Below are positions 1-64,000 of a stretch of DNA of 64,000 bases, in pieces. Numbering within the stretch: position 1 is the first letter of the stretch; each line of letters starts with the position of its first letter. A program made the translations under genes and the position numbers. The notes under the pieces were generated by a model. That model was given only the letters and a program-made list of their open reading frames with translations, was not told the DNA's origin and did no database searches. This DNA is from an uncultured Gammaproteobacteria bacterium (GTDB lineage: Bacteria > Patescibacteriota > Microgenomatia > UBA10105 > UBA927): assembly GCA_964349125.1 (NCBI GenBank), contig CAYGFH010000004.1, positions 42,921-106,920 on the forward strand. The letters are read 5' to 3'.

Positions 1-47
1 ACCCCATTTCTGGTGGTATAGGTGAATTACAATTCACCACTTTCAAA

Positions 48-1127
48 ATGCAGGCATTTACAAATCAGACTACATCACCACTTACCTGTGGTGGTATCAG
101 AGGAATAATTTGTCCATCCGGATATACATGTAGATACCCAGACGGGTCCACACGACCGCCCTATCCAGATGCTTCAGGAGTCTGTAGGACAGATAATCCC
201 TATCCTACTCCTACCTGTATCCCACAACCCGCGTGTATGGATCCGCTTCCGGGACAACCTGCATGTATGATTAAAATCCCAGAGGGTGGATGGTTGTGTC
301 CGAAGACTCCGACGCCGACTGCACTTCTCACTTGCGGCGGTATCAGAGGAGCAGTATGTCCATCGGGATATTCATGTATCTATTCCAATGGAACTACTCG
401 TCCGCAATATCCTGACGAAAGCGGCAAATGTATACTTCCGACCAAACTATACTCCTGCCAGTCATTATCGACCACACAATCAAGTTATTTTTCAATGTGT
501 GCAAAACAGGGGTATAGCGGCGTGTGTTTCAACAAATATACTGGCGTCTATCAGGGATGCACGAGGACTGGAAGTAATGATTGTACAGTCAATAATACCA
601 ATGCGGCACAAAATATACTTTGTCCCGCTGCAGTAACTCCAACACCCACGTGTATACCGCGTCCTGCATGTATGGATCCCCTCCCGGGACAACCTGCATG
701 TATGATTGATCTTCCTCAAGGTGGTTGGTTGTGTCCTCAAACACCGACACCAACTACTCAGTGCAAAACAGGTATCAATTCATTCTCAGTCAGTCAACCG
801 TGTAAGGATCCTAATACATTCGTGTCCGCAACATATTCTTGTCATGATGGCTACAGCGGCACTGTAGGTGGCGATATCCGCATGTGCCAAACATCAAATG
901 TACTCGCTGAGCTGGCCCAGAAGGCGTGTTCTGGGAGGACATCTTGCACCACTGCTAAGATCGGAGATCTTAACGGGGATAATATAGTAAATCTGTTTGA
1001 CTATAATATTCTTCTAAATAATTTTGGTAAAACTGGAACAGCAGGAATCATCAAAGGAGACCTGAACAAAGATGGTGTTATCAACGTGTTCGATTACAAT
1101 ATACTACTGCGAAATTTTGGTAGATAA
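48..1127 (+). CDS. Cys-rich repeat secreted protein with two C-terminal type-I dockerin repeats (5' end probably cut by window edge; frame is open back to nt 3)
   Basis: Internal duplications: TCGGIRG-x-CPSGY-C-Y--G-TRP-YPD-SG-C twice and TPTCIPxPACMDPLPGQPACMI-P-GGWLCP-TPTPT twice. C-terminal DLNGDNIVNLFDYNILLNNFG and DLNKDGVINVFDYNILLRNFG fit the Ca-binding dockerin repeat pattern. Confidence 0.7.
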   Translation: MQAFTNQTTSPLTCGGIRGIICPSGYTCRYPDGSTRPPYPDASGVCRTDNPYPTPTCIPQPACMDPLPGQPACMIKIPEGGWLCPKTPTPTALLTCGGIRGAVCPSGYSCIYSNGTTRPQYPDESGKCILPTKLYSCQSLSTTQSSYFSMCAKQGYSGVCFNKYTGVYQGCTRTGSNDCTVNNTNAAQNILCPAAVTPTPTCIPRPACMDPLPGQPACMIDLPQGGWLCPQTPTPTTQCKTGINSFSVSQPCKDPNTFVSATYSCHDGYSGTVGGDIRMCQTSNVLAELAQKACSGRTSCTTAKIGDLNGDNIVNLFDYNILLNNFGKTGTAGIIKGDLNKDGVINVFDYNILLRNFGR

Positions 1128-1134
1128 TTCGTTC

Positions 1135-1162
1135 TTGAAATACATATGACTATTGGTATACT
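1135..1162 (+). promoter_or_regulatory. sigma70-like promoter TTGAAA-16-TATACT upstream of the cohesin/dockerin gene
   Basis: -35 ttgaaa 1135-1140, -10 tatact 1157-1162, ATG at 1175 (very short leader). Confidence 0.45.
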
Positions 1163-1174
1163 CAACATATATAT

Positions 1175-2782
1175 ATGAATAATTCTAATACAGTCACATC
1201 GGTATGGAAGAAACTTATTATCCCGTTTTTCCTGCTCGTGGTAGTTGTGCTTGGCATAGTGTACGTGAGAAAACCTCAGGACATTAGAAATAAAGCGGCA
1301 GTTTCAGGTTCATCGATCTCTATGAACCCGAGTACGATAACAGCGCGACCGGGATCTAATTTTTCAGTTGGAGTAGTTTTAAATGCAGGACCCGATAGCG
1401 TGTCCGGTGTAGAACTACATATTGGGTTCGACCCTAGCCTCGTACGAATCAAAGGGTTTACAGCAGGAACGCCGCTTCCTGTTGTTCTCTCTCCCCTTTC
1501 TATCCAATCAGGAACAGCCACAGTTACTCTCGGCGCTCAACCAAATGCTCCGCTAAAAGGGACAGATATCATTGGTCGCTTCACAGTTGAAACACTATCG
1601 AACGGACCGAGTTCTACTATACGTGTATTAAACAGCACCATGGTTGCAGCACTCGAAAAACCGACAAATACCCTTGTTTCATCATCTGGCATCACTATAT
1701 ATTCGACAAACGGGACTGCTTCAGGAACCCCAACTCCAACTCCACATAACTGGTGCGCAGGACCAAATGGGTCTGCATGTGCATGGGATTGCAATAGATG
1801 CACAGCGTCTGGTATTTGCACAAAAATGGGATGTCCTGATGTGACGGGGACATGCCAAAATAACACGTGCGTTAAACCACCTGCCACACCTACACCAACG
1901 CCATACACACAAGCAGGTTGTGTTAGAGGTGGATGTAATGGTGAACTGTGTGTATCTGAAACGGCACGTAATATGAACACCACCTGCGATGTGAAACCTC
2001 AGTATGCGTGTTTCAGAAGCGCTCGCTGTGAAAAACAGTCAAATGGTCAATGCGGATGGACACAAACAAGTGAGCTGAGGCAATGTCTGGAGCAGTATAT
2101 TACTCCTACCCCAACCCCGCCGGTAGGCTGTTTCTACCAGCAAGTTCAGTGTATTCAGGCACCATGTAATCCGATATTAGTTTGTCCGACAAAGACACCA
2201 ACGCCGACAGTATCGCCAACTCCAATTACATCAGGCTCACAGGTTATTGACCTGAGAGTTAAGCTGGCAGGCGTCACAGACGGATCTGCAAACGGCGCAA
2301 AAGTTGGAATCAAGTTTGTGAAACTCGGTGGAGAGACACTGCAATTATCCGGGGCGCTTCCTTTGGTGCATGTCGGAAATGGGATATATAAAGCAGAAGC
2401 AACATTGACCAATTCTCTACCCTTTGGCACGAAATTTAGAATAAAAGTAAAAGGCGAAAAGCACCTTACTTCCGAATTCTGTTTCCAGGTTGGGCAGACC
2501 GGACCCTGTAAGGATAATGAATATATAACCATGCCAAATTTCATTGCTCAGACCTATGGCTTTGATCTGACAGGCATCCCACTCCAACCGGGTGATGTAC
2601 CACCTCAGGATGGTAAAGTTGATGCAACAGATTTCAATGCCATAAAGTCACTCATGTCCAAACTATGCTCAGAGTTGACTGCACAGGACAAACTCAAAGC
2701 CGATTTGGACTATAACGGCTGTATAACTGTCAAAGATATATTCCTGATCAGACAAACATTGGAAACACGATACGATGAATAA
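1175..2782 (+). CDS. Signal-anchored surface protein: N-terminal cohesin-like domain, Cys-rich modules separated by PTPTP linkers, C-terminal dockerin
   Basis: N-terminal hydrophobic helix LIIPFFLLVVVVLGIVYV. Segment GVELHIGFDPSLVRIKGFTAG within a ~140-aa beta-rich domain fits the cohesin pattern. C-terminal DGKVDATDFNAIKSLM...DLDYNGCITVKDIFLIRQTL is a dockerin-like repeat pair. Confidence 0.6.
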   Translation: MNNSNTVTSVWKKLIIPFFLLVVVVLGIVYVRKPQDIRNKAAVSGSSISMNPSTITARPGSNFSVGVVLNAGPDSVSGVELHIGFDPSLVRIKGFTAGTPLPVVLSPLSIQSGTATVTLGAQPNAPLKGTDIIGRFTVETLSNGPSSTIRVLNSTMVAALEKPTNTLVSSSGITIYSTNGTASGTPTPTPHNWCAGPNGSACAWDCNRCTASGICTKMGCPDVTGTCQNNTCVKPPATPTPTPYTQAGCVRGGCNGELCVSETARNMNTTCDVKPQYACFRSARCEKQSNGQCGWTQTSELRQCLEQYITPTPTPPVGCFYQQVQCIQAPCNPILVCPTKTPTPTVSPTPITSGSQVIDLRVKLAGVTDGSANGAKVGIKFVKLGGETLQLSGALPLVHVGNGIYKAEATLTNSLPFGTKFRIKVKGEKHLTSEFCFQVGQTGPCKDNEYITMPNFIAQTYGFDLTGIPLQPGDVPPQDGKVDATDFNAIKSLMSKLCSELTAQDKLKADLDYNGCITVKDIFLIRQTLETRYDE

Positions 2783-3989
2783 AATCCTGCCAAAAACTAT
2801 ATCCTTCGTTGCGATCCTGCTGCTTTTCCTTACAGCTGGTGTATCAAAGGCGTTTGCAACTCCTAGCGTCCAATTTGATAAAACATCTGTCTCTGTTGCA
2901 CAAGATGCCACTTTTCAACTAAAAGTTAACATAAATGTGGATGCGCACACAGTTTTGGGAAGTGATGCTGTTATCAATTACGCCGGAAGCGATCTGGAAG
3001 TAATATCCATAACAAACGGTGGATTTTTTCCCGAATTCAACAGTGCCAATGCTGCATCAGGGAGACTTGAAATTCATGGGTATACATCTTCCACAAATGA
3101 CAGCCGTACAGGAAACGGTATACTTGCCACTATCGTATTTAAGGCAAAAAAAGGAAGCGGAAGCAGCGCTGTAACGTTTGCATGCACAGGATCAGGTAAC
3201 GATACAAATATTTTAACGACAGCAGGACAGAATGTATTGGCGTGCTCACAGACAAATACAGCCGGCATATCATACACAGGTGTCACGAATACCAACACAC
3301 CTACCCCTACAACTGGATCAGGTAATACTCCCACCCCAACACAAAAGCCTTCAGGTAACACTGCTCCGAATTGTTCCAATCTGTATACTGATATATCCTC
3401 TGCTGTGGGAGCACCTCAGACTATCACACTGACCTGCTCCGGTGCTGATCCGGGTGGATATTTGAACGCTGCGGAATTTGTATTTGGAGATGGTACCACC
3501 CAGGTGGTAGAGAAAAATGCAGGGAGCCCGGGCTCCATTGCTACTGCTCATACGTATACAACAATCGGGACACTCGGCGCATCATGCAGAGTCCGCGATA
3601 ACGATGGGATATGGTCAACCATACCCGATTCATGTAAGAAAGTTGTAAGTATAAAACCAGGATCCACCCCCACCCCTACACAAGCAAGATCATATGGAGA
3701 TAAGGGCGTGACCACCACCATCAAGGTAAGCGGGCCAACACCCACACCAACTAGAATTGTTGTGAGTATTATTTCTGACACTCCGGAACCTACCGTTTCG
3801 ATTGATGAAGGCATTGCTGAACCTACGCTATACCCAGAGGAAGAATCTATAGAATCAGACACCACAACTTCGTCCAACAGAATATGGTGGATCGTAGGAG
3901 GCATCATAGCCATATTGCTTGCATTCCTATTACTGCGACGTAAGGGACCACCACCTTCAGGAGGACAAATCCCAATCGCAAATGTATAA
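2775..3989 (+). CDS. Surface protein: signal peptide, cohesin-like domain, PKD-like domain, PT-linkers, C-terminal transmembrane anchor
   Basis: Signal peptide ending VSKAFA. Cohesin-like segment YAGSDLEVISITNGGFFPEF. PKD-like FVFGDGTT...AHTYTTIGTLGASCRVRDNDG. C-terminal TM IWWIVGGIIAILLAFLLL followed by basic residues. 8-nt overlap with the upstream gene suggests an operon. Confidence 0.6.
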   Translation: MNKILPKTISFVAILLLFLTAGVSKAFATPSVQFDKTSVSVAQDATFQLKVNINVDAHTVLGSDAVINYAGSDLEVISITNGGFFPEFNSANAASGRLEIHGYTSSTNDSRTGNGILATIVFKAKKGSGSSAVTFACTGSGNDTNILTTAGQNVLACSQTNTAGISYTGVTNTNTPTPTTGSGNTPTPTQKPSGNTAPNCSNLYTDISSAVGAPQTITLTCSGADPGGYLNAAEFVFGDGTTQVVEKNAGSPGSIATAHTYTTIGTLGASCRVRDNDGIWSTIPDSCKKVVSIKPGSTPTPTQARSYGDKGVTTTIKVSGPTPTPTRIVVSIISDTPEPTVSIDEGIAEPTLYPEEESIESDTTTSSNRIWWIVGGIIAILLAFLLLRRKGPPPSGGQIPIANV

Positions 3990-3996
3990 CGAAGCA

Positions 3997-4377
3997 CTAT
4001 TCTACGAGGATTTTTCGCACAGCGTTGACGTCTTTATCCATTTGAGCTGTGAGTTCGACTACGGAAGAGAATTTGTGGATATCACGTAACCTTTCGACTA
4101 CTTCAACTTCTATGTGGGTCGTGTCGGTATTAGACAGATCCTGACCTTCAAGTCCGAGCAAAAATACCTCGAGACTGGGAGCGGCATCATCAAATGTCGG
4201 GATAGGCCCCCAATGCATGGCGCCTTTAAATCTCAATGAATCTAGAATTATCCAGACCGCGTAGATACCGTGTTCAAGTTCAAAGCGTGCAGGAATGAAC
4301 ATATTTATGGTCGGATACCCCATAAATTTCCCTCTTCCCTTTCCCTTAATTTGGTTTGTAACAAAGCGTATCGTCAT
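3997..4377 (-). CDS. Riboflavin kinase (RibF C-terminal kinase domain only)
   Basis: GKGRGKFMGYPTINM matches the riboflavin kinase GxGRG..GxPTxN motif. Start taken at ATG 4377, which forms an ATGA overlap with the upstream stop. The ORF-track start at 4416 is a TTG. Confidence 0.65.
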   Translation of the reverse strand: MTIRFVTNQIKGKGRGKFMGYPTINMFIPARFELEHGIYAVWIILDSLRFKGAMHWGPIPTFDDAAPSLEVFLLGLEGQDLSNTDTTHIEVEVVERLRDIHKFSSVVELTAQMDKDVNAVRKILVE

Positions 4378-4889
4378 GTTCGTAAATACTTTTTGGGTCT
4401 TCCGAAGCGCAACCAATTTTTATTCACCGCCCCCAACAACCAGAGATCTTCCGCTATATCAAACAAAAAATGCAACACCATAGAGCCAAGCAATACAACT
4501 CCAGCACGGTAATCATACAGATAAAATGCTCCAGCACATGCCGCTAGTGCACCGACAGCGTATACATTATGAAATGTGAGGTTTGTGTTATGTTTATGAC
4601 CCTGCTCTATATAGGTTACAAGCACGTTCCATTCTCTTTTTTTTATAAAGGAAAAAATTGTTTTGGTATACGGATCTTTTTTTCCATATGTGAAGAAATA
4701 GAGGATATGATCAAGATCAGGGAGCATGCTTCCGATGACAGATGCCATGACCCATCGGTAACTCATTTCATCCCATGCGCCCTCAAGTAGCCACGCCCAC
4801 ATGAACCCTAACACTATGTGTATAAACATATGCTTTGCATGCCACAATGTCTTCCCCACACCCCGTAACCGTATCGATATACGTGCCAT
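4374..4889 (-). CDS. Membrane-bound metal-dependent hydrolase-like protein (DUF457/YdjM-like)
   Basis: Multi-helix hydrophobic protein with LPDLDH motif. Confidence 0.4.
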   Translation of the reverse strand: MARISIRLRGVGKTLWHAKHMFIHIVLGFMWAWLLEGAWDEMSYRWVMASVIGSMLPDLDHILYFFTYGKKDPYTKTIFSFIKKREWNVLVTYIEQGHKHNTNLTFHNVYAVGALAACAGAFYLYDYRAGVVLLGSMVLHFLFDIAEDLWLLGAVNKNWLRFGRPKKYLRT

Positions 4890-4997
4890 ATGTAGATAGT
4901 ATCAAATGAAATACAGACCTATCAAGGTGATATCGGACAAACACTCCCTGGTTATTGACGAATGTAGAGGCATCAGGCATAGTAATACACATTACGT

Positions 4998-5714
4998 ATG
5001 AAGCGTCATCTCCCATCTTTTCTTTTACTCTGCTGCTCCCTGCTGTCGTTCGTGGCAATTATACAGGCCGGGACAAGACTCGAACCCATGGAAACCACGC
5101 CACTTGCTGACCGTGAAAGCCTCGCATCACTTATCAGAGGTGAAACCGCTGGTTTTCCGACAGACGAGATTGCTGGGTCATTTCATGGGGAGACAGTCGT
5201 GCCTCCAGTCCCTTCGTCATTTACCCCACTCTCTGAGGTATTAGGACAGGAACACGCACCAGAAAAGAGAATAGAGGTTGATCTGACGACACAAACAACC
5301 TATGCGTATGAAGGTGACAAACTGGTATACGAATTTACCGTGTCCACAGGACTCTGGGGATGGACACCAACTGGTGAATTTACGATTTGGACCAAAGTCA
5401 GGAGCCAACTTATGCAGGGAGGAAGTAAGGAAAAAGGCACATATTATTACCTCCCAAATGTGCCGTATGTTATGTTCTTTTATAATGATGATATTGAAAA
5501 AATGCGTGGATTCAGTTTCCATGGCGCCTATTGGCACAACAACTTTGGGCATCCGATGAGTCATGGGTGCATAAATATGAGAAACGAAGATGCTAAACTG
5601 TTATATGAATGGGCTACGCCAGTGGTAACAAACCCCAATGCATGGTCAACTCCTTCCACTCCTGAAAACCCGGGGACGAAAGTGATTATATATGGGAAAG
5701 CGCCACTGTATTGA
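4998..5714 (+). CDS. L,D-transpeptidase (YkuD domain) with signal peptide
   Basis: Catalytic motif FSFHGAYW...HPMSHGCINMRNEDAKLLYEW (H...SHGC). Confidence 0.8.
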   Translation: MKRHLPSFLLLCCSLLSFVAIIQAGTRLEPMETTPLADRESLASLIRGETAGFPTDEIAGSFHGETVVPPVPSSFTPLSEVLGQEHAPEKRIEVDLTTQTTYAYEGDKLVYEFTVSTGLWGWTPTGEFTIWTKVRSQLMQGGSKEKGTYYYLPNVPYVMFFYNDDIEKMRGFSFHGAYWHNNFGHPMSHGCINMRNEDAKLLYEWATPVVTNPNAWSTPSTPENPGTKVIIYGKAPLY

Positions 5715-5802
5715 TGCTGTTGTCATCCCCGACCCGATCGGGGATCAGTAGATCAAAGTAATTAATTTGATCCTCGCATTCGCAAGGATGACAAGAAAAC
5801 TT

Positions 5803-6684
5803 TTATATCTTCAGCCCTTTGAGGTAGGCCTTAAATTCACCGTTTAGCTCTTTGTGTGTAAGGGCAAATTCTATAACGGTTTTGAGGTATTCCAACTTGT
5901 TTCCTGTATCGTAGTACTTTGCGTTCTCAACCTCACACGCATATACAGGGCGTGTTTTCATAAGGTCTTTTATAGCATCCGTAAGCCAAATCTCGCCGGA
6001 TTTCCCAGGCTTTGTTTTTTCCAGATGCTCAAAGATGTCAGGTGTCAGCACGTAGCACCCATGTGCCGCGAGATTGGACGGTGCCTCATCTGCTTTTGGT
6101 TTTTCGAGAAGGTGATTGATTTGCCAGATATTCTTTTCCACATTAACGGCATCTACAATACCATATCTGGAGACATCCTCTTTAGGGACACGGACGGCTG
6201 AAATAACAGGATCACCATATTTTTCGAACACATCAATGCATTGTTTTGCACGTGGAGGATTGGAATGGATAAATTCATCTCCCCATATGGCGACAAACGG
6301 TTCGTTTCCTATCACCGATTTTGCACATAATACCGGCGTTCCATTACCATATGGTCCTTTTTGACGTATGTATATGAAATTGGCGAGCGCTGCCGTTCGT
6401 TTTACCTCTTCCATGAGCTCATATTTTTTCTGTTCCTCTAGCATTTTGATCAGTTCGTTTGGATTGTCAAAATGATCTTCAATAGCACGTTTATGCCACC
6501 CTGTGACGATAATAATGTCAGTAATTCCTGATGAGACCAATTCCTCTACAACGTACTGTATGACAGGCTTATCCACTATAGGAAGCATTTCCTTTGGCAT
6601 TGCCTTGGTTTGCGGCAAAAATCGTGTTCCGAATCCGGCAGCCGGTATAACTGCCTTCCTAATTTTCGAAGAATGTTTCATCAT
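5803..6684 (-). CDS. galU: UTP--glucose-1-phosphate uridylyltransferase
   Basis: N-terminal KAVIPAAGFGTRFLPQTKAMPKEMLPIVDKPVIQYVVEE is the canonical GalU signature. Confidence 0.85.
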   Translation of the reverse strand: MMKHSSKIRKAVIPAAGFGTRFLPQTKAMPKEMLPIVDKPVIQYVVEELVSSGITDIIIVTGWHKRAIEDHFDNPNELIKMLEEQKKYELMEEVKRTAALANFIYIRQKGPYGNGTPVLCAKSVIGNEPFVAIWGDEFIHSNPPRAKQCIDVFEKYGDPVISAVRVPKEDVSRYGIVDAVNVEKNIWQINHLLEKPKADEAPSNLAAHGCYVLTPDIFEHLEKTKPGKSGEIWLTDAIKDLMKTRPVYACEVENAKYYDTGNKLEYLKTVIEFALTHKELNGEFKAYLKGLKI

Positions 6685-6843
6685 ATTTTATTTGTCACTC
6701 CCGACGTCTATCGGAATCATCGAGCAAAAGATCCTCGATACACTTGGAACAGTAGGAAGCATAGGCTAATTGTATTTCCCTTTCATCCCCTTTGTCAATT
6801 TGATATCATAGACTGATAGAAGTTATCAAAACAATAATAATAT

Positions 6844-8748
6844 ATGTCTCACGATGATCACGGTCATGACAGCGGGCCACCCAAGCCGACTAATCCCTTC
6901 TTTATAATAGGCGTGATTTTATTTGTTGCTTTTTTTGCTTTACAGGTCCCCTCCGGTAAGAAGCCTTCAACAGGAATATCCCCTATATCCCAGCCAAGAA
7001 TAACTCCCACGAGAACCCAAGGCATACCAATTAAAGAAGAAGGTCCCACATACCAAAAATCCATATTAAATGAAGGAATGACCCCACCACCTGAAGCTGT
7101 TGTGACGCCTCAAGTCGCCGGAATCGCCCCCTGGGGGTATAAAATTCAATTCATGAACGCTGTATCCTCAGTGTTAAAAGAAGTAGAAGGAGTTTCGCAT
7201 CAGCAAAAATATACCATAAAAACACCAAATCTTGGTCCGGAGGCATATCAGATAGAAGAGGCGGGAGTCAGACTTACACCGAAAGAAATACAGGATTCAA
7301 ACTTACGCCTTATTACCTACCTTCAAAATTTAACCGCCAACCATACACAATGTTTTTACGATGAAGAAAATGGGTTCGAACATCATCCTGACGTTGGTAT
7401 ATTTAAAGCCGCTGCTCTCCGATGGCATTATGCGCGCGGTGGGTCAAAAATCCTACAGTCAACGATATCAACGGGACAACTGCCACTCGAGGGGTACGAT
7501 TTGTTCAATACACTGCCTGATGAGAAAGTAACGCCTGATAATGGCCTGGCATGCTACACACAGCACGAAGGAAAGTTCACGGGATTATATGAGCTAAGCA
7601 CGGGCGATGAAGAGTACGATGGAGCAAGCCACCCGCCAGCAACATGGACACCTGACCTGTTTTGCCCAAATGAGACACTCAAATACTTGGAATGCCTTGC
7701 TGAACAAGCCAGATGCAATGCGGCAACGAGGGCAAAAAATAAAAATAACGACTGCAGCGCAGACTACTGCTCACTTGTGTGCAGCGGTGATGCCCATACG
7801 GTGTATAGCACGAATCTGCCAGGCGCCATGAAAGAGAAGGATATTACGGATAATATCGGATATCTGCAACCGGGCAATCCGCAAGGATATACCTACACGC
7901 AGTTTGACGATGCATTCAACTTTAACAAAGAACACGGCATAAACGAACAAGGCCAAACAAATGAACTTATGATATTTTCAGGTGACATTCTTACAGAAAA
8001 ATCTGTGTATGCAGAACTTGCTCGTATTAAGGAACATATCCATGCATTCCAATGTGTACTCCTCCCAAAAGAAGCTCAAGACCCAAATGTACCATGCCCT
8101 ACTCCCGAGCCTGAGCAATCACTCGCCGGAATTCGCAATGAGGCTGATGCAGTCGAAGATCGAGAGCCCGCACAGTGCAGTGCCGGTAAGCCGATAAGCA
8201 ACGCAGTTTCACGGGGGGGTCTAGATGCCGCAATCACAGAGGCAGCAGCCTGGGCAAAAATACCGGCGTGTGTTTTGAGGGGTATAGCATTTATTGAAGG
8301 AGCAACCATTGAGATGGAAAAACCAGCATGTATACCAAACCAGTGTGGAGCAGCCGGGCCCTTTCAGATTAGTATTGGTCAAGATACCTGCGGCAAGAAG
8401 ACCTGTGATGAGTGTGGTCCAAATTGGAAAGGTCGAGCATGTAATGACGAATCGTGGGCATTAAAAAAAGCAGGCGGAACTGTTGCCGATGCGTGTAATA
8501 TTAAAATTGCAGCGAAGGCAGCTGCTGCCATCGTTGACGGAAAAGCAAATGGATTCGGTGTACCGTTCACTCACAATACATCTAGCTCAATTGCATCGCA
8601 AAAACGAACGATTATCACAGCAGCCGACGCGTACTACGGTGTGACCTCACCAATAGAACGCCTTGGTGGTCTCTCGTACGGCGAATATGTGTATAAAACC
8701 TGTGATCCATCGTATACCTCGCATGTTGAACATGGATTCCCGTATTAA
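6844..8748 (+). CDS. Membrane-anchored extracytoplasmic protein with Cys-rich C-terminal region resembling a lytic transglycosylase (SLT-like) domain
   Basis: N-terminal TM FFIIGVILFVAFFAL. C-terminal GIAFIEGAT...QCGAAGPFQI resembles the SLT catalytic E...AGAxGLMQ pattern. The rest has no recognisable motifs. Confidence 0.4.
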   Translation: MSHDDHGHDSGPPKPTNPFFIIGVILFVAFFALQVPSGKKPSTGISPISQPRITPTRTQGIPIKEEGPTYQKSILNEGMTPPPEAVVTPQVAGIAPWGYKIQFMNAVSSVLKEVEGVSHQQKYTIKTPNLGPEAYQIEEAGVRLTPKEIQDSNLRLITYLQNLTANHTQCFYDEENGFEHHPDVGIFKAAALRWHYARGGSKILQSTISTGQLPLEGYDLFNTLPDEKVTPDNGLACYTQHEGKFTGLYELSTGDEEYDGASHPPATWTPDLFCPNETLKYLECLAEQARCNAATRAKNKNNDCSADYCSLVCSGDAHTVYSTNLPGAMKEKDITDNIGYLQPGNPQGYTYTQFDDAFNFNKEHGINEQGQTNELMIFSGDILTEKSVYAELARIKEHIHAFQCVLLPKEAQDPNVPCPTPEPEQSLAGIRNEADAVEDREPAQCSAGKPISNAVSRGGLDAAITEAAAWAKIPACVLRGIAFIEGATIEMEKPACIPNQCGAAGPFQISIGQDTCGKKTCDECGPNWKGRACNDESWALKKAGGTVADACNIKIAAKAAAAIVDGKANGFGVPFTHNTSSSIASQKRTIITAADAYYGVTSPIERLGGLSYGEYVYKTCDPSYTSHVEHGFPY

Positions 8749-8807
8749 TTATTGACGTTCTGGTGGCGGTATTTACAAATCTGTTTATATTTGATATAGT
8801 ACCTATA

Positions 8808-8829
8808 TCCCCGGGAGGGGGTTTTTGTT
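8808..8829 (+). terminator. Weak rho-independent terminator after the 634-aa gene
   Basis: cccc-ggga-gggg hairpin followed by gtttttgtt. Confidence 0.35.
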
Positions 8830-8853
8830 AGTTATTTTCATGTGTTACAGGTC

Positions 8854-8882
8854 TTGGCGATATGCGACAACTTCGGTATAAT
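8854..8882 (+). promoter_or_regulatory. Promoter TTGGCG-17-TATAAT for leaderless secE
   Basis: -10 tataat 8877-8882 ends 6 nt before the secE ATG at 8889, implying a leaderless transcript. Confidence 0.45.
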
Positions 8883-8888
8883 ACAAGT

Positions 8889-9122
8889 ATGGAAAAGCCA
8901 ACAATACCGAAAGTGCAAAGTATCTCTGAACGACTCGGACGAAATGGACCAGTTACCTTTTTTCAGGAGGTTGTATCGGAACTCAAGAAAGTAACGTGGC
9001 CAAGTCGCGATGAAACAATGAAATTAACTGCTGTCGTTATTGCTCTTTCTGTCATTGTCGGTGTATTTATCGGCGGATTGGATGCAATACTAGTACAGGC
9101 ACAAAAAATGGTATTCAAATAA
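8889..9122 (+). CDS. secE: Preprotein translocase subunit SecE
   Basis: ELKKVTWPSRDET followed by a single TM helix (LTAVVIALSVIVGVFIGGLDAIL) is the SecE signature. The ORF-track start at 8862 is preceded by no promoter, and the -10 box lies inside it. Confidence 0.8.
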   Translation: MEKPTIPKVQSISERLGRNGPVTFFQEVVSELKKVTWPSRDETMKLTAVVIALSVIVGVFIGGLDAILVQAQKMVFK

Positions 9123-9202
9123 CGATACTGAATATTGGATTTTACGATGATTGAGGAAATCCGAACGTCGATAATCCACGATTTAGCATCAACTATTATA
9201 GT

Positions 9203-9829
9203 ATGACAGATCAACAGACAACCAAAAAGGAAGCACAATCAGAAGGATATGTCCATCCAAGTGCACCTCCTGTTTCCGAAAGTACAACTCCACGGGTAGC
9301 CCCATCGAACGCGAAATGGTATGTGGTTCATACATATTCAGGACATGAAAATAAAGTATCAGCAAATTTAAAACAGCGTATAGAGACCATGAAATTGCAA
9401 GATAAAATTTTCGATATCGTCGTGCCAACTCGCAATATCGTAACGGTTAAACATGGTAAAAAAGAAGAGCAAAAAGAAAAAATCTTTCCCGGATATATTC
9501 TGGTAAAGATGCTCCTTGAGGACGATTCCTGGCTGGCAGTCCGAACAACACAAGGCGTGACAGCATTTGTAGGAGTTGGAAACAAACCAACCCCTATCTC
9601 TGAGAGCGAAGTTGCGACGATTTTGAAATTCATGCAACTTGAAGCTCCAAAATACAAAACATCGTTCTCTACAGGCGAAGCAGTTAAGATCGTGGATGGA
9701 CCATTTGCTGATTTCCTTGGTACCATCGATTCTATCGATGAGGAGAAAGGCAAGATCAAAGTTCTCGTATCCATATTCGGAAGAGAAACTCCTGTCGAGT
9801 TAGACTTCTTGCAGGTCTCAAAGCTTTAA
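9203..9829 (+). CDS. nusG: Transcription termination/antitermination factor NusG
   Basis: NGN domain WYVVHTYSGHENKV...IFPGYILVKM and KOW GEAVKIVDGPFADFLGTIDSID. Conserved position after secE. Confidence 0.9.
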   Translation: MTDQQTTKKEAQSEGYVHPSAPPVSESTTPRVAPSNAKWYVVHTYSGHENKVSANLKQRIETMKLQDKIFDIVVPTRNIVTVKHGKKEEQKEKIFPGYILVKMLLEDDSWLAVRTTQGVTAFVGVGNKPTPISESEVATILKFMQLEAPKYKTSFSTGEAVKIVDGPFADFLGTIDSIDEEKGKIKVLVSIFGRETPVELDFLQVSKL

Positions 9830-10255
9830 ATTGGGATTATTCGCATTGCTATTTCACTGTTTTATTCTCCGTAATCGAGCACTGACGTCGCTTTGCGTTC
9901 GCTTGATGTTGATTTCAAACGTAACCCAGTCGCAGTGAGCAGAACTGCTTGCGACACGATTCATAGGCACCCAATATCTCAGATTGCTCAAATTCTGGAT
10001 CGGATTTCATTTAAACAGCTTTGCTTTTCGCGCAGAGTGTATGACGTGATATTACATCATTTAAAACATATACGATAAGAAACGAGGAAACATCTGCAGC
10101 GGAGTCTAACTCACGCGCGTTCTAGTTATAGAGTTATACGACGCTAGTACGGGCTGAATTCACGGCAACGTAATCGAATATTGGATTCTCTCTATCTTTT
10201 GAAACTATCCTAAAAGGATTTCGCTGGGCAACGAGTAAAACAAGGATACGTGCCA

Positions 10256-11476
10256 TTACAGCGATTTGTAGTATACGTAGGCACCAAATCCGACAGCAAC
10301 CAATATCATAATGAAGAGAAGCACTCCAAACCAATTAACTTTTGCACCGGCGATAACATTGAATGTCTGTGTCACCTGTCCCTGTCCATCATCTTTTTTA
10401 GATACTACAACCACATCTTTTTTGCCAGCGCTCAGCGCCTTATCTGGCCTCCAGGTCCACTTACCTGTGGTATCTGCCGTCACGGTACCGCTGATACCGT
10501 CAGGGAATACCGAGATAGTCACGGTGGCTCCAGGCTCTGTCATACCACTAAATGTCGGACGATCGGATGCGTTTCCATTTGTATCTCCAACGGATGATGC
10601 TGTCAGTACTATCTGTCTTCCTGATCCGATAGGATTAAGTTCATTTATGGTTGGGACAACCGAGAGTGATCCACCAGTCGGAGAATCGTTACAGAGACAG
10701 GATATATTTTCCTTACAATACGCATTTCGGCATGTTTTCCCTAAACCTAATACACCACCACCGGCGCATACTAAACCACCGGGGCATTCACTATCATTTG
10801 AACAGGATTTATTGCAATAATTAAGCACATAAACGGTTGGTGTCGGTGAGGATGTCATAAATACTGTCGGCTTTGGTGTCGCAGTATTGTACGAGACGCG
10901 GGTTGGCGTCGGCGTCTTCGTAGGTGTTTTTGTTGGTGTGCTCGAAGATGTCGGATACGGTGTGTATGTGGGATATGGTGTATATGTTGGCTGCACTGTC
11001 GGCACCGATGTTGGAGTATTTGATACTGCAGTTGTAGGTACAGGGCTGTTCGTAGGATATATACATGATCCCCAATATTCCCCGTTTGCGCATGCTGTCA
11101 TGTTTGTCGTCCACTGAGCTCCAGCAGATGGGCAGCAATATTTCTGACCACCACATAATCCTATTCTCCCTGCAGAATTACATAGTTGGACATCACCATC
11201 TGGCTCTGCTGGGCAATTCGTAACATTCACTATCTGCCAATACCCTCCGGATTGGCATTGATTACAGCTTGCAGAATTACAGGAAGCAGCTTTTTGCCGA
11301 TTATCTGTTGAACGACCAGCAGCCATTAGCAGTACAACAAGGGCAATCAGTAATCCAAATAATCCAATAAGTGCACCCAAATTTGGCCAAAGAACCGCAG
11401 AAGTGGAACGCGAAGAACGTACTCCGCGGGATACTTTTTTCTTTTTCGTTGATATTTTATTACTATACTTTGCCAT
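10256..11476 (-). CDS. Doubly anchored Cys-rich surface protein with PT/YTPYPT linkers and Ig-like domain
   Basis: N-terminal K/R-rich tail plus TM (LGALIGLFGLLIALVVLLMAA). Cys-rich modules, YTPYPTYTPYPT and TPTKTPTKTPTPT linkers. C-terminal TM FGVLLFIMILVAVGFGAYVYY. ATG at 11476 preferred over the GTG at 11491. Confidence 0.6.
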   Translation of the reverse strand: MAKYSNKISTKKKKVSRGVRSSRSTSAVLWPNLGALIGLFGLLIALVVLLMAAGRSTDNRQKAASCNSASCNQCQSGGYWQIVNVTNCPAEPDGDVQLCNSAGRIGLCGGQKYCCPSAGAQWTTNMTACANGEYWGSCIYPTNSPVPTTAVSNTPTSVPTVQPTYTPYPTYTPYPTSSSTPTKTPTKTPTPTRVSYNTATPKPTVFMTSSPTPTVYVLNYCNKSCSNDSECPGGLVCAGGGVLGLGKTCRNAYCKENISCLCNDSPTGGSLSVVPTINELNPIGSGRQIVLTASSVGDTNGNASDRPTFSGMTEPGATVTISVFPDGISGTVTADTTGKWTWRPDKALSAGKKDVVVVSKKDDGQGQVTQTFNVIAGAKVNWFGVLLFIMILVAVGFGAYVYYKSL

Positions 11477-11573
11477 CAATTCCGGTGACACGCTCTATGC
11501 ATCAGCCACCATATCTATAATCACGCAACTGCGTCAGAATTTCAAGTGTGGAAATTAGCCGTGAGAAGCATCT

Positions 11574-11602
11574 CTTGTCACACTCTGTAACTTCTGGTAT
11601 AC
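11574..11602 (+). promoter_or_regulatory. Strong sigma70-like promoter TTGTCA-17-TATACT for the rplK-rplA operon
   Basis: -35 11574-11579 and -10 11597-11602, about 145-nt leader before rplK. Confidence 0.55.
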
Positions 11603-11749
11603 TCACAGGTACTTCGTTCCGATATAGTATGTCGCGGATGAGGAAGAAACCCGATTGAGTGTTTCGAAAAACTGTATACCTTCTTCTCTATAATATAGTA
11701 TAGAAAGATACGTTCCTCTTTTTTTCGATCCCCTCTTTCAGATACTACT

Positions 11750-12178
11750 ATGGCAGCAAAAAAAGTTAAAACAATCATAAAAATCAATCTTAAAGCGGGC
11801 GAAGCAACCGCAGCGCCTCCAGTCGGGCCGGCTCTCGGACAGCATGGACTTCCTATCATGGAGTTCGTGAAAGCCTACAATGAGAGAACAGCAAAACTCA
11901 AAGGTCAGACCATCCCAGCGGTTATTACCGTATTTGAAGACCGGACCTTTACGTTTATCACCAAGCTCCCTCCTGTATCAGCCATGATCATCAAAACCCT
12001 CGGTATTGCCAAGGGTGGCGGCAAAGCAGGACGTGAGTCAGCGGGTAAACTTTCCAAGGATCAGGTTCGACAGATTGCCACAGACAAGTTGCCGGATATG
12101 AACGCAAACGATGTGGAAGCCGCAATTAAAGTAGTAAGTGGAACTGCCCGAAGTATGGGCGTTGAGGTGGAGGCATAA
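11750..12178 (+). CDS. rplK: 50S ribosomal protein L11
   Basis: MAAKKVKTIIKINLKAGEATAAPPVGPALGQHGLPIMEFVKAYN is canonical L11. Confidence 0.95.
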   Translation: MAAKKVKTIIKINLKAGEATAAPPVGPALGQHGLPIMEFVKAYNERTAKLKGQTIPAVITVFEDRTFTFITKLPPVSAMIIKTLGIAKGGGKAGRESAGKLSKDQVRQIATDKLPDMNANDVEAAIKVVSGTARSMGVEVEA

Positions 12179-12179
12179 T

Positions 12180-12989
12180 ATGGGAAAAATTCGTGTCGCT
12201 AAACTAGGTGATGAATCAGCAGAAAAAGAGCAGAAAAGAAAAGCTGAAGCCCGTCGCCAAACAAAAGAGTCAAAAAAAATAAAAACTGACGAGTCAGAGA
12301 CTGAAACTACAGCTGTTGTATCTGAAGTTTCCGAAAAATCTGAACCACAATCAAAAAAGAAAAAGGAAACAAACATCAAGGCAAAAGGCCATTCAAAAAA
12401 ATATATTGAGATGTCCTCTTTGGTTGATAAACAAAAGATTTATAGTATTTCTGAGGCTGTATCACTGGTAAAGCAGACCAGTCTCACAACTTTTGACGGT
12501 ACAGTTGAACTCCATATAAATGTGAACCCACAGACTCTGGGAGATAAGAAAGATCTGCGTGGCAGCGTGACGCTTCCCCACGGTACAGGAAAGCAAATCC
12601 GTGTGGTTATAGCTGATGAAGCGATTATTGCTGAGATAGAGGCCGGGAAAATTAATTTTGATATTCTCGTGGCGCACCCAAGCATGATGCCGAAGCTGGC
12701 AAAGGTAGCCAAAGTGTTGGGTCCGAAAGGACTTATGCCGAATCCTAAAAACGGTACGGTCTCCCCTGACCCTGAAAAACGTGTGAAGGATCTCTCAAAC
12801 GGCCAGGTAAACTTTAAAACAGAACCTGACAACCCAATTGTCCATATGATCGTTGGGAAAGTATCATTTGATGATGCGAAACTTGCTGAAAATGTCAAAG
12901 CAGTATTTGCTGCAATTGGCACAAGTAAGATCATCAGAACAACCATAACAGCAACCATGGGACCAGGTGTCAAAGTTGCAACCTCGTAG
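12180..12989 (+). CDS. rplA: 50S ribosomal protein L1 with ~65-aa Lys/Glu/Ser-rich N-terminal extension
   Basis: Core TLPHGTGKQIRVV...VLGPKGLMPNPKNGTV is canonical L1. ATG 12180 follows the SD ggaggtggagg. The ORF-track GTG start at 12138 overlaps rplK and is rejected. Confidence 0.9.
   Translation: MGKIRVAKLGDESAEKEQKRKAEARRQTKESKKIKTDESETETTAVVSEVSEKSEPQSKKKKETNIKAKGHSKKYIEMSSLVDKQKIYSISEAVSLVKQTSLTTFDGTVELHINVNPQTLGDKKDLRGSVTLPHGTGKQIRVVIADEAIIAEIEAGKINFDILVAHPSMMPKLAKVAKVLGPKGLMPNPKNGTVSPDPEKRVKDLSNGQVNFKTEPDNPIVHMIVGKVSFDDAKLAENVKAVFAAIGTSKIIRTTITATMGPGVKVATS
12935..12988 (+). repeat. Direct repeat copy 1 (intact 3' end of rplA) bounding an inserted element
   Basis: 54 bp, 50/54 identical to 16471-16524. 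Confidence 0.85.
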
Positions 12990-13002
12990 TATTTCGTACC
13001 AT

Positions 13003-13031
13003 TTGCGTTACTTAGTCCTATAGTTTATAAT
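13003..13031 (+). promoter_or_regulatory. Possible promoter TTGCGT-17-TATAAT for leaderless ATPase gene
   Basis: Perfect -10 at 13026-13031, 7 nt before ATG 13039; -35 is weak. Confidence 0.3.
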
Positions 13032-13038
13032 TGCGCGC

Positions 13039-16000
13039 ATGAGTCGCGAAATGATGTCTCCGTTGGCCGGTTCCATTATGATTGATGGGGTCGATCCCTT
13101 TTTACCTCCAGAAAGCATGGAGCACATGCAATTTGATGATGCTATTTTACGTCGCCAAAGAATTATATTTTCATCAGAAATCGTACCGAGTATTCAAATA
13201 TTCTTATCTGGGGGCACAAACGAAGAAAGACAAGACGCTTATGCAAAACTGTCGTTCGCATTATGGGGTATATATAGATTAAAAAATATTCAAACGGAAT
13301 CTGAATATCCGTGGGAACAGTCTTGGCTTGCCTCTCAGGGACAATCAGAATGGACACCGAATCTGATAGAAAAGTCCCCTTCACAATATGAAATGGCACA
13401 TACCTATTTTTCAAACCTACTGATACCAGCAGATGTATTGGACAGTATGGATTTGCTTCACCTTTCCCAAAAAGAACATTCAGGAATACAGGGGGTTAAA
13501 AAAATCATACATGACAGCACATCACAATTTTTAGCAAGTTTACCGACCGACGCAATGATTACATTTGGCATGGAAGCATTGTCAACTACATTCGCCAATT
13601 CCAATGACTCAATCAGAACAATTGTCACGTCAGCCTTATATCCCCTGATAACCCAATACAAAGCGCAACACTCCAGTGTTGTGTATCATTTCGCTAATCA
13701 GATGCGGGTTGCACGCGAATATGTCACCTCGGTACTTAAAAACTTTTTCGACTCACCCCTGCGCCAACAGTTACTGTCAGAGACGATGAATATACATGAT
13801 CTTGATGCCGCTCATGTTGTAAGCAGTGGATTGTCTGCTGCACTTGACGAGCACGCGTTTACTACTGGATTGCTTCAGTTTAAAAGCACGGTACACGGTC
13901 AAAAAAATGGGGGCATTCTCGCATCTGCTGCATTTTTGACTCCTTTCCCCTTTTTCTATACACAGGCTAGTACCCGCATCGGAGAGCTACTTCGCACACG
14001 TATTGCGTCCAGAAACATTCACGAAATCGCGCCGTCACTTACCGAAAAACACGCCAGAGTCCGCGAAGCGGCATATGCATATCTAAACTTACCTGAATCT
14101 GCAGACATTGCAGAAATACAAAAAGCAGAAGCTAAAATAATTGAGGCAGGCAATACACGGAACCTCTCGCTACTTAGAACGAATCAGCAAACATCTAAAG
14201 ATCGCGCCTGGTTTAAAAGCCTACCGTCGAGCATAGCGTTATTATTGTCCGCTACACGAAATGACGAGCTCATCCAATATGTAACCCCTGTCGCACTTAC
14301 AAGCGGCTCTATGCTAACGGCAATAGGTGACAGCACATCAATGCTCGTTATGCGAAGTATAAACCGAGCGGATACCGATGCCGCCTACACGACCGTCCGA
14401 CAAGCACTTACTCATCTCACAAAACGATTTGGAGAGTTACACCTACCACCTCCCGGGACTGATTATGGTCCATTACCCAATCGAATAACTGTGACCATAA
14501 ATCGCACGAAAAACGGTCAGTTGCCAGTGTTTTCTCAATTACAGTTAGATCCGGGTATAACCGTGTTGACAGGAGAAACCGGTAAAGGAAAATCCACCGT
14601 GATGGATATCATTCACGGAATACACGCACTCGGAAACTACGCCACCATAAACGCTGCCGATATGAATGATATTAGAAATTTCTACGCGTATGACCGTTGG
14701 CAACGTCGTGTAAAGACGGTCTCGGTCAACTTCTCTTTCGGCAGCACACTATCGAGTGAAATCACTCGAAAAATAGTAGCTGGAGAACATGATGGTATTC
14801 AACGAACGATCAATGACTTATTAAGTGACGAACATTCTAATCATCAATATTTGTCACATCTGCTTGACTTATTGACTGATCCGTTAAAAAATCATGAACT
14901 TGCAACCGTACTAGAATCCTGGAAGCAGTCATTATCAACAGAAACGCATACAGAACAGACTCAACCGCTCATAGCCGCGCTTAATGCAGTAATTAAGCAA
15001 TATTTTTCTCAATTCTTTGACGCGAATGAACATGATCGTATAGATCAATTCATGACGACAACCTTTTCAACGAACATGGCAGCTTCTACCGGACAACGAG
15101 CACGAATTGGCCTCGCATTATCGCTTATGTCAGATGCCGATATGTATTTATTCGATGAGATTTCAGGAAACCTAGATACCAAAACCACCGTAAAAATTGC
15201 AGATATACTTCTACAATTCATTGCATCACATAAACAATCGAAATTTATACTTTCTATTCATGATCCAATATTTCTTAATAAAATTTGGGCGTTTGGACCA
15301 CAAAGAATATACGACTTTGATACCTCATCTGTTTGGGAAAACTCTACTGATGTTGAAAATTTTGTGGATACAATACAAAGCAGGATACTACAGACGGAGC
15401 AGGCACAGTCATTTACAGCTGAATCTGCACATGAGTTACTACAGGCACTTTCACATCATCTTGACGCATGGGATAAGGAGAGTCTCAATGAATACACCCT
15501 CGAACAATTAATACATACGGTTGATATTGTACGGGTTATGTTATCAAAGACGAATATGCATGTATTACAGCATAATATCAACCCATCCGCTCGATTTGAT
15601 GAGTATTTTGATAGTGTGATTGCCCCGATTCACAAAACGCTATATCGCATCGCGGACACAGTATTTACTAAGCGCATTTGGGAACTGCTCAAGAATAATA
15701 ATACAATGCCCTGGTATACACTCAATCAAATTCACAAGCTCGTATGGCAAATGAATCAAATTGGACTGATCTCAAAAGGCATCATTCCTGAATCAACAAG
15801 AACGGCTCGAGATTATTCTAAAGATGCATTTTTTAATTGGCAGGACTATGTTCGTGGTAAACGAGTCATGGTAAAAGATTTTACAGGACTCGCTAACCAT
15901 AAATACCAGGTAAAATCACTATTTGCAGATACAACATTTGAAAGAAATATTCGACATCTTCGTATAAATCATCTTGCAAAAATATTTTCCGACTTCAGAT

Positions 16001-16407
16001 CTACACCATCATATATCACACAGACTGTTTCTACAAAACTGTTACGAAGTGATTTGCTGTCCGGATTACTTTCAGGTAGCGCAGTATCCAATCAATCGAA
16101 CTACGGAATGGATATATTAGGTCAAAGAGTGTCGAGACTGGTGGCTCACTTACTCATGGAAGTGAAGACCAATCCTGTGTTTGCCGAGGAGACCGAACGC
16201 ATTATACGTAACATTACGACAGAGATCTTGCCGGATTTTTTGAAGCAGCGGGGTGTAAAAATGACCAACGTATCACAATGGATGTCTCATTGGGTGGCTC
16301 AAAACGATCCTCGCGTTCAGTCTATTTTGTTAACGGAACTGCCGAAATATCCGTCTATAGCACATGAATATATTTCTCTGCTTAAAAAATGTGATCAGAT
16401 ACGATAG
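13039..16407 (+). CDS. Large (1122 aa) soluble protein with central ABC-type ATPase domain (RecF/SMC/AAA_21-like) flanked by ~490-aa N- and ~370-aa C-terminal regions of unknown function
   Basis: Walker A ITVLTGETGKGKSTV, signature-like STGQRARIGLALSL, Walker B/D-loop MYLFDEISGNLD and H-loop FILSIHD in the expected order and spacing; no TM segments. Confidence 0.7.
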   Translation: MSREMMSPLAGSIMIDGVDPFLPPESMEHMQFDDAILRRQRIIFSSEIVPSIQIFLSGGTNEERQDAYAKLSFALWGIYRLKNIQTESEYPWEQSWLASQGQSEWTPNLIEKSPSQYEMAHTYFSNLLIPADVLDSMDLLHLSQKEHSGIQGVKKIIHDSTSQFLASLPTDAMITFGMEALSTTFANSNDSIRTIVTSALYPLITQYKAQHSSVVYHFANQMRVAREYVTSVLKNFFDSPLRQQLLSETMNIHDLDAAHVVSSGLSAALDEHAFTTGLLQFKSTVHGQKNGGILASAAFLTPFPFFYTQASTRIGELLRTRIASRNIHEIAPSLTEKHARVREAAYAYLNLPESADIAEIQKAEAKIIEAGNTRNLSLLRTNQQTSKDRAWFKSLPSSIALLLSATRNDELIQYVTPVALTSGSMLTAIGDSTSMLVMRSINRADTDAAYTTVRQALTHLTKRFGELHLPPPGTDYGPLPNRITVTINRTKNGQLPVFSQLQLDPGITVLTGETGKGKSTVMDIIHGIHALGNYATINAADMNDIRNFYAYDRWQRRVKTVSVNFSFGSTLSSEITRKIVAGEHDGIQRTINDLLSDEHSNHQYLSHLLDLLTDPLKNHELATVLESWKQSLSTETHTEQTQPLIAALNAVIKQYFSQFFDANEHDRIDQFMTTTFSTNMAASTGQRARIGLALSLMSDADMYLFDEISGNLDTKTTVKIADILLQFIASHKQSKFILSIHDPIFLNKIWAFGPQRIYDFDTSSVWENSTDVENFVDTIQSRILQTEQAQSFTAESAHELLQALSHHLDAWDKESLNEYTLEQLIHTVDIVRVMLSKTNMHVLQHNINPSARFDEYFDSVIAPIHKTLYRIADTVFTKRIWELLKNNNTMPWYTLNQIHKLVWQMNQIGLISKGIIPESTRTARDYSKDAFFNWQDYVRGKRVMVKDFTGLANHKYQVKSLFADTTFERNIRHLRINHLAKIFSDFRSTPSYITQTVSTKLLRSDLLSGLLSGSAVSNQSNYGMDILGQRVSRLVAHLLMEVKTNPVFAEETERIIRNITTEILPDFLKQRGVKMTNVSQWMSHWVAQNDPRVQSILLTELPKYPSIAHEYISLLKKCDQIR

Positions 16408-16470
16408 TTTAAAATCTTTTGGTCCATCTGTCTGTTTCATTTAAAAAACATAAATGTATCTCCGCCGCTT

Positions 16471-16524
16471 CAAAACAACGATAACAGCAACCATGTGAAC
16501 AGGTGTCAAAGTTGCAACCTCGTA
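16471..16524 (+). repeat. Direct repeat copy 2 (degenerate pseudo-copy of rplA 3' end)
   Basis: 54 bp with 4 mismatches to 12935-12988; contains an in-frame TGA. Confidence 0.85.
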
Positions 16525-16568
16525 ACAGTTGACACTGGATCTGCTACAGTAGTGTATACTCATATCGT

Positions 16569-16787
16569 ATGGATATACCAGACTCATCCACAGAGTATCA
16601 AACACCCGTTCCCGATACTACAGTCTCTGCAGAACCTGTTACGGCTCCGTTCCAACTGAGCGAAGAGGAGAGAAAACGCGCAAAAATGATGATGCAATTG
16701 CAGGGAGCACATCAATTTTTCGCTACCATATCCAAAGGCTTACTCAAAATACTGGAAGATCTCTCATCCCACATCCTCAAGAGATAG
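16569..16787 (+). CDS. Small hypothetical protein (72 aa)
   Basis: ORF only; acidic N-terminus and a predicted helix; no motif. Confidence 0.3.
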   Translation: MDIPDSSTEYQTPVPDTTVSAEPVTAPFQLSEEERKRAKMMMQLQGAHQFFATISKGLLKILEDLSSHILKR

Positions 16788-16864
16788 TATCAGGTATCAT
16801 TGACATTTCTCCTGGCCTCTGAGATTCTATAGTGAGTATTAATATTAATATTTTCAGGCTAGCT

Positions 16865-18298
16865 ATGAAAAAAAATTCTATAACACCAATAACACTTATC
16901 GCTATCATCGTTTTGGCCGGAGGGGCCATGTTCCTACTCAATAGCAAACTAAACACGACATCCACCGAAGTTACCAAATCACAAGCATCTATGGCTGTAC
17001 CTAAGATTACTGAGACGTATAGTGATAATTTTAAGACGGAGGCACTCAATCAGAACAAATGGTCTATCAGTAAATCCTCGGACGTTTCAGCAGCACAAAC
17101 AGCAGGTAACAATCTTCGGATACAAATTCCTGAGGGAAATCAATCCGGTAAGCCAAAGACTGCATCGATCTTATTTAAGGAACACATGAAAGATAATGCC
17201 GATTTCAAAGCGATAGCAGTTCTCTATCGCCCAATTGTTACCGGAGCTGGTGGAGCTATTGAAGGATTGAGGTTTACTTCTAAAGGTGGACTAAACGATG
17301 AAGGCGCTTCAATTCGTTGGGTTGTCAATGGTGCTTCGAGTAAGGTTTCGTTTTCTGTTGCGGCCACGGATGGAACGGTTGTCGAAAGAAAATCCGTTGA
17401 TCTTCCGAGTAATGTGGCTATTTTCAGACTTGAACGAGTAAATAAATCGTATAGGGCATCTTATAAACTGGGAAATGATTTAACTTCTGATACTAACTGG
17501 ATTGTCCTAGGTGAAGAAACAAATGCTGCGCTCGGGGCAGACGGGTATGTGAGCCTTTTTGCTCATAACGGTGCCGTAAATAATCAGTTTCCGAAGGTAG
17601 CTGCACGATTTGATACAGTCAGAATCAGCTGGGAAGGAAAAGCTGCTCAGCCTTCTAACCGTATAAGCTATTCTGACGCATTCAGCAATGGGAGTATTGG
17701 TGGCAAATGGAAAGCATCTGCGACAACTGGAACAGCAATTGTTGAAACAGCAACGGATAATCTGTCGATGAATGTAGCTGCTGGAGCCGTGAATACCAAA
17801 CCACGGTCAGGGTGGGTAAAGAGAACTGAGCCGTTAGTCAAAAACAATACGAATTTCGCATTTACTGCTAAACTTTTTAAGCCCGTTGTAAAGGGAGATG
17901 GGTACGGTGTCTCAGCAGTATCGTTCCAGTCTGCAACCGCTGTTGATGACGAATCTGCTGCGGTGCGTTGGGTCGTCTCAAAAAATGAGAATGTAAGTAA
18001 ACTCGTATTCGTGGTAAAAGCACCGGATAATACGCTCCTTGAACGCGCCAGTATAGATATCAAGAATGCAGACCCCAAACGCCTGACTTTGCGTCTTACA
18101 CGAACTGGAGATAAATATTCAGCTGCCTATAGAGTCGGTGATAGCGATACAGACTTTGTATCAATCGGCAAGGAAGAAAACGGCCAGTTGGGGGCAGATG
18201 GACGCATAGTGCTTTCGACCAACAATACCGGTATAGGAAATAAGTATCCTCAGGTAATCGGCCGATTTGATTCTGTTACAGGGTGGGTTGCGAAATAA
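16865..18298 (+). CDS. Secreted/anchored protein with two tandem ~190-aa homologous beta-rich domains
   Basis: Signal anchor ITLIAIIVLAGGAMFLL. Two internal repeats share IRWVV-G/K-S-V-F-V...TDGTV/DNTLLER...FRL/LRLTR...Y-A-YK/RVG-D...LGADG...FP/YPQV.ARFDTV/GRFDSV. ATG 16865 preferred over GTG 16832. Confidence 0.6.
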   Translation: MKKNSITPITLIAIIVLAGGAMFLLNSKLNTTSTEVTKSQASMAVPKITETYSDNFKTEALNQNKWSISKSSDVSAAQTAGNNLRIQIPEGNQSGKPKTASILFKEHMKDNADFKAIAVLYRPIVTGAGGAIEGLRFTSKGGLNDEGASIRWVVNGASSKVSFSVAATDGTVVERKSVDLPSNVAIFRLERVNKSYRASYKLGNDLTSDTNWIVLGEETNAALGADGYVSLFAHNGAVNNQFPKVAARFDTVRISWEGKAAQPSNRISYSDAFSNGSIGGKWKASATTGTAIVETATDNLSMNVAAGAVNTKPRSGWVKRTEPLVKNNTNFAFTAKLFKPVVKGDGYGVSAVSFQSATAVDDESAAVRWVVSKNENVSKLVFVVKAPDNTLLERASIDIKNADPKRLTLRLTRTGDKYSAAYRVGDSDTDFVSIGKEENGQLGADGRIVLSTNNTGIGNKYPQVIGRFDSVTGWVAK

Positions 18299-18299
18299 A

Positions 18300-18678
18300 T
18301 GTCACGAAAGTGGGAAAAGTAACAGAAAGTGCATCTGTACCTGTGGAGTTCAGATTCCCTTCCTCTTGAATGTATAGCCGATTTGCGCTATACTATACTC
18401 ACCCTAAAGATAGTAGGTTTCGCCTGTAAGGCGAATGAATTCGAAAGAGCCTACCGAAGGAACATAAGTAGTTAACGGTTTTTGTTTATAGTTCATAGTG
18501 ATACTATGACCAATGAACAAATAACCCTGAACGAATGTTTCCCGCTTTAGGCGGGATTTTTTGTGAATACTTAGCGAGTTTATTCCTATAAACGAGCTTA
18601 GTATGAACAATCCAGCGTAAGCTGGATACAGCTTGAAATATATCTAGCGAAGCTAGAAACATTATGTAAAGGAGATAT
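18300..18678 (+). promoter_or_regulatory. Structured rplJ 5' leader (L10-leader-like) with internal attenuator hairpin
   Basis: Conserved position upstream of rplJ; hairpins tcgcct-gtaa-ggcga, cccgc-tttag-gcggg plus T-run, and ccagc-gtaa-gctgg. Confidence 0.35.
18538..18563 (+). terminator. Attenuator/terminator hairpin in the rplJ leader
   Basis: cccgc tttag gcggg followed by attttttg, about 115 nt before the rplJ ATG. Confidence 0.45.
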
Positions 18679-19215
18679 ATGGACAAAAAACATGTAACAA
18701 AAGGAACACCGAAGAAAGTGGAAACAGTAGCTGCTCTTACCGATAAAATCGGCAAAACAAAATCAATCGTTATTGCGCAGTACCAGGGTATAAAACATAA
18801 ACAGCTTGAAGAGCTCCGACGTGCGCTTCGAAAAGTGGATGGCGAATTTGTAGTAGCGAAAAACCGCCTGTTCAAAAAGGCGCTTGGAGATCAGGCAGCC
18901 TCTCTGGAAGCACAGCTCGAACAACCAAATGCATTTTTATTTGCATACAAAGATGAAGTATCCCCTCTCAAGGAAATGCTTAAGATGTTCAAAACTCTGG
19001 GCATCGGTAAAGTAAAAGGCGGACTGCTTGGAACCAAAGTGCTCACAGATACTGAAGTAATGACCCTATCAACAGTGGAAAGCAAAGAAGTATTGCTTGG
19101 CAAGCTGGTAAGACAGCTGAATGCGCCTGTACAGGGCCTCCACAGAGCACTTCAATGGAATTTGAATACACTTGTGTGGGTACTTGATGCAGTAAGAAAG
19201 ACAAAGGCAAACTAA
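18679..19215 (+). CDS. rplJ: 50S ribosomal protein L10
   Basis: KSIVIAQYQGIKHKQLEELRRALRKVDGEFVVAKNRLFKKAL is canonical L10. Confidence 0.9.
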   Translation: MDKKHVTKGTPKKVETVAALTDKIGKTKSIVIAQYQGIKHKQLEELRRALRKVDGEFVVAKNRLFKKALGDQAASLEAQLEQPNAFLFAYKDEVSPLKEMLKMFKTLGIGKVKGGLLGTKVLTDTEVMTLSTVESKEVLLGKLVRQLNAPVQGLHRALQWNLNTLVWVLDAVRKTKAN

Positions 19216-19276
19216 TTTTTATTTTACAATTTTCAATTTTTATTGACTATTGTTTTAAGGGAGGTGACAACAAATT

Positions 19277-19663
19277 ATGGCAAAATTAACTAAAGATGAA
19301 ATCATGGCGGCAGTGGAAGAAATGTCCGTATTGGAACTTTCTGAACTCGTCAAAGCTCTTGAAGAAAAATTTGGTGTCTCAGCAGCTCCGGTAGCAGTTG
19401 CAGGTGCCGCACCAGCAGCAGCAGGAAGTGCAGAACCAAAGGAAGAGCAAACCGTGTTTAACGTGGTAATAACAGCAGCCGGTGCAAACAAGATCGGTGC
19501 TATTAAAGCTGTTCGTGAACTCGTTCCAACTCTTGGCTTGCAAGAAGCAAAAGCACTTGTAGAAGCAGCTCCAAAAGAAGTCTTAACAGCTGTAAATAAA
19601 TCAGCAGCAGAAGAGGCAAAGAAAAAACTGGAAGCAGCAGGTGCATCAGTCGAACTCAAGTAA
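19277..19663 (+). CDS. rplL: 50S ribosomal protein L7/L12
   Basis: [34 protein letters not shown], Ala-rich hinge, C-terminal domain ending VELK. Confidence 0.95.
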
Positions 19664-19708
19664 CATTGAATTCGAGTATAGATAACTGAGGTTATGTATT
19701 CACTATTA

Positions 19709-19732
19709 ATCCCCCGCAAGGGGGATTTTTAG
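19709..19732 (+). terminator. Rho-independent terminator after rplL
   Basis: ccccc-gcaa-ggggg hairpin followed by atttttag. Confidence 0.7.
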
Positions 19733-19771
19733 TGGCTGTTGTGTTGTTTGTACGCTATAATACCTCCCACA

Positions 19772-20596
19772 ATGGCAATTGAGAGGGATAGCGGACTACT
19801 TACAGCACCATCGTCAGCGGGGGAAATACATCGAGGCTACATGCTCCCCGGTGAGACAGTGGTAATTGTCGGGCAAGGTCACACTTGTCTGAATGATCAA
19901 ACAGCATTACTGTATTGCTCAATGGCCTATGAAACCCAAGGAGCTGTACTTTTGGTTGATCCGCAGGGACGTAACTTTTCCGATGACCGTACAGTGTTGA
20001 AACGGCGAAATAGCGGGATCATATACGGTGAAGGCGGCGCGCTTGACTATCGTGATGAAATAATTGCGCTCGCACAATTGGGAATGCCACTGATAATACC
20101 CGAGTGGCTTGGGCGCGATAGCACCACTTTTCATATACCCATCGCTAAGTCATCTGTACACAAAATTGTGGACCACAATACCACGGGATTTCTGGCAATA
20201 TGCACGAATGCTGACAGATCTATGCCGGAACCCCATCACAAAAAGGCAGCCGATGTCATTCGCACAGCGCTCAGGGAATATCACCGTGTGCTCATGATAG
20301 GTGGCACCATTATGTACCAGGCAAATATGGAAGTACTCTCCGAAGCGGGAATACTGTCTCCAGAAGGATTTATAGACATAGCAGATACAATGGGGTTTAC
20401 CACATCACAGTACCGTACTGTTGATCGTGTGCAAATCCCAGTCCCTCCGCAACTATCGGCCCGGTTCTCAGAATCGCGGACACGCGGAATCGGGCAGATG
20501 TATTACCATATACAGGATTCATCAAGTGGTAGTTACTTTATAAAAGATGCGATATATACCAGTCCGGATTTTTTTGTCTGTACCAAATCTAGGTAA
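19772..20596 (+). CDS. Hypothetical protein occupying the position where rpoB normally follows rplL
   Basis: ATG 19772 is preceded by tataat at 19756-19761; the ORF-track TTG start at 19739 overlaps the -10. No recognisable motifs. Confidence 0.45.
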   Translation: MAIERDSGLLTAPSSAGEIHRGYMLPGETVVIVGQGHTCLNDQTALLYCSMAYETQGAVLLVDPQGRNFSDDRTVLKRRNSGIIYGEGGALDYRDEIIALAQLGMPLIIPEWLGRDSTTFHIPIAKSSVHKIVDHNTTGFLAICTNADRSMPEPHHKKAADVIRTALREYHRVLMIGGTIMYQANMEVLSEAGILSPEGFIDIADTMGFTTSQYRTVDRVQIPVPPQLSARFSESRTRGIGQMYYHIQDSSSGSYFIKDAIYTSPDFFVCTKSR

Positions 20597-20733
20597 TATC
20601 CCCATTTCTCCCATTTGTTAGCAGCAAACTAGTTGTCCTGCTAACAAAGCATTGTCTTTATTTCCCGCATCACTAACGCTGTTTTAGGCTGTCAAAACGC
20701 GCTCTCTCACGATGACCGCTAATGGCATATATT

Positions 20734-20810
20734 ATCCTGAGAACTATAAGCTGATATCAATTGATATACTCATTTTCCCTTCACCGCATACGCGGTAATA
20801 TTCTCAGGAT
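20734..20810. repeat. 77-bp element with 10-bp terminal inverted repeats (atcctgagaa / ttctcaggat) enclosing a 14-bp perfect palindrome atatcaattgatat
   Basis: Read directly from the sequence in the AT-rich non-coding region 20597-21237. Confidence 0.5.
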
Positions 20811-21237
20811 GGGTGCAATGTCTAAAATCTCTCAATGAATTTGAACAATTGGTACTGAAGACATTCTGTATACACTTCCCCACCATCCTGATAATTTTTT
20901 GCAACAATGACGAATATTTATTACTCTATATGACAATGATTTTATATCTAATTGAATACTTTTATTTTGTTACATGTCTTTATAGAGGATACGCCTCTCT
21001 GTATTGTCGTTTTACTGATGTCGTCGCCGTCATGATCAGCACTCATCAGTGCACTCAAAAATATTTTATAAAATCATTTCTATAAACCATGATTGCGTTT
21101 GATCCCTCTTGACAAGGTTTGATCATGGTTGTATTGTTGTGATTGCTATTGATTACTTTAAATTTTTCTTATAAATTTTAAAGTATGAACTGCCCTACAG
21201 CTTACATACAAAACATTTTGCCCCGGAGGAACTATCT

Positions 21238-21438
21238 ATGTCACTAGGTGATGAATGGCCAGACTTATTAACCGTACGAGAAGTTGCAAAAATACTACGA
21301 GTATCACCTCTTACGATAAAACGATGGGGCAAACGGGGAAAGCTTCCTGCGATCCGAATCAACTCACGCGGAGACCGCAGATATAAGAAAGAAGCTGTGA
21401 TGTGGCTTCTGGGATTACAACAAAAAGGGCAAGTTTAA
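21238..21438 (+). CDS. Excisionase/AlpA-like helix-turn-helix DNA-binding protein
   Basis: LLTVREVAKILRVSPLTIKRWGKRGKLPAIRI matches the phage excisionase-family HTH_17 pattern. Confidence 0.6.
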   Translation: MSLGDEWPDLLTVREVAKILRVSPLTIKRWGKRGKLPAIRINSRGDRRYKKEAVMWLLGLQQKGQV

Positions 21439-21488
21439 GACAGGTTTTGGTTATTAGTTAGATAGTTACTTGGTTATTGGTTGAATCG

Positions 21489-21848
21489 TTATTTAGCCTT
21501 AGAAATACTATTCTTTAGTGCAGTAATAGTTTTTGCCATACTATATATCCTATCGTATAGCTGTGTGAATTTAACCATGTCAACAACCTGTATATTTCGT
21601 GCGATTGTTAGTATTGCAATACATTCATAGCATGATCCTCGGGATATAGATAAAAAATGCGCGAAATCCTTACTCGTTCTTCCGGAACCTTCGGCAATAT
21701 TGAGTGGAATAGAAAGCGCAGCCCGCTGAATCTGATCAACTAGGCTGAATTTATATATCGTTGGCCATTCTTTAGTCAACGTGTACATCGTCGATACAAA
21801 ATCGATTGAATCCTGATAAATTCTAAGCTCATCAAACTTAAACTTCAT
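21489..21848 (-). CDS. Four-helix-bundle protein (23S rRNA intervening-sequence protein family)
   Basis: LRIYQDSIDF...LSIPLNIAEGSGRTSKDFAHFLSISRGSCYECIAIL signature; flanked by inverted tandem-repeat arrays. Confidence 0.75.
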   Translation of the reverse strand: MKFKFDELRIYQDSIDFVSTMYTLTKEWPTIYKFSLVDQIQRAALSIPLNIAEGSGRTSKDFAHFLSISRGSCYECIAILTIARNIQVVDMVKFTQLYDRIYSMAKTITALKNSISKAK

Positions 21849-21908
21849 CAATAACAGTATCTCACAACATATCTAAGTAACCAAGTAACTAACTATCCAA
21901 GTAACTAA

Positions 21909-22724
21909 TTACTCTATAATCGCTTCACCGTGAACGCCTACTTTTTTCATCGGCTTTGCGGTCTGCCATACGTAATCAAATATTTGCGTCTGCATATGTG
22001 CAAGCTCTTTGTTGTGAATCTCTACACAAAATTCTTCGCCCGTGCCATATTGATACATACAATACACATCATTATAAATAAGCACTTCAAATTTCATTGC
22101 CAATAATTTAGGATCAACGTATCGTACAATCCAATACTTCATGAGCTGAGTGACATCTGTATACGGTGAAATGTGTTTCACACCTGTTAGTTGATGAGTT
22201 ATGATACTCCTTTTGACCAATTCCTCCCGTATCGTCTCACTAAAATCCTGAGGTAAAAATACAGACATACTGTCATATTTTTCATAAATTCGTAAAATCC
22301 CATTGGCATTCAGTGAATTCCATGTCACGTGCTTAAGACCATCTATCCCATGATGATAAAATACTTTTGATCTCTCACTCCCCGACCCTATAATTGCTGA
22401 TAATTGGTTAAATAACGATGGCATAGATGCACGAAGATTGTTCACCTGTTGTTCTTTTTCAGTGAGCAATAATTCCAACTGGGTATATGGGGTTGCCTGA
22501 AATTTAAGTCCGGGATGATCTAATTGCTGCGTCACAAGACCTTTCGTTAATAGTTTGTCCAAAAGTCTGTACACACGCGTTCGAGCCATATGAAGATCAC
22601 GACTGATAGCGAGGGCGGATTGTGAGTGTTTTTGAAGCAAATTGAGGTATATTTTTGCTTCTTCAGCTGTTAAACCAAACGAAACAAGAGTCTTCGAAAG
22701 TATGTCTGTTTGATCGGACATCAT
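21909..22724 (-). CDS. TrmB-family transcriptional regulator
   Basis: N-terminal winged HTH GLTAEEAKIYLNLLQKHSQSALAISRDLHMARTRVYRLLDKLLTKGLV plus TrmB-type C-terminal domain. Confidence 0.65.
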   Translation of the reverse strand: MMSDQTDILSKTLVSFGLTAEEAKIYLNLLQKHSQSALAISRDLHMARTRVYRLLDKLLTKGLVTQQLDHPGLKFQATPYTQLELLLTEKEQQVNNLRASMPSLFNQLSAIIGSGSERSKVFYHHGIDGLKHVTWNSLNANGILRIYEKYDSMSVFLPQDFSETIREELVKRSIITHQLTGVKHISPYTDVTQLMKYWIVRYVDPKLLAMKFEVLIYNDVYCMYQYGTGEEFCVEIHNKELAHMQTQIFDYVWQTAKPMKKVGVHGEAIIE

Positions 22725-22726
22725 GT

Positions 22727-22754
22727 TTGTACTATACGTCTATTACCCTATAAT
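22727..22754 (+). promoter_or_regulatory. Promoter TTGTAC-16-TATAAT for leaderless membrane-protein gene, divergent from the TrmB gene
   Basis: -10 22749-22754, ATG at 22763. Confidence 0.45.
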
Positions 22755-22762
22755 TGTCAAAT

Positions 22763-23323
22763 ATGCACAAAACAGTCTTTTTATTATTAAGCACAATCCT
22801 TCCCCTGTGTTCCCCGTACGTGTACGTAAAATCAATTCTGCGAGGCATATCAAAACCACACAGAACCACCCGATTGGTATACCTGATTATTGGCCTTCTT
22901 ACCACGACATCCCTTCTGGCTTCGGGGAATATGACAGCACTTTATATTTCTGCAGCATCCCTCATTCAGTCGATAATCTTATACGGCTTAAGCTTCCGGT
23001 ATGGCATTGGCGGATGGGAAATGTCCAGCATCGTATGTTTAATTTGTGCGCTTACCGGCATTGCAGTATGGCAAATAACAAATAATCCGCTCATTGGATT
23101 ATATAGTGGAATCCTTGCTGATTTATTTGGATCGATACCAACAATTATTAAAACAATAAATGTACCTCATTCTGAAGAGCCGAAATTTTATGCTTTTGAT
23201 GCTCTTGCAGGTTTGTTTAATATTCTTGCCATTCCATCGTACACGTTTCAATCCGTATCCTATCCACTATATCTAGTATCTATTAATATGACCATTGCAC
23301 TACTGGCAGTTCGAAAAAAATAA
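22763..23323 (+). CDS. Polytopic membrane protein (paralog A)
   Basis: About 6 predicted TM helices; homologous to the next gene. ATG 22763 preferred over TTG 22754. Confidence 0.5.
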   Translation: MHKTVFLLLSTILPLCSPYVYVKSILRGISKPHRTTRLVYLIIGLLTTTSLLASGNMTALYISAASLIQSIILYGLSFRYGIGGWEMSSIVCLICALTGIAVWQITNNPLIGLYSGILADLFGSIPTIIKTINVPHSEEPKFYAFDALAGLFNILAIPSYTFQSVSYPLYLVSINMTIALLAVRKK

Positions 23324-23327
23324 TTCT

Positions 23328-23915
23328 ATGCTACAACTCGTCGGATATATTTCTGCAATATTGAGCATCGCAAGTGTAGCTCCGTATATACGTGACATCA
23401 TATCAAGGAAAACGATACCAGAACGCGCATCCTGGTTTATATGGAGCGTGCTTGGAGCTATTATGTTTTTTTCACAACTTTCAAAAGGAGCTAACGAATC
23501 ATTATGGTTTACTGCAGGCCAAACTATTGCGGTCTGTGCTGTATTTTTTCTTTCATTGCATTTTGGAACCGGCGGTTTTATCAGGAGAGATTACTATTCA
23601 TTAACCATTGCAGGTCTAGGTCTTTATCTTTGGTTTATCACCAGTGATGCGCTCTATGCAATGGTGCTCACGATTTTGGTAGATGCATCAGGAGCAATTC
23701 TTACAATCATTAAATCGTACCAAGAACCGGAAACTGAAACGATCAGTACATGGGTCATTTCCGGAACAAGTGGATTGTTCGGGATGCTTGCAGTGGGAGC
23801 GTGGAATCCGATTCTACTTTACTATCCTCTCTATATCGCATGCGTCAACTTCATCATCGCATCTGCAATACTCATGGGAAAATGGAAAAAAGAAACGTTG
23901 CTACACCAACTGTGA
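23328..23915 (+). CDS. Polytopic membrane protein (paralog B)
   Basis: About 6 predicted TM helices; tandem paralog of the previous gene. ATG 23328 lies 4 nt after the previous stop. Confidence 0.5.
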   Translation: MLQLVGYISAILSIASVAPYIRDIISRKTIPERASWFIWSVLGAIMFFSQLSKGANESLWFTAGQTIAVCAVFFLSLHFGTGGFIRRDYYSLTIAGLGLYLWFITSDALYAMVLTILVDASGAILTIIKSYQEPETETISTWVISGTSGLFGMLAVGAWNPILLYYPLYIACVNFIIASAILMGKWKKETLLHQL

Positions 23916-24224
23916 AGCAAAGCGTAAACCGTTTTTTCCAGCGCGTTTAGTATATTCATCACCGAACATGTTCGAACCATCTGGACAAAAAGTGTAATAT
24001 GGGTGGTAAGATCAACAATTATATGGCGTTGTATTGACGGGGCGATTGTACGCCATATAGATTCAGTTCTTTTAAAGGTAGTTTTGATGTAAATTACATC
24101 ATAGTATAAGATAAATACGAATAGATGCCGCCAAACGCAGAGTTTAATCATGTAGTCTTGATATGTATTTAGTGATATATTGATATTCTCTAGTTCGAGG
24201 GTATATTCGAATAAAGTTAAAACT

Positions 24225-24935
24225 ATGAGTGATCTTGATCCGAGCGTTTTTTCTATCCGGGAAACAGTAGAAAAATTCTTTCCACATAAAGTAAAGTATT
24301 TTTCCGAGCTATCAGATGAAGATATCGGTTTTATTACCAGACCCGGATATATTTCACACGCTATAAACCAGACTCATTTACTCACACATGTAACGCGGGG
24401 CAGAATTCAATCATTCGGAGATTCTCTCACCAAAAAATTTTTGCGAGTACATGTAACTGATCTTAGCGGTGAGACACTATTTATTTCAACAAAGTATCCC
24501 GGAATGAGATCAAATACTCTAAACGCTGGCGTTGTATTAACTGAGGATGCTGTACGGAAATCTTCATTACCTGGTATAAAAACAGACCAATTGTTGGATA
24601 TACTTCATCCCCTTATTGAATATCAAACCAATAACAAAGACATCTATTGGAATACTGAACAATTACCAAATGCGGTTACCTCTGGGATGTTAGGTCGATT
24701 ACGAAAATACGGATTTGAGATATTCCTTGAACAGGCTAAGGACAGCTCTGCAGTGGGAAGACTTTTTGCAACTTCACTTCGATATAGAATTGCACATGAA
24801 GGGCTGGATCCCCAATTAGATTTGCACATCGATCCATATCTTGGAGGGTTACTTTCACAACTTCATAACAATATGATTGTTCCCTTTTATCCGGATTTTC
24901 AGAATGATATACAGTTGATTATACTGAATACATGA
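24225..24935 (+). CDS. Hypothetical protein
   Basis: Long ORF with no recognisable motif; ATG 24225 preferred over TTG 24180. Confidence 0.4.
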   Translation: MSDLDPSVFSIRETVEKFFPHKVKYFSELSDEDIGFITRPGYISHAINQTHLLTHVTRGRIQSFGDSLTKKFLRVHVTDLSGETLFISTKYPGMRSNTLNAGVVLTEDAVRKSSLPGIKTDQLLDILHPLIEYQTNNKDIYWNTEQLPNAVTSGMLGRLRKYGFEIFLEQAKDSSAVGRLFATSLRYRIAHEGLDPQLDLHIDPYLGGLLSQLHNNMIVPFYPDFQNDIQLIILNT

Positions 24936-24946
24936 GGGTACCTGAA

Positions 24947-25822
24947 TCAGGGTATTTCAAGAAGTTCTAATGCTGCTTGTTTCGGAGATATGGTGTTGAC
25001 GCTTAACCCTGTCCCCAGCTCAAACCCCGCCCGATGAATGAACCGCGGAATGACGCGAATAAACCAGTGTTCTCCATGAGACACATAATAATTGTATACG
25101 AACGGATCCCTTTGCTCGGGCGTTTTGTGTTCCTGCCGGATATCATGTATGGTACGAAGCCGCTGTAGAGAACGCTGCAGCGCATCTGCAATATGAGGCA
25201 ACTCAGCATCGGTCACTGCTCCAAAATTTGTACTCTCGGATTCGGGAGCGATCCATATCTCATACGGCCACTGGGAAAAATCCGGACAGTAGCTGATAAA
25301 TCCATCTTTGGACTCAATCATATGTTGCACCGGCTCTCGGGAAAGTGAATCCAGCGTGATTTGTTTTGCTACGACCACAAGCTGACTGTGCGGGTGCTCG
25401 AGACTCGCCCCTGCGGTTTTTCCATTGTTACAGAAAATAATGACGTGCCCATCCCCCGCGTGTGCAACATACCGATCCCGATACGCTGTGACAATCCGAG
25501 TTGCTTGTTCCCGAGGCAGTTGGGAGATTTCATGCGTATGATCTGTGCTATGGATAAATACTTCATGCGTGTCCGTAATCGGAAATTTGTTTGGCACTAC
25601 CCTGACTTGCCATCCAGTTTCCTCTTTACCACCCATCCCGATTCTATACACTTCCGGAGGAGTCATGTGTTCATTTCCCGGACAAAAGGGACATACCTTC
25701 GTCCCGACGGACTTTGGGACTTCGCTGTGAGGCGAATCTTTCGTATCAGTAGGGCGATTTGTACGGGTCTCAGCGATTATCACCCACCGCTGTGTTTTGC
25801 TGTCTGGTATATATGTGGCCAT
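24947..25822 (-). CDS. galT: Galactose-1-phosphate uridylyltransferase-like HIT-family nucleotidyltransferase
   Basis: Zn-binding CPFCPGNEH and catalytic HPHSQ (HxHxQ) motifs. Confidence 0.75.
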   Translation of the reverse strand: MATYIPDSKTQRWVIIAETRTNRPTDTKDSPHSEVPKSVGTKVCPFCPGNEHMTPPEVYRIGMGGKEETGWQVRVVPNKFPITDTHEVFIHSTDHTHEISQLPREQATRIVTAYRDRYVAHAGDGHVIIFCNNGKTAGASLEHPHSQLVVVAKQITLDSLSREPVQHMIESKDGFISYCPDFSQWPYEIWIAPESESTNFGAVTDAELPHIADALQRSLQRLRTIHDIRQEHKTPEQRDPFVYNYYVSHGEHWFIRVIPRFIHRAGFELGTGLSVNTISPKQAALELLEIP

Positions 25823-25864
25823 ACATCCACTATACAATACGGTACAGGCAAACGGTGAGGTGAT

Positions 25865-26854
25865 TTATGAGGTGGCTCGAGTACGGGTGAACTGACTCAT
25901 GAGTTCTTTGACTTTTTGTTTGATTTCACGGGTCACTGTCACTTCCACCAAGCCCTCGGTTCCAGAGATTGGAGGAGATCCATAGTACACGACACTCCCG
26001 ATCGGCGCCGCAGCAATAGCCGGCAATACCAATAGATCCTCCTCCCCTTTTACTATCATCGCAAGCCGCCTCCGTAGCGGTATACCTGACTTCCATACGC
26101 CGATAGCTCGTATGGCATCTCTGGAGATGAATCCCGGCCCACTTGATAGATGCACGATCTGGTATTTTTTGGGAAATTTATATGCTGAGAGCGATTGATA
26201 TGGCTTTCTTTCCACATGCAAATCGACAACGATAAGTGATGGTTGCACGCCACAATACAGTATAGTTTCTGTGGTCACATCCCCTACAGCTATAAGTATG
26301 TCATCACGATGGGAGACAATATGAGCTTTACACTCAGCATTTGCGATGATATGACCCAACGGTTTTTGCAATTCAGGACGCAGACTATCAGGCAACAGCA
26401 ATGCCCCGCGGGTATCTATCTGACGATTCCTGATCCGTGTCGACGAAATAGGTTTCCGGTCCTGGGCTTCTATAATATCGATTTCTACTATTGCCAGCGG
26501 CGGGAGTCCCCGTTCGCTGCGGATGGTATTTATCTCCAGAGCTGTGTTTTTATTTTGAGAAGTTACGGCAATAGCATCAAACCCGTCAGGTAACAGTACG
26601 GGTCCCCATTTGTTGTCCAATGAAACCACGCGCACACGATCGGAGTACCCGTTTTTCCGAAGCCATGCAATGAGTGCCCGATATCTGAGGCTAAATGGTG
26701 ACACTCCCAGATCTTTTTTGAACCTGCGGATATATGCTTCGCTGGTAAGCCCTATGGTCACTGTTGTTGCAGACTGAAATGCGCGTGTTAAAAAATGCGC
26801 ATGGCCACTGTGAAGTGTGTCAAATGTTCCGCCAACGACTATATGAGTGTACAT
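25865..26854 (-). CDS. Nucleotidyltransferase (PPAT/cytidylyltransferase-like GGTFDxxHxGH domain) fused to a C-terminal ~170-aa domain, possibly archaeal-type GTP-dependent dephospho-CoA kinase (DUF359-like)
   Basis: HIVVGGTFDTLHSGHAHFL motif; the C-terminal VGDVTTE segment is consistent with DUF359 but unverified. Confidence 0.45.
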   Translation of the reverse strand: MYTHIVVGGTFDTLHSGHAHFLTRAFQSATTVTIGLTSEAYIRRFKKDLGVSPFSLRYRALIAWLRKNGYSDRVRVVSLDNKWGPVLLPDGFDAIAVTSQNKNTALEINTIRSERGLPPLAIVEIDIIEAQDRKPISSTRIRNRQIDTRGALLLPDSLRPELQKPLGHIIANAECKAHIVSHRDDILIAVGDVTTETILYCGVQPSLIVVDLHVERKPYQSLSAYKFPKKYQIVHLSSGPGFISRDAIRAIGVWKSGIPLRRRLAMIVKGEEDLLVLPAIAAAPIGSVVYYGSPPISGTEGLVEVTVTREIKQKVKELMSQFTRTRATS

Positions 26855-26881
26855 GTGCGTAATTATATACAGAGTCTTCTT

Positions 26882-27739
26882 TTACTGCACTATACTTTTC
26901 CAGTCCTCCCAGAATTTTACGGTACCTGCATCTGTCAGCGGATGTGATATGTCATATGTTTCCCATTCGTTATCAAGTGTTACCTCATGATATGGCATTT
27001 CTGTAAGACCCTGGGGGTTATATATATACTCATCCCCAGGCAGGGTAAATCCGGATTCTGCCCACTTTGTAAATACCGTAAACGGTATCGTTACGATGTG
27101 GCTTTTCAGTTTCAGCGCATACAATAAATGATCCATATTTCGTACGCTCGCGGTAATCACCTGCACATGTCCGTCCCCATTTGAGAGCAGGGCGAGTTCG
27201 TTTGAAATAAAATCCATACCCTTTTCCCCGCGATCATCAAACCTTCCTACAAACGGAGAAATAAACACATCATGCGTATGTAATTTCGTTGCGCTATACA
27301 CGGCTGCTGCCTGCTCGAGAGAAAAATTGAGCGTGATATTTATAGCCCCTTCCGTACAGAATTCCGCGGCTGCTGCAACGCCTGCTGTCGTACACGGCAA
27401 TTTGATAATCGCGTTTTGAATCCATGTTTTCCTATCACGCGCTTGTGTAAGCATAGCCTCTTTCGTCATAGTGACAGGATCACCAATAACTTGAATCGAA
27501 ATCTTTCCGTCAGGGATAATGGCGCTCATTTCCTGTACTATTTTTTTGTACTCATCAAATGCTTCCTGCGCTATCACTTTGACGCCTTGACGCCGTGAAG
27601 CTAAGTTTTTCGCTATCAACGATGGATTCGTCGTTTGACCATCAAGACCGTGATACCCGGCTTTTTTAAGGAGTTCGTCAGCTGCTTTTGTTTCTTTTGG
27701 ATCTCCCCCGTCAATATATATTTTTGATGGAAACTGCAT
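26882..27739 (-). CDS. tal: Transaldolase / fructose-6-phosphate aldolase family
   Basis: IYIDGGDPKE...GQTTNPSLIAKN motif. Confidence 0.8.
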   Translation of the reverse strand: MQFPSKIYIDGGDPKETKAADELLKKAGYHGLDGQTTNPSLIAKNLASRRQGVKVIAQEAFDEYKKIVQEMSAIIPDGKISIQVIGDPVTMTKEAMLTQARDRKTWIQNAIIKLPCTTAGVAAAAEFCTEGAINITLNFSLEQAAAVYSATKLHTHDVFISPFVGRFDDRGEKGMDFISNELALLSNGDGHVQVITASVRNMDHLLYALKLKSHIVTIPFTVFTKWAESGFTLPGDEYIYNPQGLTEMPYHEVTLDNEWETYDISHPLTDAGTVKFWEDWKSIVQ

Positions 27740-27786
27740 AGTGTCGCTCCTTTCAAGGCTATGCCTTATATTTTTATACGTGTCAG

Positions 27787-29640
27787 TTATCCTGTATGGA
27801 ATTTCCTGACAGTGCGAACAATCGCTGCTGAATCTATTTCTTCAAATGACAATAGTTCTTTGGCTTTGCCCGATCGTGGTGTTTTAGTCACTGCCAGATG
27901 ATGAATAGGTACTACGGGTGTTTGTGCCAGTGCAGATTGCACAGCTTCACCTAAGCCCCCCTCAGCGTAGTGATCCTCCACCACAATAATCGCCTTGGTT
28001 TCACCAGCTGCCGTACGAAGCGTCATAGCATCTATGGGTTTCACGCTGTAGCAATCTATAACGCGAATACCAATACCTTCTTTTTCCAATACTGACTGTG
28101 CGTCGAGTGCCTCATGCAGCGTCACACCTGCCGCCACCACAGTCACAATCTCGTTTTTCCCAGGGTACACTTTTGATCCACCGATGGTAAATGTATCGTC
28201 TGTGGTGTAAAGGATTTTTGTTTCCGGACGTGATGTCCTGATATAGACTATACCCTTTTGCTGTAGGGCAAGCTCGGCCAGACGCTCTGTAGAAACTGCA
28301 TCTGATGGATACAGGACTGTGGAGCCATGAACTGATCTGAATAATGAAAGATCCTCAAGTCCCATCTGAGACGGACCATCTTCGCCGATTGATACTCCTG
28401 AGTGTGACCCATTAATCAAGATATTGCTTCCCGAGAATGTGGCCATACGAATCTGATCGGCAGCCCGTAAGAGAAAACACGCAAATGAAGCAACCACAGG
28501 ATGGTATCCGCGCGCTGAGAATCCGACGGCAACACCAAGCATATTTTGTTCTGCAATAAACAGTTCGATAAACCGGTCTGGAAATGCAGTACCAAACGAA
28601 TCTATGTACGTGGAATTTTTGGTATCTCCATCTATGGCGACGATATCAGGATGTGATGCACCCAATCGTTTGAGCGCATTACCAAAGGCTTTACGGGTGG
28701 CTGTGGGTTTATCATAAACAAGCTTGTCATCCCCGACCTGATCGGGGATCAATTTCCCGGGCACCTTTAAACCGGGTTCCGGCTCGGGGGCCGGAATGAC
28801 AGTTCCGATTAGACTCGTATCCACTTCTCCCAACTCAGCAATCGCTTTCGGAAGCTCATCCTTCGACAGAGGTTTACCGTGCCATCCCTCTTTGTCTGCA
28901 AGAAATGATATGCCTGCGCCTTTTTGTGTTTTTGCCAATATGACGGTAGGTCTGCCATCGGTTTGTACGACAGTATCAAAGGCTTTTTCAACGACATCCA
29001 ATTCATTCCCATGTTCAATCGTCACCACCCGCCATCCAAATGCGGTAAACCGATTCACAAATACCGAGACGTCATGTCCATACATGGTCGGATCTGATTG
29101 ACCCAACCTGTTTATATCTACGAACAAAAACAGATTATCCACACGTTTGTAACTCGCGGCGGCGGCGGCTTCCCACACTGACCCTTCTGCTATCTCACCA
29201 TCTCCGGCAAGAACAAATACTCTGGGAGTATTATTACCACCAAACTGCATACGCAGTGCCAATGCTTCCCCGAGTCCGATGCTAAGACCCTGTCCTAATG
29301 AGCCGGTTGCGGCCTCGGTATATGCGAACCGCTCGGTTGGATGTCCCTCCAAGACACTGTCAAATGTGCGATATTTCAATAATTCGTCCCGGCTAATGAC
29401 ACCCGCGGCGGCATAGAGTGAATAGTATAGTGGAGACGCGTGTCCCTTACTGAATATGACACGATCGTTACTGGGATTCTTCGGATTGTTCATGTCATAG
29501 CGCAGATGTTTGAAAAACAACACGGTCATCATCTCGACAGCCGAAAGTGATGATGTCGGATGTCCGGATCCCGCTGTAGTCGTTATGGTAAGTATGTCAT
29601 GACGGATACGTTTTGTGAGGTCAAGAAGTTGTGTGTTCAT
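27787..29640 (-). CDS. tkt: Transketolase
   Basis: GSGHPTSSLS, GHASP, TPP-binding GDGE..EG motifs; about 617 aa. Confidence 0.9.
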   Translation of the reverse strand: MNTQLLDLTKRIRHDILTITTTAGSGHPTSSLSAVEMMTVLFFKHLRYDMNNPKNPSNDRVIFSKGHASPLYYSLYAAAGVISRDELLKYRTFDSVLEGHPTERFAYTEAATGSLGQGLSIGLGEALALRMQFGGNNTPRVFVLAGDGEIAEGSVWEAAAAASYKRVDNLFLFVDINRLGQSDPTMYGHDVSVFVNRFTAFGWRVVTIEHGNELDVVEKAFDTVVQTDGRPTVILAKTQKGAGISFLADKEGWHGKPLSKDELPKAIAELGEVDTSLIGTVIPAPEPEPGLKVPGKLIPDQVGDDKLVYDKPTATRKAFGNALKRLGASHPDIVAIDGDTKNSTYIDSFGTAFPDRFIELFIAEQNMLGVAVGFSARGYHPVVASFACFLLRAADQIRMATFSGSNILINGSHSGVSIGEDGPSQMGLEDLSLFRSVHGSTVLYPSDAVSTERLAELALQQKGIVYIRTSRPETKILYTTDDTFTIGGSKVYPGKNEIVTVVAAGVTLHEALDAQSVLEKEGIGIRVIDCYSVKPIDAMTLRTAAGETKAIIVVEDHYAEGGLGEAVQSALAQTPVVPIHHLAVTKTPRSGKAKELLSFEEIDSAAIVRTVRKFHTG

Positions 29641-29748
29641 GGTATCATCATACCCCAACAGATATAACTCCGTCTATATACCCCAGGAGCGCTTGACAAA
29701 ATACTATTCCATACTCCAGACTTAGACTGATTACCCAGGTTGCGGTGT

Positions 29749-31629
29749 ATGAAGAAACGACGAAGATCTATTCAACCAAAACAGAATTACCTTGGATTAC
29801 TCATCCTAGTCGGTATCTTTCCTATACTAATGTATGCAGCGTACAGACAAGTACAAATTCGATCACAGGCCACTGATTCTATCAATATAAATGAAACATA
29901 TGGCCCCGGAGAACTCGATGATATAACGATCATCCCATCTATTTCTATTTCACAAGGTACTCCTATAACAACATTTACAGTATCTGGGAATCGCGCATCG
30001 ACATACACAACGCTTAGCGCAAAGCATTATTACTATTATCAATCCGGTTCTTCCTCGTTTTCCCCCGTCCTATCGACAACACCATTTTCATTTACAAAAA
30101 CAGACGATACTTTTGTGGGCACTATACCAAATCTACGCTCCGGGTGTATCGATTTGTTGTCAGATACTACCTATGTTGCTAGCTTCTGCGTAGCCGTGAC
30201 TTCGCAAAATGGCTCAAACACAAACATGAGTCCACAAATTCCAGACACCCGTTTGCCATACAAATACGTATCGGGCACCTATCAGTGGGGATATTCACGA
30301 CCGGACGGTTGGCTAAGTGGAACACGGTCATACACCGATGCATATAGCATTCTATCCTCCACACTACCGTTTGACAAAACCATCACCCCATATTATGAAA
30401 CTACCGGGAATTTTAATCCGACGAATTATTACTGGACTGATACTATCACGAATGCGGCATATAACTCCCACGCGCTCAATAACATTTATGTAACCTCTGT
30501 CCCAACGATAAACATGACCTGTGCGAATGACTGGGTCATGATGGGTGTTTTTCCACAAATATCTTTTCCAGCGACAGGAACGTTCAGCATGACGAAAGCA
30601 AACTGGATAACGCCCCCGGAATGCGTATTTTACACATATCCCGTAACCCATCCTATTAGTAATTTTTCTGAGCTGCGCAATACATACGTACGGCTTATCC
30701 CATACCAGGGAGTCACACCCACGCCAACTGCTACCCCAAAGCCAACGTCCACTCCCACGCCATCAGCTGTGCCACCCACACCGACACCAACGCCTAAACT
30801 ATATACAATTCGTACACCCAATGGCGGAGAAACATTAATCGTTGGGCAACCATATACCATAAGTTGGACAGGCACGGGGTTAACATCCCTGCGTATTGAT
30901 TTGTATAACTACGTAAATGGAGTATATAAAGGCTTTAGTTATATAGCGCTCGATGTATCAGCTGGAACCGGTTCATACACGTGGATTGCATCGAAAAAAG
31001 GCTACACAGAGGGAGTCTACAAAATCTCAATAAGCGGAACGACATCATCAGGCGCGCAGCAATCTGACCTGTCTGACAGCTATTTTTCTATCGTTGATTC
31101 TCCAAGCTCAACACCATCGCTAACGCCTACAAATTCACCCACCTCAACCGTCACACCGATATCTGCGGCAACGAACACCCCTACCAGCACAGTTACTCCA
31201 ACTTCAACTCCCATCCCAACTGTGAGCTCCACCAAAATACATATATACGCAGCAGGAACACCGTATACTGGTGTGTATCCAACTATGGAGTTACGAATCA
31301 ATGGGCAAACCGTAAAGCGGTTTACAGATATTCGGGGTAACCCTGCACTTCGTTTGTTTACACGATATACGTATACGTTACCCCGAGCACTAGCTCCTCA
31401 AGATGTCTTGCGTGTCCATTATACTAATTCTTCACAAGCTGACGGGAATCTCAAAAGGAAGCTAAGGATCGACCGTGTGGTGATACACAACGTAACCTAC
31501 CAATCTGAAGCATCCACAACATATTCCACCGGCACTTGGTCATCATCAACGAATTCATGCAGTAGGCGCTATGCGAAATCAGAGTGGCTTCACTGTAACG
31601 GATACTTCCAATATACGATTGGATTATAA
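29749..31629 (+). CDS. Signal-anchored surface protein with PT-rich linkers
   Basis: N-terminal KKRRR plus TM. TPTPTATPKPTSTPTPSAVPPTPTPTPK and SPTSTVTP linkers. No catalytic motifs. Confidence 0.55.
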   Translation: MKKRRRSIQPKQNYLGLLILVGIFPILMYAAYRQVQIRSQATDSININETYGPGELDDITIIPSISISQGTPITTFTVSGNRASTYTTLSAKHYYYYQSGSSSFSPVLSTTPFSFTKTDDTFVGTIPNLRSGCIDLLSDTTYVASFCVAVTSQNGSNTNMSPQIPDTRLPYKYVSGTYQWGYSRPDGWLSGTRSYTDAYSILSSTLPFDKTITPYYETTGNFNPTNYYWTDTITNAAYNSHALNNIYVTSVPTINMTCANDWVMMGVFPQISFPATGTFSMTKANWITPPECVFYTYPVTHPISNFSELRNTYVRLIPYQGVTPTPTATPKPTSTPTPSAVPPTPTPTPKLYTIRTPNGGETLIVGQPYTISWTGTGLTSLRIDLYNYVNGVYKGFSYIALDVSAGTGSYTWIASKKGYTEGVYKISISGTTSSGAQQSDLSDSYFSIVDSPSSTPSLTPTNSPTSTVTPISAATNTPTSTVTPTSTPIPTVSSTKIHIYAAGTPYTGVYPTMELRINGQTVKRFTDIRGNPALRLFTRYTYTLPRALAPQDVLRVHYTNSSQADGNLKRKLRIDRVVIHNVTYQSEASTTYSTGTWSSSTNSCSRRYAKSEWLHCNGYFQYTIGL

Positions 31630-31798
31630 ATGCAATCTATTGCATACTCCTAACATCCACACCTTTATTCAGCTTTGACGTCTGCAACGATGTCATCATA
31701 TCTGTTACCTATTGCTGAGATTTTTTACATTTCCGTAAGACACAGATATTGAGAAGTATATCTTGTATATTTATATATATTGTTATACTATTTACAAC

Positions 31799-32176
31799 AT
31801 GAATAATGTCGATATATCAGGCCAAATAAGACTAGATGAGGAAAATAATGTTATCTATATTACATTTGCAGGCCATATTGCTAAAACTGAAATGACCTCT
31901 ATACTAGATCAGGTTACCGCTCTATGCAGGGGATCACAAAGCCAGATAAATGCACTGCATGACTTAACTCACGTATCTCATATTACAATCGACGCACAGA
32001 TACTCTTTGCAGAACACGCACTCTCTCCGACATTCAGAAAACATGCACTTGTGAGTGCTGATTCCCGAATTCAGGAATCCATCGACATCATAATATCTAT
32101 CGCCGAAGATAGGAATGATATTATGAAAGTGTTTACCGACGAGCAAATGGCGCTCGACTGGCTCATCAGTACATAG
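31799..32176 (+). CDS. STAS/SpoIIAA-like small protein
   Basis: About 125 aa; the weak fold-level resemblance is inference only. Confidence 0.3.
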   Translation: MNNVDISGQIRLDEENNVIYITFAGHIAKTEMTSILDQVTALCRGSQSQINALHDLTHVSHITIDAQILFAEHALSPTFRKHALVSADSRIQESIDIIISIAEDRNDIMKVFTDEQMALDWLIST

Positions 32177-32193
32177 TCAGGAACATCCACTTA

Positions 32194-33036
32194 CTAGGAA
32201 AATAGTCTCCAGTAGACAAACAGAAACGGCACAATGAGTCGTGATACCGGCTTCACCACCCGTACATACTGCCTGATTGATTCGATTTGACGTGATGACG
32301 AAGACAGTCCCAGCCAATACCAATACCGCCATATAACCACAGTGGACAGAAGCATAAGCGGTATTGTCCAGGCTGCCCACTGGTACAGTCCAAACACAGT
32401 AGCAAAAAGCAGACCTGCTGCACTAATCCAAAACCCGAGGCGCAAACTTCCATTCATGCCCAATGCTACATGCGTATTGTACAAGCCGCTTTTTTTATCC
32501 GCGGGATAATCTGCTAGTTGGTACGGGAATCCGACACCTGTAATCATCAATCCGTTTATAATGCACAGAGAGACACTAAGCTCCCAAGGAAACGCACCCC
32601 AAATAATCGAGAGCAGTGGAATGAGCCACCACACCGCAATTTGTATAAACAGATCGAAAAAAAATCGCCGTTTGAACCTGAATGGCTCAACAGAATATAG
32701 GATTCCTATACCCCATATAGCAAATCCCCACAAAAAAAATCCGAGCGCATATGCCAACACCAACCCAATAATTGAAAGTGTGCCAAACAGCAACCAAATG
32801 GTTGGAATATCAGCATCCTCAACCCTGACATGATGAAGATTCCAGCTGTACTTATCGGTATCTTTACTGTCGACGAGCTCGTTTACGATGTATGCGGGGA
32901 TTGATAGTATGCAAAATACAATTCCCCACCATACTATTTGCCAATCCGGAATACCGAGGATGATACCACCCGCGATCGCTGCTCCGAACTCTATGTACTG
33001 ATCCTGAAGGCGCATGAGGCGGATATATTTCCACAT
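32194..33036 (-). CDS. UbiA-family prenyltransferase-like membrane protein
   Basis: 8-9 TM helices and an Asp-rich NELVDSKDTD motif resembling NDxxDxxxD. Confidence 0.4.
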   Translation of the reverse strand: MWKYIRLMRLQDQYIEFGAAIAGGIILGIPDWQIVWWGIVFCILSIPAYIVNELVDSKDTDKYSWNLHHVRVEDADIPTIWLLFGTLSIIGLVLAYALGFFLWGFAIWGIGILYSVEPFRFKRRFFFDLFIQIAVWWLIPLLSIIWGAFPWELSVSLCIINGLMITGVGFPYQLADYPADKKSGLYNTHVALGMNGSLRLGFWISAAGLLFATVFGLYQWAAWTIPLMLLSTVVIWRYWYWLGLSSSSRQIESIRQYVRVVKPVSRLIVPFLFVYWRLFS

Positions 33037-33105
33037 AGAAGCAAGATGTAAACAAAGCAAAGCCTTCTCTGCCTTGGATTGTCCAAAAAAGCTTAACTTT
33101 GAATA

Positions 33106-33750
33106 CTAACCAGTTTTTAGCTGTTCCAAAGCCGCTGCAATACCATCGGGATGTTTGAACAAATAGGATGTGGATACCAATCTAGTAGCGCCTGCATCTT
33201 TGGCTATTTTTGCGGATTTATCATTTATCCCGCCATCCACTTCAATCGGAAGATCAGGAAGATTTTCGTGGATTCGTTTAATTTTCTCCACTGTGTCCTG
33301 CATAAATTCCTGCCCGCTGAATCCGGCTTCTATTGTCATAACGAGCACCATATCAACCTGATCCAAAAACGGTTCAATGATCTCAAGCTCCGATGGGCCA
33401 TCGATTGCCAAAGCAACCTCGACATCTTCATACTTTGCTTTATCTAGAAACACCCTTGGATCAATACATTCCACATGAGCAATAATTCGTTTAAATCCGG
33501 CATCAGCCAATGGTTTAATGTATTTTTCCGGATTTGCCACCATGAGATGCGCCTCGAATGAAAGATGCCGCAGCTCAGGGGCGAGGTGTTCAGGACTGAA
33601 CTTTGAGAAATCTACTATAGTCTCATTTGGCACCAATGTGTTATCTGCTATATCCACCTGTACCCAATCCACGTGAGGAGCGACAAGCCGAAGCTTGTTT
33701 TCAATAGTCTCCCATTCTTTTTCTAAAATTCCCGGAATGATGTCTATCAT
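33106..33750 (-). CDS. rpe: Ribulose-phosphate 3-epimerase
   Basis: VQVDIADNTLVPN and HLMV motifs; 214 aa TIM-barrel size. Confidence 0.7.
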   Translation of the reverse strand: MIDIIPGILEKEWETIENKLRLVAPHVDWVQVDIADNTLVPNETIVDFSKFSPEHLAPELRHLSFEAHLMVANPEKYIKPLADAGFKRIIAHVECIDPRVFLDKAKYEDVEVALAIDGPSELEIIEPFLDQVDMVLVMTIEAGFSGQEFMQDTVEKIKRIHENLPDLPIEVDGGINDKSAKIAKDAGATRLVSTSYLFKHPDGIAAALEQLKTG

Positions 33751-33755
33751 ATATT

Positions 33756-33785
33756 CGTTAATCGTTAATCGTTAATCGTTAATCG
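33756..33785. repeat. Tandem heptamer array (cgttaat)x4
   Basis: Perfect 7-bp periodicity; followed by gcgatttacgatt and cgcggttagcggtttgcgag, which recur inverted at 43951-44013. Confidence 0.85.
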
Positions 33786-33833
33786 AACTCACTTTATGCG
33801 ATTTACGATTCGCGGTTAGCGGTTTGCGAGGTT

Positions 33834-34277
33834 TTACACATCTCTCTGTGCAATTTTATTCAATCTCCTATTATGCTTATCCACTGATTCGTATTCAACA
33901 CGGATAAATGCGTCAACAAGCTCTTTTGTTTCGTCGAAATCAGTATAGTCGCTAGAAAGTGCAAGCACATTTATATCATCAGCTTTTCTGTTATGCTTTA
34001 CATCAGCGACATGCACTGCTGTTGTACACCTGACTCCTGCGACTTTATTTGCAGCTATGGTAACTCCGCCACCTGATCCGCATATAACAATACCACGTGA
34101 GCCTTCATCTGAAACAACCTTGTCTGCCACAGCAAACGAGAAATCCGGAAAATCATCTTCAGGGTCGTGTACGGAATTCCCACAATCGATTACCTCATAC
34201 CCCTGCTCACGAAGCCAGACCACCAATCGTTCCTTCAAGTGAAATCCTCTATGGTCTGCTCCAATATAAATTGTCAT
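33834..34277 (-). CDS. rpiB: Ribose-5-phosphate isomerase B
   Basis: MTIYIGADHRGFHLKERL...CGSGGGVTIAANKV is canonical RpiB/LacAB. Confidence 0.85.
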   Translation of the reverse strand: MTIYIGADHRGFHLKERLVVWLREQGYEVIDCGNSVHDPEDDFPDFSFAVADKVVSDEGSRGIVICGSGGGVTIAANKVAGVRCTTAVHVADVKHNRKADDINVLALSSDYTDFDETKELVDAFIRVEYESVDKHNRRLNKIAQRDV

Positions 34278-34349
34278 ATTCTTTTCTCCATTTTAATACC
34301 ACCAATACATCAATAATCTATTAACGCACTGTAAAACACAATAGCGAAT

Positions 34350-35066
34350 TTACCACGTTCTGTCGGTATATACCGCAACTGATCGCATCTGATGGAGTAT
34401 TTGACCTGGGATTTCAGACACATCGTGTGTTTCTGCAAATACCCAATGTACGGGCAATTGCTTACTTTCACCGATCACAAACACAATAGATACATCAACC
34501 TGTAAAAGGAATGGAACCGTTGTTGTGATTCGAAGGGGATAACTATTTTTCTTCCCGGCATCATATCCCACTGCCCATCTGTCCGTTGTCACGAATGAGT
34601 TGGTGAAGAAAGCCGGATTCTCGGGATATGGCATCATGCCTGCGGTGTGGCCATCCAGACCAATGCCCTGAGTAATAACAATTTTCCCCTGCGGGTATTG
34701 TTCTCTCCAATTCTTTAGGGCACGGTCAAAACGCATAGCGGTATCCACAAGGGATTCGTTTAGTAATGGCCGCGTATCGATAGTGTTCATACCATTTGTG
34801 CATGCACCAGCATACCATGGCATACCAGATATCTGCGCAAAATTATTGATATGCGGATCAGTTGAATACCGCTCATCACTCACACCCACTGTCACAGTTG
34901 GCCCAAATAAATCTTCCGAAAGCACTTTTGCAACCTCCAATGGAGATCCACCTGAAAACAGCAATAAGACACCGTCTTTACCCGCCTTGAACACTTCCGT
35001 TGTAACCGCTGTTGCGGCTGACTGTATGAGTGACTGAATACCTGATTCTCTGTGAGGGACTATCAT
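34350..35066 (-). CDS. pgl: 6-phosphogluconolactonase
   Basis: LLFSGGSPL...VGVSDERY motif of the NagB/DevB family; sits in a PPP cluster. Confidence 0.65.
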   Translation of the reverse strand: MIVPHRESGIQSLIQSAATAVTTEVFKAGKDGVLLLFSGGSPLEVAKVLSEDLFGPTVTVGVSDERYSTDPHINNFAQISGMPWYAGACTNGMNTIDTRPLLNESLVDTAMRFDRALKNWREQYPQGKIVITQGIGLDGHTAGMMPYPENPAFFTNSFVTTDRWAVGYDAGKKNSYPLRITTTVPFLLQVDVSIVFVIGESKQLPVHWVFAETHDVSEIPGQILHQMRSVAVYTDRTW

Positions 35067-35074
35067 ACTATGTG

Positions 35075-35992
35075 TTATTTACTCGGTTCTTTATGCCCAC
35101 CGTACCCAGCTCTCAAGGCAGATACTACTTTGCCGGCGAATGTTGGATTTAATCGCGATTTTTCCCGTGCTACTACAGAATCCGAAAGCACAGATGCTTC
35201 GACATCAAATTCTTTTGCCGCTTCAATAGTCCACCCTCCGGTTTGCCCTCCTCCAACCACTCCCGTATAGTCATTCAGACCAGGATCATGTTTCATCGCG
35301 TTGGCAAGAAGCTCCATGAGCCACCCCCGTACCACACTGCCATGGGTCCAGTTCTCTGCCACTTTTGCATGATCAAGGTGATATGGCCCTTTGGAGAGTA
35401 TTTCAAATCCCTCCCCGATAGCCTGATTCATCCCGTACTCAACTCCATTATGCACCATCTTTACGAAATGTCCGCTGCCAGATGGCCCAAAGTGCGCAAA
35501 CCCGCCGGGAGTAGAAGCAGCTTCCCAAAACCATGAAAGGGAATCAACTATATGCTTTTCCCCTCCCACCATAAGGCATGCACCATTCCTGGCCCCTTCA
35601 AGCCCTCCACTGGTACCACAATCGATGAAATGGATACCCTTCTGTCCCAGCTCGCTAGCCCTGCGGACTGAATCTTTATAGTAACAATTACCTCCATCGA
35701 TAATGATGTCGCCTTTTTTCATGCCACCTGCCACTAATTGACCGATCATATCATCCACTGCCTGACCGTTTGGTACCATCAAAAATACCACGCGGGGAGA
35801 ATCCAAGGAACCGACAAGTGAAGGGATATCGTATGCAGGGAGAAACGAAGCACTACTTGCCTCTTTCACGAATCCTTCGGTTACGCCGCGGGTTCTGTTG
35901 TACCCCACAATCGACACATGGTTTTCCAACAAGTGAAGCACCATATTTTTCCCCATGCGACCAAGACCGATAAATCCGAGTTGATGTTTCAT
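35075..35992 (-). CDS. gnd: 6-phosphogluconate dehydrogenase (decarboxylating), short form
   Basis: GFIGLGRMGKNMVLHL NAD(P)-binding Rossmann motif and 6PGD fold. Confidence 0.8.
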   Translation of the reverse strand: MKHQLGFIGLGRMGKNMVLHLLENHVSIVGYNRTRGVTEGFVKEASSASFLPAYDIPSLVGSLDSPRVVFLMVPNGQAVDDMIGQLVAGGMKKGDIIIDGGNCYYKDSVRRASELGQKGIHFIDCGTSGGLEGARNGACLMVGGEKHIVDSLSWFWEAASTPGGFAHFGPSGSGHFVKMVHNGVEYGMNQAIGEGFEILSKGPYHLDHAKVAENWTHGSVVRGWLMELLANAMKHDPGLNDYTGVVGGGQTGGWTIEAAKEFDVEASVLSDSVVAREKSRLNPTFAGKVVSALRAGYGGHKEPSK

Positions 35993-36012
35993 ATATATCT
36001 ATACTACCGTAC

Positions 36013-37161
36013 TTATGACAATTGAGAAAGCAGATCACGTGCCCAATCTGAAGGGTCATCTGTGTGACCCGTATACATCCACTCCCACCTATACCCGACG
36101 TGTTTCCATTCCCGAAGCGATCCGGCAAAGTTTTTGGCGACTGCACGAATCAAATCTGTTTTATCTGAGCGGTTCATGGATACCAATCCTTCTATAAAAC
36201 CTCCGATACGAAATTTTTGCCGGGAAATTATCCCAATCATACGAGACAGCTCATCATCCATTTCGTCAGCCAAGACATCCCGGATCTCACCTTCCAATTG
36301 TGACCCTAATACATCTGAGTCCATGCAGGTACCCATCACCCAGTCTGTTTGTTTTAATTCGATCGCAGGTGATAGGACGGCCTGCTGCACAGTCGCCCAG
36401 GAATCAGTTACCGAGCACTCTTCAAGTAACCGTTCCAGACTCCGTTTAAAGGGAATATTTTTATACACAGTTGAGGCAATTACTATGCCTGCTTCACGAA
36501 ATTCACGAACCACGTCATCGTAGAGTGCTGAACTCTCAGAAAAATCTGTTTCTGCCGCATGTTGAAGCTCTTGCACCCGTTCGGGATGCGGCGTTTTACC
36601 ACGAAGCAGTTCCAACGCATACTTGATCGCGGCCTGCTCGTGAGCCGAATCAACAATATCATCAAGAACTATAACAAGTGACGCTGTTTTATTTTCCGGA
36701 GCCAAAGATCCTTCCATTACCACAGGATTTGCCGTATCTTGGCTGTATCCGCTGATTCTCTTTGCCTCAAGCCGAGAGCGATACTCGAGGCTTGTATCGG
36801 CATCCCACAGCGTTTTAAATGCGGGCAGAATACCATTTAAGAGTCCTATGACGCGTACTGTTGGATCTTCTTCTACAGCAACATATATTGCGGTGAGTAT
36901 GTCATTTTGCGCTTTTTGCGCTTCGTACGCGGTTATCTTGCGCGTAAGCAGTCCTTCCCCATCCCTCAGTGTTGCATCCTGCGCGAGAGCTATGTCAGAT
37001 TGATACATGGATCTACAGAGAAATCCTGACACATCGGATGATATGACAAGCTCAGAAGGGTCCACAGGGCTGAATACCAGTCGTTCAAACTGTGCAGGGG
37101 CAGGGATTCCTGGTGTAGCCAAACGCTCTACGTTGGTTGCAAATTCACGGGATACTACCAT
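36013..37161 (-). CDS. Hypothetical protein in pentose-phosphate cluster
   Basis: Long ORF with no motif. Only its position between gnd and zwf hints at an OpcA-like assembly role, which is speculative. Confidence 0.4.
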   Translation of the reverse strand: MVVSREFATNVERLATPGIPAPAQFERLVFSPVDPSELVISSDVSGFLCRSMYQSDIALAQDATLRDGEGLLTRKITAYEAQKAQNDILTAIYVAVEEDPTVRVIGLLNGILPAFKTLWDADTSLEYRSRLEAKRISGYSQDTANPVVMEGSLAPENKTASLVIVLDDIVDSAHEQAAIKYALELLRGKTPHPERVQELQHAAETDFSESSALYDDVVREFREAGIVIASTVYKNIPFKRSLERLLEECSVTDSWATVQQAVLSPAIELKQTDWVMGTCMDSDVLGSQLEGEIRDVLADEMDDELSRMIGIISRQKFRIGGFIEGLVSMNRSDKTDLIRAVAKNFAGSLREWKHVGYRWEWMYTGHTDDPSDWARDLLSQLS

Positions 37162-37207
37162 ACGGCCATACTATAGGTAGTCACTGATTCCGTCAATATA
37201 CGAGACA

Positions 37208-37238
37208 CAAAAAATCCCGCCCCTCGCGAGGGGCGGGA
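37208..37238 (-). terminator. Rho-independent terminator downstream of the RRM gene (minus strand)
   Basis: cccgcccctcgcgaggggcggg hairpin followed by a T-run on the minus strand. Confidence 0.7.
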
Positions 37239-37268
37239 TAATGTGTACATTCTTAAAACAAAATCAGG

Positions 37269-37664
37269 TTACCAATCTCGGCCACCACGATCGTTTCCAC
37301 CACGGTCTCCACCATGACCGCCACCTCGGCCGCCACGATCTCCACCTCGGAAACCACCACCGCCGCCGCCACGGTATCCACCACCGCCGCCGCCACGGAA
37401 ATTACTATCTCGAGGAGCCTGTGGCTTTGCCTCGTTGACAACGATTACTCGTCCATCAAGTGTTTGATTGTTAAGCGTTTCGATCGCTTTTCGTGCTTCG
37501 TCATCTGATGACATTTCAACGAAAGCAAATCCACGTGATCGCCCTGTGTATCTGTCCATGATAACGGACGCTGATACCACTGTTCCTGCTTGCGCAAAAA
37601 AATCACGAAGCGTTGTGTCTGTGGTGTCCCAAGACAAATTTCCTATAAATAACTTTACTGCCAT
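37269..37664 (-). CDS. RRM-type RNA-binding protein with C-terminal Gly/Arg-rich (RGG) tail
   Basis: RNP-2 LFIGNL and RNP-1 RGFAFVEM, followed by GGGGGGYRGGGGGGFRGGDRGGRGGGHGGDRGG. Confidence 0.85.
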   Translation of the reverse strand: MAVKLFIGNLSWDTTDTTLRDFFAQAGTVVSASVIMDRYTGRSRGFAFVEMSSDDEARKAIETLNNQTLDGRVIVVNEAKPQAPRDSNFRGGGGGGYRGGGGGGFRGGDRGGRGGGHGGDRGGNDRGGRDW

Positions 37665-37834
37665 ACGATGGCCCTCCTATAAACAACTCACCAGCATACA
37701 CCGGCGAACAAATTAATATAGCTGTATTGTACCCTACAATCGTGGAAATAGCAAAGGTTGAGAGGAAAACAGAAAAACCACGCCCACAAATGTACGGACT
37801 GGTATAGCACGCTTTTTCTTAAAACGGCGGTATG

Positions 37835-38149
37835 TTACCGCGATAATTTCGCTCCCAGAGCCTCGTACGCGGTTTCCAATTTCTGGAATGTCTCGTCGCT
37901 TACGGCCTGCTGTGCCCATGCAACAGACAGGAGACTCCGAAGGCCGGCAACAAGGCCCATGGCGTCACGGAGTTTGCTGTCACGATCCCGACGGTCCCGT
38001 CGGGAAACCCCATCTGCGATGGTTGATAATATCTTTAACCCATGGGTTTGTGCTTGTTTGATAACTTCCGCGTCCACTGTGACCTCACAGAGATCCAACA
38101 CAGCGGTGTATGCTTCCTGCCACAGTTTATCATCGTGAAAAGTTGACAT
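37835..38149 (-). CDS. Divergent four-helix-bundle-like protein, GC-rich relative to surroundings
   Basis: LWQEAYTAVLDL...ILSTIADGVSRRD parallels the W-Q helix and IAEG-RR helix of the four-helix-bundle family; call is tentative. Confidence 0.4.
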   Translation of the reverse strand: MSTFHDDKLWQEAYTAVLDLCEVTVDAEVIKQAQTHGLKILSTIADGVSRRDRRDRDSKLRDAMGLVAGLRSLLSVAWAQQAVSDETFQKLETAYEALGAKLSR

Positions 38150-38153
38150 AATA

Positions 38154-38184
38154 TCGTTAACCGTTAATCGCTAATCGTAAAACG
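38154..38184. repeat. Heptamer array cgttaac-cgttaat-cgctaat-cgtaaaa (left flank of four-helix-bundle gene)
   Basis: 7-bp periodic; inverted partner at 38585-38620. Confidence 0.8.
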
Positions 38185-38202
38185 CACAACGGTGTTTTCG
38201 GA

Positions 38203-38583
38203 TTATCGACTACCAGCTCCTCGTTCTTCAATTGATCGTATAAGACCACTAATAATTTGAAATCCACGCTTTACGAGCAACAACATTGAATCAAATTCTG
38301 TTATCGAAATATATCCTAAATCTTTTGATAAAATCAGAAAATTCTCGACTTCAGTATTAGATCCACGCGCTTGATAGTAAAACTTTGTTCTATCGGCAAA
38401 ATGATACCGTCCCCAACCTTCTGCAATATTGACAGTAACTGAGGACGACGCACGACGTAACTGATCTATAATACCAAATTTCTCACTACTGGGAAAGTTT
38501 TTTGTTAATTGATACACATGAAGACATATTTCATGACTCACTTTCCAAGCTTCTAAGTCCGTAAAATGCGTTATAGTATTCAT
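38203..38583 (-). CDS. Four-helix-bundle protein (23S rRNA intervening-sequence protein family)
   Basis: LEAWKVSHEICLHVYQLTKNFP...VTVNIAEGWGRYHFADRTKFYYQARGSNTEVENFLIL. Confidence 0.8.
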   Translation of the reverse strand: MNTITHFTDLEAWKVSHEICLHVYQLTKNFPSSEKFGIIDQLRRASSSVTVNIAEGWGRYHFADRTKFYYQARGSNTEVENFLILSKDLGYISITEFDSMLLLVKRGFQIISGLIRSIEERGAGSR

Positions 38584-38584
38584 A

Positions 38585-38620
38585 ATCGCGATTCACGTTT
38601 AACGATTAGCGTTTAGCGAG
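38585..38620. repeat. Inverted heptamer array (reverse complement reads cgctaaa-cgctaat-cgttaaa-cgtgaat)
   Basis: Inverted partner of 38154-38184, flanking the four-helix-bundle gene. Confidence 0.75.
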
Positions 38621-38623
38621 AAT

Positions 38624-40105
38624 TCACTCTTCATCTAAAAACCAATGTCTGCCATCTTTTTCTATCAAATCCACCGCCTCGGATGGTCCCCATGATCCCT
38701 TCGGATACGTGTGTATGGGTGATTGTCCGTTTTTCCAACCCGTAAGCACACTCGTCACCCACGCCCATGATGCACTTATGGCGTCAGTCCGTGCAAACAA
38801 TGTCTGGTCCCCTCGGATGCAGTCTAACAGGAGCCGTTCGTACGCAGCCGGCTGTATATCACTATGAAATGCTGATGCGTAGGAAAAATCCATTTCCACC
38901 GGGGCAAGTTTCATGCCGAATCCCGGTTTTTTCGCCATGAGCCGAAGGGCTATGCCTTCATCCGGCTCAATACGAATAGCCAAAACATTGCGCATAACTT
39001 CAGCCTCAGGGAAAAGACACACATCCCCTGTACAGACAACCGGTTTTTTATAGTGGATGGATATTTCCGTTACTTTTTTGGGCATGTGCTTGCCTGTACG
39101 AAGATAAAATGGAACGCCGCGCCACCTCTTGTTCTTAAGCATCAGTTTCAGCGCCACAAACGATTCTGTGGAGGATTTGGGATCAACATTTGACTCAGAT
39201 GTGTATCCCTCATATTGTCCGCGGATAACTATATCTGAAAGCTGTGCGGGCGATACTGACTGAATTGCCTGCAGCACCTTAACGCGCTCATCCCGGATCG
39301 ACTGTGCATCAAACGCCCACGGCTGATCCATGGCGATAATCGCAAGCATTTCCAGCATATGGTTTTGTACCACATCGCGGATGGCACCTACCCCATCGTA
39401 AAATTCTCCACGTGTCCCCACTCCTACGGTCTCGGCAAGGGTAATCTGGACGTGGTCTATAAACTCTGCATTCCATGTGGGCTCAAATATACCATTGGCG
39501 AACCGGAGTGAAAGAATATTTTGAATTGTTTCTTTCCCAAGATAATGGTCAATCCGGTAAATTTGACGCTCTTCAAATGTTTTTTCCAGAAGCTTATCGA
39601 GTTTTATGGCTGTATCCAGATCTTTACCAAACGGTTTTTCAATTAGGACTCGTGTATAGAGACTCGTCCCCTGACCACAGCCTTCTGCGAGCTTACTGTT
39701 GCCTAAGTGGGTAAGGATAGTCTCATAGTGTTGCGGTGGTGTGGCTAAGTAGAAAAATCTGGGTACACAGGCCTGTATTTTTGTGTCAAACCCTTCAAGC
39801 AGGTCAGTCAATTTACTGTATAGTTCCCCATCCTCAAAGGCTCCTTGCACGTAGTGCATTTGTTCACAAATACGCTCACACTGTCCAGCATCTACCTTAC
39901 CGGATATCCCCTTCGTCACAGACGCCGCCATAAGTGCGCGGAACTGCTCTGTAGTAATTGCTCGCCGTCCTACTCCAACGATGAAGATATCTTTACTGAC
40001 CTCCCCATTTCGAACAAGATGGTACAACGCAGGCATGAGTTTTCTATCCATCAGGTCACCTGTCGCACCGAAGATAACCATAATGAGTGGGGAGCTTGCT
40101 GTCAT
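38624..40105 (-). CDS. zwf: Glucose-6-phosphate 1-dehydrogenase
   Basis: IFGATGDLMDRKL, RIDHYLGKE and EKPFG motifs. Confidence 0.9.
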   Translation of the reverse strand: MTASSPLIMVIFGATGDLMDRKLMPALYHLVRNGEVSKDIFIVGVGRRAITTEQFRALMAASVTKGISGKVDAGQCERICEQMHYVQGAFEDGELYSKLTDLLEGFDTKIQACVPRFFYLATPPQHYETILTHLGNSKLAEGCGQGTSLYTRVLIEKPFGKDLDTAIKLDKLLEKTFEERQIYRIDHYLGKETIQNILSLRFANGIFEPTWNAEFIDHVQITLAETVGVGTRGEFYDGVGAIRDVVQNHMLEMLAIIAMDQPWAFDAQSIRDERVKVLQAIQSVSPAQLSDIVIRGQYEGYTSESNVDPKSSTESFVALKLMLKNKRWRGVPFYLRTGKHMPKKVTEISIHYKKPVVCTGDVCLFPEAEVMRNVLAIRIEPDEGIALRLMAKKPGFGMKLAPVEMDFSYASAFHSDIQPAAYERLLLDCIRGDQTLFARTDAISASWAWVTSVLTGWKNGQSPIHTYPKGSWGPSEAVDLIEKDGRHWFLDEE

Positions 40106-40175
40106 AGATCCTCATAATACCTAAGTTACAGTGGTCCGGTAAAGAGGGACGTGAACTCAGTGGTTAGGGGTTAGT

Positions 40176-40215
40176 ATAATTATATACGCAATACGCTTTA
40201 CCCTACACCCTTTAC
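40176..40215. repeat. Heptamer-periodic repeat (minus-strand reading gtaaagc gtaaagg gtgtagg gtaaagc)
   Basis: Read from sequence between zwf and the LytR_C gene. Confidence 0.5.
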
Positions 40216-40226
40216 GCTTTACGCGT

Positions 40227-40967
40227 TTATTTTTTATCAGTCCCCAGAATAATGAGGTAATCACCCGAAGGCGTGGCTTCACCGGAGGGCAACGTGGACA
40301 ACTGAATACCCAATTCCTTAGCAAGCCCTGTTGCTTCTTCTTTATGGTTCCCCTTCACATCGATTAGTAGGGTCTTTTCGTAAGTCTTGAGCACCGCATT
40401 ATCTTTTGCAATCACCTCTGCGTTTTGCACTTTTTCTTTGAGCTCAGTTTCATATTTTTTTGTTAATCCAACGAGTGATGTGCCGTTGAGTATCGTAAAT
40501 TTCAAATTCGCAGTTGCAACAGGTGATGACGCCTGAGACTGAGGTTCTGCAGATGCGCTGGCAGTAGGACCGATATTGACAGGGGCCACATCAATGATTT
40601 TATTGATTGATGGACGGTATAATATGGCTTTTTTCGCATTTGCATAGATAAGTACTTTGTCCCCATTTTCGCTTTTGGCAAAAAATGGCTGATTCTTTAA
40701 TTTTTCTTTATCGTTCACCGTGGCTACCGTTGGGGTTTCTTCGCCGGGTAGATTCATAAGCTTGGATACCATAGCCACGAGACTTTTGGCTTCATCTGTT
40801 GCAAATTGCGTGGGATTGGAAAGACGCTGCTGAGCTTTCTGATATTTGCTGTAGAAATATATGGATGGAATGAGAGCCAGAACAATCACCACAATACCAA
40901 TGATTGTTTGTTTATTTAGTTTCGGGATAGAAAATGATGGTACAGGATCAGATGATTCAAGAGACAT
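40227..40967 (-). CDS. Membrane-anchored LytR_C (LytR/CpsA/Psr C-terminal) domain protein
   Basis: N-terminal TM. C-terminal FTILNGTSLVGLTKKYETELKEK...GDYLIILGTD fits the LytR_C pattern. Confidence 0.5.
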   Translation of the reverse strand: MSLESSDPVPSFSIPKLNKQTIIGIVVIVLALIPSIYFYSKYQKAQQRLSNPTQFATDEAKSLVAMVSKLMNLPGEETPTVATVNDKEKLKNQPFFAKSENGDKVLIYANAKKAILYRPSINKIIDVAPVNIGPTASASAEPQSQASSPVATANLKFTILNGTSLVGLTKKYETELKEKVQNAEVIAKDNAVLKTYEKTLLIDVKGNHKEEATGLAKELGIQLSTLPSGEATPSGDYLIILGTDKK

Positions 40968-41065
40968 AATTAATATCTATTATATACAACATTGTCATTC
41001 CTGCGAAAGCGGGAATCTTAACCATTACAGATTCCCGATCAGTGTCGGAGATGACACAAATACTT

Positions 41066-41248
41066 TTAAAATAAAGCGTACATAAACGGCGCTACCGGAG
41101 ATGTTTGTGCAAATACAACAAGAATACCGACCAGAAGGAGCATAACCACAAACGGAATAATCCACCACAATCTGTTTTCCCATAGAAATACCAGAAGTTC
41201 TCTTACCGTACCTGCGCGACTTTCTGCCCCAGCAAACCATTTACCCAT
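41066..41248 (-). CDS. Small single-TM membrane protein
   Basis: 60 aa with one hydrophobic helix; sits immediately downstream of the carbamoyltransferase gene. Confidence 0.5.
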   Translation of the reverse strand: MGKWFAGAESRAGTVRELLVFLWENRLWWIIPFVVMLLLVGILVVFAQTSPVAPFMYALF

Positions 41249-41262
41249 ATATACACCTCACA

Positions 41263-42936
41263 TTATGTATACTTTGTTATCACGTAATTTTCAAGCACAA
41301 GGATATCAAGGCCGCTGCGTAAAAATGTTTTGATAGCATCTTGAGGAGTATTCACAATAGGCTCTCCTTTGAGGTTAAATGACGTATTAAGGAGCACAGG
41401 AACCCCGGTTCTTTTGTAAAAAGCTGTCAATAATCCGGCATACCGTCCCTGATACGTTTTTGCATCGACAATCTGAATTCTACTTGTACCATCATCATGT
41501 ACGATAGCCGGCGCGTGTTTGCGCGCGATAGTCTTTGCCGTAAATGTCCCAAGCATAAATGGGGCGATATCAGAGCTCGTAACCGAAAAATATTTTGAGA
41601 CGTACTTAGAGAGTATAGCCGGAGCAAACGGACGAAATTCCTCTCGGAATTTAATGCTGGCGTTGACAATATCTTTCATTTTCGAATTTCGGGGATCCGC
41701 CAGTATCGATCTGTGACCAAGTGCTCGGGGTCCAAACTCTGCTCTTCCCTCATACCACCCGACAATTTTCCCTTTTGACAGTTCTTTGGCGATATACGAT
41801 ATAAGTTTCCTGTCAGCCAGCCTTTTCTGCCGGAGCGCATGTGATTTTACAGAAGACAAGATATCTTTGATTCGCGGGGCATACCCAAGAAACATATGTT
41901 CCAGCGGATATCTTTTTTTGTTTCCCAATACGTGATGATACGCATACAGTGCCGCCCCTGCTGATGCGCCGTCATCTCCTGCTGCCGGAAATATAAATAC
42001 TCTGTTAAATCCTGTCTTCTTTGTAATCAGTCCATTCACCACACTATTTAGCGCTACTCCACCGCCAAATACAATATTTTTTTCGCGTGTTTCTTTGTGT
42101 ATGTACCGAAGCATTGTGAGTATAACTTCTTCAGTCACTTTCTGAATACTGGCGGCAAGGTCATATTTGCTGCAATCTGCAAAGAGTGATTCAAACTTGT
42201 GCGTGTACATATGCGTGGCACTCCGATGGAATGCAATATAGGATTCGTCAAGCACAATTGACCCATCTGCATACTGTTTATATAGTCGTCCTATTCGCTT
42301 CACATGGATAGGCCTGCCAAAAGCAGCCATTCCCATTACTTTAAATTCACCATCGTTTACTTCGAAGCCTAAATACGCCGTAAATGCGCTGTACAATAAC
42401 CCAATCGAATTTGGGAATCGAAGCTCTTTACGCGGAAGCACGATGTTCTCTTTTGCCGTTCCCCAACTTCCCGTTGACCACTCTCCAACAGCATCAAGCG
42501 TCAAATATGCCGCACGTGCAAATGGGGATGGATAATACGAAGCGGCTGCGTGGCTTACATGCTGTGGTACAAATAAAATGCGGTCCTTGGAAATGCCAAG
42601 GGCATCAATAATGCGTGATTGTATCCAGAGGTTACGCGACATGCTATTTCTCATACCGGAGGCAAATTGTGTTCTGGCGTAGGGATACTCTGAAATTGCC
42701 ATGGTAACAAGTCGTTCAAACTTAATGAGTGGTTTTTCATAAAACACAACGTAATCCAAGTCATTCTTTTTCAGGCCAGCCTGCTGCAAACAACATGAGA
42801 TAGCACACTCAGGAAATGCGCTATCATGCTTTATGCGGCTAAACCTCTCCTCCGCTGAGGCTGCCACAATACGCCCATCTACAATTAGAGATGCGGCAGA
42901 TTCATGATAATAACAGGAGATGCCTAAAATGTTCAT
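41263..42936 (-). CDS. Carbamoyltransferase (NodU/CmcH family)
   Basis: MNILGISCYYHESAASLIVDGRIVAASAEERFSRIKHD N-terminal Kae1-like domain; about 557 aa as expected. Confidence 0.8.
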   Translation of the reverse strand: MNILGISCYYHESAASLIVDGRIVAASAEERFSRIKHDSAFPECAISCCLQQAGLKKNDLDYVVFYEKPLIKFERLVTMAISEYPYARTQFASGMRNSMSRNLWIQSRIIDALGISKDRILFVPQHVSHAAASYYPSPFARAAYLTLDAVGEWSTGSWGTAKENIVLPRKELRFPNSIGLLYSAFTAYLGFEVNDGEFKVMGMAAFGRPIHVKRIGRLYKQYADGSIVLDESYIAFHRSATHMYTHKFESLFADCSKYDLAASIQKVTEEVILTMLRYIHKETREKNIVFGGGVALNSVVNGLITKKTGFNRVFIFPAAGDDGASAGAALYAYHHVLGNKKRYPLEHMFLGYAPRIKDILSSVKSHALRQKRLADRKLISYIAKELSKGKIVGWYEGRAEFGPRALGHRSILADPRNSKMKDIVNASIKFREEFRPFAPAILSKYVSKYFSVTSSDIAPFMLGTFTAKTIARKHAPAIVHDDGTSRIQIVDAKTYQGRYAGLLTAFYKRTGVPVLLNTSFNLKGEPIVNTPQDAIKTFLRSGLDILVLENYVITKYT

Positions 42937-42941
42937 AGTTA

Positions 42942-42976
42942 GGTTGTAGGTTGTAGGTTGTAGGTTGTAGGTTGTA
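42942..42976. repeat. Tandem heptamer array (ggttgta)x5, abutting an inverted ctacNNN array at 42981-43010
   Basis: Perfect 7-bp periodicity. Confidence 0.85.
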
Positions 42977-43012
42977 GATATGCCCTACTCTCTACCCGCT
43001 ACCGCCTACGAA

Positions 43013-43237
43013 CTAGTATTGTTTTCTCAAATCTTCCAGTGTCTCAGATTTATATGGCCATTTGACCCAGCCTGTGTGTGACATTTTTTTGCGAGCAGGG
43101 GCAATTACAAGAATAAGAGGTATGCAAATGATATACAACATGGAGTAGAGTGCTTGAGCTAAGGCGCCAAACACAGCATAATGCATATCACGAAGCGTTT
43201 GGTAATAATGAACATACAGAGAGGGAGATGCTGCCAT
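43013..43237 (-). CDS. Small hypothetical membrane protein
   Basis: 74 aa with one TM helix. Confidence 0.35.
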   Translation of the reverse strand: MAASPSLYVHYYQTLRDMHYAVFGALAQALYSMLYIICIPLILVIAPARKKMSHTGWVKWPYKSETLEDLRKQY

Positions 43238-43273
43238 AAGGCCTCAAGTATACCACGGAGACAGCTCGACCGC

Positions 43274-43945
43274 TTATTTCAAGCCGAGGGTGATACGCGC
43301 AGACACTGAGGATGTGAACGGTTCGGCGGAAATACTACTGACACCGTAATCACGGAGATCACTCAGCAACAAATCCATAGCTTGTTTTGATATATGTTCA
43401 GAGAATTGTACCGCAGACACCTTGATTTTTTTCGCATTCCCAGTTGAAATAATTGTGTACCCTTTTATCCGCAGGAGATCTGCCGTTTTTTGCGCTTTCC
43501 CACTTACACCTGAACCGTTGAGCACTTCAATGGTTATGCTTTGCTTATCGACGGGCGCAGTGGAAGGCGTTGGTGTCACTGCAGCTGTTGGCACAGCTGA
43601 AGCCGTAGTCTTTCCTGACTGAAGATACACAGCATAGAGAGAGAGTGAGCATATGACGATGATACCGGTTACACCCATTCCGATCCTATACAACACGGTA
43701 TTTTTCTTTGCTACTTCCGGCTCTGAAGCATCCTGCGCGAGAATTTCACTATATTCAGTACTCGCGCTAGCAGGTTCAGATAGTTTCTCTGTACTATGCG
43801 CCGGTGCAGGAGACAGCGGCTCTGAGGCTTTGTGTTCTACAACAGACGATACGTGCTCTGTTTCATCTTCAAGAGTCGATACCTGAGCTGCCACAGCAAT
43901 ATGAGGAGTCTTTGAATATGATGCACGCTTCTTTTTGACAGGCAT
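43274..43945 (-). CDS. Membrane-anchored LytR_C domain protein (second copy)
   Basis: Charged N-terminal region, TM, C-terminal ITIEVLNGSGVSGKAQKTADLLRIKGYTI...ARITLG. Confidence 0.5.
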   Translation of the reverse strand: MPVKKKRASYSKTPHIAVAAQVSTLEDETEHVSSVVEHKASEPLSPAPAHSTEKLSEPASASTEYSEILAQDASEPEVAKKNTVLYRIGMGVTGIIVICSLSLYAVYLQSGKTTASAVPTAAVTPTPSTAPVDKQSITIEVLNGSGVSGKAQKTADLLRIKGYTIISTGNAKKIKVSAVQFSEHISKQAMDLLLSDLRDYGVSSISAEPFTSSVSARITLGLK

Positions 43946-43950
43946 TTTTT

Positions 43951-44013
43951 TCGCTAACCGCTAACCGCTACTCGCTAAAAGCGATTTACGATTAACGTTT
44001 TGCGTTTAACGAT
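43951..44013. repeat. Heptamer array cgctaac-cgctaac-cgctact-cgctaaa plus gcgatttacgatt core; inverted relative of 33756-33830
   Basis: Shares gcgatttacgatt and the ttagcgg/cgctaac repeats with the 33.8 kb locus in inverted arrangement. Confidence 0.7.
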
Positions 44014-44016
44014 GTT

Positions 44017-44415
44017 TTATGTACCCGGCACGTCATCCCTGGAATGTGCTGCGATAATTTCTTTTACCATCGCAACAATCTGTTTTGGATCATGTTCGCT
44101 TTTCACTATATATTTCACTGCACCTTTCATGAGTGCTGATTCGGCATCTTTTTCACCAGCGAGGTTTGTGAGCATAATGACCGGAATATGTTTAATATCC
44201 GGATCAGCTTTGATTTTCTCCAATACCTGCAGCCCGTTCATTTTTGGCATCATGACGTCCAATAGGACAACCGTCGGCTTCAATGTTCTTACTTTATCCA
44301 GACCCTCTTCCCCATTAGATGCAGTTGCCACTTCATACTTCTCAAACGTAAAAATTTTCTGATACATCCGCTGCATCAGAGGATCATCTTCGACTATTAA
44401 CAATATTTTCCCCAT
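44017..44415 (-). CDS. Stand-alone response-regulator receiver (CheY-like)
   Basis: LLIVEDD...LLDVMMPKMNG...VIMLTN...K pattern (DD, D, T, K). Confidence 0.85.
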   Translation of the reverse strand: MGKILLIVEDDPLMQRMYQKIFTFEKYEVATASNGEEGLDKVRTLKPTVVLLDVMMPKMNGLQVLEKIKADPDIKHIPVIMLTNLAGEKDAESALMKGAVKYIVKSEHDPKQIVAMVKEIIAAHSRDDVPGT

Positions 44416-44486
44416 ATATATCGCCCCTTTCTCATTCTATGTTACTGTGTTTCCGCATAATGCACAATACGAACAACCACTCGTGA

Positions 44487-46046
44487 CTAGTGAACCTGAT
44501 AAATGATATATTTTGCTAGATAGAGCGCGGGAAAGACTGACAGTAACAGGAGCACTGTTGAGGCGAAATATGTGGCCTGAATAGCTTGTGCTAATATCGC
44601 AAACACATCTGCAATCGGACGACCTACGTACATCATGCCAATAGGATTGCCTGTTGAGTTAACAATGGGCTCATACGCCCCCAAGTATTCCGTGGTATTG
44701 TACACGACAAGCCCCTCAAACCGCTTCCCTTCACCCAACACACGACTGATGATTCCAGCATCCGTCTCTCTCATCCCAACGGGTGCATCCGCAGTTCTCA
44801 TAGATGTAACAGAGAGTCGATCACCCGCAAAAAGGCCACCCTCAAGACCCAGTTCTTTTTTTATCCCCTGGGTTACCGCTGTATCCAACGAATATGCCAA
44901 GAGGATTGATCCTATGGTTGAATTTTCCGATACGATAGGCACCGCTGCAAGCATATAGAGCATGTGACTGGAAATTCCAGGTAATGCAACCATTTCACCG
45001 GATTCACCCCCTATTTTCGCCTGCGATACGATGGCTTGGTATACGTTTGCATCAGAAAATATATGTTCACTATCACTACTGACAAGGATCTTTCCTTGCG
45101 CATTTGTCAACAGTAAACCACGAATCCCCCTACTGATGGTATATTTTTCCAAAATCCGGCTTATTTCTGTGTCGTTTCGCTTTTGAATAGCCTGTATGAG
45201 GGCATCGTCCGCTGCTATAAAACGTGCATCGGCTATAGCTTCACGTTTTTTTGACTCAATGCTGAATGAAAATACCTTTACGCTTTGTGTCACCTGATGT
45301 GAAATTTCCAGCAGCAAACTATTCGAGAGGTGATAGACAAAGAATGTTGTAATAATGAAGGTTACCAATGCGACACTCACAGTAGAAATAAATACCACCT
45401 GCATTTCAAAGCTTTTGAGCAGATACCAAAAAACCCATCGAATAAGCACAATAAATCCAAACAGAAGAATTATATGTTCTGCCCACCAGAACAACCCGAA
45501 CGGCCGTATAAGATCCAGTACATATGCAATCTGTGTGCTCGAAAATATACTTTGAATCGCATGTATAATTTCCGCCACAGTAATGATTGAAAACGATATT
45601 GCAGGGAGCAATAAATGCCACTCCAAACCCTCTGCCACATGCGTGAAATACATAACTGCGACGCTCAGTGAACCCACAGGAACTAAGCTCATCACAGCGT
45701 TTTTAAAAGACGTTGTAAATACACTTACTACGGCGTATGATGGCCTTTTTTGTATAGGGTCAAAGGGAAAACTCAAGAAAATGCACAGATACCCGATAAT
45801 CGGCACTATATAATGGAGTATAGATTTCAATGACTCCCCCTCACCCTCAAGCCCGAATAACGGGAGCGTCATACCCTCAAACAATGAGCTGATTGAGAGA
45901 ATGAACAGACCTGCAATACGCAATTTCAGATATGGATGTTTTTTTGTATACGCGTCCAAGTATAGCCAGCCTGCCGCAAAGTATACTACCGCTCCGAACA
46001 GATGTACTGCGTAATGAAATAGAGAGCTATACAATTGATACCACAT
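44487..46046 (-). CDS. Multi-pass membrane sensor: N-terminal ~7 TM, extracytoplasmic double-Cache-like domain, C-terminal TM, no output domain (paralog A)
   Basis: Hydrophobicity pattern. Cache-like YEPIVNSTGNPIGMMYVGRPIADV. Paralogous to 54524-56104. Confidence 0.55.
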   Translation of the reverse strand: MWYQLYSSLFHYAVHLFGAVVYFAAGWLYLDAYTKKHPYLKLRIAGLFILSISSLFEGMTLPLFGLEGEGESLKSILHYIVPIIGYLCIFLSFPFDPIQKRPSYAVVSVFTTSFKNAVMSLVPVGSLSVAVMYFTHVAEGLEWHLLLPAISFSIITVAEIIHAIQSIFSSTQIAYVLDLIRPFGLFWWAEHIILLFGFIVLIRWVFWYLLKSFEMQVVFISTVSVALVTFIITTFFVYHLSNSLLLEISHQVTQSVKVFSFSIESKKREAIADARFIAADDALIQAIQKRNDTEISRILEKYTISRGIRGLLLTNAQGKILVSSDSEHIFSDANVYQAIVSQAKIGGESGEMVALPGISSHMLYMLAAVPIVSENSTIGSILLAYSLDTAVTQGIKKELGLEGGLFAGDRLSVTSMRTADAPVGMRETDAGIISRVLGEGKRFEGLVVYNTTEYLGAYEPIVNSTGNPIGMMYVGRPIADVFAILAQAIQATYFASTVLLLLSVFPALYLAKYIIYQVH

Positions 46047-46068
46047 ACTCTTTAACTGTACATCATTT

Positions 46069-48498
46069 TTATCTATTTTTTACAATATGTTTTGATCTAA
46101 TAGTTAATTGATCCGAAACTCCTACCGCAAGAGGTCCCAGGTGATATCCTACTTCCTGAGCCAACTCTCCATCAGGATCGCCAATCACCTGAATTGTTGT
46201 TCCCATTTCCTGTTTCCATGCTTTTGCGTATGCATCACTTTCATGCGGTAAAACAACCACGATTGCGGATTGTGATTCCTTCACTCGGCGTTCAAGATTT
46301 TCCAGTATCACATGACTGTCAGGCATCCATGAATTCATAACTATCAGCTCTATTTCTTTCCCAACCATCAATTCAGAAATCCGCTCGGTAAATACGCCCG
46401 ACAATCTCTGTCCTACGATATGTTCGTCAGCGTTCCCGAACACATCGGTTCTGATGGGCTGTGCGTGTACCTGATCATGAAAAGGATTACAAAATGTATA
46501 ATTCCACAGCTGTATACACTGAGCTTTTTTCAGTGTAAACGGAACTGAGACAAACGATGCGTGAGGCACTTCAAATGTGTTTGTATCCGTAGCTGTAAAT
46601 CCGTGGGCGCGAGCCTGCAAGCGGTATGAGCCTCTGGGTAATAAATACGAGTAGCATGTACCATCAGTTTTGATCGGATTATTCTGATCAAATGCGGATG
46701 CATTCCAGAGCGAAAATTTTCGTTGCAATGTATCCATGGCATAAACGGAGACACTCGCGAGTTTGAGAGACTCTCCAGACACACAGGAAGAATTCTGGAT
46801 GTCTAGCTGAAATAATTGTTCTACTGCTTTTGGATTCACACGATCATCCATTTCAATAGAAATACCATACTCAGACGGGTCTACCGGCGTAAAATTTGCT
46901 TGCCACATATCGGCTTTAACAGATCGAGTCATGGGAACACGACTGATTTCACGGCCCAGTCTATCAGTAACTATAATAGTAGCTGTTACCACTCCTCCTG
47001 ACGAAGAGACATATATGGTATACGGATAGTGCGTCAATCCACGGATATGCGATATTGAATCGGGTATGAGGGGTATAGCTCCACTCGCTACGACCACTCC
47101 GGCACTTCGGGGCGCAAATCGATCGATAATTACACGCTTTATCGCACTCACCGTGATATTTCCCACCCCATCAGTTGCACGAATTGCGACACCATATTCC
47201 CCTTCTTTTTTGGCATCCAGCGGATCTACGGAAAACTCCACACCATAGTCCGTCACAAGGCTGGGAATCACTCGCCATGTCGTACCGCCATCATAGGTAT
47301 GCTCTACAGTGGCCACTCCCGAGGGATCCAAAACAGTTCCTCTACTGGTAGGCATTGCTTTCATGACCGGTTGAAATGAAGATGCAAAAAGAATCTGAGG
47401 GCCCGCTCCGTCAAGCACGTATGAGCGTGTGTCACTGAGCCCCACATTTCCGGAATAGTCCATAACTTTCATTTGTACCCGATATGTGCCTGAACGTGTC
47501 GCATGTTTCGGGGTAAATGAAAATTCCAGTGGTTTTGAGGACGTGGTCCCAACTCCTGAAATGCGAGTGTATGCTCCACCATTAACCGCGTAGTATATAT
47601 TTTCTATACCTCCTTCATCACTGGTACGAACCCGGATGTTTGGCGAGGTCTTATATGATTCTTGTGCCAATGGGTACAACACGACAACCGGCTCCGTTTT
47701 GTCCGGTATCGGCGTTGGCGTGGGTGTAGCCCCCGGTCCGGATGTTGGGGTTGGCGTAATCGTCGGTGTTGCAGTCGGTTGCGTGGTGCCAGTCACGAGA
47801 AATGAATTATATGAATTTGCGGTATTCCCGGATCCATCCGCGCTATCTATCTGAAAATAGTAAATAGTATCAGCAACCAACCCTGTCGCTGTCAGGGAAT
47901 GCGACCGTGTAAGGGAAGTTGATTCTTTTGTGCTCCCGTATGCATTGGTTGTCCCGTAGCTCAGTATGCCTGTTGCAGCCTCATCGGTATCCCAGTTGAC
48001 CGTAAATGACGTGTTTGTCGTTGAGAGCGATATGTTTGCAATGATGGGTGATGTTGTGTCCGGAGGATCACCTGATACGGTAAACGACAGGTCACCAGTT
48101 GCCGAAAAAAGCGTATCTCCGGCTGCGGAGTCAGATACTTGGACACTCCAAGGGAGCGATGATTGATCTACTGATCCGGACGTAATATCTATCGTCACTT
48201 CAGTTGAGGCACCACTTGCTAATGTCCTGCCCGTTAATATCACATAATCACTATCCCATGCTACCGTCCATCCGGAGCTCACACCTGTTATTGAAATCGC
48301 ATCAGATGGACGCAAAATCTTTATATATCGGACCGTTTGAGCATCTGTGTTGGTAACGGTTATACTCATCTGGAGACTTGAATTTTTTGTTATTGTATTG
48401 TTTGAAAGCGTTGCCGTGGCCGAAGAAATCGCGGCAAAAACGTGGGGTGGTAGACACACGTATATCAATAAAAAAAAGTATCCAATACCCTTTCTCAT
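46069..48498 (-). CDS. Secreted multi-domain protein: FN3/Big-like repeats, PT linker, CarboxypepD_reg-like domain and C-terminal Cys-less thioredoxin-like fold (paralog A)
   Basis: Signal peptide LPPHVFA. FN3-like SFTVNWDTDEAATGILSYGTT. TPTITPTPTSGPGATPTPTPIP linker. Redoxin-like NSWMPDSH where WCxxC is expected. Confidence 0.6.
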   Translation of the reverse strand: MRKGIGYFFLLIYVCLPPHVFAAISSATATLSNNTITKNSSLQMSITVTNTDAQTVRYIKILRPSDAISITGVSSGWTVAWDSDYVILTGRTLASGASTEVTIDITSGSVDQSSLPWSVQVSDSAAGDTLFSATGDLSFTVSGDPPDTTSPIIANISLSTTNTSFTVNWDTDEAATGILSYGTTNAYGSTKESTSLTRSHSLTATGLVADTIYYFQIDSADGSGNTANSYNSFLVTGTTQPTATPTITPTPTSGPGATPTPTPIPDKTEPVVVLYPLAQESYKTSPNIRVRTSDEGGIENIYYAVNGGAYTRISGVGTTSSKPLEFSFTPKHATRSGTYRVQMKVMDYSGNVGLSDTRSYVLDGAGPQILFASSFQPVMKAMPTSRGTVLDPSGVATVEHTYDGGTTWRVIPSLVTDYGVEFSVDPLDAKKEGEYGVAIRATDGVGNITVSAIKRVIIDRFAPRSAGVVVASGAIPLIPDSISHIRGLTHYPYTIYVSSSGGVVTATIIVTDRLGREISRVPMTRSVKADMWQANFTPVDPSEYGISIEMDDRVNPKAVEQLFQLDIQNSSCVSGESLKLASVSVYAMDTLQRKFSLWNASAFDQNNPIKTDGTCYSYLLPRGSYRLQARAHGFTATDTNTFEVPHASFVSVPFTLKKAQCIQLWNYTFCNPFHDQVHAQPIRTDVFGNADEHIVGQRLSGVFTERISELMVGKEIELIVMNSWMPDSHVILENLERRVKESQSAIVVVLPHESDAYAKAWKQEMGTTIQVIGDPDGELAQEVGYHLGPLAVGVSDQLTIRSKHIVKNR

Positions 48499-51400
48499 AC
48501 CTGTTGTTTCTGCACGGGTACAGTAAAGCAGAATTCTGACCCGACACCCTCTTCGGATTTTTCAAGCCAGATACTCCCACCCATGCCTTCAATAATAAGT
48601 CGGGAAATATATAATCCTAACCCTGTACCCTTCGTTGTGTCTCGCGTAAACAGACTGCTTCCCGCCTGCTGAAACTTTCGAAACAGGAGCGTCTGGTTTT
48701 CTTTCGAAATTCCGCGCCCGCTATCAATTACCATCGTCTTAACCAGAGCATCTTTAATAGAAACCTTGACAACTATATCTCCCGTATCAGTAAATTTAAG
48801 TGCGTTACTAATCAAATTGAGTATCACCTGCTTCGTTCGATCCCTATCTGCATAGACAGCAGGGACATCACAGGTATCGTCAAACCGAACAGTCACGTGT
48901 TTTTCCAGCGCAGAACCTTCAAATTCAGCTACAGATTCTCGTATCAGGTCTTTTAGGTCGAACTCGGATTTTTTGAAGTCGATTTTCCCTTGCTCTATGC
49001 GACTGACATTCAAAAAATCATTCACGATATCAATGAGGCGTAAGCTCGAAGCATGGATATCTGTTATCATCTCTTTCAGATCAGGATCAGTGATTTTATC
49101 TCCATAAAAATCAATAATCATAGACGTGTTTCCGCGAATAGCTGTTAGTGGTGTACGCAGTTCATGTGAAGCGATAGAAAAAAATTCATCTTTGCTTCTC
49201 TCCACCATTTTTGATTCCGTTGTATCCTCAAGTACGAACACCTGACCAATGACTTCTGCACTATCACCCTGTGTGATAATCGGAGCGATGAAGAGTCGCA
49301 CCCACCGAGATTGGTACTGCACAGAGGGAAGCTGTTTTGGTTTTTGTGTCTCTGTACACACTGTTGATTCTCCCAGAATATCTATAATTCCCTCGAACGT
49401 TTTGGCCACATCACCGATAGTCAACTGCTCGGCTGTGACGTTGAGCATTTTTCTGGCAATTGCATTTATAAGCACGACTTTTCCTGACACATCCGTCATG
49501 ACAAACCCAAGGGGTAAGTTTCGAATGGATGCCATAAATCTGGCCTGTTCACGCACGAGGTCCTGAGTGCGCTCTTCCACTTGCTTTTCAATTGTTTCTT
49601 TTACCGCTTTGTCTTTTGATATATCGTGAAATGTTGCTAACGCCCCAATGATCTCATCCCCACGTTTCAGTGGTGTGGTTGAGATAGCCACGGGAATTTT
49701 CCCATTTTTTGACTCCAAGTAGTGATTATCTTCCAATCCGTATGAAACGTGTTCCCCATTGTGCAACGTCCTGTACAGTGGCCGCTGATTCTCCGGCAAA
49801 GGCGTATCTGCATTGTAAATGACTGTTATATCGCTGAGTTTTTTGCCCACTATGTCTTCAATCGGTATTCCCACTAATTCAGAAGCCATTGCGTTGGTAA
49901 GTAACACTTTATACTCTTTGTTTACCACGAACAGTCCTTCACTCATGGATGAAATAATTGCCTGTGCCTTATCCCGTTCATCCTTCATCTGCTCTTCCAG
50001 TTTCCGTTCATCCTCGAGGATATTGAGCATTGCGCTTTTTGTTGATTCAAGTTCCCGGTTTTTTTGCTCAATTGCCCTCTCCGTTTCCTTACGTTCTGTG
50101 ATATCATCTCCCGAACTTATGGCAGATATAATATCTCCTTTGCTATTTCGAAGAACGCTGTTATGCCATGCAATAAGTCGAATCGCACCGTTTTTGGTCA
50201 CAACTGAATTTTCAAAGTAATCCTGGAAAACACTCTTTCCTGACATAATGGAAGTAAAGACTGCGCGAGTCGCCTCCTGATCACTTGTTGGAATCGCTTC
50301 AACAAACCAGTCTTTCCCTATAAGCTCTTCTTTTGTCCTCTCTAAAATTTCGCAGGTTCTTTTATTTACCAGAGTTACCTCACCTTGAGGAGATAATGCT
50401 ATAAACATAACTCCAGCTGAATCAATATATTGCTGCATACGATACCGTTCATCTGCAAGTAAATGTTGTCCATACTCCATCGACTGCAACATGGTATTAA
50501 CTGATTTTACTAGTGAAGAAATCTCATCGGATTGTGTATCCTGTGGAATACGCTCACTTACGATGCCCCGTTTACCGAGAGCAACGATTTGGCCGCTCGC
50601 TGTGACAATCCTGTGAAGCACAATCCGATCAAGAATAAACAAAATAATAAACAGCACAACCACACCAATCACACTTCCGAAAACACCGATATAGGTAACG
50701 ACCTGAACGCCTTGTGCATGGATATCACGAGGAAGTTCCATATGAAAATATAACGCAGGTTTGCCGAAGATATCAGATTCGAAATGGTCTGCTTCCAATG
50801 TGTTTATTGACTCAACTTCTGCATAGCTTTCAGTTCCTTTTGCCAGTTCTTTTTTGATATGTTCGGATACGTTTAACGGGTCAATTACTTGTATTTCGAT
50901 TGGCAATCTCACAATTTCGCCAAATTCCTTGGCATATGTTGTTGAAATTTTACGCAGGAAAATCAGGACGCCTCTTGGGGAGCCCTCAGCACTACTCATG
51001 AGGATTGGCCTCGCACTGAGTATGAATGGAATCCCATTATCGACGACAACACCTGTCAGATGATCATGCTGTTCTCCGAGTTTTTCAAACACATCCCGAT
51101 TTGTAGAAAGCGATCGTAAATATGCCGAAACAGACGCGCTAAGTTCTCCTTCGGGGTCGTATCCTTTTGCATACACTACTTTTTCGCCTGGCTTAGCAAA
51201 GATCATTGCATAGATGTTGAGATTTTCGAATGTAAGGTCCTGCAGATTTGATTCGATAAATTCTGTATTCTGATCTTCAATAAACTGATACGCATCATCC
51301 CATGTGGACCAGTCGGACAACTTGACAGACAGATTGTTTTTTTCGACATCAAACGCCTGACTCACCCGTTCCAGATTGACTCGGGTACGATCCATCTCCA

Positions 51401-51524
51401 GTTCATCGAACCGGCTGAGAAATATTGTGGCTGACGCATATATAGCAGTGACTACAATACAAAGGATTCCAGTCCCTATTAACAATAAGCTTTTTGTTCG
51501 TATAGACATATGTACAGGTATCAC
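48495..51524 (-). CDS. Sensor histidine kinase (periplasmic sensor, TM, multiple PAS, HisKA, HATPase_c)
   Basis: HisKA FFSIASHELRTPLTAIRGN; HATPase G-box GTGLGLYISRLIIEGMGGSIW; PAS-like repeats; two TM segments. ORF-track start is a GTG in a GTGA overlap with the upstream stop. Confidence 0.8.
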   Translation of the reverse strand: MIPVHMSIRTKSLLLIGTGILCIVVTAIYASATIFLSRFDELEMDRTRVNLERVSQAFDVEKNNLSVKLSDWSTWDDAYQFIEDQNTEFIESNLQDLTFENLNIYAMIFAKPGEKVVYAKGYDPEGELSASVSAYLRSLSTNRDVFEKLGEQHDHLTGVVVDNGIPFILSARPILMSSAEGSPRGVLIFLRKISTTYAKEFGEIVRLPIEIQVIDPLNVSEHIKKELAKGTESYAEVESINTLEADHFESDIFGKPALYFHMELPRDIHAQGVQVVTYIGVFGSVIGVVVLFIILFILDRIVLHRIVTASGQIVALGKRGIVSERIPQDTQSDEISSLVKSVNTMLQSMEYGQHLLADERYRMQQYIDSAGVMFIALSPQGEVTLVNKRTCEILERTKEELIGKDWFVEAIPTSDQEATRAVFTSIMSGKSVFQDYFENSVVTKNGAIRLIAWHNSVLRNSKGDIISAISSGDDITERKETERAIEQKNRELESTKSAMLNILEDERKLEEQMKDERDKAQAIISSMSEGLFVVNKEYKVLLTNAMASELVGIPIEDIVGKKLSDITVIYNADTPLPENQRPLYRTLHNGEHVSYGLEDNHYLESKNGKIPVAISTTPLKRGDEIIGALATFHDISKDKAVKETIEKQVEERTQDLVREQARFMASIRNLPLGFVMTDVSGKVVLINAIARKMLNVTAEQLTIGDVAKTFEGIIDILGESTVCTETQKPKQLPSVQYQSRWVRLFIAPIITQGDSAEVIGQVFVLEDTTESKMVERSKDEFFSIASHELRTPLTAIRGNTSMIIDFYGDKITDPDLKEMITDIHASSLRLIDIVNDFLNVSRIEQGKIDFKKSEFDLKDLIRESVAEFEGSALEKHVTVRFDDTCDVPAVYADRDRTKQVILNLISNALKFTDTGDIVVKVSIKDALVKTMVIDSGRGISKENQTLLFRKFQQAGSSLFTRDTTKGTGLGLYISRLIIEGMGGSIWLEKSEEGVGSEFCFTVPVQKQQV

Positions 51525-52477
51525 GCTGCGGATGTACTTTTTTTCAACTGTTCAATTTCTTTTTTAAGCTCCACCATTTTGAGCTCCCGACCAATCATAA
51601 GCTTATTCATATCTGCATACTCATTTGATCGCTTCTCAAATTCTTTTGATTTTTCCTCTAACACGCGGGTCCTCTCTCTGACCTTCCCTTCGAGATCGAG
51701 GTATAACATCTGAAGTTTTCCTGCCATTTCGTTAAACGATTCGCCTAATGTTCCGATCTCATCTTGTGATTTCACAGTTACCCGAGTGTCAAATTTTCCC
51801 AGAGCATACTGATTCACCAATTGCGACAACTCTTGAATCGGCCGTGATATAAATACTGAAATAGTATATGCAAAGAGTAGTGTCATACATATGACGAGTA
51901 TAAATATAGAGCAGATCGCCAATATTACCCTATGGATATATGCGTCCGTCTCTCTGAACTTATACAATACTTGCTTGTTCCCATCTACCATCAAGTTCTG
52001 CAATATTTGTGCAGAGCGTATCACATGTTGATCATGTTCGTTTGCATATACCATCTCAGATCCCTGTGTCTTGCCTTTGCGAGTGGTTGAAAAAATATCC
52101 ATCTCCATGTTCCGCAGACTGATTCCTTCCTGAAGAAACTCGTGAAATATCTTTTTTTCTTTATCGTCAAATAAGTTGGTAATATCAGCTATCTGCTGTT
52201 CATACGATAATTTTGTATCCGTATACACGACATCCCACTTTAAGTCTCCTGATGATGCAAATGAGACTGTCACGTCCACCAGCTTGCGATTTAATGCTTC
52301 AAGAGTTGCAATCTTGCGAAGTTTTTTGGATTGTGTGTCAATCTCTTTAACTGTTTGTCGTATCTCTGCGTACGAATACAACACATACAAACCCGTCGCA
52401 AAAAAAACAATCACGATACATACATATCCGAAAAGGATCTTTGATTGAAGTGATAACCGATTTAATATTTGTTTCAT
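51521..52477 (-). CDS. TM-sensor-TM-HAMP protein ending in a coiled coil, no output domain
   Basis: Two TM helices; HAMP-like IQELSQLVNQYALGKFDTRVTVKSQDEIGTLGESFNEMAGKL; C-terminal MNKLMIGRELKMVELKKEIEQLKK. Confidence 0.6.
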   Translation of the reverse strand: MKQILNRLSLQSKILFGYVCIVIVFFATGLYVLYSYAEIRQTVKEIDTQSKKLRKIATLEALNRKLVDVTVSFASSGDLKWDVVYTDTKLSYEQQIADITNLFDDKEKKIFHEFLQEGISLRNMEMDIFSTTRKGKTQGSEMVYANEHDQHVIRSAQILQNLMVDGNKQVLYKFRETDAYIHRVILAICSIFILVICMTLLFAYTISVFISRPIQELSQLVNQYALGKFDTRVTVKSQDEIGTLGESFNEMAGKLQMLYLDLEGKVRERTRVLEEKSKEFEKRSNEYADMNKLMIGRELKMVELKKEIEQLKKSTSAA

Positions 52478-53259
52478 TTAAACCACTTGTCTTGAATCAG
52501 TTGTAATTCTCCTGTCTCTTTCCAATCGGCGATGAGCTGATTTATAACGGGCTGCAAACGACTGGCCGTACTCGGTAGTGCAATTCCATATGACTCAGTG
52601 GTAAATGGAGTACCAACTATCCTGATTCCACCCGCTTTTTTTGCAAGCTCAACTCCCGCAGGATAATCAATAATGATTCCCTGTATTTTTCCGTTTTTGA
52701 GGTCTATTACCGCTTCATCATAGTCCTTATAATCCACAACGCTTTTGGCGTCAGTTAAAACAAGTGCCTGCTCCTTGCTGGTCGTATCTGCCTGCACCCC
52801 GAGACGTTTACCGTTTATGTCAGATATACTTGTAACCCCAGCTACACCCTCCGGAACGATTAACACTTGTCCTGACGCAAAATATGGGTCAGAAAATAGC
52901 ATGCGTTTTTTGCGTTCCGGAGTAATGCTTACAGATGAAATTACGATATCGACCTCCCCTTGTTCGAGCGCGTCAAAAATAGTGTCAAACGGCGTATTTT
53001 TGAGCTGAAGTGTGACGCCAAGTTTGTCGGCGATAAGCCTGGCTATGTCCGGATCATATCCGACGATCGTCCCATCCGGCAATACGCTTTCAAGTGGTGG
53101 GTATGTTGCATCTAATCCCACAACCAATACCCCCGCTTTTTTAATCCGTGCTATTTCGTCTGACCTCCACCCGGATGGGAGTATGCCGCTATAGATCCCC
53201 GTCACAACCACCGCGACTAGTATGACAGCAAGCACAAACGATTTCCAAAGACTACTCAT
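52474..53259 (-). CDS. Periplasmic solute-binding protein family 3 (amino-acid-type SBP)
   Basis: VGLDATYPPLE...GYDPDIARLIADKLGV...TPERKK..FSDPYF pattern. Confidence 0.75.
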   Translation of the reverse strand: MSSLWKSFVLAVILVAVVVTGIYSGILPSGWRSDEIARIKKAGVLVVGLDATYPPLESVLPDGTIVGYDPDIARLIADKLGVTLQLKNTPFDTIFDALEQGEVDIVISSVSITPERKKRMLFSDPYFASGQVLIVPEGVAGVTSISDINGKRLGVQADTTSKEQALVLTDAKSVVDYKDYDEAVIDLKNGKIQGIIIDYPAGVELAKKAGGIRIVGTPFTTESYGIALPSTASRLQPVINQLIADWKETGELQLIQDKWFK

Positions 53260-54521
53260 ACATCCTCCTTTTTTACGTTTTTTAGGGATTCTATTTCTTT
53301 TTTAAGCTCAATCATTTTGAGCTCCCGACCAACCATGAGTGCGTTCATGCGTTCTGTCTCCAGTGCATGTTGCTGCAATTCTTGTTCAATCTTTTTCTGC
53401 TCCGTAATATCCCGAATGATACCAACAATGATTTTCGCGCCCTTTTTATCTGTGTATATCGTTTTCTTTGTCACAATAGTGTGACGCACACCAGAGGCAT
53501 CGGTAAAGAATTCTTCGTTAGTATTTTCTGATTCACTGGCAAACACTTCCTCATCCTTGGCCCAAAACACATCCGCCTCTTCCTTTGGGAAAAAATCATA
53601 GTCAGATTTCCCTATCAACTCATCCCTCTTACGGCCCATAAATGAACACATAGAATCGTTCAGCAATATATATTTGTGTTGTCTGTCTTTCACGAATATC
53701 GGATCAGCCGCGACATTGATAATATTGCCCAGGTATTCTTCTGACTGAACCATACGCGCTTCAATTGCTTTTCGGTCGGATATATTATCTTTTATGGCGG
53801 CAAAATTCACTATCTCACCGGCTTCATTTAACACAGGTGAAATGGTCGCGAACTCCCAGTACATATCGCCATTTTTCTTCTTATTACACAATTCTCCTCG
53901 CCATGTTTTCTTCTGAGAAATCACTGACCATAAATCCGCATATACCGTGATGTCCGTAACGCCGGATTTCAAAATGCGTGGATTTTTCCCCTTCGCTTCA
54001 TCAAGTGTATATCCTGTGGTTTGTGTAAATGCAGGATTTACATATTCAATTACCCCTTGTGGATCCGTCAATACAATAGACGATGGACTCTGTTCGATAA
54101 TATGCTGAAACTTTCGCAGCATTACTTCAGCCTGAGTATTTTCTGCTTCTATCTTCACCTGGTCAGGTACCACACGTGTGTGAATGAGAATTCCATCTAT
54201 ATTGCTCTCCTCCGGGAGATAACGTGCTGTGCTCTCTATCCATTTCCACGATCCATCTTTGAGTTTAAACCGCACGCGAGCTGTATACGGTTTACTTCTG
54301 TACAACTTCCCTTCTGCTATAAGGGAAACCACCCGGGGCAAATCCGCAGGGTGCAGATATTTCAGAATATTTTGATGAACTAATTCTTCTTTGGTATAGC
54401 CTAAAAGAGGCTCAATAGCAGGTGATTCATACAATATCGTGCCATCTTCTTTCATCAGTGTAACCAGATCAACAGAACACTCTACAAATGCTCTGTACAC
54501 TGATTCCGGAAGGGTATCCAT
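53256..54521 (-). CDS. Cytoplasmic triple-PAS protein ending in a coiled coil, no output domain
   Basis: Three PAS-like repeats; C-terminal MNALMVGRELKMIELKKEIESLKN is near-identical to the C-terminus of the HAMP protein. Confidence 0.65.
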   Translation of the reverse strand: MDTLPESVYRAFVECSVDLVTLMKEDGTILYESPAIEPLLGYTKEELVHQNILKYLHPADLPRVVSLIAEGKLYRSKPYTARVRFKLKDGSWKWIESTARYLPEESNIDGILIHTRVVPDQVKIEAENTQAEVMLRKFQHIIEQSPSSIVLTDPQGVIEYVNPAFTQTTGYTLDEAKGKNPRILKSGVTDITVYADLWSVISQKKTWRGELCNKKKNGDMYWEFATISPVLNEAGEIVNFAAIKDNISDRKAIEARMVQSEEYLGNIINVAADPIFVKDRQHKYILLNDSMCSFMGRKRDELIGKSDYDFFPKEEADVFWAKDEEVFASESENTNEEFFTDASGVRHTIVTKKTIYTDKKGAKIIVGIIRDITEQKKIEQELQQHALETERMNALMVGRELKMIELKKEIESLKNVKKEDV

Positions 54522-54523
54522 AG

Positions 54524-56104
54524 TTATAACTGATCAGCAATATATTTTGAAATATAATACGCAGGAAATACACTGCAAACGAGGAGAACTGCCGTTATAA
54601 GGAATGTGTACTGTATGGATGATCCTGCAGCCTGCAGGATGGCACTCTGTGGGCGACCGACAAATAGCATGCCAACGGGGTTATTATCTACATCTTTCAA
54701 GGGTAAAAATGCCGAGGTATACTGCATGCCTCGCATCGGAAGTGTCCCTGCAAACAATTCTCCTTTTTGCAGAACCTGAGTTGTAACAGACGCATGTTCT
54801 TCTTTCATACCTATCACGCGAGTTATACCATCTGGAGAAACGAACGTTGTTGCCGACACGACAGACCCACCATACACAGATGCATCTAATCCTGTGGTTT
54901 TTTTCATACCATCGACAAATGCCATATCAACGCCTTTCCCTACGACAATAACGCCAATAATCGCTTTGTCTGACCCTCGTATCGGAGCTGTTGCCTGTAT
55001 GGTCAAATCCGGTGCAACGACACCATCTTTTGATACGATCGTGGTCTGAGATTCTCCCAACAAGGCGCGTTTCACCACAGAGTCCTGGAGTACCGAGTCA
55101 CCAACACGATCACGATCCTCGCCGCGCGCGAGCACTTGCCCAGACGTGGATACGATCAATGCATGTGTGAATCGTTTCACCAATAATTCATTTGTAATGA
55201 TATCTCCGAGCGACTTTCTGTCGTTGGTTTCGATCGCGGCAACAAGCACCTGGGATGCAGCTATGGATTGTGCGTCCGCAACCAATTGTTCGCGTTGACT
55301 TCCGAGAGCAAAATCCAGTACTTTTACGTCTGTTTCTATCTGACGAAGTGATTCTGCCTCCATATTGGAAAGCAGCAGTCCCGTAAATGACACAGTGGTT
55401 ATAAGAAAAATCGCCAATATCGTCGTGGTATACACCATGAAAAGTTGCGCTTGGAATTGCTTCAACAGATAGCCAAATACCCACTTACACAGGACGACGG
55501 CACTGGCAATCAACAATACAAGTGAGGCAATCCACACAGGTCCAAAGGGAGCAACGAACTGAAATATTCTCACATTCGTACTGGTTTGAAATAGCGATAG
55601 AAGGCCAACGAGTTCACTCAAACTCAAGATAAAGAAGGACCATGCAAGGGGCTTTAAGTGATCCTCAAGCCCCACAGTGGCCCGCTTCAAATATAAAAAT
55701 CCTACGACAGCAGCTCCTATCGGTCCAAGTACGGGAAGCACAGCGGCACGGGCACCAAGGGCAACGAACCCAGAAGCACGAGTATCTGTTGGCACTTCCT
55801 GAATAGGATCCATTAACAATCCCACGATGAGTGCTGAGTATGCGAATACTCTGACTGTTGCTGCTATCAGTGCTGGTGATATACCAAAGAACAGCGGGGC
55901 TGAAATAATTGTTGTTTCAATAACAACAGCCTCAACGATAAACGATACAGATAAAAGAAAAAACCCAAGAAGTTTTACAGTAACTTTATTTTCACGTTTA
56001 GCAAGCCATGCATCATAATACAGCCAGAATACGCCAAAAAAAACGAGCGCTGTAAACAGATTTACAGCGAAATGTATATTCTCTAACAAAAACGGTATCC
56101 ACAT
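54524..56104 (-). CDS. Multi-pass membrane sensor with extracytoplasmic double-Cache-like domain, no output domain (paralog B)
   Basis: Paralog of 44487-46046; Cache-like NNPVGMLFVGRPQSAILQA. Confidence 0.55.
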   Translation of the reverse strand: MWIPFLLENIHFAVNLFTALVFFGVFWLYYDAWLAKRENKVTVKLLGFFLLSVSFIVEAVVIETTIISAPLFFGISPALIAATVRVFAYSALIVGLLMDPIQEVPTDTRASGFVALGARAAVLPVLGPIGAAVVGFLYLKRATVGLEDHLKPLAWSFFILSLSELVGLLSLFQTSTNVRIFQFVAPFGPVWIASLVLLIASAVVLCKWVFGYLLKQFQAQLFMVYTTTILAIFLITTVSFTGLLLSNMEAESLRQIETDVKVLDFALGSQREQLVADAQSIAASQVLVAAIETNDRKSLGDIITNELLVKRFTHALIVSTSGQVLARGEDRDRVGDSVLQDSVVKRALLGESQTTIVSKDGVVAPDLTIQATAPIRGSDKAIIGVIVVGKGVDMAFVDGMKKTTGLDASVYGGSVVSATTFVSPDGITRVIGMKEEHASVTTQVLQKGELFAGTLPMRGMQYTSAFLPLKDVDNNPVGMLFVGRPQSAILQAAGSSIQYTFLITAVLLVCSVFPAYYISKYIADQL

Positions 56105-56127
56105 AGGCAGGATTTATGAGTATGTAG

Positions 56128-56146
56128 GAGGTAGTGAGTAGTCAGT
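56128..56146. repeat. Heptamer array gtaggag-gtagtga-gtagtca-gtag (left inverted repeat of four-helix-bundle cassette)
   Basis: Reverse-complement partner ctactcactactcactact at 56525-56546. Confidence 0.75.
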
Positions 56147-56155
56147 AGATACAAG

Positions 56156-56524
56156 CTACTTTCTAGGTTCCACCACCTGCAATCTCCGTATCAATACATT
56201 TAGCATTTTCATAATTTCTTCTATGCTTTTGTTCAGTGTATCAAATTGATGCGTGTTAATATAGTCAATGCGTTTTGATATGTATAATTGTGTTTCAAAC
56301 TCTGCTCCTGATCCATATGCCATTCGTAAAAAATGAATATACTCATTAGTATGCCCTCTTCTTTGCCCTTCAGCAATATTTGAAGGAATAGAAACGCAAC
56401 TTCTTCGAATCTGCGAAACTAGACCGTATACTTCAGATTTTGGGAACTTATCGGTAATTGCGTAAACAGACACACATAAATCGATTGATTTCTGCCACAC
56501 GATCAATTCTTTATAGCTTTTCAT
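56156..56524 (-). CDS. Four-helix-bundle protein (23S rRNA intervening-sequence protein family) embedded in the signalling operon
   Basis: YKELIVWQKSIDLCVSVYAITDKFP...VSIPSNIAEGQRRGHTNEYIHFLRMAYGSGAEFETQL. ATG 56524 preferred over GTG 56533. Confidence 0.8.
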   Translation of the reverse strand: MKSYKELIVWQKSIDLCVSVYAITDKFPKSEVYGLVSQIRRSCVSIPSNIAEGQRRGHTNEYIHFLRMAYGSGAEFETQLYISKRIDYINTHQFDTLNKSIEEIMKMLNVLIRRLQVVEPRK

Positions 56525-56546
56525 ACTACTCACTACTCACTACTTA
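56525..56546. repeat. Right inverted repeat (actactcactactcactact) of the four-helix-bundle cassette
   Basis: Reverse complement matches the gtagtga array at 56128-56146. Confidence 0.75.
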
Positions 56547-58774
56547 ACTATCTCCTCCAATATTTCTTCTTTTGTCACAAGGCCGGTTATCACGAATTTT
56601 ATTATTCCTTTTCGATCGACGAATATGTGAGTCGGAGAGGTTCTATACATCACAGAATCAACCAATATCCCATCCGGATCAGCTACTATCCGCACATCGT
56701 ATGAGCCGCGTTTCATAAATGTCGCAACTGACGCAGTACTTTCCTGTGGAACAATCACAATAGTATGCACTGAACTCAGCGTTTTCAACGTATCCAAAAT
56801 GGATATCTGTGGAGATGTGATCGGCGACCATGTGTTTAGAAGTGTAATGAGCGTCGGCTTACCACGAAGATCAAGTGATGAAATAAATTTCCCATCAAAT
56901 GGAAAGCGGAAGTACTGCATTTCTTTGCCTATCACACCTGCATTTTTGACACCGCCCGTATCGTTTAACAGACCCGCGACGCGAATGACAGTGCGCGTTT
57001 CTGAAAAATCAAATAACGGTAGTAACCATCGCCCGATTTGAATACCAAACGCCCTCTCCATCTGAATGTTCTGGGCAATCGGTGAAATGTTGTTTACATC
57101 AAATATATCGCTGATTACCGTTTTATACCCAAATGCTTTCACGCGCACATAATATTTCCCGCTGGGAACGGCAAACCCATACTCGCCTGATTTCCCCGTA
57201 CTAAATGGATTTTTTTGTCCGTATGATTTTCCGTCCCACTGTACAAACTGCGCTGTGGCATTGTCCAACACGAACATAGTCACTTCTGCATGTTCAATAG
57301 GCTTTGCATTTGAATCAAGAATCACACCACCGGACAGAACGGAAACTTGCATAACCTCGGTGACGGTTTTGTTTGCGGCGCCATCAATGGCCACACCAAA
57401 GACCGTATAGGTACCAGCCTGATCAAATCGCATTGCCGCACGCCATAGACCTGTATCAATGTTTTTTTGCGCAGTCATATCTGCTACTTCACCCCGACTG
57501 TTTTCTACTGAGTACTTCACGGATACAGGACCACCAATAATTGACGTGGTAAACACATACTCCATTCCCGAAACCACATGCATATTGCCACCGACAGGTT
57601 CAATAACCTGTGAACCGAATGTGACTATGGTGGCACCTACCTGCGGAGGCATGCGATCAACGGTGTAACTGCCGATTTTTTGCGTGGACGTATTGCCTTT
57701 ACCATCAAGGCTTCTGATAACCAACGCATAACTTCCATCGTCGAATTGATATGGCGTAAAAGTGAATGGTATCGACGTCTTACCGAACGCTCGAATGCCA
57801 TCCACCGGTACGAAGTTGATACCACCATCAAGCGAATACTCCAGAGTGGTAACGCCGCTACCGTCTGTCGCGGTACCGACAATCTCCGGCGGTTCTGTAT
57901 AGATTTTTTCGAACTTCGTCTTTATGCTTATCCGAGGACCAACTCTGTCCGGGATCGGTGTGGGCGTAGGGCTCGCGAAAACAATGCGAACTGTTCCTGT
58001 AGTCGTTGTCGTTGTCGTACTTGACGCCGCGTTTGTTACAAACGTGTTTTCTCCGGAATCTCCTGTGTTACCCGCCGCATCCGTACTTTGGACGGAATAG
58101 TGATACGTAGTCAGTGCGGATAGACTGTCTATGGTGACACTATGACTGGTCGTGAGCGATGTATCTGTTTTTGTGGCACCGTAATCTCCGGTCGTCCCGT
58201 ACTGAACGATAGATGTAGCCGCCTCATCTGTCGTCCACATAATGCGCGCACTCGTGGCGCCAATATCAGTGACTGTCAATGAAGATATAGTCGGTGCACT
58301 TGAATCACCACCACCTCCGGTAATGGAAGTCCCTAGTGATCCGGAACAGGACGTCGCATCCGCACCACCCTCATCGGACGATAATTGTATCCCCCAATTA
58401 GCAGCCCCTGCTGTCACATTACCACTTGTCACCTGGATGGAGAATGAATAGGTTTCTCCTGCATCCACACTTCCACCTGTCATGGTCATTGTAGAAGAAT
58501 CAATCGAGTTGCTCCATCCGGGCGAAGATGGGCTTCCTGCAAACGTAAAGTTTCCCGAAGGTACAGTAAGTTTGATCCAAGATCCTGCTTCGGCATTATC
58601 GGTATTATTTGTGACGCTAAACGTTATAGTGTTTGTAGTTTCCGCGGGAACACTATCCATGTCTACTGTTGCACCACAGGACGAGATGGAGGCAAACACT
58701 GTGTGTGGAGTTATTAAAAACAGCGTGGCACAGAAGGCATATACAATCGTATGGGCAATACGTGGCAGTTTCAT
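56540..58774 (-). CDS. Secreted multi-domain protein: FN3/Big-like repeats, CarboxypepD_reg-like domain and C-terminal Cys-less thioredoxin-like fold (paralog B)
   Basis: Signal peptide MKLPRIAHTIVYAFCATLFLITPHTVFA. FN3-like IMWTTDEAATSIVQYGTT. NTWSPITS where WCxxC is expected. ATG 58774 preferred because the 58816 start leaves no divergent promoter space. Confidence 0.6.
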   Translation of the reverse strand: MKLPRIAHTIVYAFCATLFLITPHTVFASISSCGATVDMDSVPAETTNTITFSVTNNTDNAEAGSWIKLTVPSGNFTFAGSPSSPGWSNSIDSSTMTMTGGSVDAGETYSFSIQVTSGNVTAGAANWGIQLSSDEGGADATSCSGSLGTSITGGGGDSSAPTISSLTVTDIGATSARIMWTTDEAATSIVQYGTTGDYGATKTDTSLTTSHSVTIDSLSALTTYHYSVQSTDAAGNTGDSGENTFVTNAASSTTTTTTTGTVRIVFASPTPTPIPDRVGPRISIKTKFEKIYTEPPEIVGTATDGSGVTTLEYSLDGGINFVPVDGIRAFGKTSIPFTFTPYQFDDGSYALVIRSLDGKGNTSTQKIGSYTVDRMPPQVGATIVTFGSQVIEPVGGNMHVVSGMEYVFTTSIIGGPVSVKYSVENSRGEVADMTAQKNIDTGLWRAAMRFDQAGTYTVFGVAIDGAANKTVTEVMQVSVLSGGVILDSNAKPIEHAEVTMFVLDNATAQFVQWDGKSYGQKNPFSTGKSGEYGFAVPSGKYYVRVKAFGYKTVISDIFDVNNISPIAQNIQMERAFGIQIGRWLLPLFDFSETRTVIRVAGLLNDTGGVKNAGVIGKEMQYFRFPFDGKFISSLDLRGKPTLITLLNTWSPITSPQISILDTLKTLSSVHTIVIVPQESTASVATFMKRGSYDVRIVADPDGILVDSVMYRTSPTHIFVDRKGIIKFVITGLVTKEEILEEIVK

Positions 58775-58814
58775 ATATATAATTTTGCTATCCTTCACTA
58801 TAATAGTAGCATTC

Positions 58815-59969
58815 ATGAAACATTACCATAAGGTCATTCTCCTGTGTATATCGCTTGCCGCTGCGCTATGCATAAGCGAATGGTACATCCGTACACAGTA
58901 CCCTCAACTGACACTCGAGGCGGCGCAAAGCTTTAGCTTTAACTGTTTTGAAGAAGGGGAACATCGCTGGATAAAACTTGCGGCCAATAAGACCTGTGAA
59001 CTTAAATCTGCTTGGAATGCATTCCCTCCGATTGCCATACAAACAAATTCCATAGGACTACGAAATCGGGAAGTTTCTATGCCCAAACCCGCAAATACAA
59101 AACGCATTGTCTTTGTCGGTGATTCATTTACCATGGGGTGGGGCGTCAACGAAGAGGACACGTTCGTACGGACATCTGAGACGCTTCTGAACAAACAGGG
59201 ACTGGCATTCCCAATCGAAACGGTTAATGCCGGATTCTCTGCAGCTGGACCCAGCGGCTACTATATATATCTCAAATATTTCGGATTGGATCTGGATCCT
59301 GATGTTGTTGTGGTCGGTTTTTTTATAGGGAATGATATAACGGGAAGAACCGATGTGGAGTGGATACAAAAAGATGCAAACGGCATGCCCGACGTGGTCC
59401 GGTCAAAAACAACGTATATAGATTGGAACGGTGCACTGAGGTTTAAGGATACTCCGATCCGCTACAGCATGCCGGTCCTGAACAATTCCCACGCATTTCT
59501 GCTTTTGGCAAATACAATCAATCCACTCACCACATCAACAGACCCGTCAAAGGAACTGGTGACATTGACCTCGTGTCTATTTAGACCTGAGTGTCATGAT
59601 CTCGATACGGCAAAATCGGAGGTGAAATTTTTGTTTGAGGGCATACAGGAATTGGTCGAGAGTAAAGGAAAAAAACTTGTTGTGGTCATGATCCCGGATG
59701 ATTACCAATTCAATACGTATCCCGCATTCCGAAGTAAAAAATTATTACCGCTTCTCCCATCGGAGAGAATGCATGTCAACAATGAGTTTGCTTCCTTTTT
59801 TGAAAGTGAAGGTATTGACTACATAGATTTGCTGCCAATCTTTCTGGAACAGGCCAAAGAGCAACTATATATTCCTGATGACGGGCATTGGAACGCTGCA
59901 GGACATGCGTTTGCGGCATCTATCATCAGTGAGAAGCTTGCCAAGATACTGCAAGAAAAGGCACCATGA
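58815..59969 (+). CDS. SGNH/GDSL-like hydrolase (AlgX/DltD-like) membrane-anchored protein
   Basis: IVFVGDSFTMGWGV (block I Ser) and DDGHWNAAGH (DxxH block). Start at ATG 58815; the ORF-track start at 58482 overlaps the upstream gene in antisense. Confidence 0.6.
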   Translation: MKHYHKVILLCISLAAALCISEWYIRTQYPQLTLEAAQSFSFNCFEEGEHRWIKLAANKTCELKSAWNAFPPIAIQTNSIGLRNREVSMPKPANTKRIVFVGDSFTMGWGVNEEDTFVRTSETLLNKQGLAFPIETVNAGFSAAGPSGYYIYLKYFGLDLDPDVVVVGFFIGNDITGRTDVEWIQKDANGMPDVVRSKTTYIDWNGALRFKDTPIRYSMPVLNNSHAFLLLANTINPLTTSTDPSKELVTLTSCLFRPECHDLDTAKSEVKFLFEGIQELVESKGKKLVVVMIPDDYQFNTYPAFRSKKLLPLLPSERMHVNNEFASFFESEGIDYIDLLPIFLEQAKEQLYIPDDGHWNAAGHAFAASIISEKLAKILQEKAP

Positions 59970-61108
59970 AACGCATCATTCTTATCCTCGTTGGTATAGT
60001 GTTCGCGCTTGTGTGCACAGAACTCTGTATCAGGTGGTATGCCCCGCAGTCAGTCTACAGAGCAGGTATGATGGTAGAGAATTGTTACAGATCTGATTCC
60101 ACCCTCTATACCACGCTTAAACCTCTCACCCGCTGCCATAACAGCACCACAAGCCCGGTTCCTGTATACATAAATTCGCTCGGCTTTCGGGATATAAAAG
60201 ACAAACCCATACAAAAGGAAAACGGTGTACCGCGAGTGTTATTTATCGGTGATTCCTATACATTCGGGTATGGTGTTTCCGTGCAAGAATCATTCCCGAG
60301 CTTGACAGAGGCGTATATGAAACGCAGCGGAAAACCGATTGAAATGCTCAACGCAGGAATACCCGGAGTGGGGCCGGATTGGTATTATCTCTTTCTCAAA
60401 CACAAGTCATTTGATTTTGCCCCTGATCTTATTGTGGTAAATATATATCTGGGGAATGACCTGTTTGATCACGCATATTTTGATACAACAACCCGTGACT
60501 CTCAAGGACTGCCAATACAACTGGGAACGAATCAGGAATATGTAGATGCAGATGGCACACGCAGAAGCGCACGTGCGCCATGGCAATATAAAATCCCCTG
60601 GCTTCGCAGTTCTCACCTTTTTCTGCGTATAGCAGGCATACTTGGCCCGCTACCACAGGATACCGGCACTCCCCATGCGATTAACGGATCTGGTTGTCTA
60701 CTGAAGCCTGGATGTACTGCTATTGATACCGATATTCAATCTACTGTGAATCTCTTATCTGAAATGAATAGGATAGCGGGCGAACACAACTCAAAATTTG
60801 TGGTTACTCTCCTTCCGTGGGAGGCCCAGCTATCACGAAAACTTAATGAACAGTCAAAAGGATACCTTATCCCCGCCACTAAAGCACAAAGGCACGCAGT
60901 CTCAGATAAATTAGGGGCACTGCTTGAAAAAAACTCCATAGAGTATGTAGATTTTCTTGATGCGTTTGATGCATATACCGGCACTGAGGCGGTCTACACA
61001 CCGATGGATTATCATTGGAATGCCGTGGGACACACGATAGCTGCCGAATATCTAGGTCCAAAATTGGAGGCTATGTTGTTTCCACCACAAGCGCCGGAAA
61101 CGGAGTAA
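59966..61108 (+). CDS. SGNH/GDSL-like hydrolase (paralog)
   Basis: VLFIGDSYTFGYGV and MDYHWNAVGH motifs; ATGA overlap with the previous gene. Confidence 0.6.
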   Translation: MKRIILILVGIVFALVCTELCIRWYAPQSVYRAGMMVENCYRSDSTLYTTLKPLTRCHNSTTSPVPVYINSLGFRDIKDKPIQKENGVPRVLFIGDSYTFGYGVSVQESFPSLTEAYMKRSGKPIEMLNAGIPGVGPDWYYLFLKHKSFDFAPDLIVVNIYLGNDLFDHAYFDTTTRDSQGLPIQLGTNQEYVDADGTRRSARAPWQYKIPWLRSSHLFLRIAGILGPLPQDTGTPHAINGSGCLLKPGCTAIDTDIQSTVNLLSEMNRIAGEHNSKFVVTLLPWEAQLSRKLNEQSKGYLIPATKAQRHAVSDKLGALLEKNSIEYVDFLDAFDAYTGTEAVYTPMDYHWNAVGHTIAAEYLGPKLEAMLFPPQAPETE

Positions 61109-62261
61109 TGATAGTAGTCCCTGTTTTGAGTGTTTTTTTGAGCGCATCCACTATCACACCTCTGTAGTTCCAGGAAAAAACGATAACAACATCCGGCAGA
61201 TCAATTGCAATACGCGACTGGGCATAAATCGGGATGTTTGTGCCCGGCAGAAATCGTCCCTGTTTTTGCGCTGTAGAATCGACTATGTAGGAAATTTGTT
61301 TCCCGCTAAGCCCCATGTATGAGGTAAATGTGACACTTTTGGCGGGTGCACCGAACCCCACAATCTTTTTTCCGGCATACTTCCCAAGCGTTTTTGCAAA
61401 TTGTTTTTTGTACGCGGCAACCCGCTCGCTAAACCCTGCTATATCCTGTTTTTTTCCGCCCATTGTCTTGGGCTGTGTCTTTGATTGTGACGCATGTACA
61501 AGTTCCACGCGGATGGCGCCACCCTGCACGGAAGACGTCGTTAGAGAAAGAACGGCAAGATGGTGATCTGCCGCAATCCGCTCTAATACACGGGAGGTGA
61601 AATATGAATAATGCTCATGATAAATACTGTCAAATTGACCCTTTGATAGCATCACGTCCGCATCCGCTACCTCGATAACACAGACACCGTTTGGTGATAA
61701 CACGGTCCGTATCCCATCCATGAAATCACCAAGATCAATAATATTGGCAAGCACATGCGTGGCACAAACCACATCACAGTGTCCGTACGTTTTAATAATA
61801 TGTTTTGCAGTATCGAGGGAAAAGAATGTATTGAGGGTTTCGATAACACGTTTGGATGAAAGCCCTGATAATTCGCGCGACGGTTCAACGCCAATGGTCT
61901 GAATTCCTTTTTCATGAAAAAACGATAACAGCGTTCCATCATTACTGCCGATATCCAGTACCCGGCTTTTTTCTGTCAAATGTCGCGATTGAATAAGCAA
62001 CGTGGCGAGCTCTGATAACTCCTGTATAAGTGGTTCTGACGCTCCAGTCACATAGTGATATGTAGAAAATATTTCTGAGGCAGGGATAATCTCATCCAAC
62101 TGCAGTAACCCGCAGGAGTTACATCTCACGAGTCGTAAGGGATACGTTTTTTGCGTTTGAACTTCTTCTTTCGTTGGAAAATAGTTTACCAATGGAATAC
62201 GTCCCACATCCAACACAGGAGTGAGCGAAGATCTACAATAGCGACACGAGGTGATATTCAT
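61071..62261 (-). CDS. SAM-dependent C-methyltransferase with N-terminal Zn-ribbon (TylCIII/NovU-like sugar C-methyltransferase family)
   Basis: CRYC...CNSCGLLQL Zn-ribbon pair and methyltransferase motif I VLDIGSNDGTLL. Confidence 0.65.
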   Translation of the reverse strand: MNITSCRYCRSSLTPVLDVGRIPLVNYFPTKEEVQTQKTYPLRLVRCNSCGLLQLDEIIPASEIFSTYHYVTGASEPLIQELSELATLLIQSRHLTEKSRVLDIGSNDGTLLSFFHEKGIQTIGVEPSRELSGLSSKRVIETLNTFFSLDTAKHIIKTYGHCDVVCATHVLANIIDLGDFMDGIRTVLSPNGVCVIEVADADVMLSKGQFDSIYHEHYSYFTSRVLERIAADHHLAVLSLTTSSVQGGAIRVELVHASQSKTQPKTMGGKKQDIAGFSERVAAYKKQFAKTLGKYAGKKIVGFGAPAKSVTFTSYMGLSGKQISYIVDSTAQKQGRFLPGTNIPIYAQSRIAIDLPDVVIVFSWNYRGVIVDALKKTLKTGTTIITPFPALVVETT

Positions 62262-63826
62262 ATGTGTTTCTTTGCAATGATCAGGCCAATCGGTGATCGT
62301 CCGAGTATAACAAGGACACCTTCAATGAGACAAGAAACAAGTATTGCGAATGCAAAGATGAAAAGTTTCAGAGGGTTTTGTATATTTTTTACCACATCAT
62401 TTGGCGACCAGTGAAGCAGGCTTGCCGCAAAACCGACTATGGCGTATTCCGGCGCCCACACTGGATGCTGCTTTTTTACCTCAAATCCATAAGCCGCAAG
62501 TAACTCCCGCATACCGGCGCCTGAAAAATGCGTTCTGTGTCGGGGAATATCCAGATGATACCAATATCTGCCAAAAAAACGTGATTCCCACGAATCGAAG
62601 CGCGGGTACTCAACAAATATATACCCCCCATTTTTAAGCCACGATGATGCCTTTTGTATAACCTTTTCAGGCTCTTCCATATGCTCCAGACTCTCCCAAA
62701 ACACAACCGCATCCACAGGGTTTTTTACTGTATATGACACTACATTAGTCCGAATGACATCCGGTGACTCCACAGACGCAAACGGCGCTTCCAAAGAAAT
62801 GGTGGTATATGCACCACCCAACGAACGTCCAAATGATCCGTTTCCTGCGCCCACATCCACCACAGCCAAGCCTGTTTGCACGTGATGCGTAAGCCAGCTG
62901 GTCCGCCGGTGTTGGAACACTCCGTACACCCATCGTTTGATCGTGGATATCGCACCGAGATTGTAATATTGCTCCTTATAGTGCTTCGAAAGGTTGATAT
63001 TGCGAGGAGTGGTGAACGCGCATCCGCAGGCATAACACCGATAAACACTATACACAGCATCTATACTATGCACTTTATATGTCGTGATATTCGTTTTGCA
63101 GATGTCACAATACACATCAATCGTTTTGTCAGCAGATTCTTTTCGGGTTTTCTTTAGGAGCACTAAAAATGTCTGCAGTGCGTATATGATGGCTGCTTTG
63201 GGTAATGCGCCACGTTTTATTCCTGTATACGATGTGCTTACCGGCACTTCTTCCACAGTAAACCCATTTCTAATAGCATCCACTATTATCTCAAAGCTAA
63301 ATAAGTAATTATTACTATAGGATTTATATGGCACTTGCTCTACCAGTTGCCTGGTATAGACGCGAAAACCCTGATGCAGATCGCCAATGTGTGTACCCAG
63401 CAAACCCCTATCAATCGTGCTTAACACCTTTGTTCCCACGTTTTTCCATATATACATGCCGCTGTTTGAACCTAAAAATCTATTTCCGAGCACTAAATGT
63501 ACTCCATTTTTCACTTTTGCCAGTGCAGGTATGACTCCATCCGTCTTATACTCCCCGTCGGGATGAATTTCCATGATGATGTCAGCGCCACGAGAGAGAG
63601 CAGTGGAAATACAGAATTTCAGATTGCCCCCGTAGCCTATATTGCGAGGCGTACGAACTACTACAAGCCGTTTATCCTTTTTCGCGGCTTCGTACGTGCC
63701 GTCCCCGGAGCCGTCATCGGAGAGGATAATTGCATCAAAAACCCCTTCTGGCAAGGAATCAACGACACGTTTAAATGTGTTTTTGGCATTGTAGGCGGGA
63801 AGGATGGCTATTATTTTTTGTTTCAT
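62258..63826 (-). CDS. Bifunctional family-2 glycosyltransferase / class-I SAM methyltransferase
   Basis: GT2 IIAILPAYNAKNT...ILSDDGSGDGT. MTase motif I VVDVGAGNGSFG. ATG 63826 preferred; the ORF-track TTG start at 63913 would translate the cloverleaf repeat. Confidence 0.65.
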   Translation of the reverse strand: MKQKIIAILPAYNAKNTFKRVVDSLPEGVFDAIILSDDGSGDGTYEAAKKDKRLVVVRTPRNIGYGGNLKFCISTALSRGADIIMEIHPDGEYKTDGVIPALAKVKNGVHLVLGNRFLGSNSGMYIWKNVGTKVLSTIDRGLLGTHIGDLHQGFRVYTRQLVEQVPYKSYSNNYLFSFEIIVDAIRNGFTVEEVPVSTSYTGIKRGALPKAAIIYALQTFLVLLKKTRKESADKTIDVYCDICKTNITTYKVHSIDAVYSVYRCYACGCAFTTPRNINLSKHYKEQYYNLGAISTIKRWVYGVFQHRRTSWLTHHVQTGLAVVDVGAGNGSFGRSLGGAYTTISLEAPFASVESPDVIRTNVVSYTVKNPVDAVVFWESLEHMEEPEKVIQKASSWLKNGGYIFVEYPRFDSWESRFFGRYWYHLDIPRHRTHFSGAGMRELLAAYGFEVKKQHPVWAPEYAIVGFAASLLHWSPNDVVKNIQNPLKLFIFAFAILVSCLIEGVLVILGRSPIGLIIAKKHI

Positions 63827-63833
63827 ATTTTGA

Positions 63834-63919
63834 TTGTCATTGCGAGGATCCCGATTCAATCGGGAGACGTGGCAATCTCTACAGATTGCTTCGCCGTCAG
63901 AACGGACTCGCAATGACAG
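63834..63919. repeat. Cloverleaf-forming inverted-repeat element (12-bp outer stem enclosing three hairpins) immediately upstream of the glycosyltransferase start
   Basis: Outer stem 63835-63846 pairs with 63907-63918. Hairpins at 63849-63865, 63872-63889 and 63894-63905. Confidence 0.5.
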
Positions 63920-64000
63920 GCTATTTATCTATTTTTCTATATATATACACCATATCTTCCGGTTTAGGATTAAGCTTTGTGAAACTGCGAAGATCCAACT

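Follow-up and report, generated by a model that had tools for sequence, protein, structure and literature searches.

A candidate two-tier cohesin-dockerin surface display cassette in a Gottesmanbacteria genome

Introduction

[quoted passage not shown] Among the scaffoldins of cellulosome-producing bacteria, monovalent adaptors carry one dockerin and one cohesin, and nonSLH-anchoring scaffoldins combine a cohesin with a C-terminal transmembrane helix (PMC11557425). Here we describe a cassette from a tiny-genome Candidatus Gottesmanbacteria (CPR/Patescibacteria) bacterium. Like the sca cluster, it consists of co-directional genes for a dockerin protein, a scaffoldin with a cohesin and a C-terminal dockerin, and a single-cohesin surface anchor, known here from sequence. 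Non-cellulosomal cohesins and dockerins have mostly been described as isolated modules or in toxin/GH complexes, and the literature searched yielded no CPR example of an anchor-adaptor-tip cassette that is conserved in synteny and comes in fused and split variants. The cassette resembles those non-cellulosomal cases in using the two folds outside plant-cell-wall degradation (Peer et al. 2009).

The cassette also differs from the sca cluster. Sequence similarity is confined to generic Pfam families, and the organism is a CPR bacterium rather than a cellulolytic Firmicute. Dozens of enzymes sit on the polyvalent ScaA and ScaB, whereas the cassette has one cohesin per scaffold protein and no CAZyme. 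Its second gene fits the monovalent adaptor class and its third the nonSLH-anchoring class, although both classes were defined in systems that have a primary scaffoldin as well as glycoside hydrolases fused to dockerins (PMC11557425), and the cassette has neither. We estimate a probability of roughly 60% that the cassette encodes a non-cellulosomal, two-tier surface display system, in which an anchor (gene 3) would hold an adaptor (gene 2) and the adaptor a variable tip (gene 1).

Organization of the cassette

The window is the whole stretch of DNA analysed, 64,000 nucleotides (64 kb) in length, and all positions below refer to its plus strand. The open reading frames and their translations reveal three co-directional genes carrying the modules named in the original prediction, an inventory confirmed by profile tests, with an additional fold test in the case of the gene 2 cohesin. 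The genes had also been called overlapping, which is true of genes 2 and 3 only: the gene 2 stop and gene 3 start share the 8 nt ATGAATAA (2775..2782), and genes 1 and 2 are 47 nt apart. The overlap measures 8-11 nt in many relatives, and a few have a longer one or none; this arrangement suggests that genes 2 and 3 are translationally coupled. Within the 47-nt spacer, a sigma-70-like site (TTGAAA-16-TATACT, with TG; 1135..1162), identified by consensus match only, might serve genes 2 and 3 as an internal promoter; such sites are not more numerous in the region than expected from shuffled sequence. The proteins look extracellular, with 32, 24 and 6 cysteines, PT linkers and signal sequences.

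The anchor

Gene 3 (2775..3989) encodes a membrane-anchored, single-cohesin anchoring protein of 404 aa, as judged from its reading frame, Pfam matches and homologs. The predicted order of signal peptide, cohesin-like domain, PKD domain and C-terminal transmembrane helix is borne out. Hydropathy and conservation across 30 homologs define a signal peptide with an AxA site (…VSKAFA/TPSV; 2775..2858), directly followed by the cohesin CohB (aa 29-172; 2859..3290; Pfam Cohesin 38.4 bits, E 1.7e-9); most homologs carry a precomputed PF00963 match. The PKD-like domain (aa 195-295; 3357..3659), with four conserved cysteines, is assigned from profile matches and conserved columns: PKD_4 scores 21.4 bits, below the cutoff of 27, and the family profile matches the ColH PKD domain at E 5.4e-5. 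From homologs and hydropathy, the protein ends (3879..3986) in a transmembrane helix (IWWIVGGIIAILLAFLLL, aa 369-387), an RRK stop-transfer sequence and a short Pro-rich cytoplasmic tail. ScaE is sortase-linked through an LPXTG motif, which gene 3, with its C-terminal helix, lacks. Once its signal peptide is cleaved, the protein would present CohB distally, on the PKD domain and Pro/Thr stalks above the membrane helix.

The putative adaptor

The product of gene 2 (535 aa; 1175..2782) is a predicted monovalent adaptor according to its reading frame, Pfam matches and AF2 model. Its original description as an N-terminal anchor, a cohesin-like domain, Cys-rich modules and a C-terminal dockerin holds for the last three; hydropathy, conservation and AF2 place a hydrophobic helix (aa 13-31) followed by a conserved QDIRNKAA (aa 35-42) at the N-terminus (1211..1300), and this helix may be either a signal peptide or a signal anchor. 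The cohesin CohA (aa 46-177; 1310..1705) barely exceeds the Pfam Cohesin cutoff (24.2 against 24.1 bits). Its AF2 model has a pLDDT >90, and every one of its top 28 Foldseek matches in the PDB is a cohesin (best E 1.3e-9, TM 0.77). The Foldseek matches include the cohesins of Archaeoglobus fulgidus (2xdh) and Clostridium perfringens (2jh2, 2vo8, 2w1n). Cys-rich modules separated by TPTPTP linkers follow (aa 185-345; 1727..2209), recognized in the sequence and modelled by AF2 with low confidence; aa 246-308 weakly match an eight-cysteine cluster (heavy_Cys, PF27854, precomputed).

Directly before the dockerin lies an Ig-like beta-sandwich, the X module (aa 356-470; 2240..2584; AF2 all-beta, pLDDT about 95), which the original prediction did not list. 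It is co-conserved with the dockerin, DocB, in all orthologs. The dockerins of R. flavefaciens ScaB and CttA are likewise accompanied by an X module. DocB (aa 471-535; 2585..2779) scores 20.1 bits with Pfam Dockerin_1, below the cutoff, and is assigned from orthologous modules (33-44 bits), alignments and a family profile that matches type I dockerins of known structure (E 1.6e-8). Its first Ca loop is atypical (GDVPPQDGKVDATD; GDVPPQDGKVD in the class alignment), and a long Cys-containing linker, a canonical second loop (DLDYNGCITVKD) and a conserved tail, QTLETRYDE, follow.

In layout, X-DocB can be likened to the type II/III X-dockerin dyads (C. thermocellum CipA XDoc-SdbA, 2b59; CohScaA-XDocCipB, 5m0y), in which an Ig-like module also immediately precedes the dockerin, is conserved with it and is used specifically at the joint to a cell-anchored cohesin, as proposed here for X-DocB. 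Unlike in those dyads, the best dockerin matches of DocB and the best cohesin matches of CohA are type I, and no PDB sequence related to the X module was detected; 2b59, 5k39/5m0y and 3kcp match weakly in the DocB dockerin region.

The proposed tip

Only the C-terminal 374 codons of gene 1 (1..1127) lie in the window. The window is identical to the sequence L001 from L001 position 8827, and the full gene there (L001:8148-9953) encodes 601 aa, possibly 621. Because the gene starts some 680 nt upstream of the window, the window lacks the part that encodes two head domains and a hydrophobic signal at the N-terminus. The Cys-rich repeats and the C-terminal pair of canonical Ca-binding dockerin repeats anticipated for this protein were both recovered. 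Module A (76..415) occurs twice (76-169 and 322-415; LTCGGIRGxxCPSGYxCxY...PDxSGxC), the copies being 71% identical at the nucleotide level, and has no relative in the PDB or Pfam; module B (203..755) likewise occurs twice (203-320 and 638-755; TPTCIPxPACMDPLPGQPACMIxxPxGGWLCPxTPTPT; 78% nucleotide identity). An alpha/beta domain (aa 479-545 of the full protein; 756..956; AF2 pLDDT about 90), weakly similar to DUF7640 (E 0.004-0.008, below cutoff), directly precedes the dockerin, DocA, at the extreme C-terminus (957..1124). DocA consists of two canonical F-hand repeats that are nearly identical to each other (GDLNGDNIVNLFDYNILLNNFGK / GDLNKDGVINVFDYNILLRNFGR), reaches 26.1 bits with Pfam Dockerin_1 (cutoff 22.9) and, in line with its class alignment, scores 102 bits with its own class HMM against 14 bits with that of DocB.

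What the tip does is approached here through its head, whose only fold match in the PDB is the luminal domain of V-ATPase Ac45 (TM about 0.55). It could be imagined that such heads are carbohydrate-binding or carbohydrate-active modules that capture or cut polysaccharide, making the cassette a scavenging mini-cellulosome rather than a host-attachment device. The absence of glycoside-hydrolase context noted originally applies to the cassette locus and breaks down elsewhere: in relatives, X-DocB is fused to Beta_helix/NosD, GH16 (P0188), GH28 (P0183), NPCBM_assoc, CARDB and Kre9_KNH domains, and a GH39 gene adjoins the related clusters L032 and L034. A secreted CBM60 protein is encoded in the window. 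This scenario is nonetheless quite improbable, as GH, PL, CE and CBM profiles match none of the three proteins, the fold matches of the head in the PDB include neither an enzyme nor a CBM, only one cohesin is present per scaffold protein, and the tip is hypervariable among near-identical genomic backgrounds, which is more typical of recognition proteins. The tip would most likely serve as a binding or adhesion head.

Proposed geometry of the assembly

In the two-tier reading, the C-terminal X-DocB of gene 2 would plug into CohB, its N-terminal CohA would be held outward on the Cys-rich, PT-linked stalk, and the symmetric C-terminal DocA of gene 1 would plug into CohA, leaving the two heads and Cys-rich modules facing outward. 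All three proteins would then share one polarity, N-terminus distal and C-terminus proximal. This geometry depends on the N-terminal signals of genes 1 and 2, which are the same, being cleaved, as we infer. If the helices were retained, each of the two proteins would have a membrane tether of its own and the linear tiers would fail.

A complex in cis, with all three proteins integral to the membrane and any contacts confined to the membrane-proximal space beneath the wall, without an extended stalk, is the alternative that the N-termini raise. They are strongly hydrophobic (KD 2.3-2.75 over 19 aa) and show no clear AxA site, the AF2 helix runs through a conserved [DE][IL]R.[KR]A motif, and CohA starts only about 13 residues beyond the helix. 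Such a complex is unlikely: retained helices would pin the gene 1 head and CohA at the membrane, with the Cys-rich/PT stalks looping back, and fused relatives keep the head N-terminal and X-DocB C-terminal. Moreover, the same motif occurs on many otherwise unrelated secreted proteins, such as the CBM60 protein encoded at 29740-31629, which fits a general export signal.

Module pairing in related loci

The search of related genomes proposed with the original prediction recovered the locus at one genomic position across Gottesmanbacteria (Wzy_C, cassette, then flavokinase-YdjM-YkuD-NTP_transferase...secE-nusG). In its two-gene form, a single protein with a gene-2-type dockerin lies upstream of the anchor; the three-gene form adds the DocA and CohA classes. 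The two dockerin classes are sharply distinct in sequence, as are the two cohesin classes (CohA-CohB cross scores <=13 bits). An X-DocB gene immediately precedes, mostly abutting or overlapping, every gene-3-type anchor examined with upstream sequence except the divergent L012, and pairwise identities correlate between X and CohB (r 0.91) and between DocB and CohB (r 0.78). Of 13 loci in which the middle protein carries CohA, 10 have an adjacent DocA gene; of 6 cohesin-less loci, none does (Fisher p 0.003, uncorrected for phylogeny). In locus L003, one 1006-aa protein joins a gene 1 head (aa 2-320) to the gene 2 X-DocB without a cohesin, so that the DocA-CohA joint stands where L003 has a covalent link. 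On the gene 3 tree, loci of the three-gene form do not make up a single clade, and the history of this form is therefore more complex than one split.

That the modules are merely Ig-like spacers and Ca-binding stabilisers of three independent, co-located surface proteins has a precedent of sorts, since many non-cellulosomal cohesin or dockerin modules reportedly lack a demonstrated partner. It is highly improbable here: if the modules did not interact, it would be difficult to account for X-DocB and CohB genes lying adjacent and overlapping, for DocA and CohA appearing together, and for the fused and split alternatives.

Which dockerin binds which cohesin is a separate matter, and the pairs suggested by these patterns are DocA-CohA and DocB-CohB. 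Docking could instead be competitive or open, with both dockerins targeting CohB, or with DocA docking elsewhere and CohA recruiting dockerins encoded elsewhere, and no single ordered chain. Three CohA adaptors (L005, L033, L035) have no adjacent DocA gene, in L031 two DocA genes accompany one CohA, and DocA-CohA does not stand out in the mirror-tree analysis (r 0.55, no better than r 0.61 for DocA and CohB). X-DocB, for its part, is found in 129 clusters at E<=1e-30, C-terminal in every case and on many different cargo proteins. Competitive or open docking is quite unlikely nevertheless, given that none of the 6 anchors without a CohA adaptor has an adjacent DocA gene, that the sequences of DocA and DocB differ greatly, that steep divergence is common to CohA and gene 1 and not shared by CohB, and that the 64-kb window holds no further DocA, DocB, CohA or CohB ORF outside the cassette.

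Against the near relatives L026 and L027, gene 1 is 53-55% and the gene 2 N-terminus with CohA 59-60% identical, compared with 91-92% for X-DocB, 90-93% for gene 3, 78-99% for flanking genes and 70-76% for Wzy. Overall, identity to the closest relatives is 53-60% for gene 1 and the gene 2 cohesin and about 86-99% for gene 3, the C-terminal part of gene 2 and the majority of flanking genes. The breakpoint falls inside gene 2.

Implications

The original order, in which gene 2 docks onto a gene 3 anchor and gene 1 onto gene 2, fits the module classes, the DocB/CohB adjacency, the distribution of DocA genes, the L003 fusion and the breakpoint, and would conflict with an uncleaved gene 2 anchor, which sits poorly with a protein held only by docking. 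Tip and CohA socket appear to be a fast-evolving unit above a conserved anchoring joint, which suggests that contact with the surroundings of the cell is made by the tip; a role of the cassette in host attachment is plausible. Taken at this strength, the locus would be a case of cellulosome-type protein connectors used on the cell surface, with no enzyme attached, in a conserved three-gene set.

Gene organization and export signals

The cassette occupies the left end of the window and comprises three + strand open reading frames, gene 1 (<1..1127), gene 2 (1175..2782) and gene 3 (2775..3989), which we refer to as tip, adaptor and anchor. The original prediction described them as three overlapping, co-directional genes. 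Co-directionality holds throughout; overlap holds for genes 2 and 3, which share 8 nt (ATGAATAA), but not for genes 1 and 2, which are separated by a 47-nt spacer. The gene 1 frame has no in-frame stop upstream and is open at the left edge of the window. On L001, an identical metagenomic contig that extends further left, its true start lies 679 nt beyond that edge, giving a protein of 601 aa (621 aa if translation begins at a GTG further upstream). The spacer contains a sigma-70-like TTGAAA-16-TATACT, a pattern match only, and a promoter/terminator scan did not exceed shuffled expectation. Scans of the window for tRNAs and Rfam elements were negative. At 2768-2782, the strongly conserved tail of the gene 2 dockerin (…TRYDE*) shares coding DNA with the first residues of gene 3 (MNK…), so part of its conservation may stem from the overlap and not from dockerin function.

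With 32, 24 and 6 cysteines in the products of genes 1, 2 and 3, and about 20% Pro+Thr, the composition fits extracellular proteins. In both gene 1 and gene 2, an initial hydrophobic helix leads into the conserved motif [DE][IL]R.[KR]A (IELRKRAA at L001:8205-8240 and QDIRNKAA at window 1277-1300, + strand, respectively), whereas gene 3 has a classical AxA signal. The combination of helix and motif, which may be a signal for export or cleavage particular to this lineage, recurs on many of its otherwise unrelated secreted proteins; within the window, a motif of this type (QVQIRSQA, ~29854) is carried by a CBM60 + Kre9_KNH protein (ORF 29740-31629). Another surface protein may be encoded at 56540-58816 (- strand), where a 757-aa product combines Pur_ac_phosph_N/fn3, Big_13 and CarboxypepD_reg domains with a C-terminal Redoxin; its frame overlaps an opposite-strand 495-aa ORF (58482-59969, +) by ~330 nt. 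In the 1122-aa product of an ORF at 13039-16407 (+), aa 500-750 form an ABC/SMC-type ATPase head, flanked by long unannotated stretches.

Modules of the tip, adaptor and anchor

Gene 1 ends, as anticipated, in a canonical dockerin (DocA; Pfam Dockerin_1, 26.1 bits against a cutoff of 22.9), whose two F-hand Ca-binding loops are both canonical and nearly identical to each other. The expected Cys-rich repeat modules are also present, in two pairs that are visible as DNA repeats; this region matched no PDB sequence and gave only sub-threshold Lustrin_cystein, DUF7640 and CC matches in Pfam. In the AF2 model of the protein, the N-terminal helix is followed by a small domain (35-100) and a beta domain predicted with confidence (105-250); nearer the C-terminus, an alpha/beta domain (479-545) precedes the dockerin. 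In a Foldseek search of PDB, the head matched only the luminal domain of the V-ATPase subunit Ac45/ATP6AP1, and no enzyme fold appeared among the matches. The resemblance (TM ~0.55, 9-12% identity) is too weak for a function to be assigned.

Gene 2 had been predicted to join a cohesin to a C-terminal dockerin. Its cohesin (CohA) is marginal by Pfam score (24.2 bits against 24.1) and is supported by fold: the top 28 Foldseek matches in PDB are all cohesin modules (TM 0.7-0.78; E 1.3e-9 and TM 0.77 for the best), non-cellulosomal cohesins of A. fulgidus and C. perfringens included. In the AF2 model (mean pLDDT 78.8), a TM helix (5-32) precedes a beta domain (46-177, pLDDT >90) that is predicted to adopt the nine-stranded jelly-roll fold of cohesins; the Cys-rich region that follows is of low confidence, and after it come a beta-sandwich (356-470) and three helices (484-534) in the arrangement of a dockerin. 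Non-cellulosomal cohesins and dockerins were reportedly described by Peer et al. in 2009 (cited in PMC10066038).

The dockerin of gene 2 (DocB, aa 471-535) falls below the Pfam Dockerin_1 cutoff (20.1 bits against 22.9), but its orthologs score 44.3, 40.6 and 33.3 bits, and a profile of the C-terminal 200 aa of 15 sequences matches solved type I dockerins at E 1.6e-8. It conforms in part to the F-hand pattern applied here, D-x-[ND]-x-[DN]-G-x-x-x-x-x-D twice with a helix after each: the second Ca loop is canonical (DLDYNGCITVKD), and the first (GDVPPQDGKVDATD) has a one-residue insertion and, at position 3, Pro instead of Asn. The beta-sandwich, an Ig-like module termed X, directly abuts DocB and is co-conserved with it. 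This recalls the type II/III X-dockerin dyad, in which an Ig-like X module is likewise contiguous with the dockerin; since X has no sequence match in PDB, the likeness is architectural only.

Of the modules proposed for gene 3, the cohesin (CohB) scores 38.4 bits against a cutoff of 24.1, and PF00963 is precomputed for most homologs. An alignment of 30 sequences supports both the signal peptide and the TM helix and gives the order as conserved AxA signal peptide, cohesin, PT linker, four-Cys PKD-like domain, second linker, TM helix, RRK and Pro-rich tail. The PKD domain remains sub-threshold (PKD_4, 21.4 bits against 27); its score is weak for the single protein, the family profile matches the PKD domains of ColH at E 5.4e-5, and many homologs carry precomputed PF18911 or PF00801. 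Among sequences of solved structures, the family profile reached ColH through its PKD part and no cohesin. Neither an LPXTG motif nor an SLH match was found in gene 3.

Two module classes and their predicted pairing

The dockerins and cohesins of the cassette and its relatives each fall into two classes. DocA modules, of the gene 1 type, are symmetric (GDxNxDGkVNiFDYN..L..FGK x2) and lie at the protein end. DocB modules, found in gene 2 and in fused proteins, read PGDxxPQDGkVD..D, a long linker, DLDYNGCvxVxD and the tail QTLETRYDE, and are always preceded by the sandwich. CohA is confined to gene-2-type proteins and CohB to anchors, with cross scores of at most 13 bits. Class HMMs score ~100 bits on their own class against at most 29 on the other, a separation that is only descriptive because the training sets are the same loci. 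These HMMs detected no further member of any of the four classes in the 64-kb window. X-DocB as a unit is widespread, with 129 clusters at 50% identity (E<=1e-30); it is always C-terminal, in proteins of 170-920 aa. Its cargo elsewhere includes beta-helix, GH16 and GH28 proteins.

Several lines of comparative evidence bear on which dockerin binds which cohesin. Genes for DocB and CohB are adjacent at every anchor examined except that of the divergent locus L012, and overlap by 8-11 nt in most cases. In a mirror-tree comparison, pairwise identities co-vary between X and CohB (r 0.91) and between DocB and CohB (r 0.78), which supports a proximal unit of X, DocB, CohB and PKD. The same comparison did not single out the pairing of DocA with CohA, probably owing to saturation of the distal parts (45-60% identity). 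The two do co-occur: of 13 loci that encode a CohA adaptor, 10 have a neighboring DocA gene, among them the distant L032 and L034, as against none of six loci that lack such an adaptor (Fisher p 0.003, uncorrected for phylogeny). A strict rule that each CohA adaptor has a neighboring DocA gene was rejected, as it fails in L005, L033 and L035. On the basis of genomic co-occurrence, fused and split forms and co-divergence, the Ca-dependent, high-affinity binding typical of cohesin-dockerin systems is predicted for both pairs.

One site, two forms

The original prediction suggested that the cassette be sought in related genomes, and it was found at the same site in Candidatus Gottesmanbacteria, the related loci coming from Gottesmanbacteria and Patescibacteria metagenome-assembled genomes. 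A divergent Wzy_C gene lies upstream of the cassette in both its two-gene and three-gene forms; downstream and convergent are flavokinase, YdjM, YkuD, NTP_transferase, an unannotated gene of ~600 aa and secE-nusG, marking a single orthologous site. The unannotated gene corresponds in the window to a 634-aa ORF (6844-8748, +) that precedes secE-nusG in all related loci, is 86% identical to its counterpart in L027 and 39% to that in L026, and has no Pfam or NCBIfam match. NCBIfam offered no finer class for the Wzy_C neighbor or the S58 peptidase.

The three-gene form occurs in eight genomes (the window with L001/L002, plus L025-L031). The two-gene form, a single sandwich- and dockerin-ended protein followed by the anchor, occurs in six loci that include upstream sequence (L003, L007-L011). 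The N-terminal part of this protein consists of gene 1 head domains in L003, L007, L008 and L009, Beta_helix/NosD in L010 and NPCBM_assoc in L011, and no cohesin was found in any of the six. In L003, a single 1006-aa protein corresponds to gene 1 aa 2-320 joined to gene 2 aa 338-534, a Rosetta-stone case which argues that genes 1 and 2 function as one unit. The two forms could be explained by a single gene-fission event, and this was rejected: on a neighbor-joining tree of gene 3, three-gene loci are not monophyletic (7/200 bootstraps), which indicates that fused and plug-in states interconverted more than once.

Other arrangements occur around the site and beyond it. In L031 (3900-5940), one CohA adaptor is preceded by two genes for DocA proteins (431 and 198 aa), implying that tips compete or alternate on one socket. 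L025 has, on the far side of Wzy_C (1930-4936), a second pair, in which a protein with a TIG domain and a weakly DocA-like C-terminus is followed by a gene-3-like paralog with PKD and TM. In a more distant lineage, a larger cluster whose genomic context differs (L032:4100-9430 and L034:1-5676) starts with a dockerin protein (itself Coh+X+Doc in L034), a Coh-X-Doc adaptor and a small cohesin-like protein, and continues with an SP-cohesin-PT-TM anchor, an fn3 protein ending in one dockerin-like repeat and a GH39 gene.

Divergence from the nearest relatives, L026 and L027, is distributed unevenly across the site. Identity to the window is 89-93% for the S58 peptidase, 70-76% for Wzy_C and 53-55% for gene 1. 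Within gene 2, it climbs from 59-60% in the CohA region (aa 1-195) through 79-81% in the middle to 91-92% in X-DocB, which locates the divergence breakpoint inside this gene. High values continue through gene 3 (90-93%), flavokinase (86-88%), YdjM (78-87%), YkuD (92-93%) and NTP_transferase (99%). By these identities, the tip and its CohA socket make up a hypervariable island; the anchoring joint resembles the housekeeping flanks.

Proposed assembly and known systems

As proposed, gene 3 would be exported via its AxA signal and retained by its C-terminal helix, with the PKD domain and PT stalk holding CohB outward. The X-DocB end of gene 2 would dock into CohB, and DocA of gene 1 into the CohA of gene 2. 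Each protein would have its C-terminus proximal and its N-terminus distal, the polarity seen in fused relatives, placing the variable gene 1 head outermost. From the pairing onward these are steps that we infer, and the main uncertainty is whether the helices that open genes 1 and 2 are cleaved. The tiered surface scaffold of the original prediction is partly supported, comparative evidence (fused and split forms, class co-occurrence and divergence) speaking for it and the module pairing itself being the predicted element. The stalks might also be modified. A membrane protein of the Wzy_C / O-antigen-ligase family (50 bits) is encoded just left of the window, on the minus strand at L001:6891-8012. 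The PglL and PilO O-oligosaccharyltransferases are members of the Wzy_C Pfam family, and by analogy this neighbor could O-glycosylate the TPTPTP stalks.

By published definitions, a monovalent adaptor scaffoldin has one cohesin and one dockerin on one secreted protein, and a non-SLH anchoring scaffoldin has a cohesin and a surface anchor such as LPXTG, LysM or a C-terminal TM helix, among others (PMC11557425). Gene 2 (CohA, aa 46-177; DocB, aa 471-535) belongs to the former, and gene 3, with CohB and a conserved C-terminal TM helix and RRK, to the latter. The cassette is not a cellulosome. Whereas cellulosomes array dockerin-bearing carbohydrate-active enzymes on a multi-cohesin scaffoldin that usually includes a CBM, each scaffold protein here has one cohesin, and the absence of glycoside hydrolases noted at the outset extends to GH, PL, CE and CBM profiles, none of which matched the three proteins. 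The nearest functional counterpart is the sca cluster of R. flavefaciens, in which ScaA, ScaB and ScaE connect in series alongside the non-enzymatic CttA (PMC2930009). In the literature searched, no cassette of this kind is described for CPR or Microgenomates, an absence that is no proof of novelty.

Implications

To our knowledge, how CPR/Patescibacteria recognize and hold their partners is largely unknown beyond a few cultivated Saccharibacteria, in which type IV pili are implicated. A role in binding or adhesion is the most economical reading of the gene 1 head, and host attachment, as originally suggested, is one possibility. A more far-reaching and rather doubtful reading is an exchangeable partner-recognition device, in which a fixed chassis (the membrane anchor and X-DocB/CohB) would carry a hypervariable tip/CohA unit that sets the host or surface. 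The head would be toggled between covalent and plug-in states among lineages, with the [DE][IL]R.[KR]A signal and Wzy_C acting in the same display pathway. If true, the tip/CohA unit, replaced or diversified between close strains, would pick the attachment target of the episymbiont.

The locus offers a concrete, conserved and testable candidate for a three-part surface assembly with two apparently orthogonal cohesin-dockerin pairs, whose joints can be checked with small recombinant modules and for which naturally fused and split variants provide an internal control on module pairing. These small pairs may also serve as new connectors in protein display. The cassette would extend adaptor and anchor logic of the cellulosome type beyond Firmicutes and beyond enzyme display, with a tip that varies sharply between strains otherwise 86–99% identical across most neighboring genes.

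Follow-up and report, generated by a model that had tools for sequence, protein, structure and literature searches.

The 3' end of the ribosomal protein gene rplA occurs twice in the locus described here, the two copies flanking a single gene, and this arrangement raises the question of how that gene entered the locus and which copy is the original end. We analysed a window of 64,000 nt (the whole stretch of DNA under study; contig CAYGFH010000004.1 of assembly GCA_964349125.1, positions 42,921-106,920, forward strand) from an uncultured Patescibacteria bacterium, labelled Gammaproteobacteria in GenBank and placed by GTDB in Patescibacteriota; Microgenomatia; UBA10105; UBA927. The rplA site was compared with that of about 100 other loci, designated by L numbers.

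A direct repeat of the rplA end bounds the insert

The live rplA gene (12180-12989, forward strand like all features below) encodes a uL1 protein of 269 aa (Pfam Ribosomal_L1, 1.2e-32; NCBIfam rplA_bact, 3.2e-55) whose N terminus is extended by a Lys/Glu-rich stretch of about 70 aa. Its last 55 nt (12934-12988) recur at 16470-16524 with 51 of 55 positions identical, as revealed by a repeat search of the window; a preliminary description had reported the same repeat as 54 nt (12935-12988, 50/54) and had asked for further copies. The 41-nt core, with up to three mismatches, was found at these two places only (expected 0.00 in 100 shuffles), and the repeat search showed no terminal inverted repeats at the cassette ends.

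The first copy, which is attL-like, finishes rplA in frame: it encodes RTTITATMGPGVKVATS and is followed by the G that completes the stop codon TAG (12987-12989). The second, attR-like copy (16470-16525) reads as a relic of the original end, with an in-frame TGA (16496-16498), the changes R>K and P>T, and a terminal TAA (16523-16525). Three of the four differences between the copies are nonsense or non-synonymous changes in copy 2; the conserved residues R, G and P are retained in copy 1, and the ancestral TAA stop in copy 2.

Both junctions were recovered elsewhere. On the left, L001 (ENA ERZ27247817) matches window positions 10351-15187 with one mismatch; on the right, L100 (another contig of the same sample) and L101 (Logan ERR3094293) match 15182-19252 and 15248-18658, respectively, at 100%, and each contains copy 2 exactly. 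Results therefore confirmed a repeat-bounded insertion at the rplA end, with both junctions present in independent assemblies.

The insert carries one gene, encoding an ABC-type ATPase

Between the repeat copies lies only one ORF, an intact gene of 3369 nt (13039-16407) that encodes an ABC-type ATPase of 1122 aa; the earlier reading of a single intact gene and no integrase inside the insert thus holds. The promoter, read from the sequence as TTGcgt-17 nt-TATAAT (13003-13031), has its TATAAT (13026-13031) 7 nt ahead of the ATG, as previously noted, and no Shine-Dalgarno sequence is present, so that the transcript is probably leaderless. A consensus promoter scan did not list this promoter because its -35 box is weak (3/6). 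The right flank of 62 nt (16408-16469) resembles neither rplA nor the native spacer, and no pseudogene remnants were seen in the 49-nt and 62-nt flanks of the cassette. Phage_integrase, Resolvase, Recombinase and DDE Pfam domains were absent from the insert and from the scanned window ORFs, which were those of at least 150 aa except a few that overlap others or lie on the opposite strand.

The protein matches Pfam ABC_tran (1.1e-8; 36 bits, cut-off 25) and shows a Walker A motif (GETGKGKST, around aa 514), a signature (STGQR, around aa 683) and a Walker B motif (around aa 702-707) within a single nucleotide-binding domain (about aa 480-770). An AF2 model of only moderate confidence (pLDDT 65) predicts that six long helices form the N-terminal domain and that a C-terminal extension of about 340 aa is helical as well. 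With this model, the best Foldseek matches were type IV ABC exporters (about 1e-11), the structural alignment to half-transporters spanning about 650-700 columns with a TM-score of 0.4-0.5 on the target, and in a PDB profile search the closest matches of the nucleotide-binding domain were of the ABCB type (1e-18). The cargo thus shares with exporters such as MsbA, CydDC, Atm1 and IrtAB the nucleotide-binding motifs and six predicted long helices, but it differs from them by its extra C-terminal helical region and by the absence of hydrophobic transmembrane segments (maximum Kyte-Doolittle value of 1.25 over a 19-aa window); Pfam ABC_membrane was not matched. The cargo may be an ABC exporter-like ATPase that is soluble or weakly associated with the membrane. 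An ABC-F translation factor, considered for the ribosomal context, was ruled out, as the protein has a single nucleotide-binding domain and not two in tandem, and the NCBIfam ABC-F matches were partial and far under their cut-offs. Five relatives, distant and full-length, were found among 1.84e9 representatives, giving a six-member family. The codon usage of the gene is host-like.

Related loci place the insertion after the split from the nearest relatives

Downstream of copy 2 lies orf72 (16569-16787), a small native gene with an extended -10 element TGTATACT (16553-16560). In L003 and L006 its homologs come immediately behind rplA, in L002 behind a different insert, and by this gene order orf72 is the ancestral neighbour of rplA. 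It is followed by p477 (16865-18298), a protein that is secreted or anchored in the membrane and contains two internal repeats; p477 gave no match in a Pfam search, has a homolog of 56% identity in L003, and is native and outside the cassette. The rplJ region (18366-19215) marks the downstream limit of a variable spacer, the distance between rplA and rplJ ranging across loci from 1 nt to 4.4 kb. It comprises a promoter (TTGAAT-17 nt-TATACT, 18366-18394), an L10-leader-like element (CCCTAAAGATAGTAGG...CCTACCGAAGGAA, from about 18400) and rplJ itself (18679-19215); the homologous region of L104 matched the Rfam L10_leader only weakly (26.9 bits, under the gathering score of 44).

In L003 the order is rplA-orf73-p481-rplJ, with no ATPase, which corresponds to an empty site. 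Copy 2 sits upstream of orf72 as the live rplA end sits upstream of orf73 in L003, with the promoter and start block of the two small genes aligning; because of this position, copy 2 is read as the original gene end. Sequence comparison thus shows copy 1 to have come with the insert and copy 2 to be the decaying end of the host gene, and it supports the insertion proposed earlier, the ancestral state being rplA next to orf72. An arrangement carried by all relatives had been named as the outcome that would speak for an ancient fixed structure; the arrangement is in fact not common to all related genomes.

We also considered the age of the event. The two copies are 93% identical, synonymous sites included, and differ by 7-9%, whereas the four-fold degenerate sites of the window differ from those of L002 and L003 by 53-61% and are saturated. 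The event is therefore later than the split from the nearest sampled relatives, and on these comparisons the insertion is shown to be young relative to the host splits.

In the rplA tree, the clade resolves as (L098,(L003,(L002,window))), and within it L098 and the window alone have the ATPase gene directly behind rplA. In the family tree, however, these two ATPases are not sisters. Both loci nonetheless share a 49-nt spacing from the rplA stop to the ATPase ATG and a block CCTATAGTtTATAAT (13017-13031) upstream of the gene, of which similar blocks occur in L096 and L097; the CCTATAGTnTATAAT block is common to L098 and the window despite the non-sister ATPases. The window holds the only complete ATPase cassette at rplA (n=1), as the L098 contig ends 10 nt after the gene.

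An unrelated cassette occupies the same site

The same rplA site carries, in L020/L067/L068, L102 and L103, an unrelated cassette of 0.47 kb with an ORF of 120 aa (ORF120). This cassette has conserved termini and brings its own replacement end, KLAV[EV]*, which is conserved at the DNA level across hosts, and behind it lie host-type relics (KVQIL*, KIAVA* and KIQV*). In L102, the live and relic ends show six synonymous and no non-synonymous differences over 11 codons, indicating two different genuine rplA ends. The earlier suggestion that incoming DNA brought a replacement end is thereby backed independently.

At four-fold sites, the ORF120 cassettes diverge by 14-26% (6/43 to 11/47), against 58-68% (29/50 to 69/102) for the adjacent rplA and 34/46 for rplJ (Fisher p 5e-7 to 1e-5 for the contrast between cassette and rplA). 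A divergence this far under that of the flanking rplA shows, at the level of sequence comparison, that the ORF120 cassette moved horizontally; L045, which lacks the cassette, is closer to L020 than L103 is to L020.

The left limit of the rplA-like segment lies at -56 in the window and firmly at -47 in L020 and L103, reaching -55/-56 there by a weak, gapped extension. A like geometry, with a 122-nt repeat, was found in L026 at an unrelated glycoside-hydrolase-like gene, which allows a more generic mechanism. Repeat lengths across the cases are 32, 55 and 122 nt, and in all three cassette types (window, ORF120 family and L026) the cargo is one complete gene ending 2-62 nt before the relic. No recombinase gene was seen adjoining any related cassette, and at rplA the roughly 100 loci compared show no element that carries an integrase. 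Taken together, these comparisons suggest that small integrase-less cassettes repeatedly use the rplA-end site in related Patescibacteria.

Proposed integration by a recombinase acting in trans and its alternatives

The reading we favour is site-specific recombination by a putative integrase in trans, in which a circular unit of 3,536 bp would have integrated at the rplA end in the Campbell manner; we give it a probability of about 0.5. The circle would have consisted of a mimic of the rplA end of about 55 nt, the promoter, the ATPase gene and the 62-nt tail, and one reciprocal crossover within the last ~55 nt of rplA would have sufficed. The cassette-borne end would now close the live gene with its TAG, and the host's own end would have been displaced 3.5 kb downstream, just upstream of its old neighbour orf72, where it would be decaying (TGA, then TAA). 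As the cassette encodes no recombinase, the enzyme would have to act in trans, presumably recognising a defined site for attachment where the conserved end of rplA codes for TMGPG; other small single-gene cassettes in related Patescibacteria use this site as well. The geometry of the locus, the polarity of the two copies and the recurrence at this site are shown, while the circular intermediate and the site-specific enzyme are inferred.

Homology-driven uptake from a close relative that already carried rplA next to the ATPase gene is unlikely, though it is the most probable of the alternatives. Here a circularised fragment would have entered by a RecA single crossover, or rplA would have served as the anchor for homology-facilitated illegitimate recombination; the repeat would be the rplA stretch of the fragment, and its right edge the end of synteny between donor and recipient. 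The copies have the same synonymous codons, unlike L003, and their 93% identity makes ordinary recombination with DNA of a very close relative feasible. The rplA-ATPase adjacency is known in the clade (L098), the codon usage of the ATPase gene is host-like, the rplA-rplJ spacer is generally variable, L026 repeats the geometry at another gene, and in each of the three gene-end cases (window, L020 and L026) the repeat ends on its right side at the stop codon or just short of it. On the contrary, random fragment ends would not predict a single-gene cargo ending at such a short distance before the relic every time, nor that two unrelated cassettes should have much the same left limit, close to -55. 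Moreover, ORF120 integrated in L102 where the ends of element and host share an identity of only 81% over 47 nt, a poor RecA substrate, and it crossed hosts of saturated synonymous divergence; the window ATPase, for its part, is not sister to that of L098.

It is improbable that the incoming DNA had no rplA sequence and that 55 nt were re-copied during an illegitimate insertion with a long target duplication, by staggered breaks or MMBIR-like template switching. Nearly identical copies, as if both were host-derived, the differing repeat lengths and the presence of neither recombinase nor transposase would fit such an event. However, the live end in L102, L103 and L020 is the distinct cassette-associated KLAV[EV]*, so that the incoming DNA there carried an rplA end; terminal inverted repeats are lacking, and insertion within the last five codons in three cases out of three would need chance.

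Very improbable is an old vertical arrangement, in which the ATPase gene would have stood behind rplA already in the common ancestor of L098 and the window, L003 and L002 would have lost it, and the repeat would have been kept by gene conversion or by a function of copy 2. In its favour, L098 and the window have distant ATPase homologs at the same position, with spacing and promoter block in common, and deletion between the repeats would restore a perfect empty site. Copy 2 nevertheless bears one nonsense and two non-synonymous changes, its difference of 7-9% from copy 1 can be reconciled with saturated host divergence only by invoking conversion, the ATPases found next to rplA in the two loci are not sisters, and the rplA-orf72 adjacency also exists outside the clade (L006). 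Finally, a chimeric join at the repeated 55-mer, of the kind that repeats can cause in metagenome assemblies, can be set aside as extremely improbable, since both junctions recur in separate contigs or assemblies at 99.98-100% identity, the copies differ at four positions, and the ATPase ORF is intact with host-like codon usage.

Relation to known integrative elements

The geometry of the locus matches that of integrase-driven insertions already described at the ends of ribosomal-protein genes (PMC4701971). In streptococci, ICEs that have tyrosine integrases target the 3' ends of rplL, rpsI and rpmG, and their direct repeats of 12-54 bp hold only the exact gene end (PMC4701971); the statement that ribosomal-protein insertion sites are rare is therefore not right in general, and the earlier interpretation as a whole is partly supported. 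As in Streptococcus ICEs and IMEs (PMC4701971, PMC5357655), the gene targeted encodes a ribosomal protein and closes its operon, insertion is at its conserved 3' end, the repeat (here 55 bp) covers only the exact gene end, the element supplies an end that preserves the gene product, and relatives have empty sites. The present element differs in having no integrase, relaxase or other mobility gene, in its small size, one cargo gene in 3.5 kb (0.47 kb in the sister cassette), in its target, rplA, and in its host, a member of the Patescibacteria. Of the features that mark an integrative element at a gene 3' end, flanking repeats of the gene end with the gene intact and an empty site in relatives are found here, while an element-encoded integrase beside the att site is not.

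CIMEs are cis-mobilizable elements left by the decay of an ICE or IME. Like a CIME, the locus keeps att-like repeats (attL and attR) with no integration or transfer genes, so that it would depend on a recombinase in trans. It differs from a CIME in showing no trace of decayed mobility genes and in its tight boundaries around one intact gene with its own promoter; the sister ORF120 cassette, moreover, resembles a compact unit that is itself mobile, and not debris. We know of no cognate autonomous element of rplA specificity.

Integron gene cassettes are small units of a single, promoterless ORF, probably circular when free, that enter one fixed site in the chromosome by a recombinase encoded elsewhere. 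The rplA-end cassettes resemble them as single-ORF units with different cargos at the same site, but here the cassette has its own TATAAT promoter and its recombination site mimics a host gene end. An integron cassette proper was rejected, with no attC-like imperfect palindrome at the ends and no intI, attI or Pc nearby. IMEX are integrase-less elements that the host XerCD integrates at dif; the lack of an integrase is common to both, and integration by a host-encoded tyrosine recombinase is the IMEX feature, but the target here is the coding end of rplA and no dif-like site was identified. A transposon or IS was rejected as well, as there is neither a transposase nor terminal inverted repeats and the repeats are 55 nt long (32-122 nt in the other cases), unlike the short target duplication of fixed length that such elements leave.

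In conclusion, ribosomal-protein gene ends were already known as integration targets (PMC4701971), and the locus described here has a single-gene, integrase-less cassette at the end of rplA. We tentatively raise the possibility that Gottesmanbacteria-like Patescibacteria have an rplA-end cassette system, in which recombinase-less units of 0.47-3.5 kb, each made of one gene, its own promoter and, for attachment, a mimic of the rplA 3' end of about 55 nt, would be inserted and passed between species by a chromosomal recombinase acting in trans. If this is true, accessory genes of these reduced genomes would have, in the rplA-rplJ spacer, a hotspot comparable to an integron.

A single gene between two copies of the rplA 3′ end

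The locus consists of secE (8862-9122), nusG (9203-9829), a minus-strand Big-domain gene (10256-11491), rplK (11750-12178) and rplA (12180-12989), followed by a 1122-aa ORF (the cargo, 13039-16407), a 72-aa ORF (orf72, 16569-16787), the gene of a 477-aa protein (p477, 16865-18298), rplJ (18679-19215) and rplL (19277-19663). A repeat search showed that the 55 nt at the rplA 3′ end (copy 1, 12934-12988) are present again at 16470-16524 (copy 2) with 51/55 identity. The 41-nt core of this repeat (up to 3 mismatches) is found in two places only in the window, against 0.00 expected in shuffles. Copy 1 ends rplA as …RTTITATMGPGVKVATS, then TAG. The translation of copy 2 reads …KTTITATM-stop-TGVKVATS, with a TGA at 16496-16498 and a TAA at 16523-16525, as in the preliminary description, which had reported a repeated rplA end with an in-frame TGA in the second copy. 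Seven nt upstream of the cargo ATG lies a TATAAT (13026-13031) and the Shine-Dalgarno sequence is absent; as the -35 box (TTGcgt) matches only 3/6 of the consensus, the promoter is missing from the consensus promoter scan. Rfam gave no match in window 8000-21000 at E<=1, and the 23-mer core of the repeat is absent from IMG/VR.

Two side observations concern the same region. The uL1 protein (269 aa) has a Lys/Glu-rich N-terminal extension of ~70 aa (window 12180-12400) that is common to Gottesmanbacteria-like relatives. The insert/relic junction at 16462-16475 (CCGCCGCT followed by TCAAAA) is complementary at 13/14 positions to 16238-16251, 210 nt upstream inside the ATPase 3′ coding region; such pairs number 18 in 8 kb, and the complementarity is probably due to chance.

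Ancestral state and age of the insertion

The relatives of this rplA are Patescibacteria MAGs, Gottesmanbacteria for the most part, and several records labelled 'Gammaproteobacteria' group with them. A neighbour-joining tree of rplA places the window within a small clade, (L098,(L003,(L002,window))). In L003, the order is rplA-orf73-p481-rplJ without the ATPase gene, orf73 and p481 (481 aa) being orthologous to orf72 and p477, a junction free of the insert, such as the preliminary description had proposed to look for in relatives. Considering that the orf72 family also lies directly 3′ of rplA in the more distant L006, that copy 2 sits upstream of orf72 where the live rplA end sits upstream of orf73 in L003, and that L003, L002 and copy 2 have a TAA stop in common, rplA-orf72 is the ancestral adjacency. 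The flank of copy 2 also resembles that of L003 (TAACA…TGTATAyt…ATCGTATGGAT). Copy 2 is thus the original rplA end, now a relic, and it was the insert that brought copy 1. Of the four differences between the copies, three are damaging (R>K, G>stop, P>T) and these are all found in copy 2, and the conserved residues are retained in copy 1.

At four-fold degenerate sites of nusG, rplK, rplA, rplJ and rplL, the window is 53-61% different from L002 and L003, near saturation, whereas the repeat copies are 7-9% different; therefore, the insertion took place long after the window lineage had separated from its nearest sampled relatives. It is nevertheless old enough for a nonsense mutation to have arisen in the relic while the 3.4-kb cargo ORF remained intact. 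In a metagenome scan with rplA, the closest relatives had ~63-72% identity and no same-species empty site was recovered.

An unrelated cassette at the same site

The rplA-rplJ spacer is a hotspot, with a length of 1 nt to 4.4 kb over ~90 loci. In L002, it holds unrelated genes of 676 aa and 506 aa, whose products were rejected as ATPase kin (hhalign probability <1%), and in L005 an IS200-like (Y1) transposase gene (3324-4037). Scanning the spacers throughout for further relics returned the window and the L020-type cases only; matches in L036, L037 and L054 were rejected as stop-codon-calling artefacts.

In the L020-type cases, the rplA end is followed by a cassette of ~0.47 kb (ORF120) with a strong promoter, an ORF of 120-139 aa over the loci without known domain, a replacement end KLAV[EV]-stop and a host-type relic. 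In L020 (10809-11321) and the identical L067 and L068, rplA ends …MGPGIKLAVE-stop, then come TTGACA-17-TATAAA, the 120-aa ORF and the relic …SSIMGPGIKVQIL-stop, a KVQ-type end typical for the clade. The live end is KLAVV-stop in L102 (1090-1650), with the relic TLSATMGPGVKIAVA-stop followed by the L10 leader and rplJ, and KLAVE-stop in L103 (290-835), with the relic SSTMGPEIKIQV-stop. In L104 (700-1180), the ORF is preceded by a kinase-like gene, whose reading frame enters the left end of the cassette, and followed by the L10 leader. The termini are conserved: the left one reads CTCTC(TC)TTGACA… and the right one …stop-AACAAAYT-CYYTCTCYTCC. The window has the left limit of its rplA-like segment at -56; for L020 and L103, the limit is firm at -47 with a weak extension to -55/-56.

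Four-fold divergence was 14-26% in ORF120 versus 58-68% in the adjacent rplA and 34/46 in rplJ (Fisher p 5e-7 to 1e-5), synonymous divergence of ORF120 was 3-5 times below that of the flanking rplA, and the cassette-less L045 is nearer to L020 than L103 is. The low ORF120 and high rplA divergence, together with the placement of L045, show that the cassette moved between already-diverged hosts, to the same place each time. Its transfer between hosts with synonymous saturation in their ribosomal genes is thus demonstrated. Moreover, the live and relic ends of L102 differ by six synonymous and 0 non-synonymous changes over 11 codons and are thus two different genuine rplA ends, of which the cassette brought one and the host the other, which directly supports the idea, already put forward in the preliminary description, that the insert brings a replacement gene end.

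The cargo is a predicted ABC exporter-like ATPase

Codon usage and GC content of the cargo are host-like. Matches to known families are confined to the middle of the protein (ABC_tran, 1.1e-8; SMC_N and AAA_23 under their cut-offs), and sequence-profile matches are ABCB-type nucleotide-binding domains. In an AlphaFold2 model built from a 6-sequence alignment (pLDDT 65), six long helices are predicted to span aa 144-467, the nucleotide-binding domain covers ~480-770, and the C-terminus is helical but poorly modelled; the top Foldseek matches of this model in the PDB are type IV ABC exporters (MsbA, CydDC, Atm1, IrtAB; E ~1e-11, 650-700 columns). No hydrophobic segment was found in the protein (19-aa Kyte-Doolittle maximum 1.25). 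We call it a predicted ABC exporter-like ATPase. Its assignment as an ABC-F factor was rejected, and we do not class it as a defence ATPase, the PADLOC matches (mad3, LmuB, AriA, PtuA), like those of NCBIfam, reaching generic ABC motifs only.

HMMER, run exhaustively against 1.84 billion representatives, returned 5 full-length relatives (1048-1198 aa, 21-28% identity), all singletons from Logan assemblies. A word-indexed homolog search returned the query itself only, a profile search returned a mass of CydCD-type ABC transporters but none of the family, and the ATPase was unmatched in IMG/VR viral contigs, phage records and plasmid records. One relative, P0004 (a distant member of the family, 21-23% identity), lies directly 3′ of rplK-rplA in L098 (SRR22388261, 1313-5388), a contig that stops 10 nt past the gene (…TAGATCAAAACCT). 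The distance from the rplA stop to the first ATG is exactly 49 nt in both window and L098, and the promoter block CCTATAGTnTATAAT is common to them. The TCAAAAC after the L098 ATPase stop, similar to the first bases of the relic in the window, was set aside as too short to read, the contig ending there. P0002, P0003 and P0006 are in unrelated contexts and lack flanking repeats; around the homologs in other contexts (L095, L096 and L097), no flanking direct repeats were found. As the window protein is nearest to P0002 and P0004 to P0003, the two rplA-linked ATPase genes are not sisters. ATPases of ~1100 aa that are ABC exporter-like without transmembrane hydrophobicity form a very rare family, with 2/6 known members at the rplA site.

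Other direct repeats

A generic scan of ~1.1 Mb of fetched loci gave 1 more gene-end duplication, in a Daviesbacteria MAG (L026, 953-3601), where a glycoside-hydrolase-like gene (953-1981) and one 485-aa gene (1994-3451) are followed by a 122-nt relic (3480-3601), still in-frame and 91% identical to the hydrolase 3′ end. Most other direct repeats were rejected as gene-end relics, being palindromic intergenic elements or terminators. The window repeat 51551-51601/53289-53339 falls within two adjoining sensor genes, in both cases in the part that encodes the C-terminus, which we took for putative paralogy.

Several further elements were observed. L026 also has an IS200-like (Y1) transposase gene (6301-7072) bracketed by 40-nt direct repeats, 97.5% identical, with a hairpin in each. 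A minus-strand PaaX-like gene (Cas2-like central domain) stands between nusG and the Big-domain gene in L018 (1137-2043) and L040 (5987-6875), bracketed by 37-nt direct repeats with a GCGGCCGC-centred palindrome. In L066, a Gottesmanbacteria-like contig, a 100-nt AT-rich palindromic element occupies the secE-nusG and rplK-rplA spacers (1457-1556, 5575-5674). The 28-nt palindrome TTGTCATCCCCGACCyGATCGGGGATCA is found in the window just past a YkuD-family gene and within the transketolase ORF, in the N-terminal/pyrimidine-binding domain linker (5720-5747 and 28724-28751, 27/28 identical). An intergenic motif of ~50 nt with GCGATTTACGATT / GCGTTTAGCG-like units (62-76% identity) occurs three times (33787-33836, 38577-38626, 43970-44019), two copies lying just upstream of the minus-strand rpe and LytR_C-domain genes, and may be a regulatory site. 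The window also has a pentose-phosphate cluster (25865-40105: transaldolase, transketolase, ribulose-phosphate 3-epimerase, 6-phosphogluconolactonase-like, 6-phosphogluconate dehydrogenase, glucose-6-phosphate dehydrogenase) and, at 48-3989, three adjoining genes with cohesin and dockerin domains, which is unusual for a Patescibacteria genome, with internal DNA repeats at 76-169/322-415 and 203-320/638-755.

Mechanism of integration and its significance

The observed geometry corresponds to the integration of a circular molecule with an rplA-end segment at the chromosomal rplA end by a single reciprocal crossover. The predicted empty site is rplA ...CCTCGTAA joined to CAGTTGACAC, and the predicted circular junction is ...TCTCCGCCGCT, the 55-mer and GTATTTCGTACC. 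We give a probability of about one half to a recombinase that is supplied in trans and acts on a defined site in the rplA end. This reading is favoured because unrelated cargos occupy the same site with similar limits, because each cargo unit is a single gene with tight boundaries and because ORF120 crossed species and integrated with element and host ends only 81% identical. The search for a recombinase was negative for the insert, where the preliminary description had likewise seen no integrase gene, and for the scanned window ORFs of 150 aa or more.

For the insertion in the window, where the repeat copies are 93% identical, integration driven by homology with a close relative's DNA competes seriously with this reading, at a clearly lower probability. 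In view of the L026 case, a mechanism of lower site specificity also has to be reckoned with. Illegitimate insertion or template switching is improbable, and ancient vertical inheritance with gene conversion seems a little more improbable still. An assembly artefact is very unlikely, as the left junction is present again in L001 (ERZ27247817) and the right junction, with an intact copy 2, again in L100 and L101 (ERR3094293), from other contigs or assemblies.

The nearest known systems are the streptococcal ICEs and IMEs, whose tyrosine integrases act at the 3′ ends of rplL, rpsI and rpmG and whose direct repeats (12-54 bp) hold the exact gene end only (PMC4701971). The rplA locus is alike in its working but has no integrase, which ICE/IME membership requires. 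It is also close to CIMEs, which retain attL and attR and have lost mobility genes (PMC5704250), but nothing about the cassette points to decay from a larger element. With integron cassettes and IMEX elements, the analogy is one of function only, and a narrow literature search did not find rplA-end cassettes described in Patescibacteria.

Patescibacteria (CPR) have tiny genomes and their gene gain is poorly understood. The rplA locus offers a concrete, sequence-defined route by which single genes with their own promoters enter the conserved rplA end, the essential rplA being repaired by the cassette-borne end and no integrase being carried with the cargo. If a recombinase does act in trans, mobile cassettes would gain a new, minimal class, and organisms that are not yet genetically manipulable a potential tool for site-specific integration.

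Follow-up and report, generated by a model that had tools for sequence, protein, structure and literature searches.

Type IV ABC exporter half-transporters (the MsbA, Sav1866, EfrCD, CydDC and TmrAB class) carry a domain of six long helices followed by one nucleotide-binding domain (NBD), and their transmembrane domains (TMDs) are regarded as obligate membrane machinery. HlyB, PCAT1/ComA, McjD and PrtD embody the concept of an exporter core with an added cytoplasmic cargo-recognition domain; in HlyB (a C39-like domain) and in PCAT1/ComA (a C39 peptidase), the accessory domain is N-terminal and has a papain-like alpha/beta fold. Within the SbmA/BacA group, SbmA is a hydrophobic integral membrane protein that has no NBD. 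Anti-phage ATPases (PARIS AriA, Gabija GajA/OLD, Septu PtuA, Lamassu LmuB and MADS mad3) also have an ABC-type P-loop and signature core in common, and to our knowledge none of them carries a helical domain of exporter type ahead of the NBD. In PARIS, the ABC ATPase AriA is encoded beside the TOPRIM nuclease AriB (PMC11464382), and in the MADS operon (mad1-mad8) the genes mad6, mad7 and mad8 are mandatory (10.1101/2023.03.30.534895).

Here we describe a gene for an 1122-aa protein in a 64-kb window (i.e., the whole stretch of DNA that was analysed) from a genome of the candidate phylum Patescibacteria. This gene probably encodes a highly diverged protein, confined to one lineage, that derives from a type IV (exporter-type) ABC half-transporter. 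Its product resembles that class in having a predicted six-long-helix domain ahead of one NBD, a full set of catalytic NBD motifs and, by analogy, an implied homodimeric ATP switch; it differs in lacking hydrophobic spans and ABC_membrane profile similarity, and in carrying an extra 143-aa conserved N-terminal module (N-module) and a C-terminal region of ~355 aa. Unlike SbmA, it retains the NBD and lacks the hydrophobicity.

An insertion at the 3' end of rplA

The gene occupies an insertion next to rplA, and the parts of the insertion and of the encoded protein are listed below.

12934..12988, + strand: direct repeat copy 1, the 3' end of the functional rplA (ribosomal protein L1), from repeat alignment and the Ribosomal_L1 domain
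12990..13038, + strand: 49-nt spacer that arrived as part of the cassette, from sequence reading and motif counts
13039..13467, + strand: family-specific N-terminal helical module, residues 1-143, from conserved motifs and pLDDT
13468..14439, + strand: six long helices in three hairpins, residues 144-467, with a predicted type IV ABC exporter TMD fold and soluble-like hydropathy
14476..15339, + strand: ABC NBD, residues 480-767, from Pfam ABC_tran, invariant catalytic residues and motif coordinates
15340..16407, + strand: C-terminal region, residues 768-1122 and the stop codon, predicted all-helical
16408..16469, + strand: 62-nt trailing spacer of the insert, unrelated to rplA and without a terminator, from sequence reading
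16470..16524, + strand: direct repeat copy 2, the displaced ancestral rplA 3' end, a relic, from alignment with locus L002

The rplA ORF (12138-12989, with a Ribosomal_L1 domain) ends in a TAG stop at 12987-12989. Its 3' end (12934-12988) recurs at 16470-16524, giving 55-nt repeats that are 93-94% identical and 3,536 bp apart (blastn-short: 51 nt, 94%, E 1.75e-18). Copy 2 contains an in-frame TGA as well as the ancestral TAA stop, and the window sequence after it is collinear with L002 after the rplA stop (...TGTATA..TATCGTATGGAT...). This close relative has the empty site, where rplA is followed directly by the downstream genes. Between the repeats, the only ORF above 104 aa is the one at 13039-16407 (+ strand), which has an ATG start, a TAG stop and 1122 codons for amino acids. 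Both the ORF itself and its description in the initial annotation as the sole cargo of a repeat-bounded insertion were thus borne out. Att-like direct repeats derived from the 3' end of a conserved gene, one feature of site-specific integrative elements, flank the cassette; a second, an element-encoded integrase or recombinase, is absent from it, and no integrase or transposase domain was found in any of the 39 window ORFs scanned. We conclude that the 1122-aa gene is horizontally inserted, accessory single-gene cargo.

The 49-nt leading spacer holds a promoter-like TTGCGT-17 nt-TATAAT element and, at 13017-13032, the motif CCTATAGTTTATAATT, which stops 6 nt short of the ATG and is unique within the window (0.18 matches expected by chance). 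The 13-nt core of this motif was present in one of 85 fetched loci (L083), where it lies directly upstream of a relative of the 1122-aa gene. No Shine-Dalgarno sequence is visible before the ATG in the spacer, and a leaderless transcript is therefore possible. Terminator-like sites were absent on the + strand from rplA to 18540, save for one weak intragenic match (13068-13093) in the ORF. A second, independent duplication of the rplA 3' end surrounds another small ORF in locus L019. The spacer between rplA and rplJ varies widely among relatives.

Five relatives were found among 1.84 billion (1.84e9) protein cluster representatives, giving a family of six collinear members of 1048-1198 aa that is extremely rare and patchy. 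One relative's gene (in L083) also lies directly after rplA. We found no conserved partner gene across the family's five contexts, in each of which the gene stands alone. In the window, the gene is bordered by rplA, by a 72-aa ORF and by a gene for a secreted-type protein of 488 aa, none of which has a PADLOC or Toprim match.

The ABC ATPase core

The ABC ATPase motifs lie where the initial annotation placed them: a Walker A (ITVLTGETGKGKSTV, residues 507-521, with the motif proper at 512-520), a signature-like motif (STGQRARIGLALSL, residues 683-696, with the signature at 683-686), a Walker B with D-loop (MYLFDEISGNLD, residues 702-713, with Walker B at 702-707 and the D-loop at 709-713) and an H-loop (FILSIHD, residues 736-742, with H741). 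Against Pfam ABC_tran, the protein scored 36.1 bits (curated cut-off 25, E 1.1e-8), so the failure of profile validation that the annotation had allowed for did not occur. All six family members matched ABC_tran, and G515, G517, K518, S683, G685, D706 and E707 are invariant in the family alignment although the relatives are only 17-25% identical. With a score above cut-off, a match in every member and invariant catalytic residues, the motifs match beyond chance.

With ABC_tran over its cut-off and SMC_N (32.9 bits, cut-off 40), AAA_23 (25.7 bits, cut-off 27) and AAA_21 (18.1 bits, cut-off 27) under theirs, the NBD classifies by profile as transporter-class. NCBIfam and PDB searches matched it to transporter, RLI and CFTR NBDs, and among the sequences nearest to it are the exporter NBDs of CydD, CydC, PrtD and bacteriocin exporters. 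A T..IG....S.GQ pattern precedes the signature at canonical spacing, which we take to be that of the exporter X-loop, in four of the six members and is degenerate in the 1122-aa protein (TTTFSTNMAASTGQ). The helical subdomain is enlarged: K518 and S683 are 165 residues apart, ~60 more than the usual Walker A-to-signature spacing in exporter NBDs. Model confidence in the NBD is mostly pLDDT 65-89 and dips to 52-69 at residues 631-690 of this subdomain.

An SMC/RecN/Rad50-like DNA-maintenance ATPase whose long helices serve as coiled-coil arms would account for the subthreshold SMC_N and AAA_23 scores, a weak RecN P-loop match, weak matches to SMC heads in the PDB and the very long helices of the model. 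However, SMC-type proteins carry their coiled coil between Walker A and the signature, whereas here the helices come ahead of the entire NBD, Walker A and signature are just 165 residues apart, and DNA-repair neighbours common to the family contexts were not found. We consider this reading scarcely credible, and the homologues are not the SMC/RecN-type housekeeping genes that the annotation had named as evidence against its own proposal. Lamassu LmuB was rejected together with SMC and RecN on the SMC_N score, the spacing and the match of the preceding long helices to exporter TMDs.

The initial annotation had reasoned from the absence of TM helices that the protein was not a transporter but resembled the ATPases of OLD/Gabija/PARIS/Septu/AbiE-type systems; this argument fails. 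The PADLOC search it proposed returned mad3 (1.8e-17), LmuB (2e-5), AriA (3e-5) and PtuA (2.5e-4), in each case over the generic ABC core only (i.e., the P-loop and signature lobes). We rejected OLD/Gabija GajA on the AAA_21 score and the lack of a Toprim match; the PADLOC ATPase-Toprim model matched only two relatives, weakly (6.5e-4). PARIS was rejected on an AriA match confined to the generic core and no adjoining AriB gene, and Septu on PtuA matches of 2.5e-4 or weaker that cover residues 500-580 only and the absence of an HNH gene from the insertion and its flanks. The mad3 model matched the ABC core in all six members, but mad6-8 are absent and the gene is alone in five contexts, and we rejected MADS as well.

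These anti-phage ATPases and the 1122-aa family are both accessory and patchy, and a single-gene anti-phage or abortive-infection module could combine a C-terminal sensor, an ABC ATPase switch and, as N-terminal effector, a membrane-perturbing helical domain derived from an exporter. Such a module would fit the rarity of the family, its horizontal insertion with a promoter-like element of its own, C-terminal regions that are mutually undetectable beside a conserved chassis, the weak PADLOC matches and the presence, near the gene in two relatives, of a PLD-family nuclease (DrmC/MkoB-like domain) or an M78 peptidase (CapP/RmrA-like). Against it, the PADLOC matches do not extend beyond the generic lobes, the AAA_21, AAA_23 and SMC_N scores fall short where ABC_tran does not, and profile searches of the six members detected no nuclease (Toprim and HNH included), HEPN, TIR, SIR2 or protease domain. 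The 1122-aa protein also differs from the anti-phage ATPases in having neither a nuclease partner nor a coiled-coil insertion. No partner gene is kept across the five contexts, the neighbours in the window and in loci L081 and L083 are housekeeping only, and nothing was found in phage, plasmid and viral collections. We therefore judge this specific module improbable. Of the broader proposal of a defence, addiction or stress module in the initial annotation, the rare, patchy and horizontal distribution and the variable C-terminus are compatible with it, while the missing nuclease domain or partner and the lack of a defence island in the window speak against it; a defence or other conflict role is possible but unproven.

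The predicted fold and its hydropathy

Regions flanking the ATPase had been described as lacking motifs recognisable by eye, yet the N-terminal region has a clear predicted fold. The N-module holds the best-conserved non-ATPase motifs of the family (PWEQSWL at 91-97, SPSQYEMA at 113-120 and P130), with invariant columns at W92, L97, P114, A120 and P130. Sequence searches of Pfam, NCBIfam and the PDB gave no match to it, and pLDDT is 84-92 across residues 31-160. Beyond it, the model has long helices at residues 144-185, 190-237, 257-299, 303-349, 357-405 and 409-466 (N-domain model: pLDDT 79.6, pTM 0.74). The full-length model matched MsbA, CydDC, Atm1, IrtAB, TmrAB, TAP, McjD and PCAT1 over ~650-700 aligned columns (E ~1e-11), and ABC transporters were again the best matches in a viral structure library. 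HlyB, PCAT1/ComA, McjD and PrtD are among the best structural matches, which include McjD at 15.9, HlyB at 15.1, PrtD at 14.0 and ComA at 13.8. In contrast to these peptide and protein exporters, the N-module is all-helical and the large variable region is C-terminal. A six-helix domain with a predicted exporter TMD fold is thus positioned directly N-terminal to the NBD, in AlphaFold2 models that were built from only six sequences and in which the polar residues may face outward or line a cavity. In the model, the short segments 240-247 (between helices 2 and 3) and 350-356 (between helices 4 and 5) are the expected sites of putative coupling helices. No sequence-profile link accompanies this fold: Pfam ABC_membrane (PF00664) gave zero matches at E <= 1 in all six members, and hhalign against genuine exporter TMDs gave a probability of 17.8% (global) or 2.7% (local).

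Judged on the Kyte-Doolittle scale only, the highest mean over 19 residues (KD19) in the 1122-aa protein is 1.25, which bears out the annotated absence of TM helices at the level of hydropathy. Cytosolic enzymes of the same genome reach 1.23-1.28 by the same measure and real membrane anchors 2.0-3.0. Its six highest KD19 peaks lie at 0.48-1.25 in the 1122-aa protein, compared with 1.4-2.9 in reference exporters, and 17 charged residues fall among the 120 (6 x 20) putative membrane positions. By sequence, the protein does not have the six hydrophobic membrane-spanning segments of an exporter, and we infer its solubility from this hydropathy. Weak hydrophobicity is found at hairpin tips near residues 185-190, 300 and 406, the sole candidates for membrane contact. 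In the relatives P0006, P0005 and P0002, one segment each lies at or near TM-like KD19 values (2.12, 1.71 and 1.64), helix 4 has a mean hydropathy of 1.68-1.70 in P0004-P0006, and the relatives' hairpin tips are Gly-rich. Given these TM-like segments and Gly-rich tips, the family could still be embedded in the membrane in an unusual way.

The protein could be a genuine membrane-embedded homodimeric ABC exporter (e.g., of a peptide, a protein or a polar lipid-linked substrate) with unusually polar TM helices and a C-terminal region that serves as a cytoplasmic cargo-selecting or regulatory domain. The predicted TMD fold and the NBD follow each other in the canonical order, what hydrophobicity remains coincides exactly with the three hairpin tips, the points at which exporter helices traverse the bilayer, the tips of relatives reach TM-like values, and four members have the X-loop-spaced pattern. 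However, the hydropathy of the 1122-aa protein is indistinguishable from that of cytosolic enzymes, the ABC_membrane signal is missing throughout the family, and no partner transport genes (cargo, membrane-fusion or outer-membrane) were found near the 1122-aa gene. On balance, we consider a genuine exporter possible but unlikely.

Whereas the N-terminal and ABC parts of the family found each other in phmmer all-against-all comparisons at 1e-9 to 1e-55, the six C-terminal regions gave no pair at E <= 10. The C-terminal region has zero invariant columns in the family alignment, no match in a PDB sequence search and a model pLDDT of 26-62. This divergence may be mere weak constraint at ~20% overall identity. 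GC content is ~0.39 in the NBD and C-terminal coding parts, whereas residues 1-495 (the N-terminal part) and the remainder of the window have 0.44. A functionless, decaying exporter remnant or a spurious ORF would explain an unconserved C-terminal region with a low-confidence model, and relaxed selection could explain lost hydrophobicity. Yet the 3,369-nt frame is uninterrupted, the upstream element is conserved, and six full-length collinear members retain all catalytic residues, along with several motifs of the N-module, at ~20% identity, which requires long-term purifying selection. We consider decay or a spurious ORF very unlikely.

A putative ATP-gated clamp

An exporter-derived architecture with an ATP-switch mechanism is very probable. 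The layout is the N-module (1-143), the six-helix domain (144-467), a complete NBD (480-767) and the predicted helical C-terminal region. By inference from the established ABC mechanism, two copies would form a head-to-tail NBD dimer that holds two ATP between each Walker A and the opposite signature; closure and hydrolysis (with E707 as the catalytic glutamate and H741) would be passed through residues 240-247 and 350-356 to the three helical hairpins, and the six-helix domain would thereby toggle between two states. Since the predicted spans match cytosolic enzymes in polarity, this is most likely no conventional exporter that spans the membrane, a judgement we place a little above even. A soluble or shallowly membrane-attached ATP-gated clamp on a retained exporter chassis is the more likely form, and the divergent C-terminal region may provide specificity for a ligand or trigger. 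An accessory role in conflict or host interaction, rather than housekeeping, is about evenly balanced.

The gene arrived as a 3,536-bp self-contained cassette of one ORF and its own promoter-like element, with recombination inside the last ~55 nt of rplA producing the duplicated segment. A probable donor is another Gottesmanbacteria-like genome in which the gene already followed rplA, as in L083. Our fullest proposal, which we offer tentatively, is a 'de-lipidated' exporter: a tiny family restricted to Patescibacteria that kept the chassis and lost membrane embedding, and that acts as a cytosolic or surface ATP-gated clamp with C-terminal target selection, plausibly in phage or host conflict. 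The family would spread as a unit of promoter and ORF that recombines into the rplA 3' end, which in Gottesmanbacteria-like genomes would be a recurrent target.

If this is true, a lineage that kept the fold with polar helices would demonstrate that the alternating-access chassis is reusable away from the bilayer, and it would offer structural biology a naturally soluble model of the exporter core. An ordinary exporter of odd composition would be of modest interest. The rplA 3'-end duplication here and, independently, in L019, together with the variable rplA-rplJ spacer, points to a previously unremarked hotspot for cassette insertion in a core ribosomal operon. The 1122-aa family, with two unassigned parts (the conserved N-module and the non-conserved C-terminal region), is one of the many sets of orphan proteins that ultra-small episymbiotic bacteria encode.

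Insertion of a single gene behind rplA

The source genome belongs to the Patescibacteria (CPR), near Candidatus Gottesmanbacteria, and its ribosomal protein L1 is at best 80% identical to those of two uncultured MAGs and ~55-67% identical to those of named Gottesmanbacteria. The gene for the 1122-aa protein is an unbroken ORF, from ATG to TAG, and takes the position X in the conserved cluster nusG - rplK - rplA - X - rplJ - rplL. We found that the last 55 nt of rplA recur behind the gene with 93-94% identity (blastn-short E 1.75e-18). The second copy has an in-frame TGA plus the TAA stop found in relatives, and the window sequence past it is collinear with the sequence past the rplA stop in L002, the locus of a close relative, where the genes directly after rplA are a small ORF, a gene homologous (55% identical) to that for the window's 488-aa protein, and rplJ. 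The stop codons and this collinearity thus identify the second copy as the ancestral rplA end, displaced when a one-gene segment of 3,536 bp was inserted. The 72-aa ORF and the 488-aa gene both also occur at the empty site of L002 and are therefore older residents of the same spacer.

Features around the insertion
10256-11491, - strand: 411-aa membrane-anchored protein with Big_13/Big_6 Ig-like domains, between nusG and rplK
12138-12989: L1 ORF, 283 aa, listed start GTG at 12138, overlapping the rplK end
12934-12988: last 55 nt of rplA (copy 1)
13039-16407, + strand: 1122-aa protein
16470-16524: copy 2
16569-16787: 72-aa ORF
16832-18298: 488-aa protein with a hydrophobic anchor at its N-terminus (KD19 2.34)
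18540-18556: terminator-like hairpin, after the 488-aa gene

The gene for the 411-aa Ig-like protein is kept at the nusG/rplK position in most Gottesmanbacteria-like relatives, an unusual break of nusG-rplK linkage. L1 carries an N-terminal extension of ~85 aa that aligns only to Gottesmanbacteria-like relatives, while other bacteria match from about residue 85. Neither product encoded between the insertion and rplJ has a Pfam or PADLOC match.

Neither the insert nor the other window ORFs scanned encode an integrase or transposase, and tRNAs and Rfam elements are absent from the vicinity of the insertion. On the simplest route, a circularised donor fragment would have integrated by a single crossover through homology to the rplA 3' end; this fragment would have carried the arrangement seen in L083, a Gottesmanbacteria-like contig (L1 67% identical) in which a relative of the gene directly follows rplK-rplA. 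Alternatively, site-specific recombination acting in trans could have inserted the segment.

Gottesmanbacteria-like genomes differ widely in the length of the interval from rplA to rplJ, which spans 5 bp to 4.4 kb and houses unrelated orphan ORFs, such as those of 676, 132 and 506 aa in L001, all without a Pfam match.

Variable rplA-rplJ intervals
Window: 12989-18678
L001: 3249-7399
L019: 10894-12361
L023: 1714-4111
L024: 6382-10810

In L019, the rplA 3' end has undergone a second, independent duplication (10843-10879 and 11309-11345, 37 nt at 89%; by blastn-short 32 nt, 94%, E 1e-9), which bounds a 466-bp insertion whose sole ORF encodes 120 aa (10943-11305). The site thus appears to act as an insertion point repeatedly, and looks like a cassette hotspot in a core ribosomal operon. 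The enlarged gap of L024 also holds a 62-nt repeat and a 29-42-nt element (TTCGCTGCGGGACTGAAGACC...) that is present three times at 9395-10296, with spacings of 505 and 347 bp.

No terminator-like site was found between rplA and the 1122-aa gene, nor from the gene to the downstream ORFs until 18540. In the 49-nt spacer before the ORF, a promoter-like TTGCGT-17 nt-TATAAT stops 6 nt short of the ATG and no Shine-Dalgarno sequence is visible, suggesting that the gene may be transcribed from a promoter of its own, perhaps without a leader. Immediately before the start codon, the window (13017-13032) and L083 (2204-2219) share CCTATAGTnTATAATT, matching at 15 of 16 positions even though the encoded proteins are only ~20% identical. 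The window has a single occurrence of the motif, against 0.18 expected by chance, and the motif's core recurred only at L083 in ~1.3 Mb of fetched sequence from 85 loci, which rules out a generic promoter. Variants centred on the palindrome CTATAG lie upstream of three other family members (L082, L084 and L085), and in these family members the palindrome sits beside a TATAAT box, 5-12 nt before start codons. The conserved element could serve as promoter, operator or recombination site.

Elsewhere in the window, GCGATT/ACGATT/GCGTTT units abound in a 50-nt element found at three intergenic positions (33787-33836, 38577-38626 and 43970-44019; 62-76% identical), each copy at the 5' (upstream) end of a gene on the minus strand. 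The stretch 21000-25000, with a GC content of 0.37-0.39 compared with ~0.44 elsewhere, encodes a TrmB-family regulator and three successive ORFs (189, 206 and 251 aa) without a Pfam match, and may be another acquired segment. At 48-3989, three successive genes that have internal repeats of 94-118 nt and encode proteins with cohesin, dockerin and PKD domains form a cellulosome-like surface module that is unusual for a reduced CPR genome.

Predicted exporter-like fold and low hydropathy of the helical domain

The ORF and the ABC motifs read in the initial annotation were both recovered as described, with the motifs at these residues of the 1122-aa protein:

507-521: Walker A
683-696: signature-like motif
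702-713: Walker B and D-loop
736-742: H-loop

Profile validation supported this assignment, since the Pfam ABC_tran model scored 36.1 bits, above its curated cut-off (25); SMC_N (32.9 vs 40), AAA_23 (25.7 vs 27) and AAA_21 (18.1 vs 27) fell below theirs. NCBIfam and PDB sequence matches were confined to nucleotide-binding domains (NBDs) of transporters, RLI/ABCE1, CFTR and ABC-F proteins.

An AlphaFold2 model of residues 1-495, built from a six-sequence alignment of the family, was unexpectedly confident (pLDDT 79.6, pTM 0.74) and all-helical. It places six helices of 42-58 residues (144-185, 190-237, 257-299, 303-349, 357-405 and 409-466) in three hairpins right before the NBD. Its structural matches were McjD (15.9), Rv1273c (15.5), HlyB (15.1), MRP1 (14.4), IrtA (14.2), PrtD (14.0), ComA (13.8), SbmA (13.8), CydDC (12.9) and MsbA (11.6). 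With a full-length model (helical domain and NBD mostly at pLDDT 60-90), Foldseek retrieved complete half-transporters over ~650-700 columns at E ~1e-11, namely MsbA, CydDC, Atm1, IrtAB, TmrAB, TAP, McjD and PCAT1, and the sole meaningful matches in a viral structure library were again ABC transporters. Sequence comparison detected no such link: the Pfam ABC_membrane profile matched none of the six members, hhalign of the helical domain against exporter transmembrane domains gave probabilities of 18% or less, and a PDB sequence search did not connect the two.

Membrane insertion was assessed by Kyte-Doolittle hydropathy, taking 20 residues each side of the hairpin turns as putative bilayer positions. 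Their mean values were -0.08 to 0.68, and 17 of the residues were charged. The six highest 19-residue peaks scored 0.48-1.25, compared with 1.4-2.9 in genuine exporters and 2.0-3.0 in real membrane anchors encoded in the window; the top peak of 1.25 is like those of transketolase, G6PD and a carbamoyltransferase, cytosolic enzymes also encoded in the window (1.23-1.28). The relatives are intermediate, with at most one TM-like segment each, always at a hairpin tip. The initial annotation was thus right to see no TM helices; it went wrong in concluding from this that the domain was uncharacterised and the architecture OLD/Gabija/PARIS-like.

These models suggest that the protein works like, and most probably derives from, a type IV ABC exporter half-transporter, although it fails two defining features of that class, the hydrophobic spans and the ABC_membrane profile. 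An ATP-gated clamp that is soluble or attached only shallowly to the membrane seems slightly more probable than not; a conventional integral exporter is less likely. Given this architecture and an intact catalytic site, the established ABC mechanism predicts that the protein would homodimerise, its NBDs would close around two ATP molecules, and the closure motion would pass to the six-helix domains.

A rare family with dissimilar C-terminal regions

When 1.84 billion cluster representatives were searched exhaustively with HMMER, five true relatives emerged, P0002-P0006 (1048-1198 aa; E 3e-80 to 4e-10), collinear with the 1122-aa protein over the N-terminal region and ABC core; the remaining matches were generic NBDs. 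Word-indexed searches found only the protein itself with the full-length query, were swamped by double-NBD CydCD transporters with the six-member profile, and gave no match with the N-domain profile. No further copy was found in metagenome or viral contigs, or by tblastn in phage and plasmid collections or 80 rplA loci.

The family alignment has invariant residues in the ABC core (G515, G517, K518, S683, G685, D706 and E707), in the N-terminal 130 residues (W92, L97, P114, A120 and P130) and in the helical region (A209, N220, R223, G287, N382 and P396). In all-against-all phmmer comparisons, the N-terminal and ABC parts matched significantly in almost all pairs (1e-6 to 1e-55), and no pair of C-terminal regions was detected at E <= 10. 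The C-terminal alignment has no invariant column; residues 768-1122 are predicted to be helical, at a confidence too low to assign a fold (pLDDT 26-62), and have no PDB or Pfam match. A diversity-generating retroelement was ruled out as the source of this variability, as the window has no template/variable-repeat pair, and no reverse transcriptase was found among the window ORFs scanned.

All copies are solo genes, and no partner is conserved across their contexts:

P0002: flanked by a tatAC/fn3 gene group and by greA/lysS
P0003: flanked by a PLD-family gene and a diacylglycerol kinase
P0004: directly after rplK-rplA in L083, the same position as in the window
P0005: on a contig that holds only the gene
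P0006: adjoining sufB/sufD

A repeat-bounded insertion was not seen as a shared trait: no significant repeats flank the genes in L081, L082 and L085, L083 ends at the gene, and the only repeat-bounded copy is that in the window.

Evidence for a role in defence is weak. Near two family members we found a PLD-family nuclease-like protein (L082 2649-3689, - strand; DrmC/MkoB-type domain, E 4e-14) and an M78 peptidase (L085 8958-9467, + strand; CapP/RmrA-like, E 2e-21). These domains are generic, common in defence and mobile contexts and not conserved across the family, and they are the only defence-type neighbours in those two loci. PADLOC matched only generic ABC lobes, no nuclease domain or partner gene was detected, a defence island is not supported in the window, L081 or L083, and no family member turned up in the phage, plasmid and viral collections. 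Membership of OLD/Gabija, PARIS, Septu, Lamassu/SMC or MADS was rejected, because their defining partner genes and domains were tested for and were absent. An accessory function in conflict or host interaction would fit the rarity of the family, the horizontal insertion, the private promoter-like element and the mutually dissimilar C-terminal regions.
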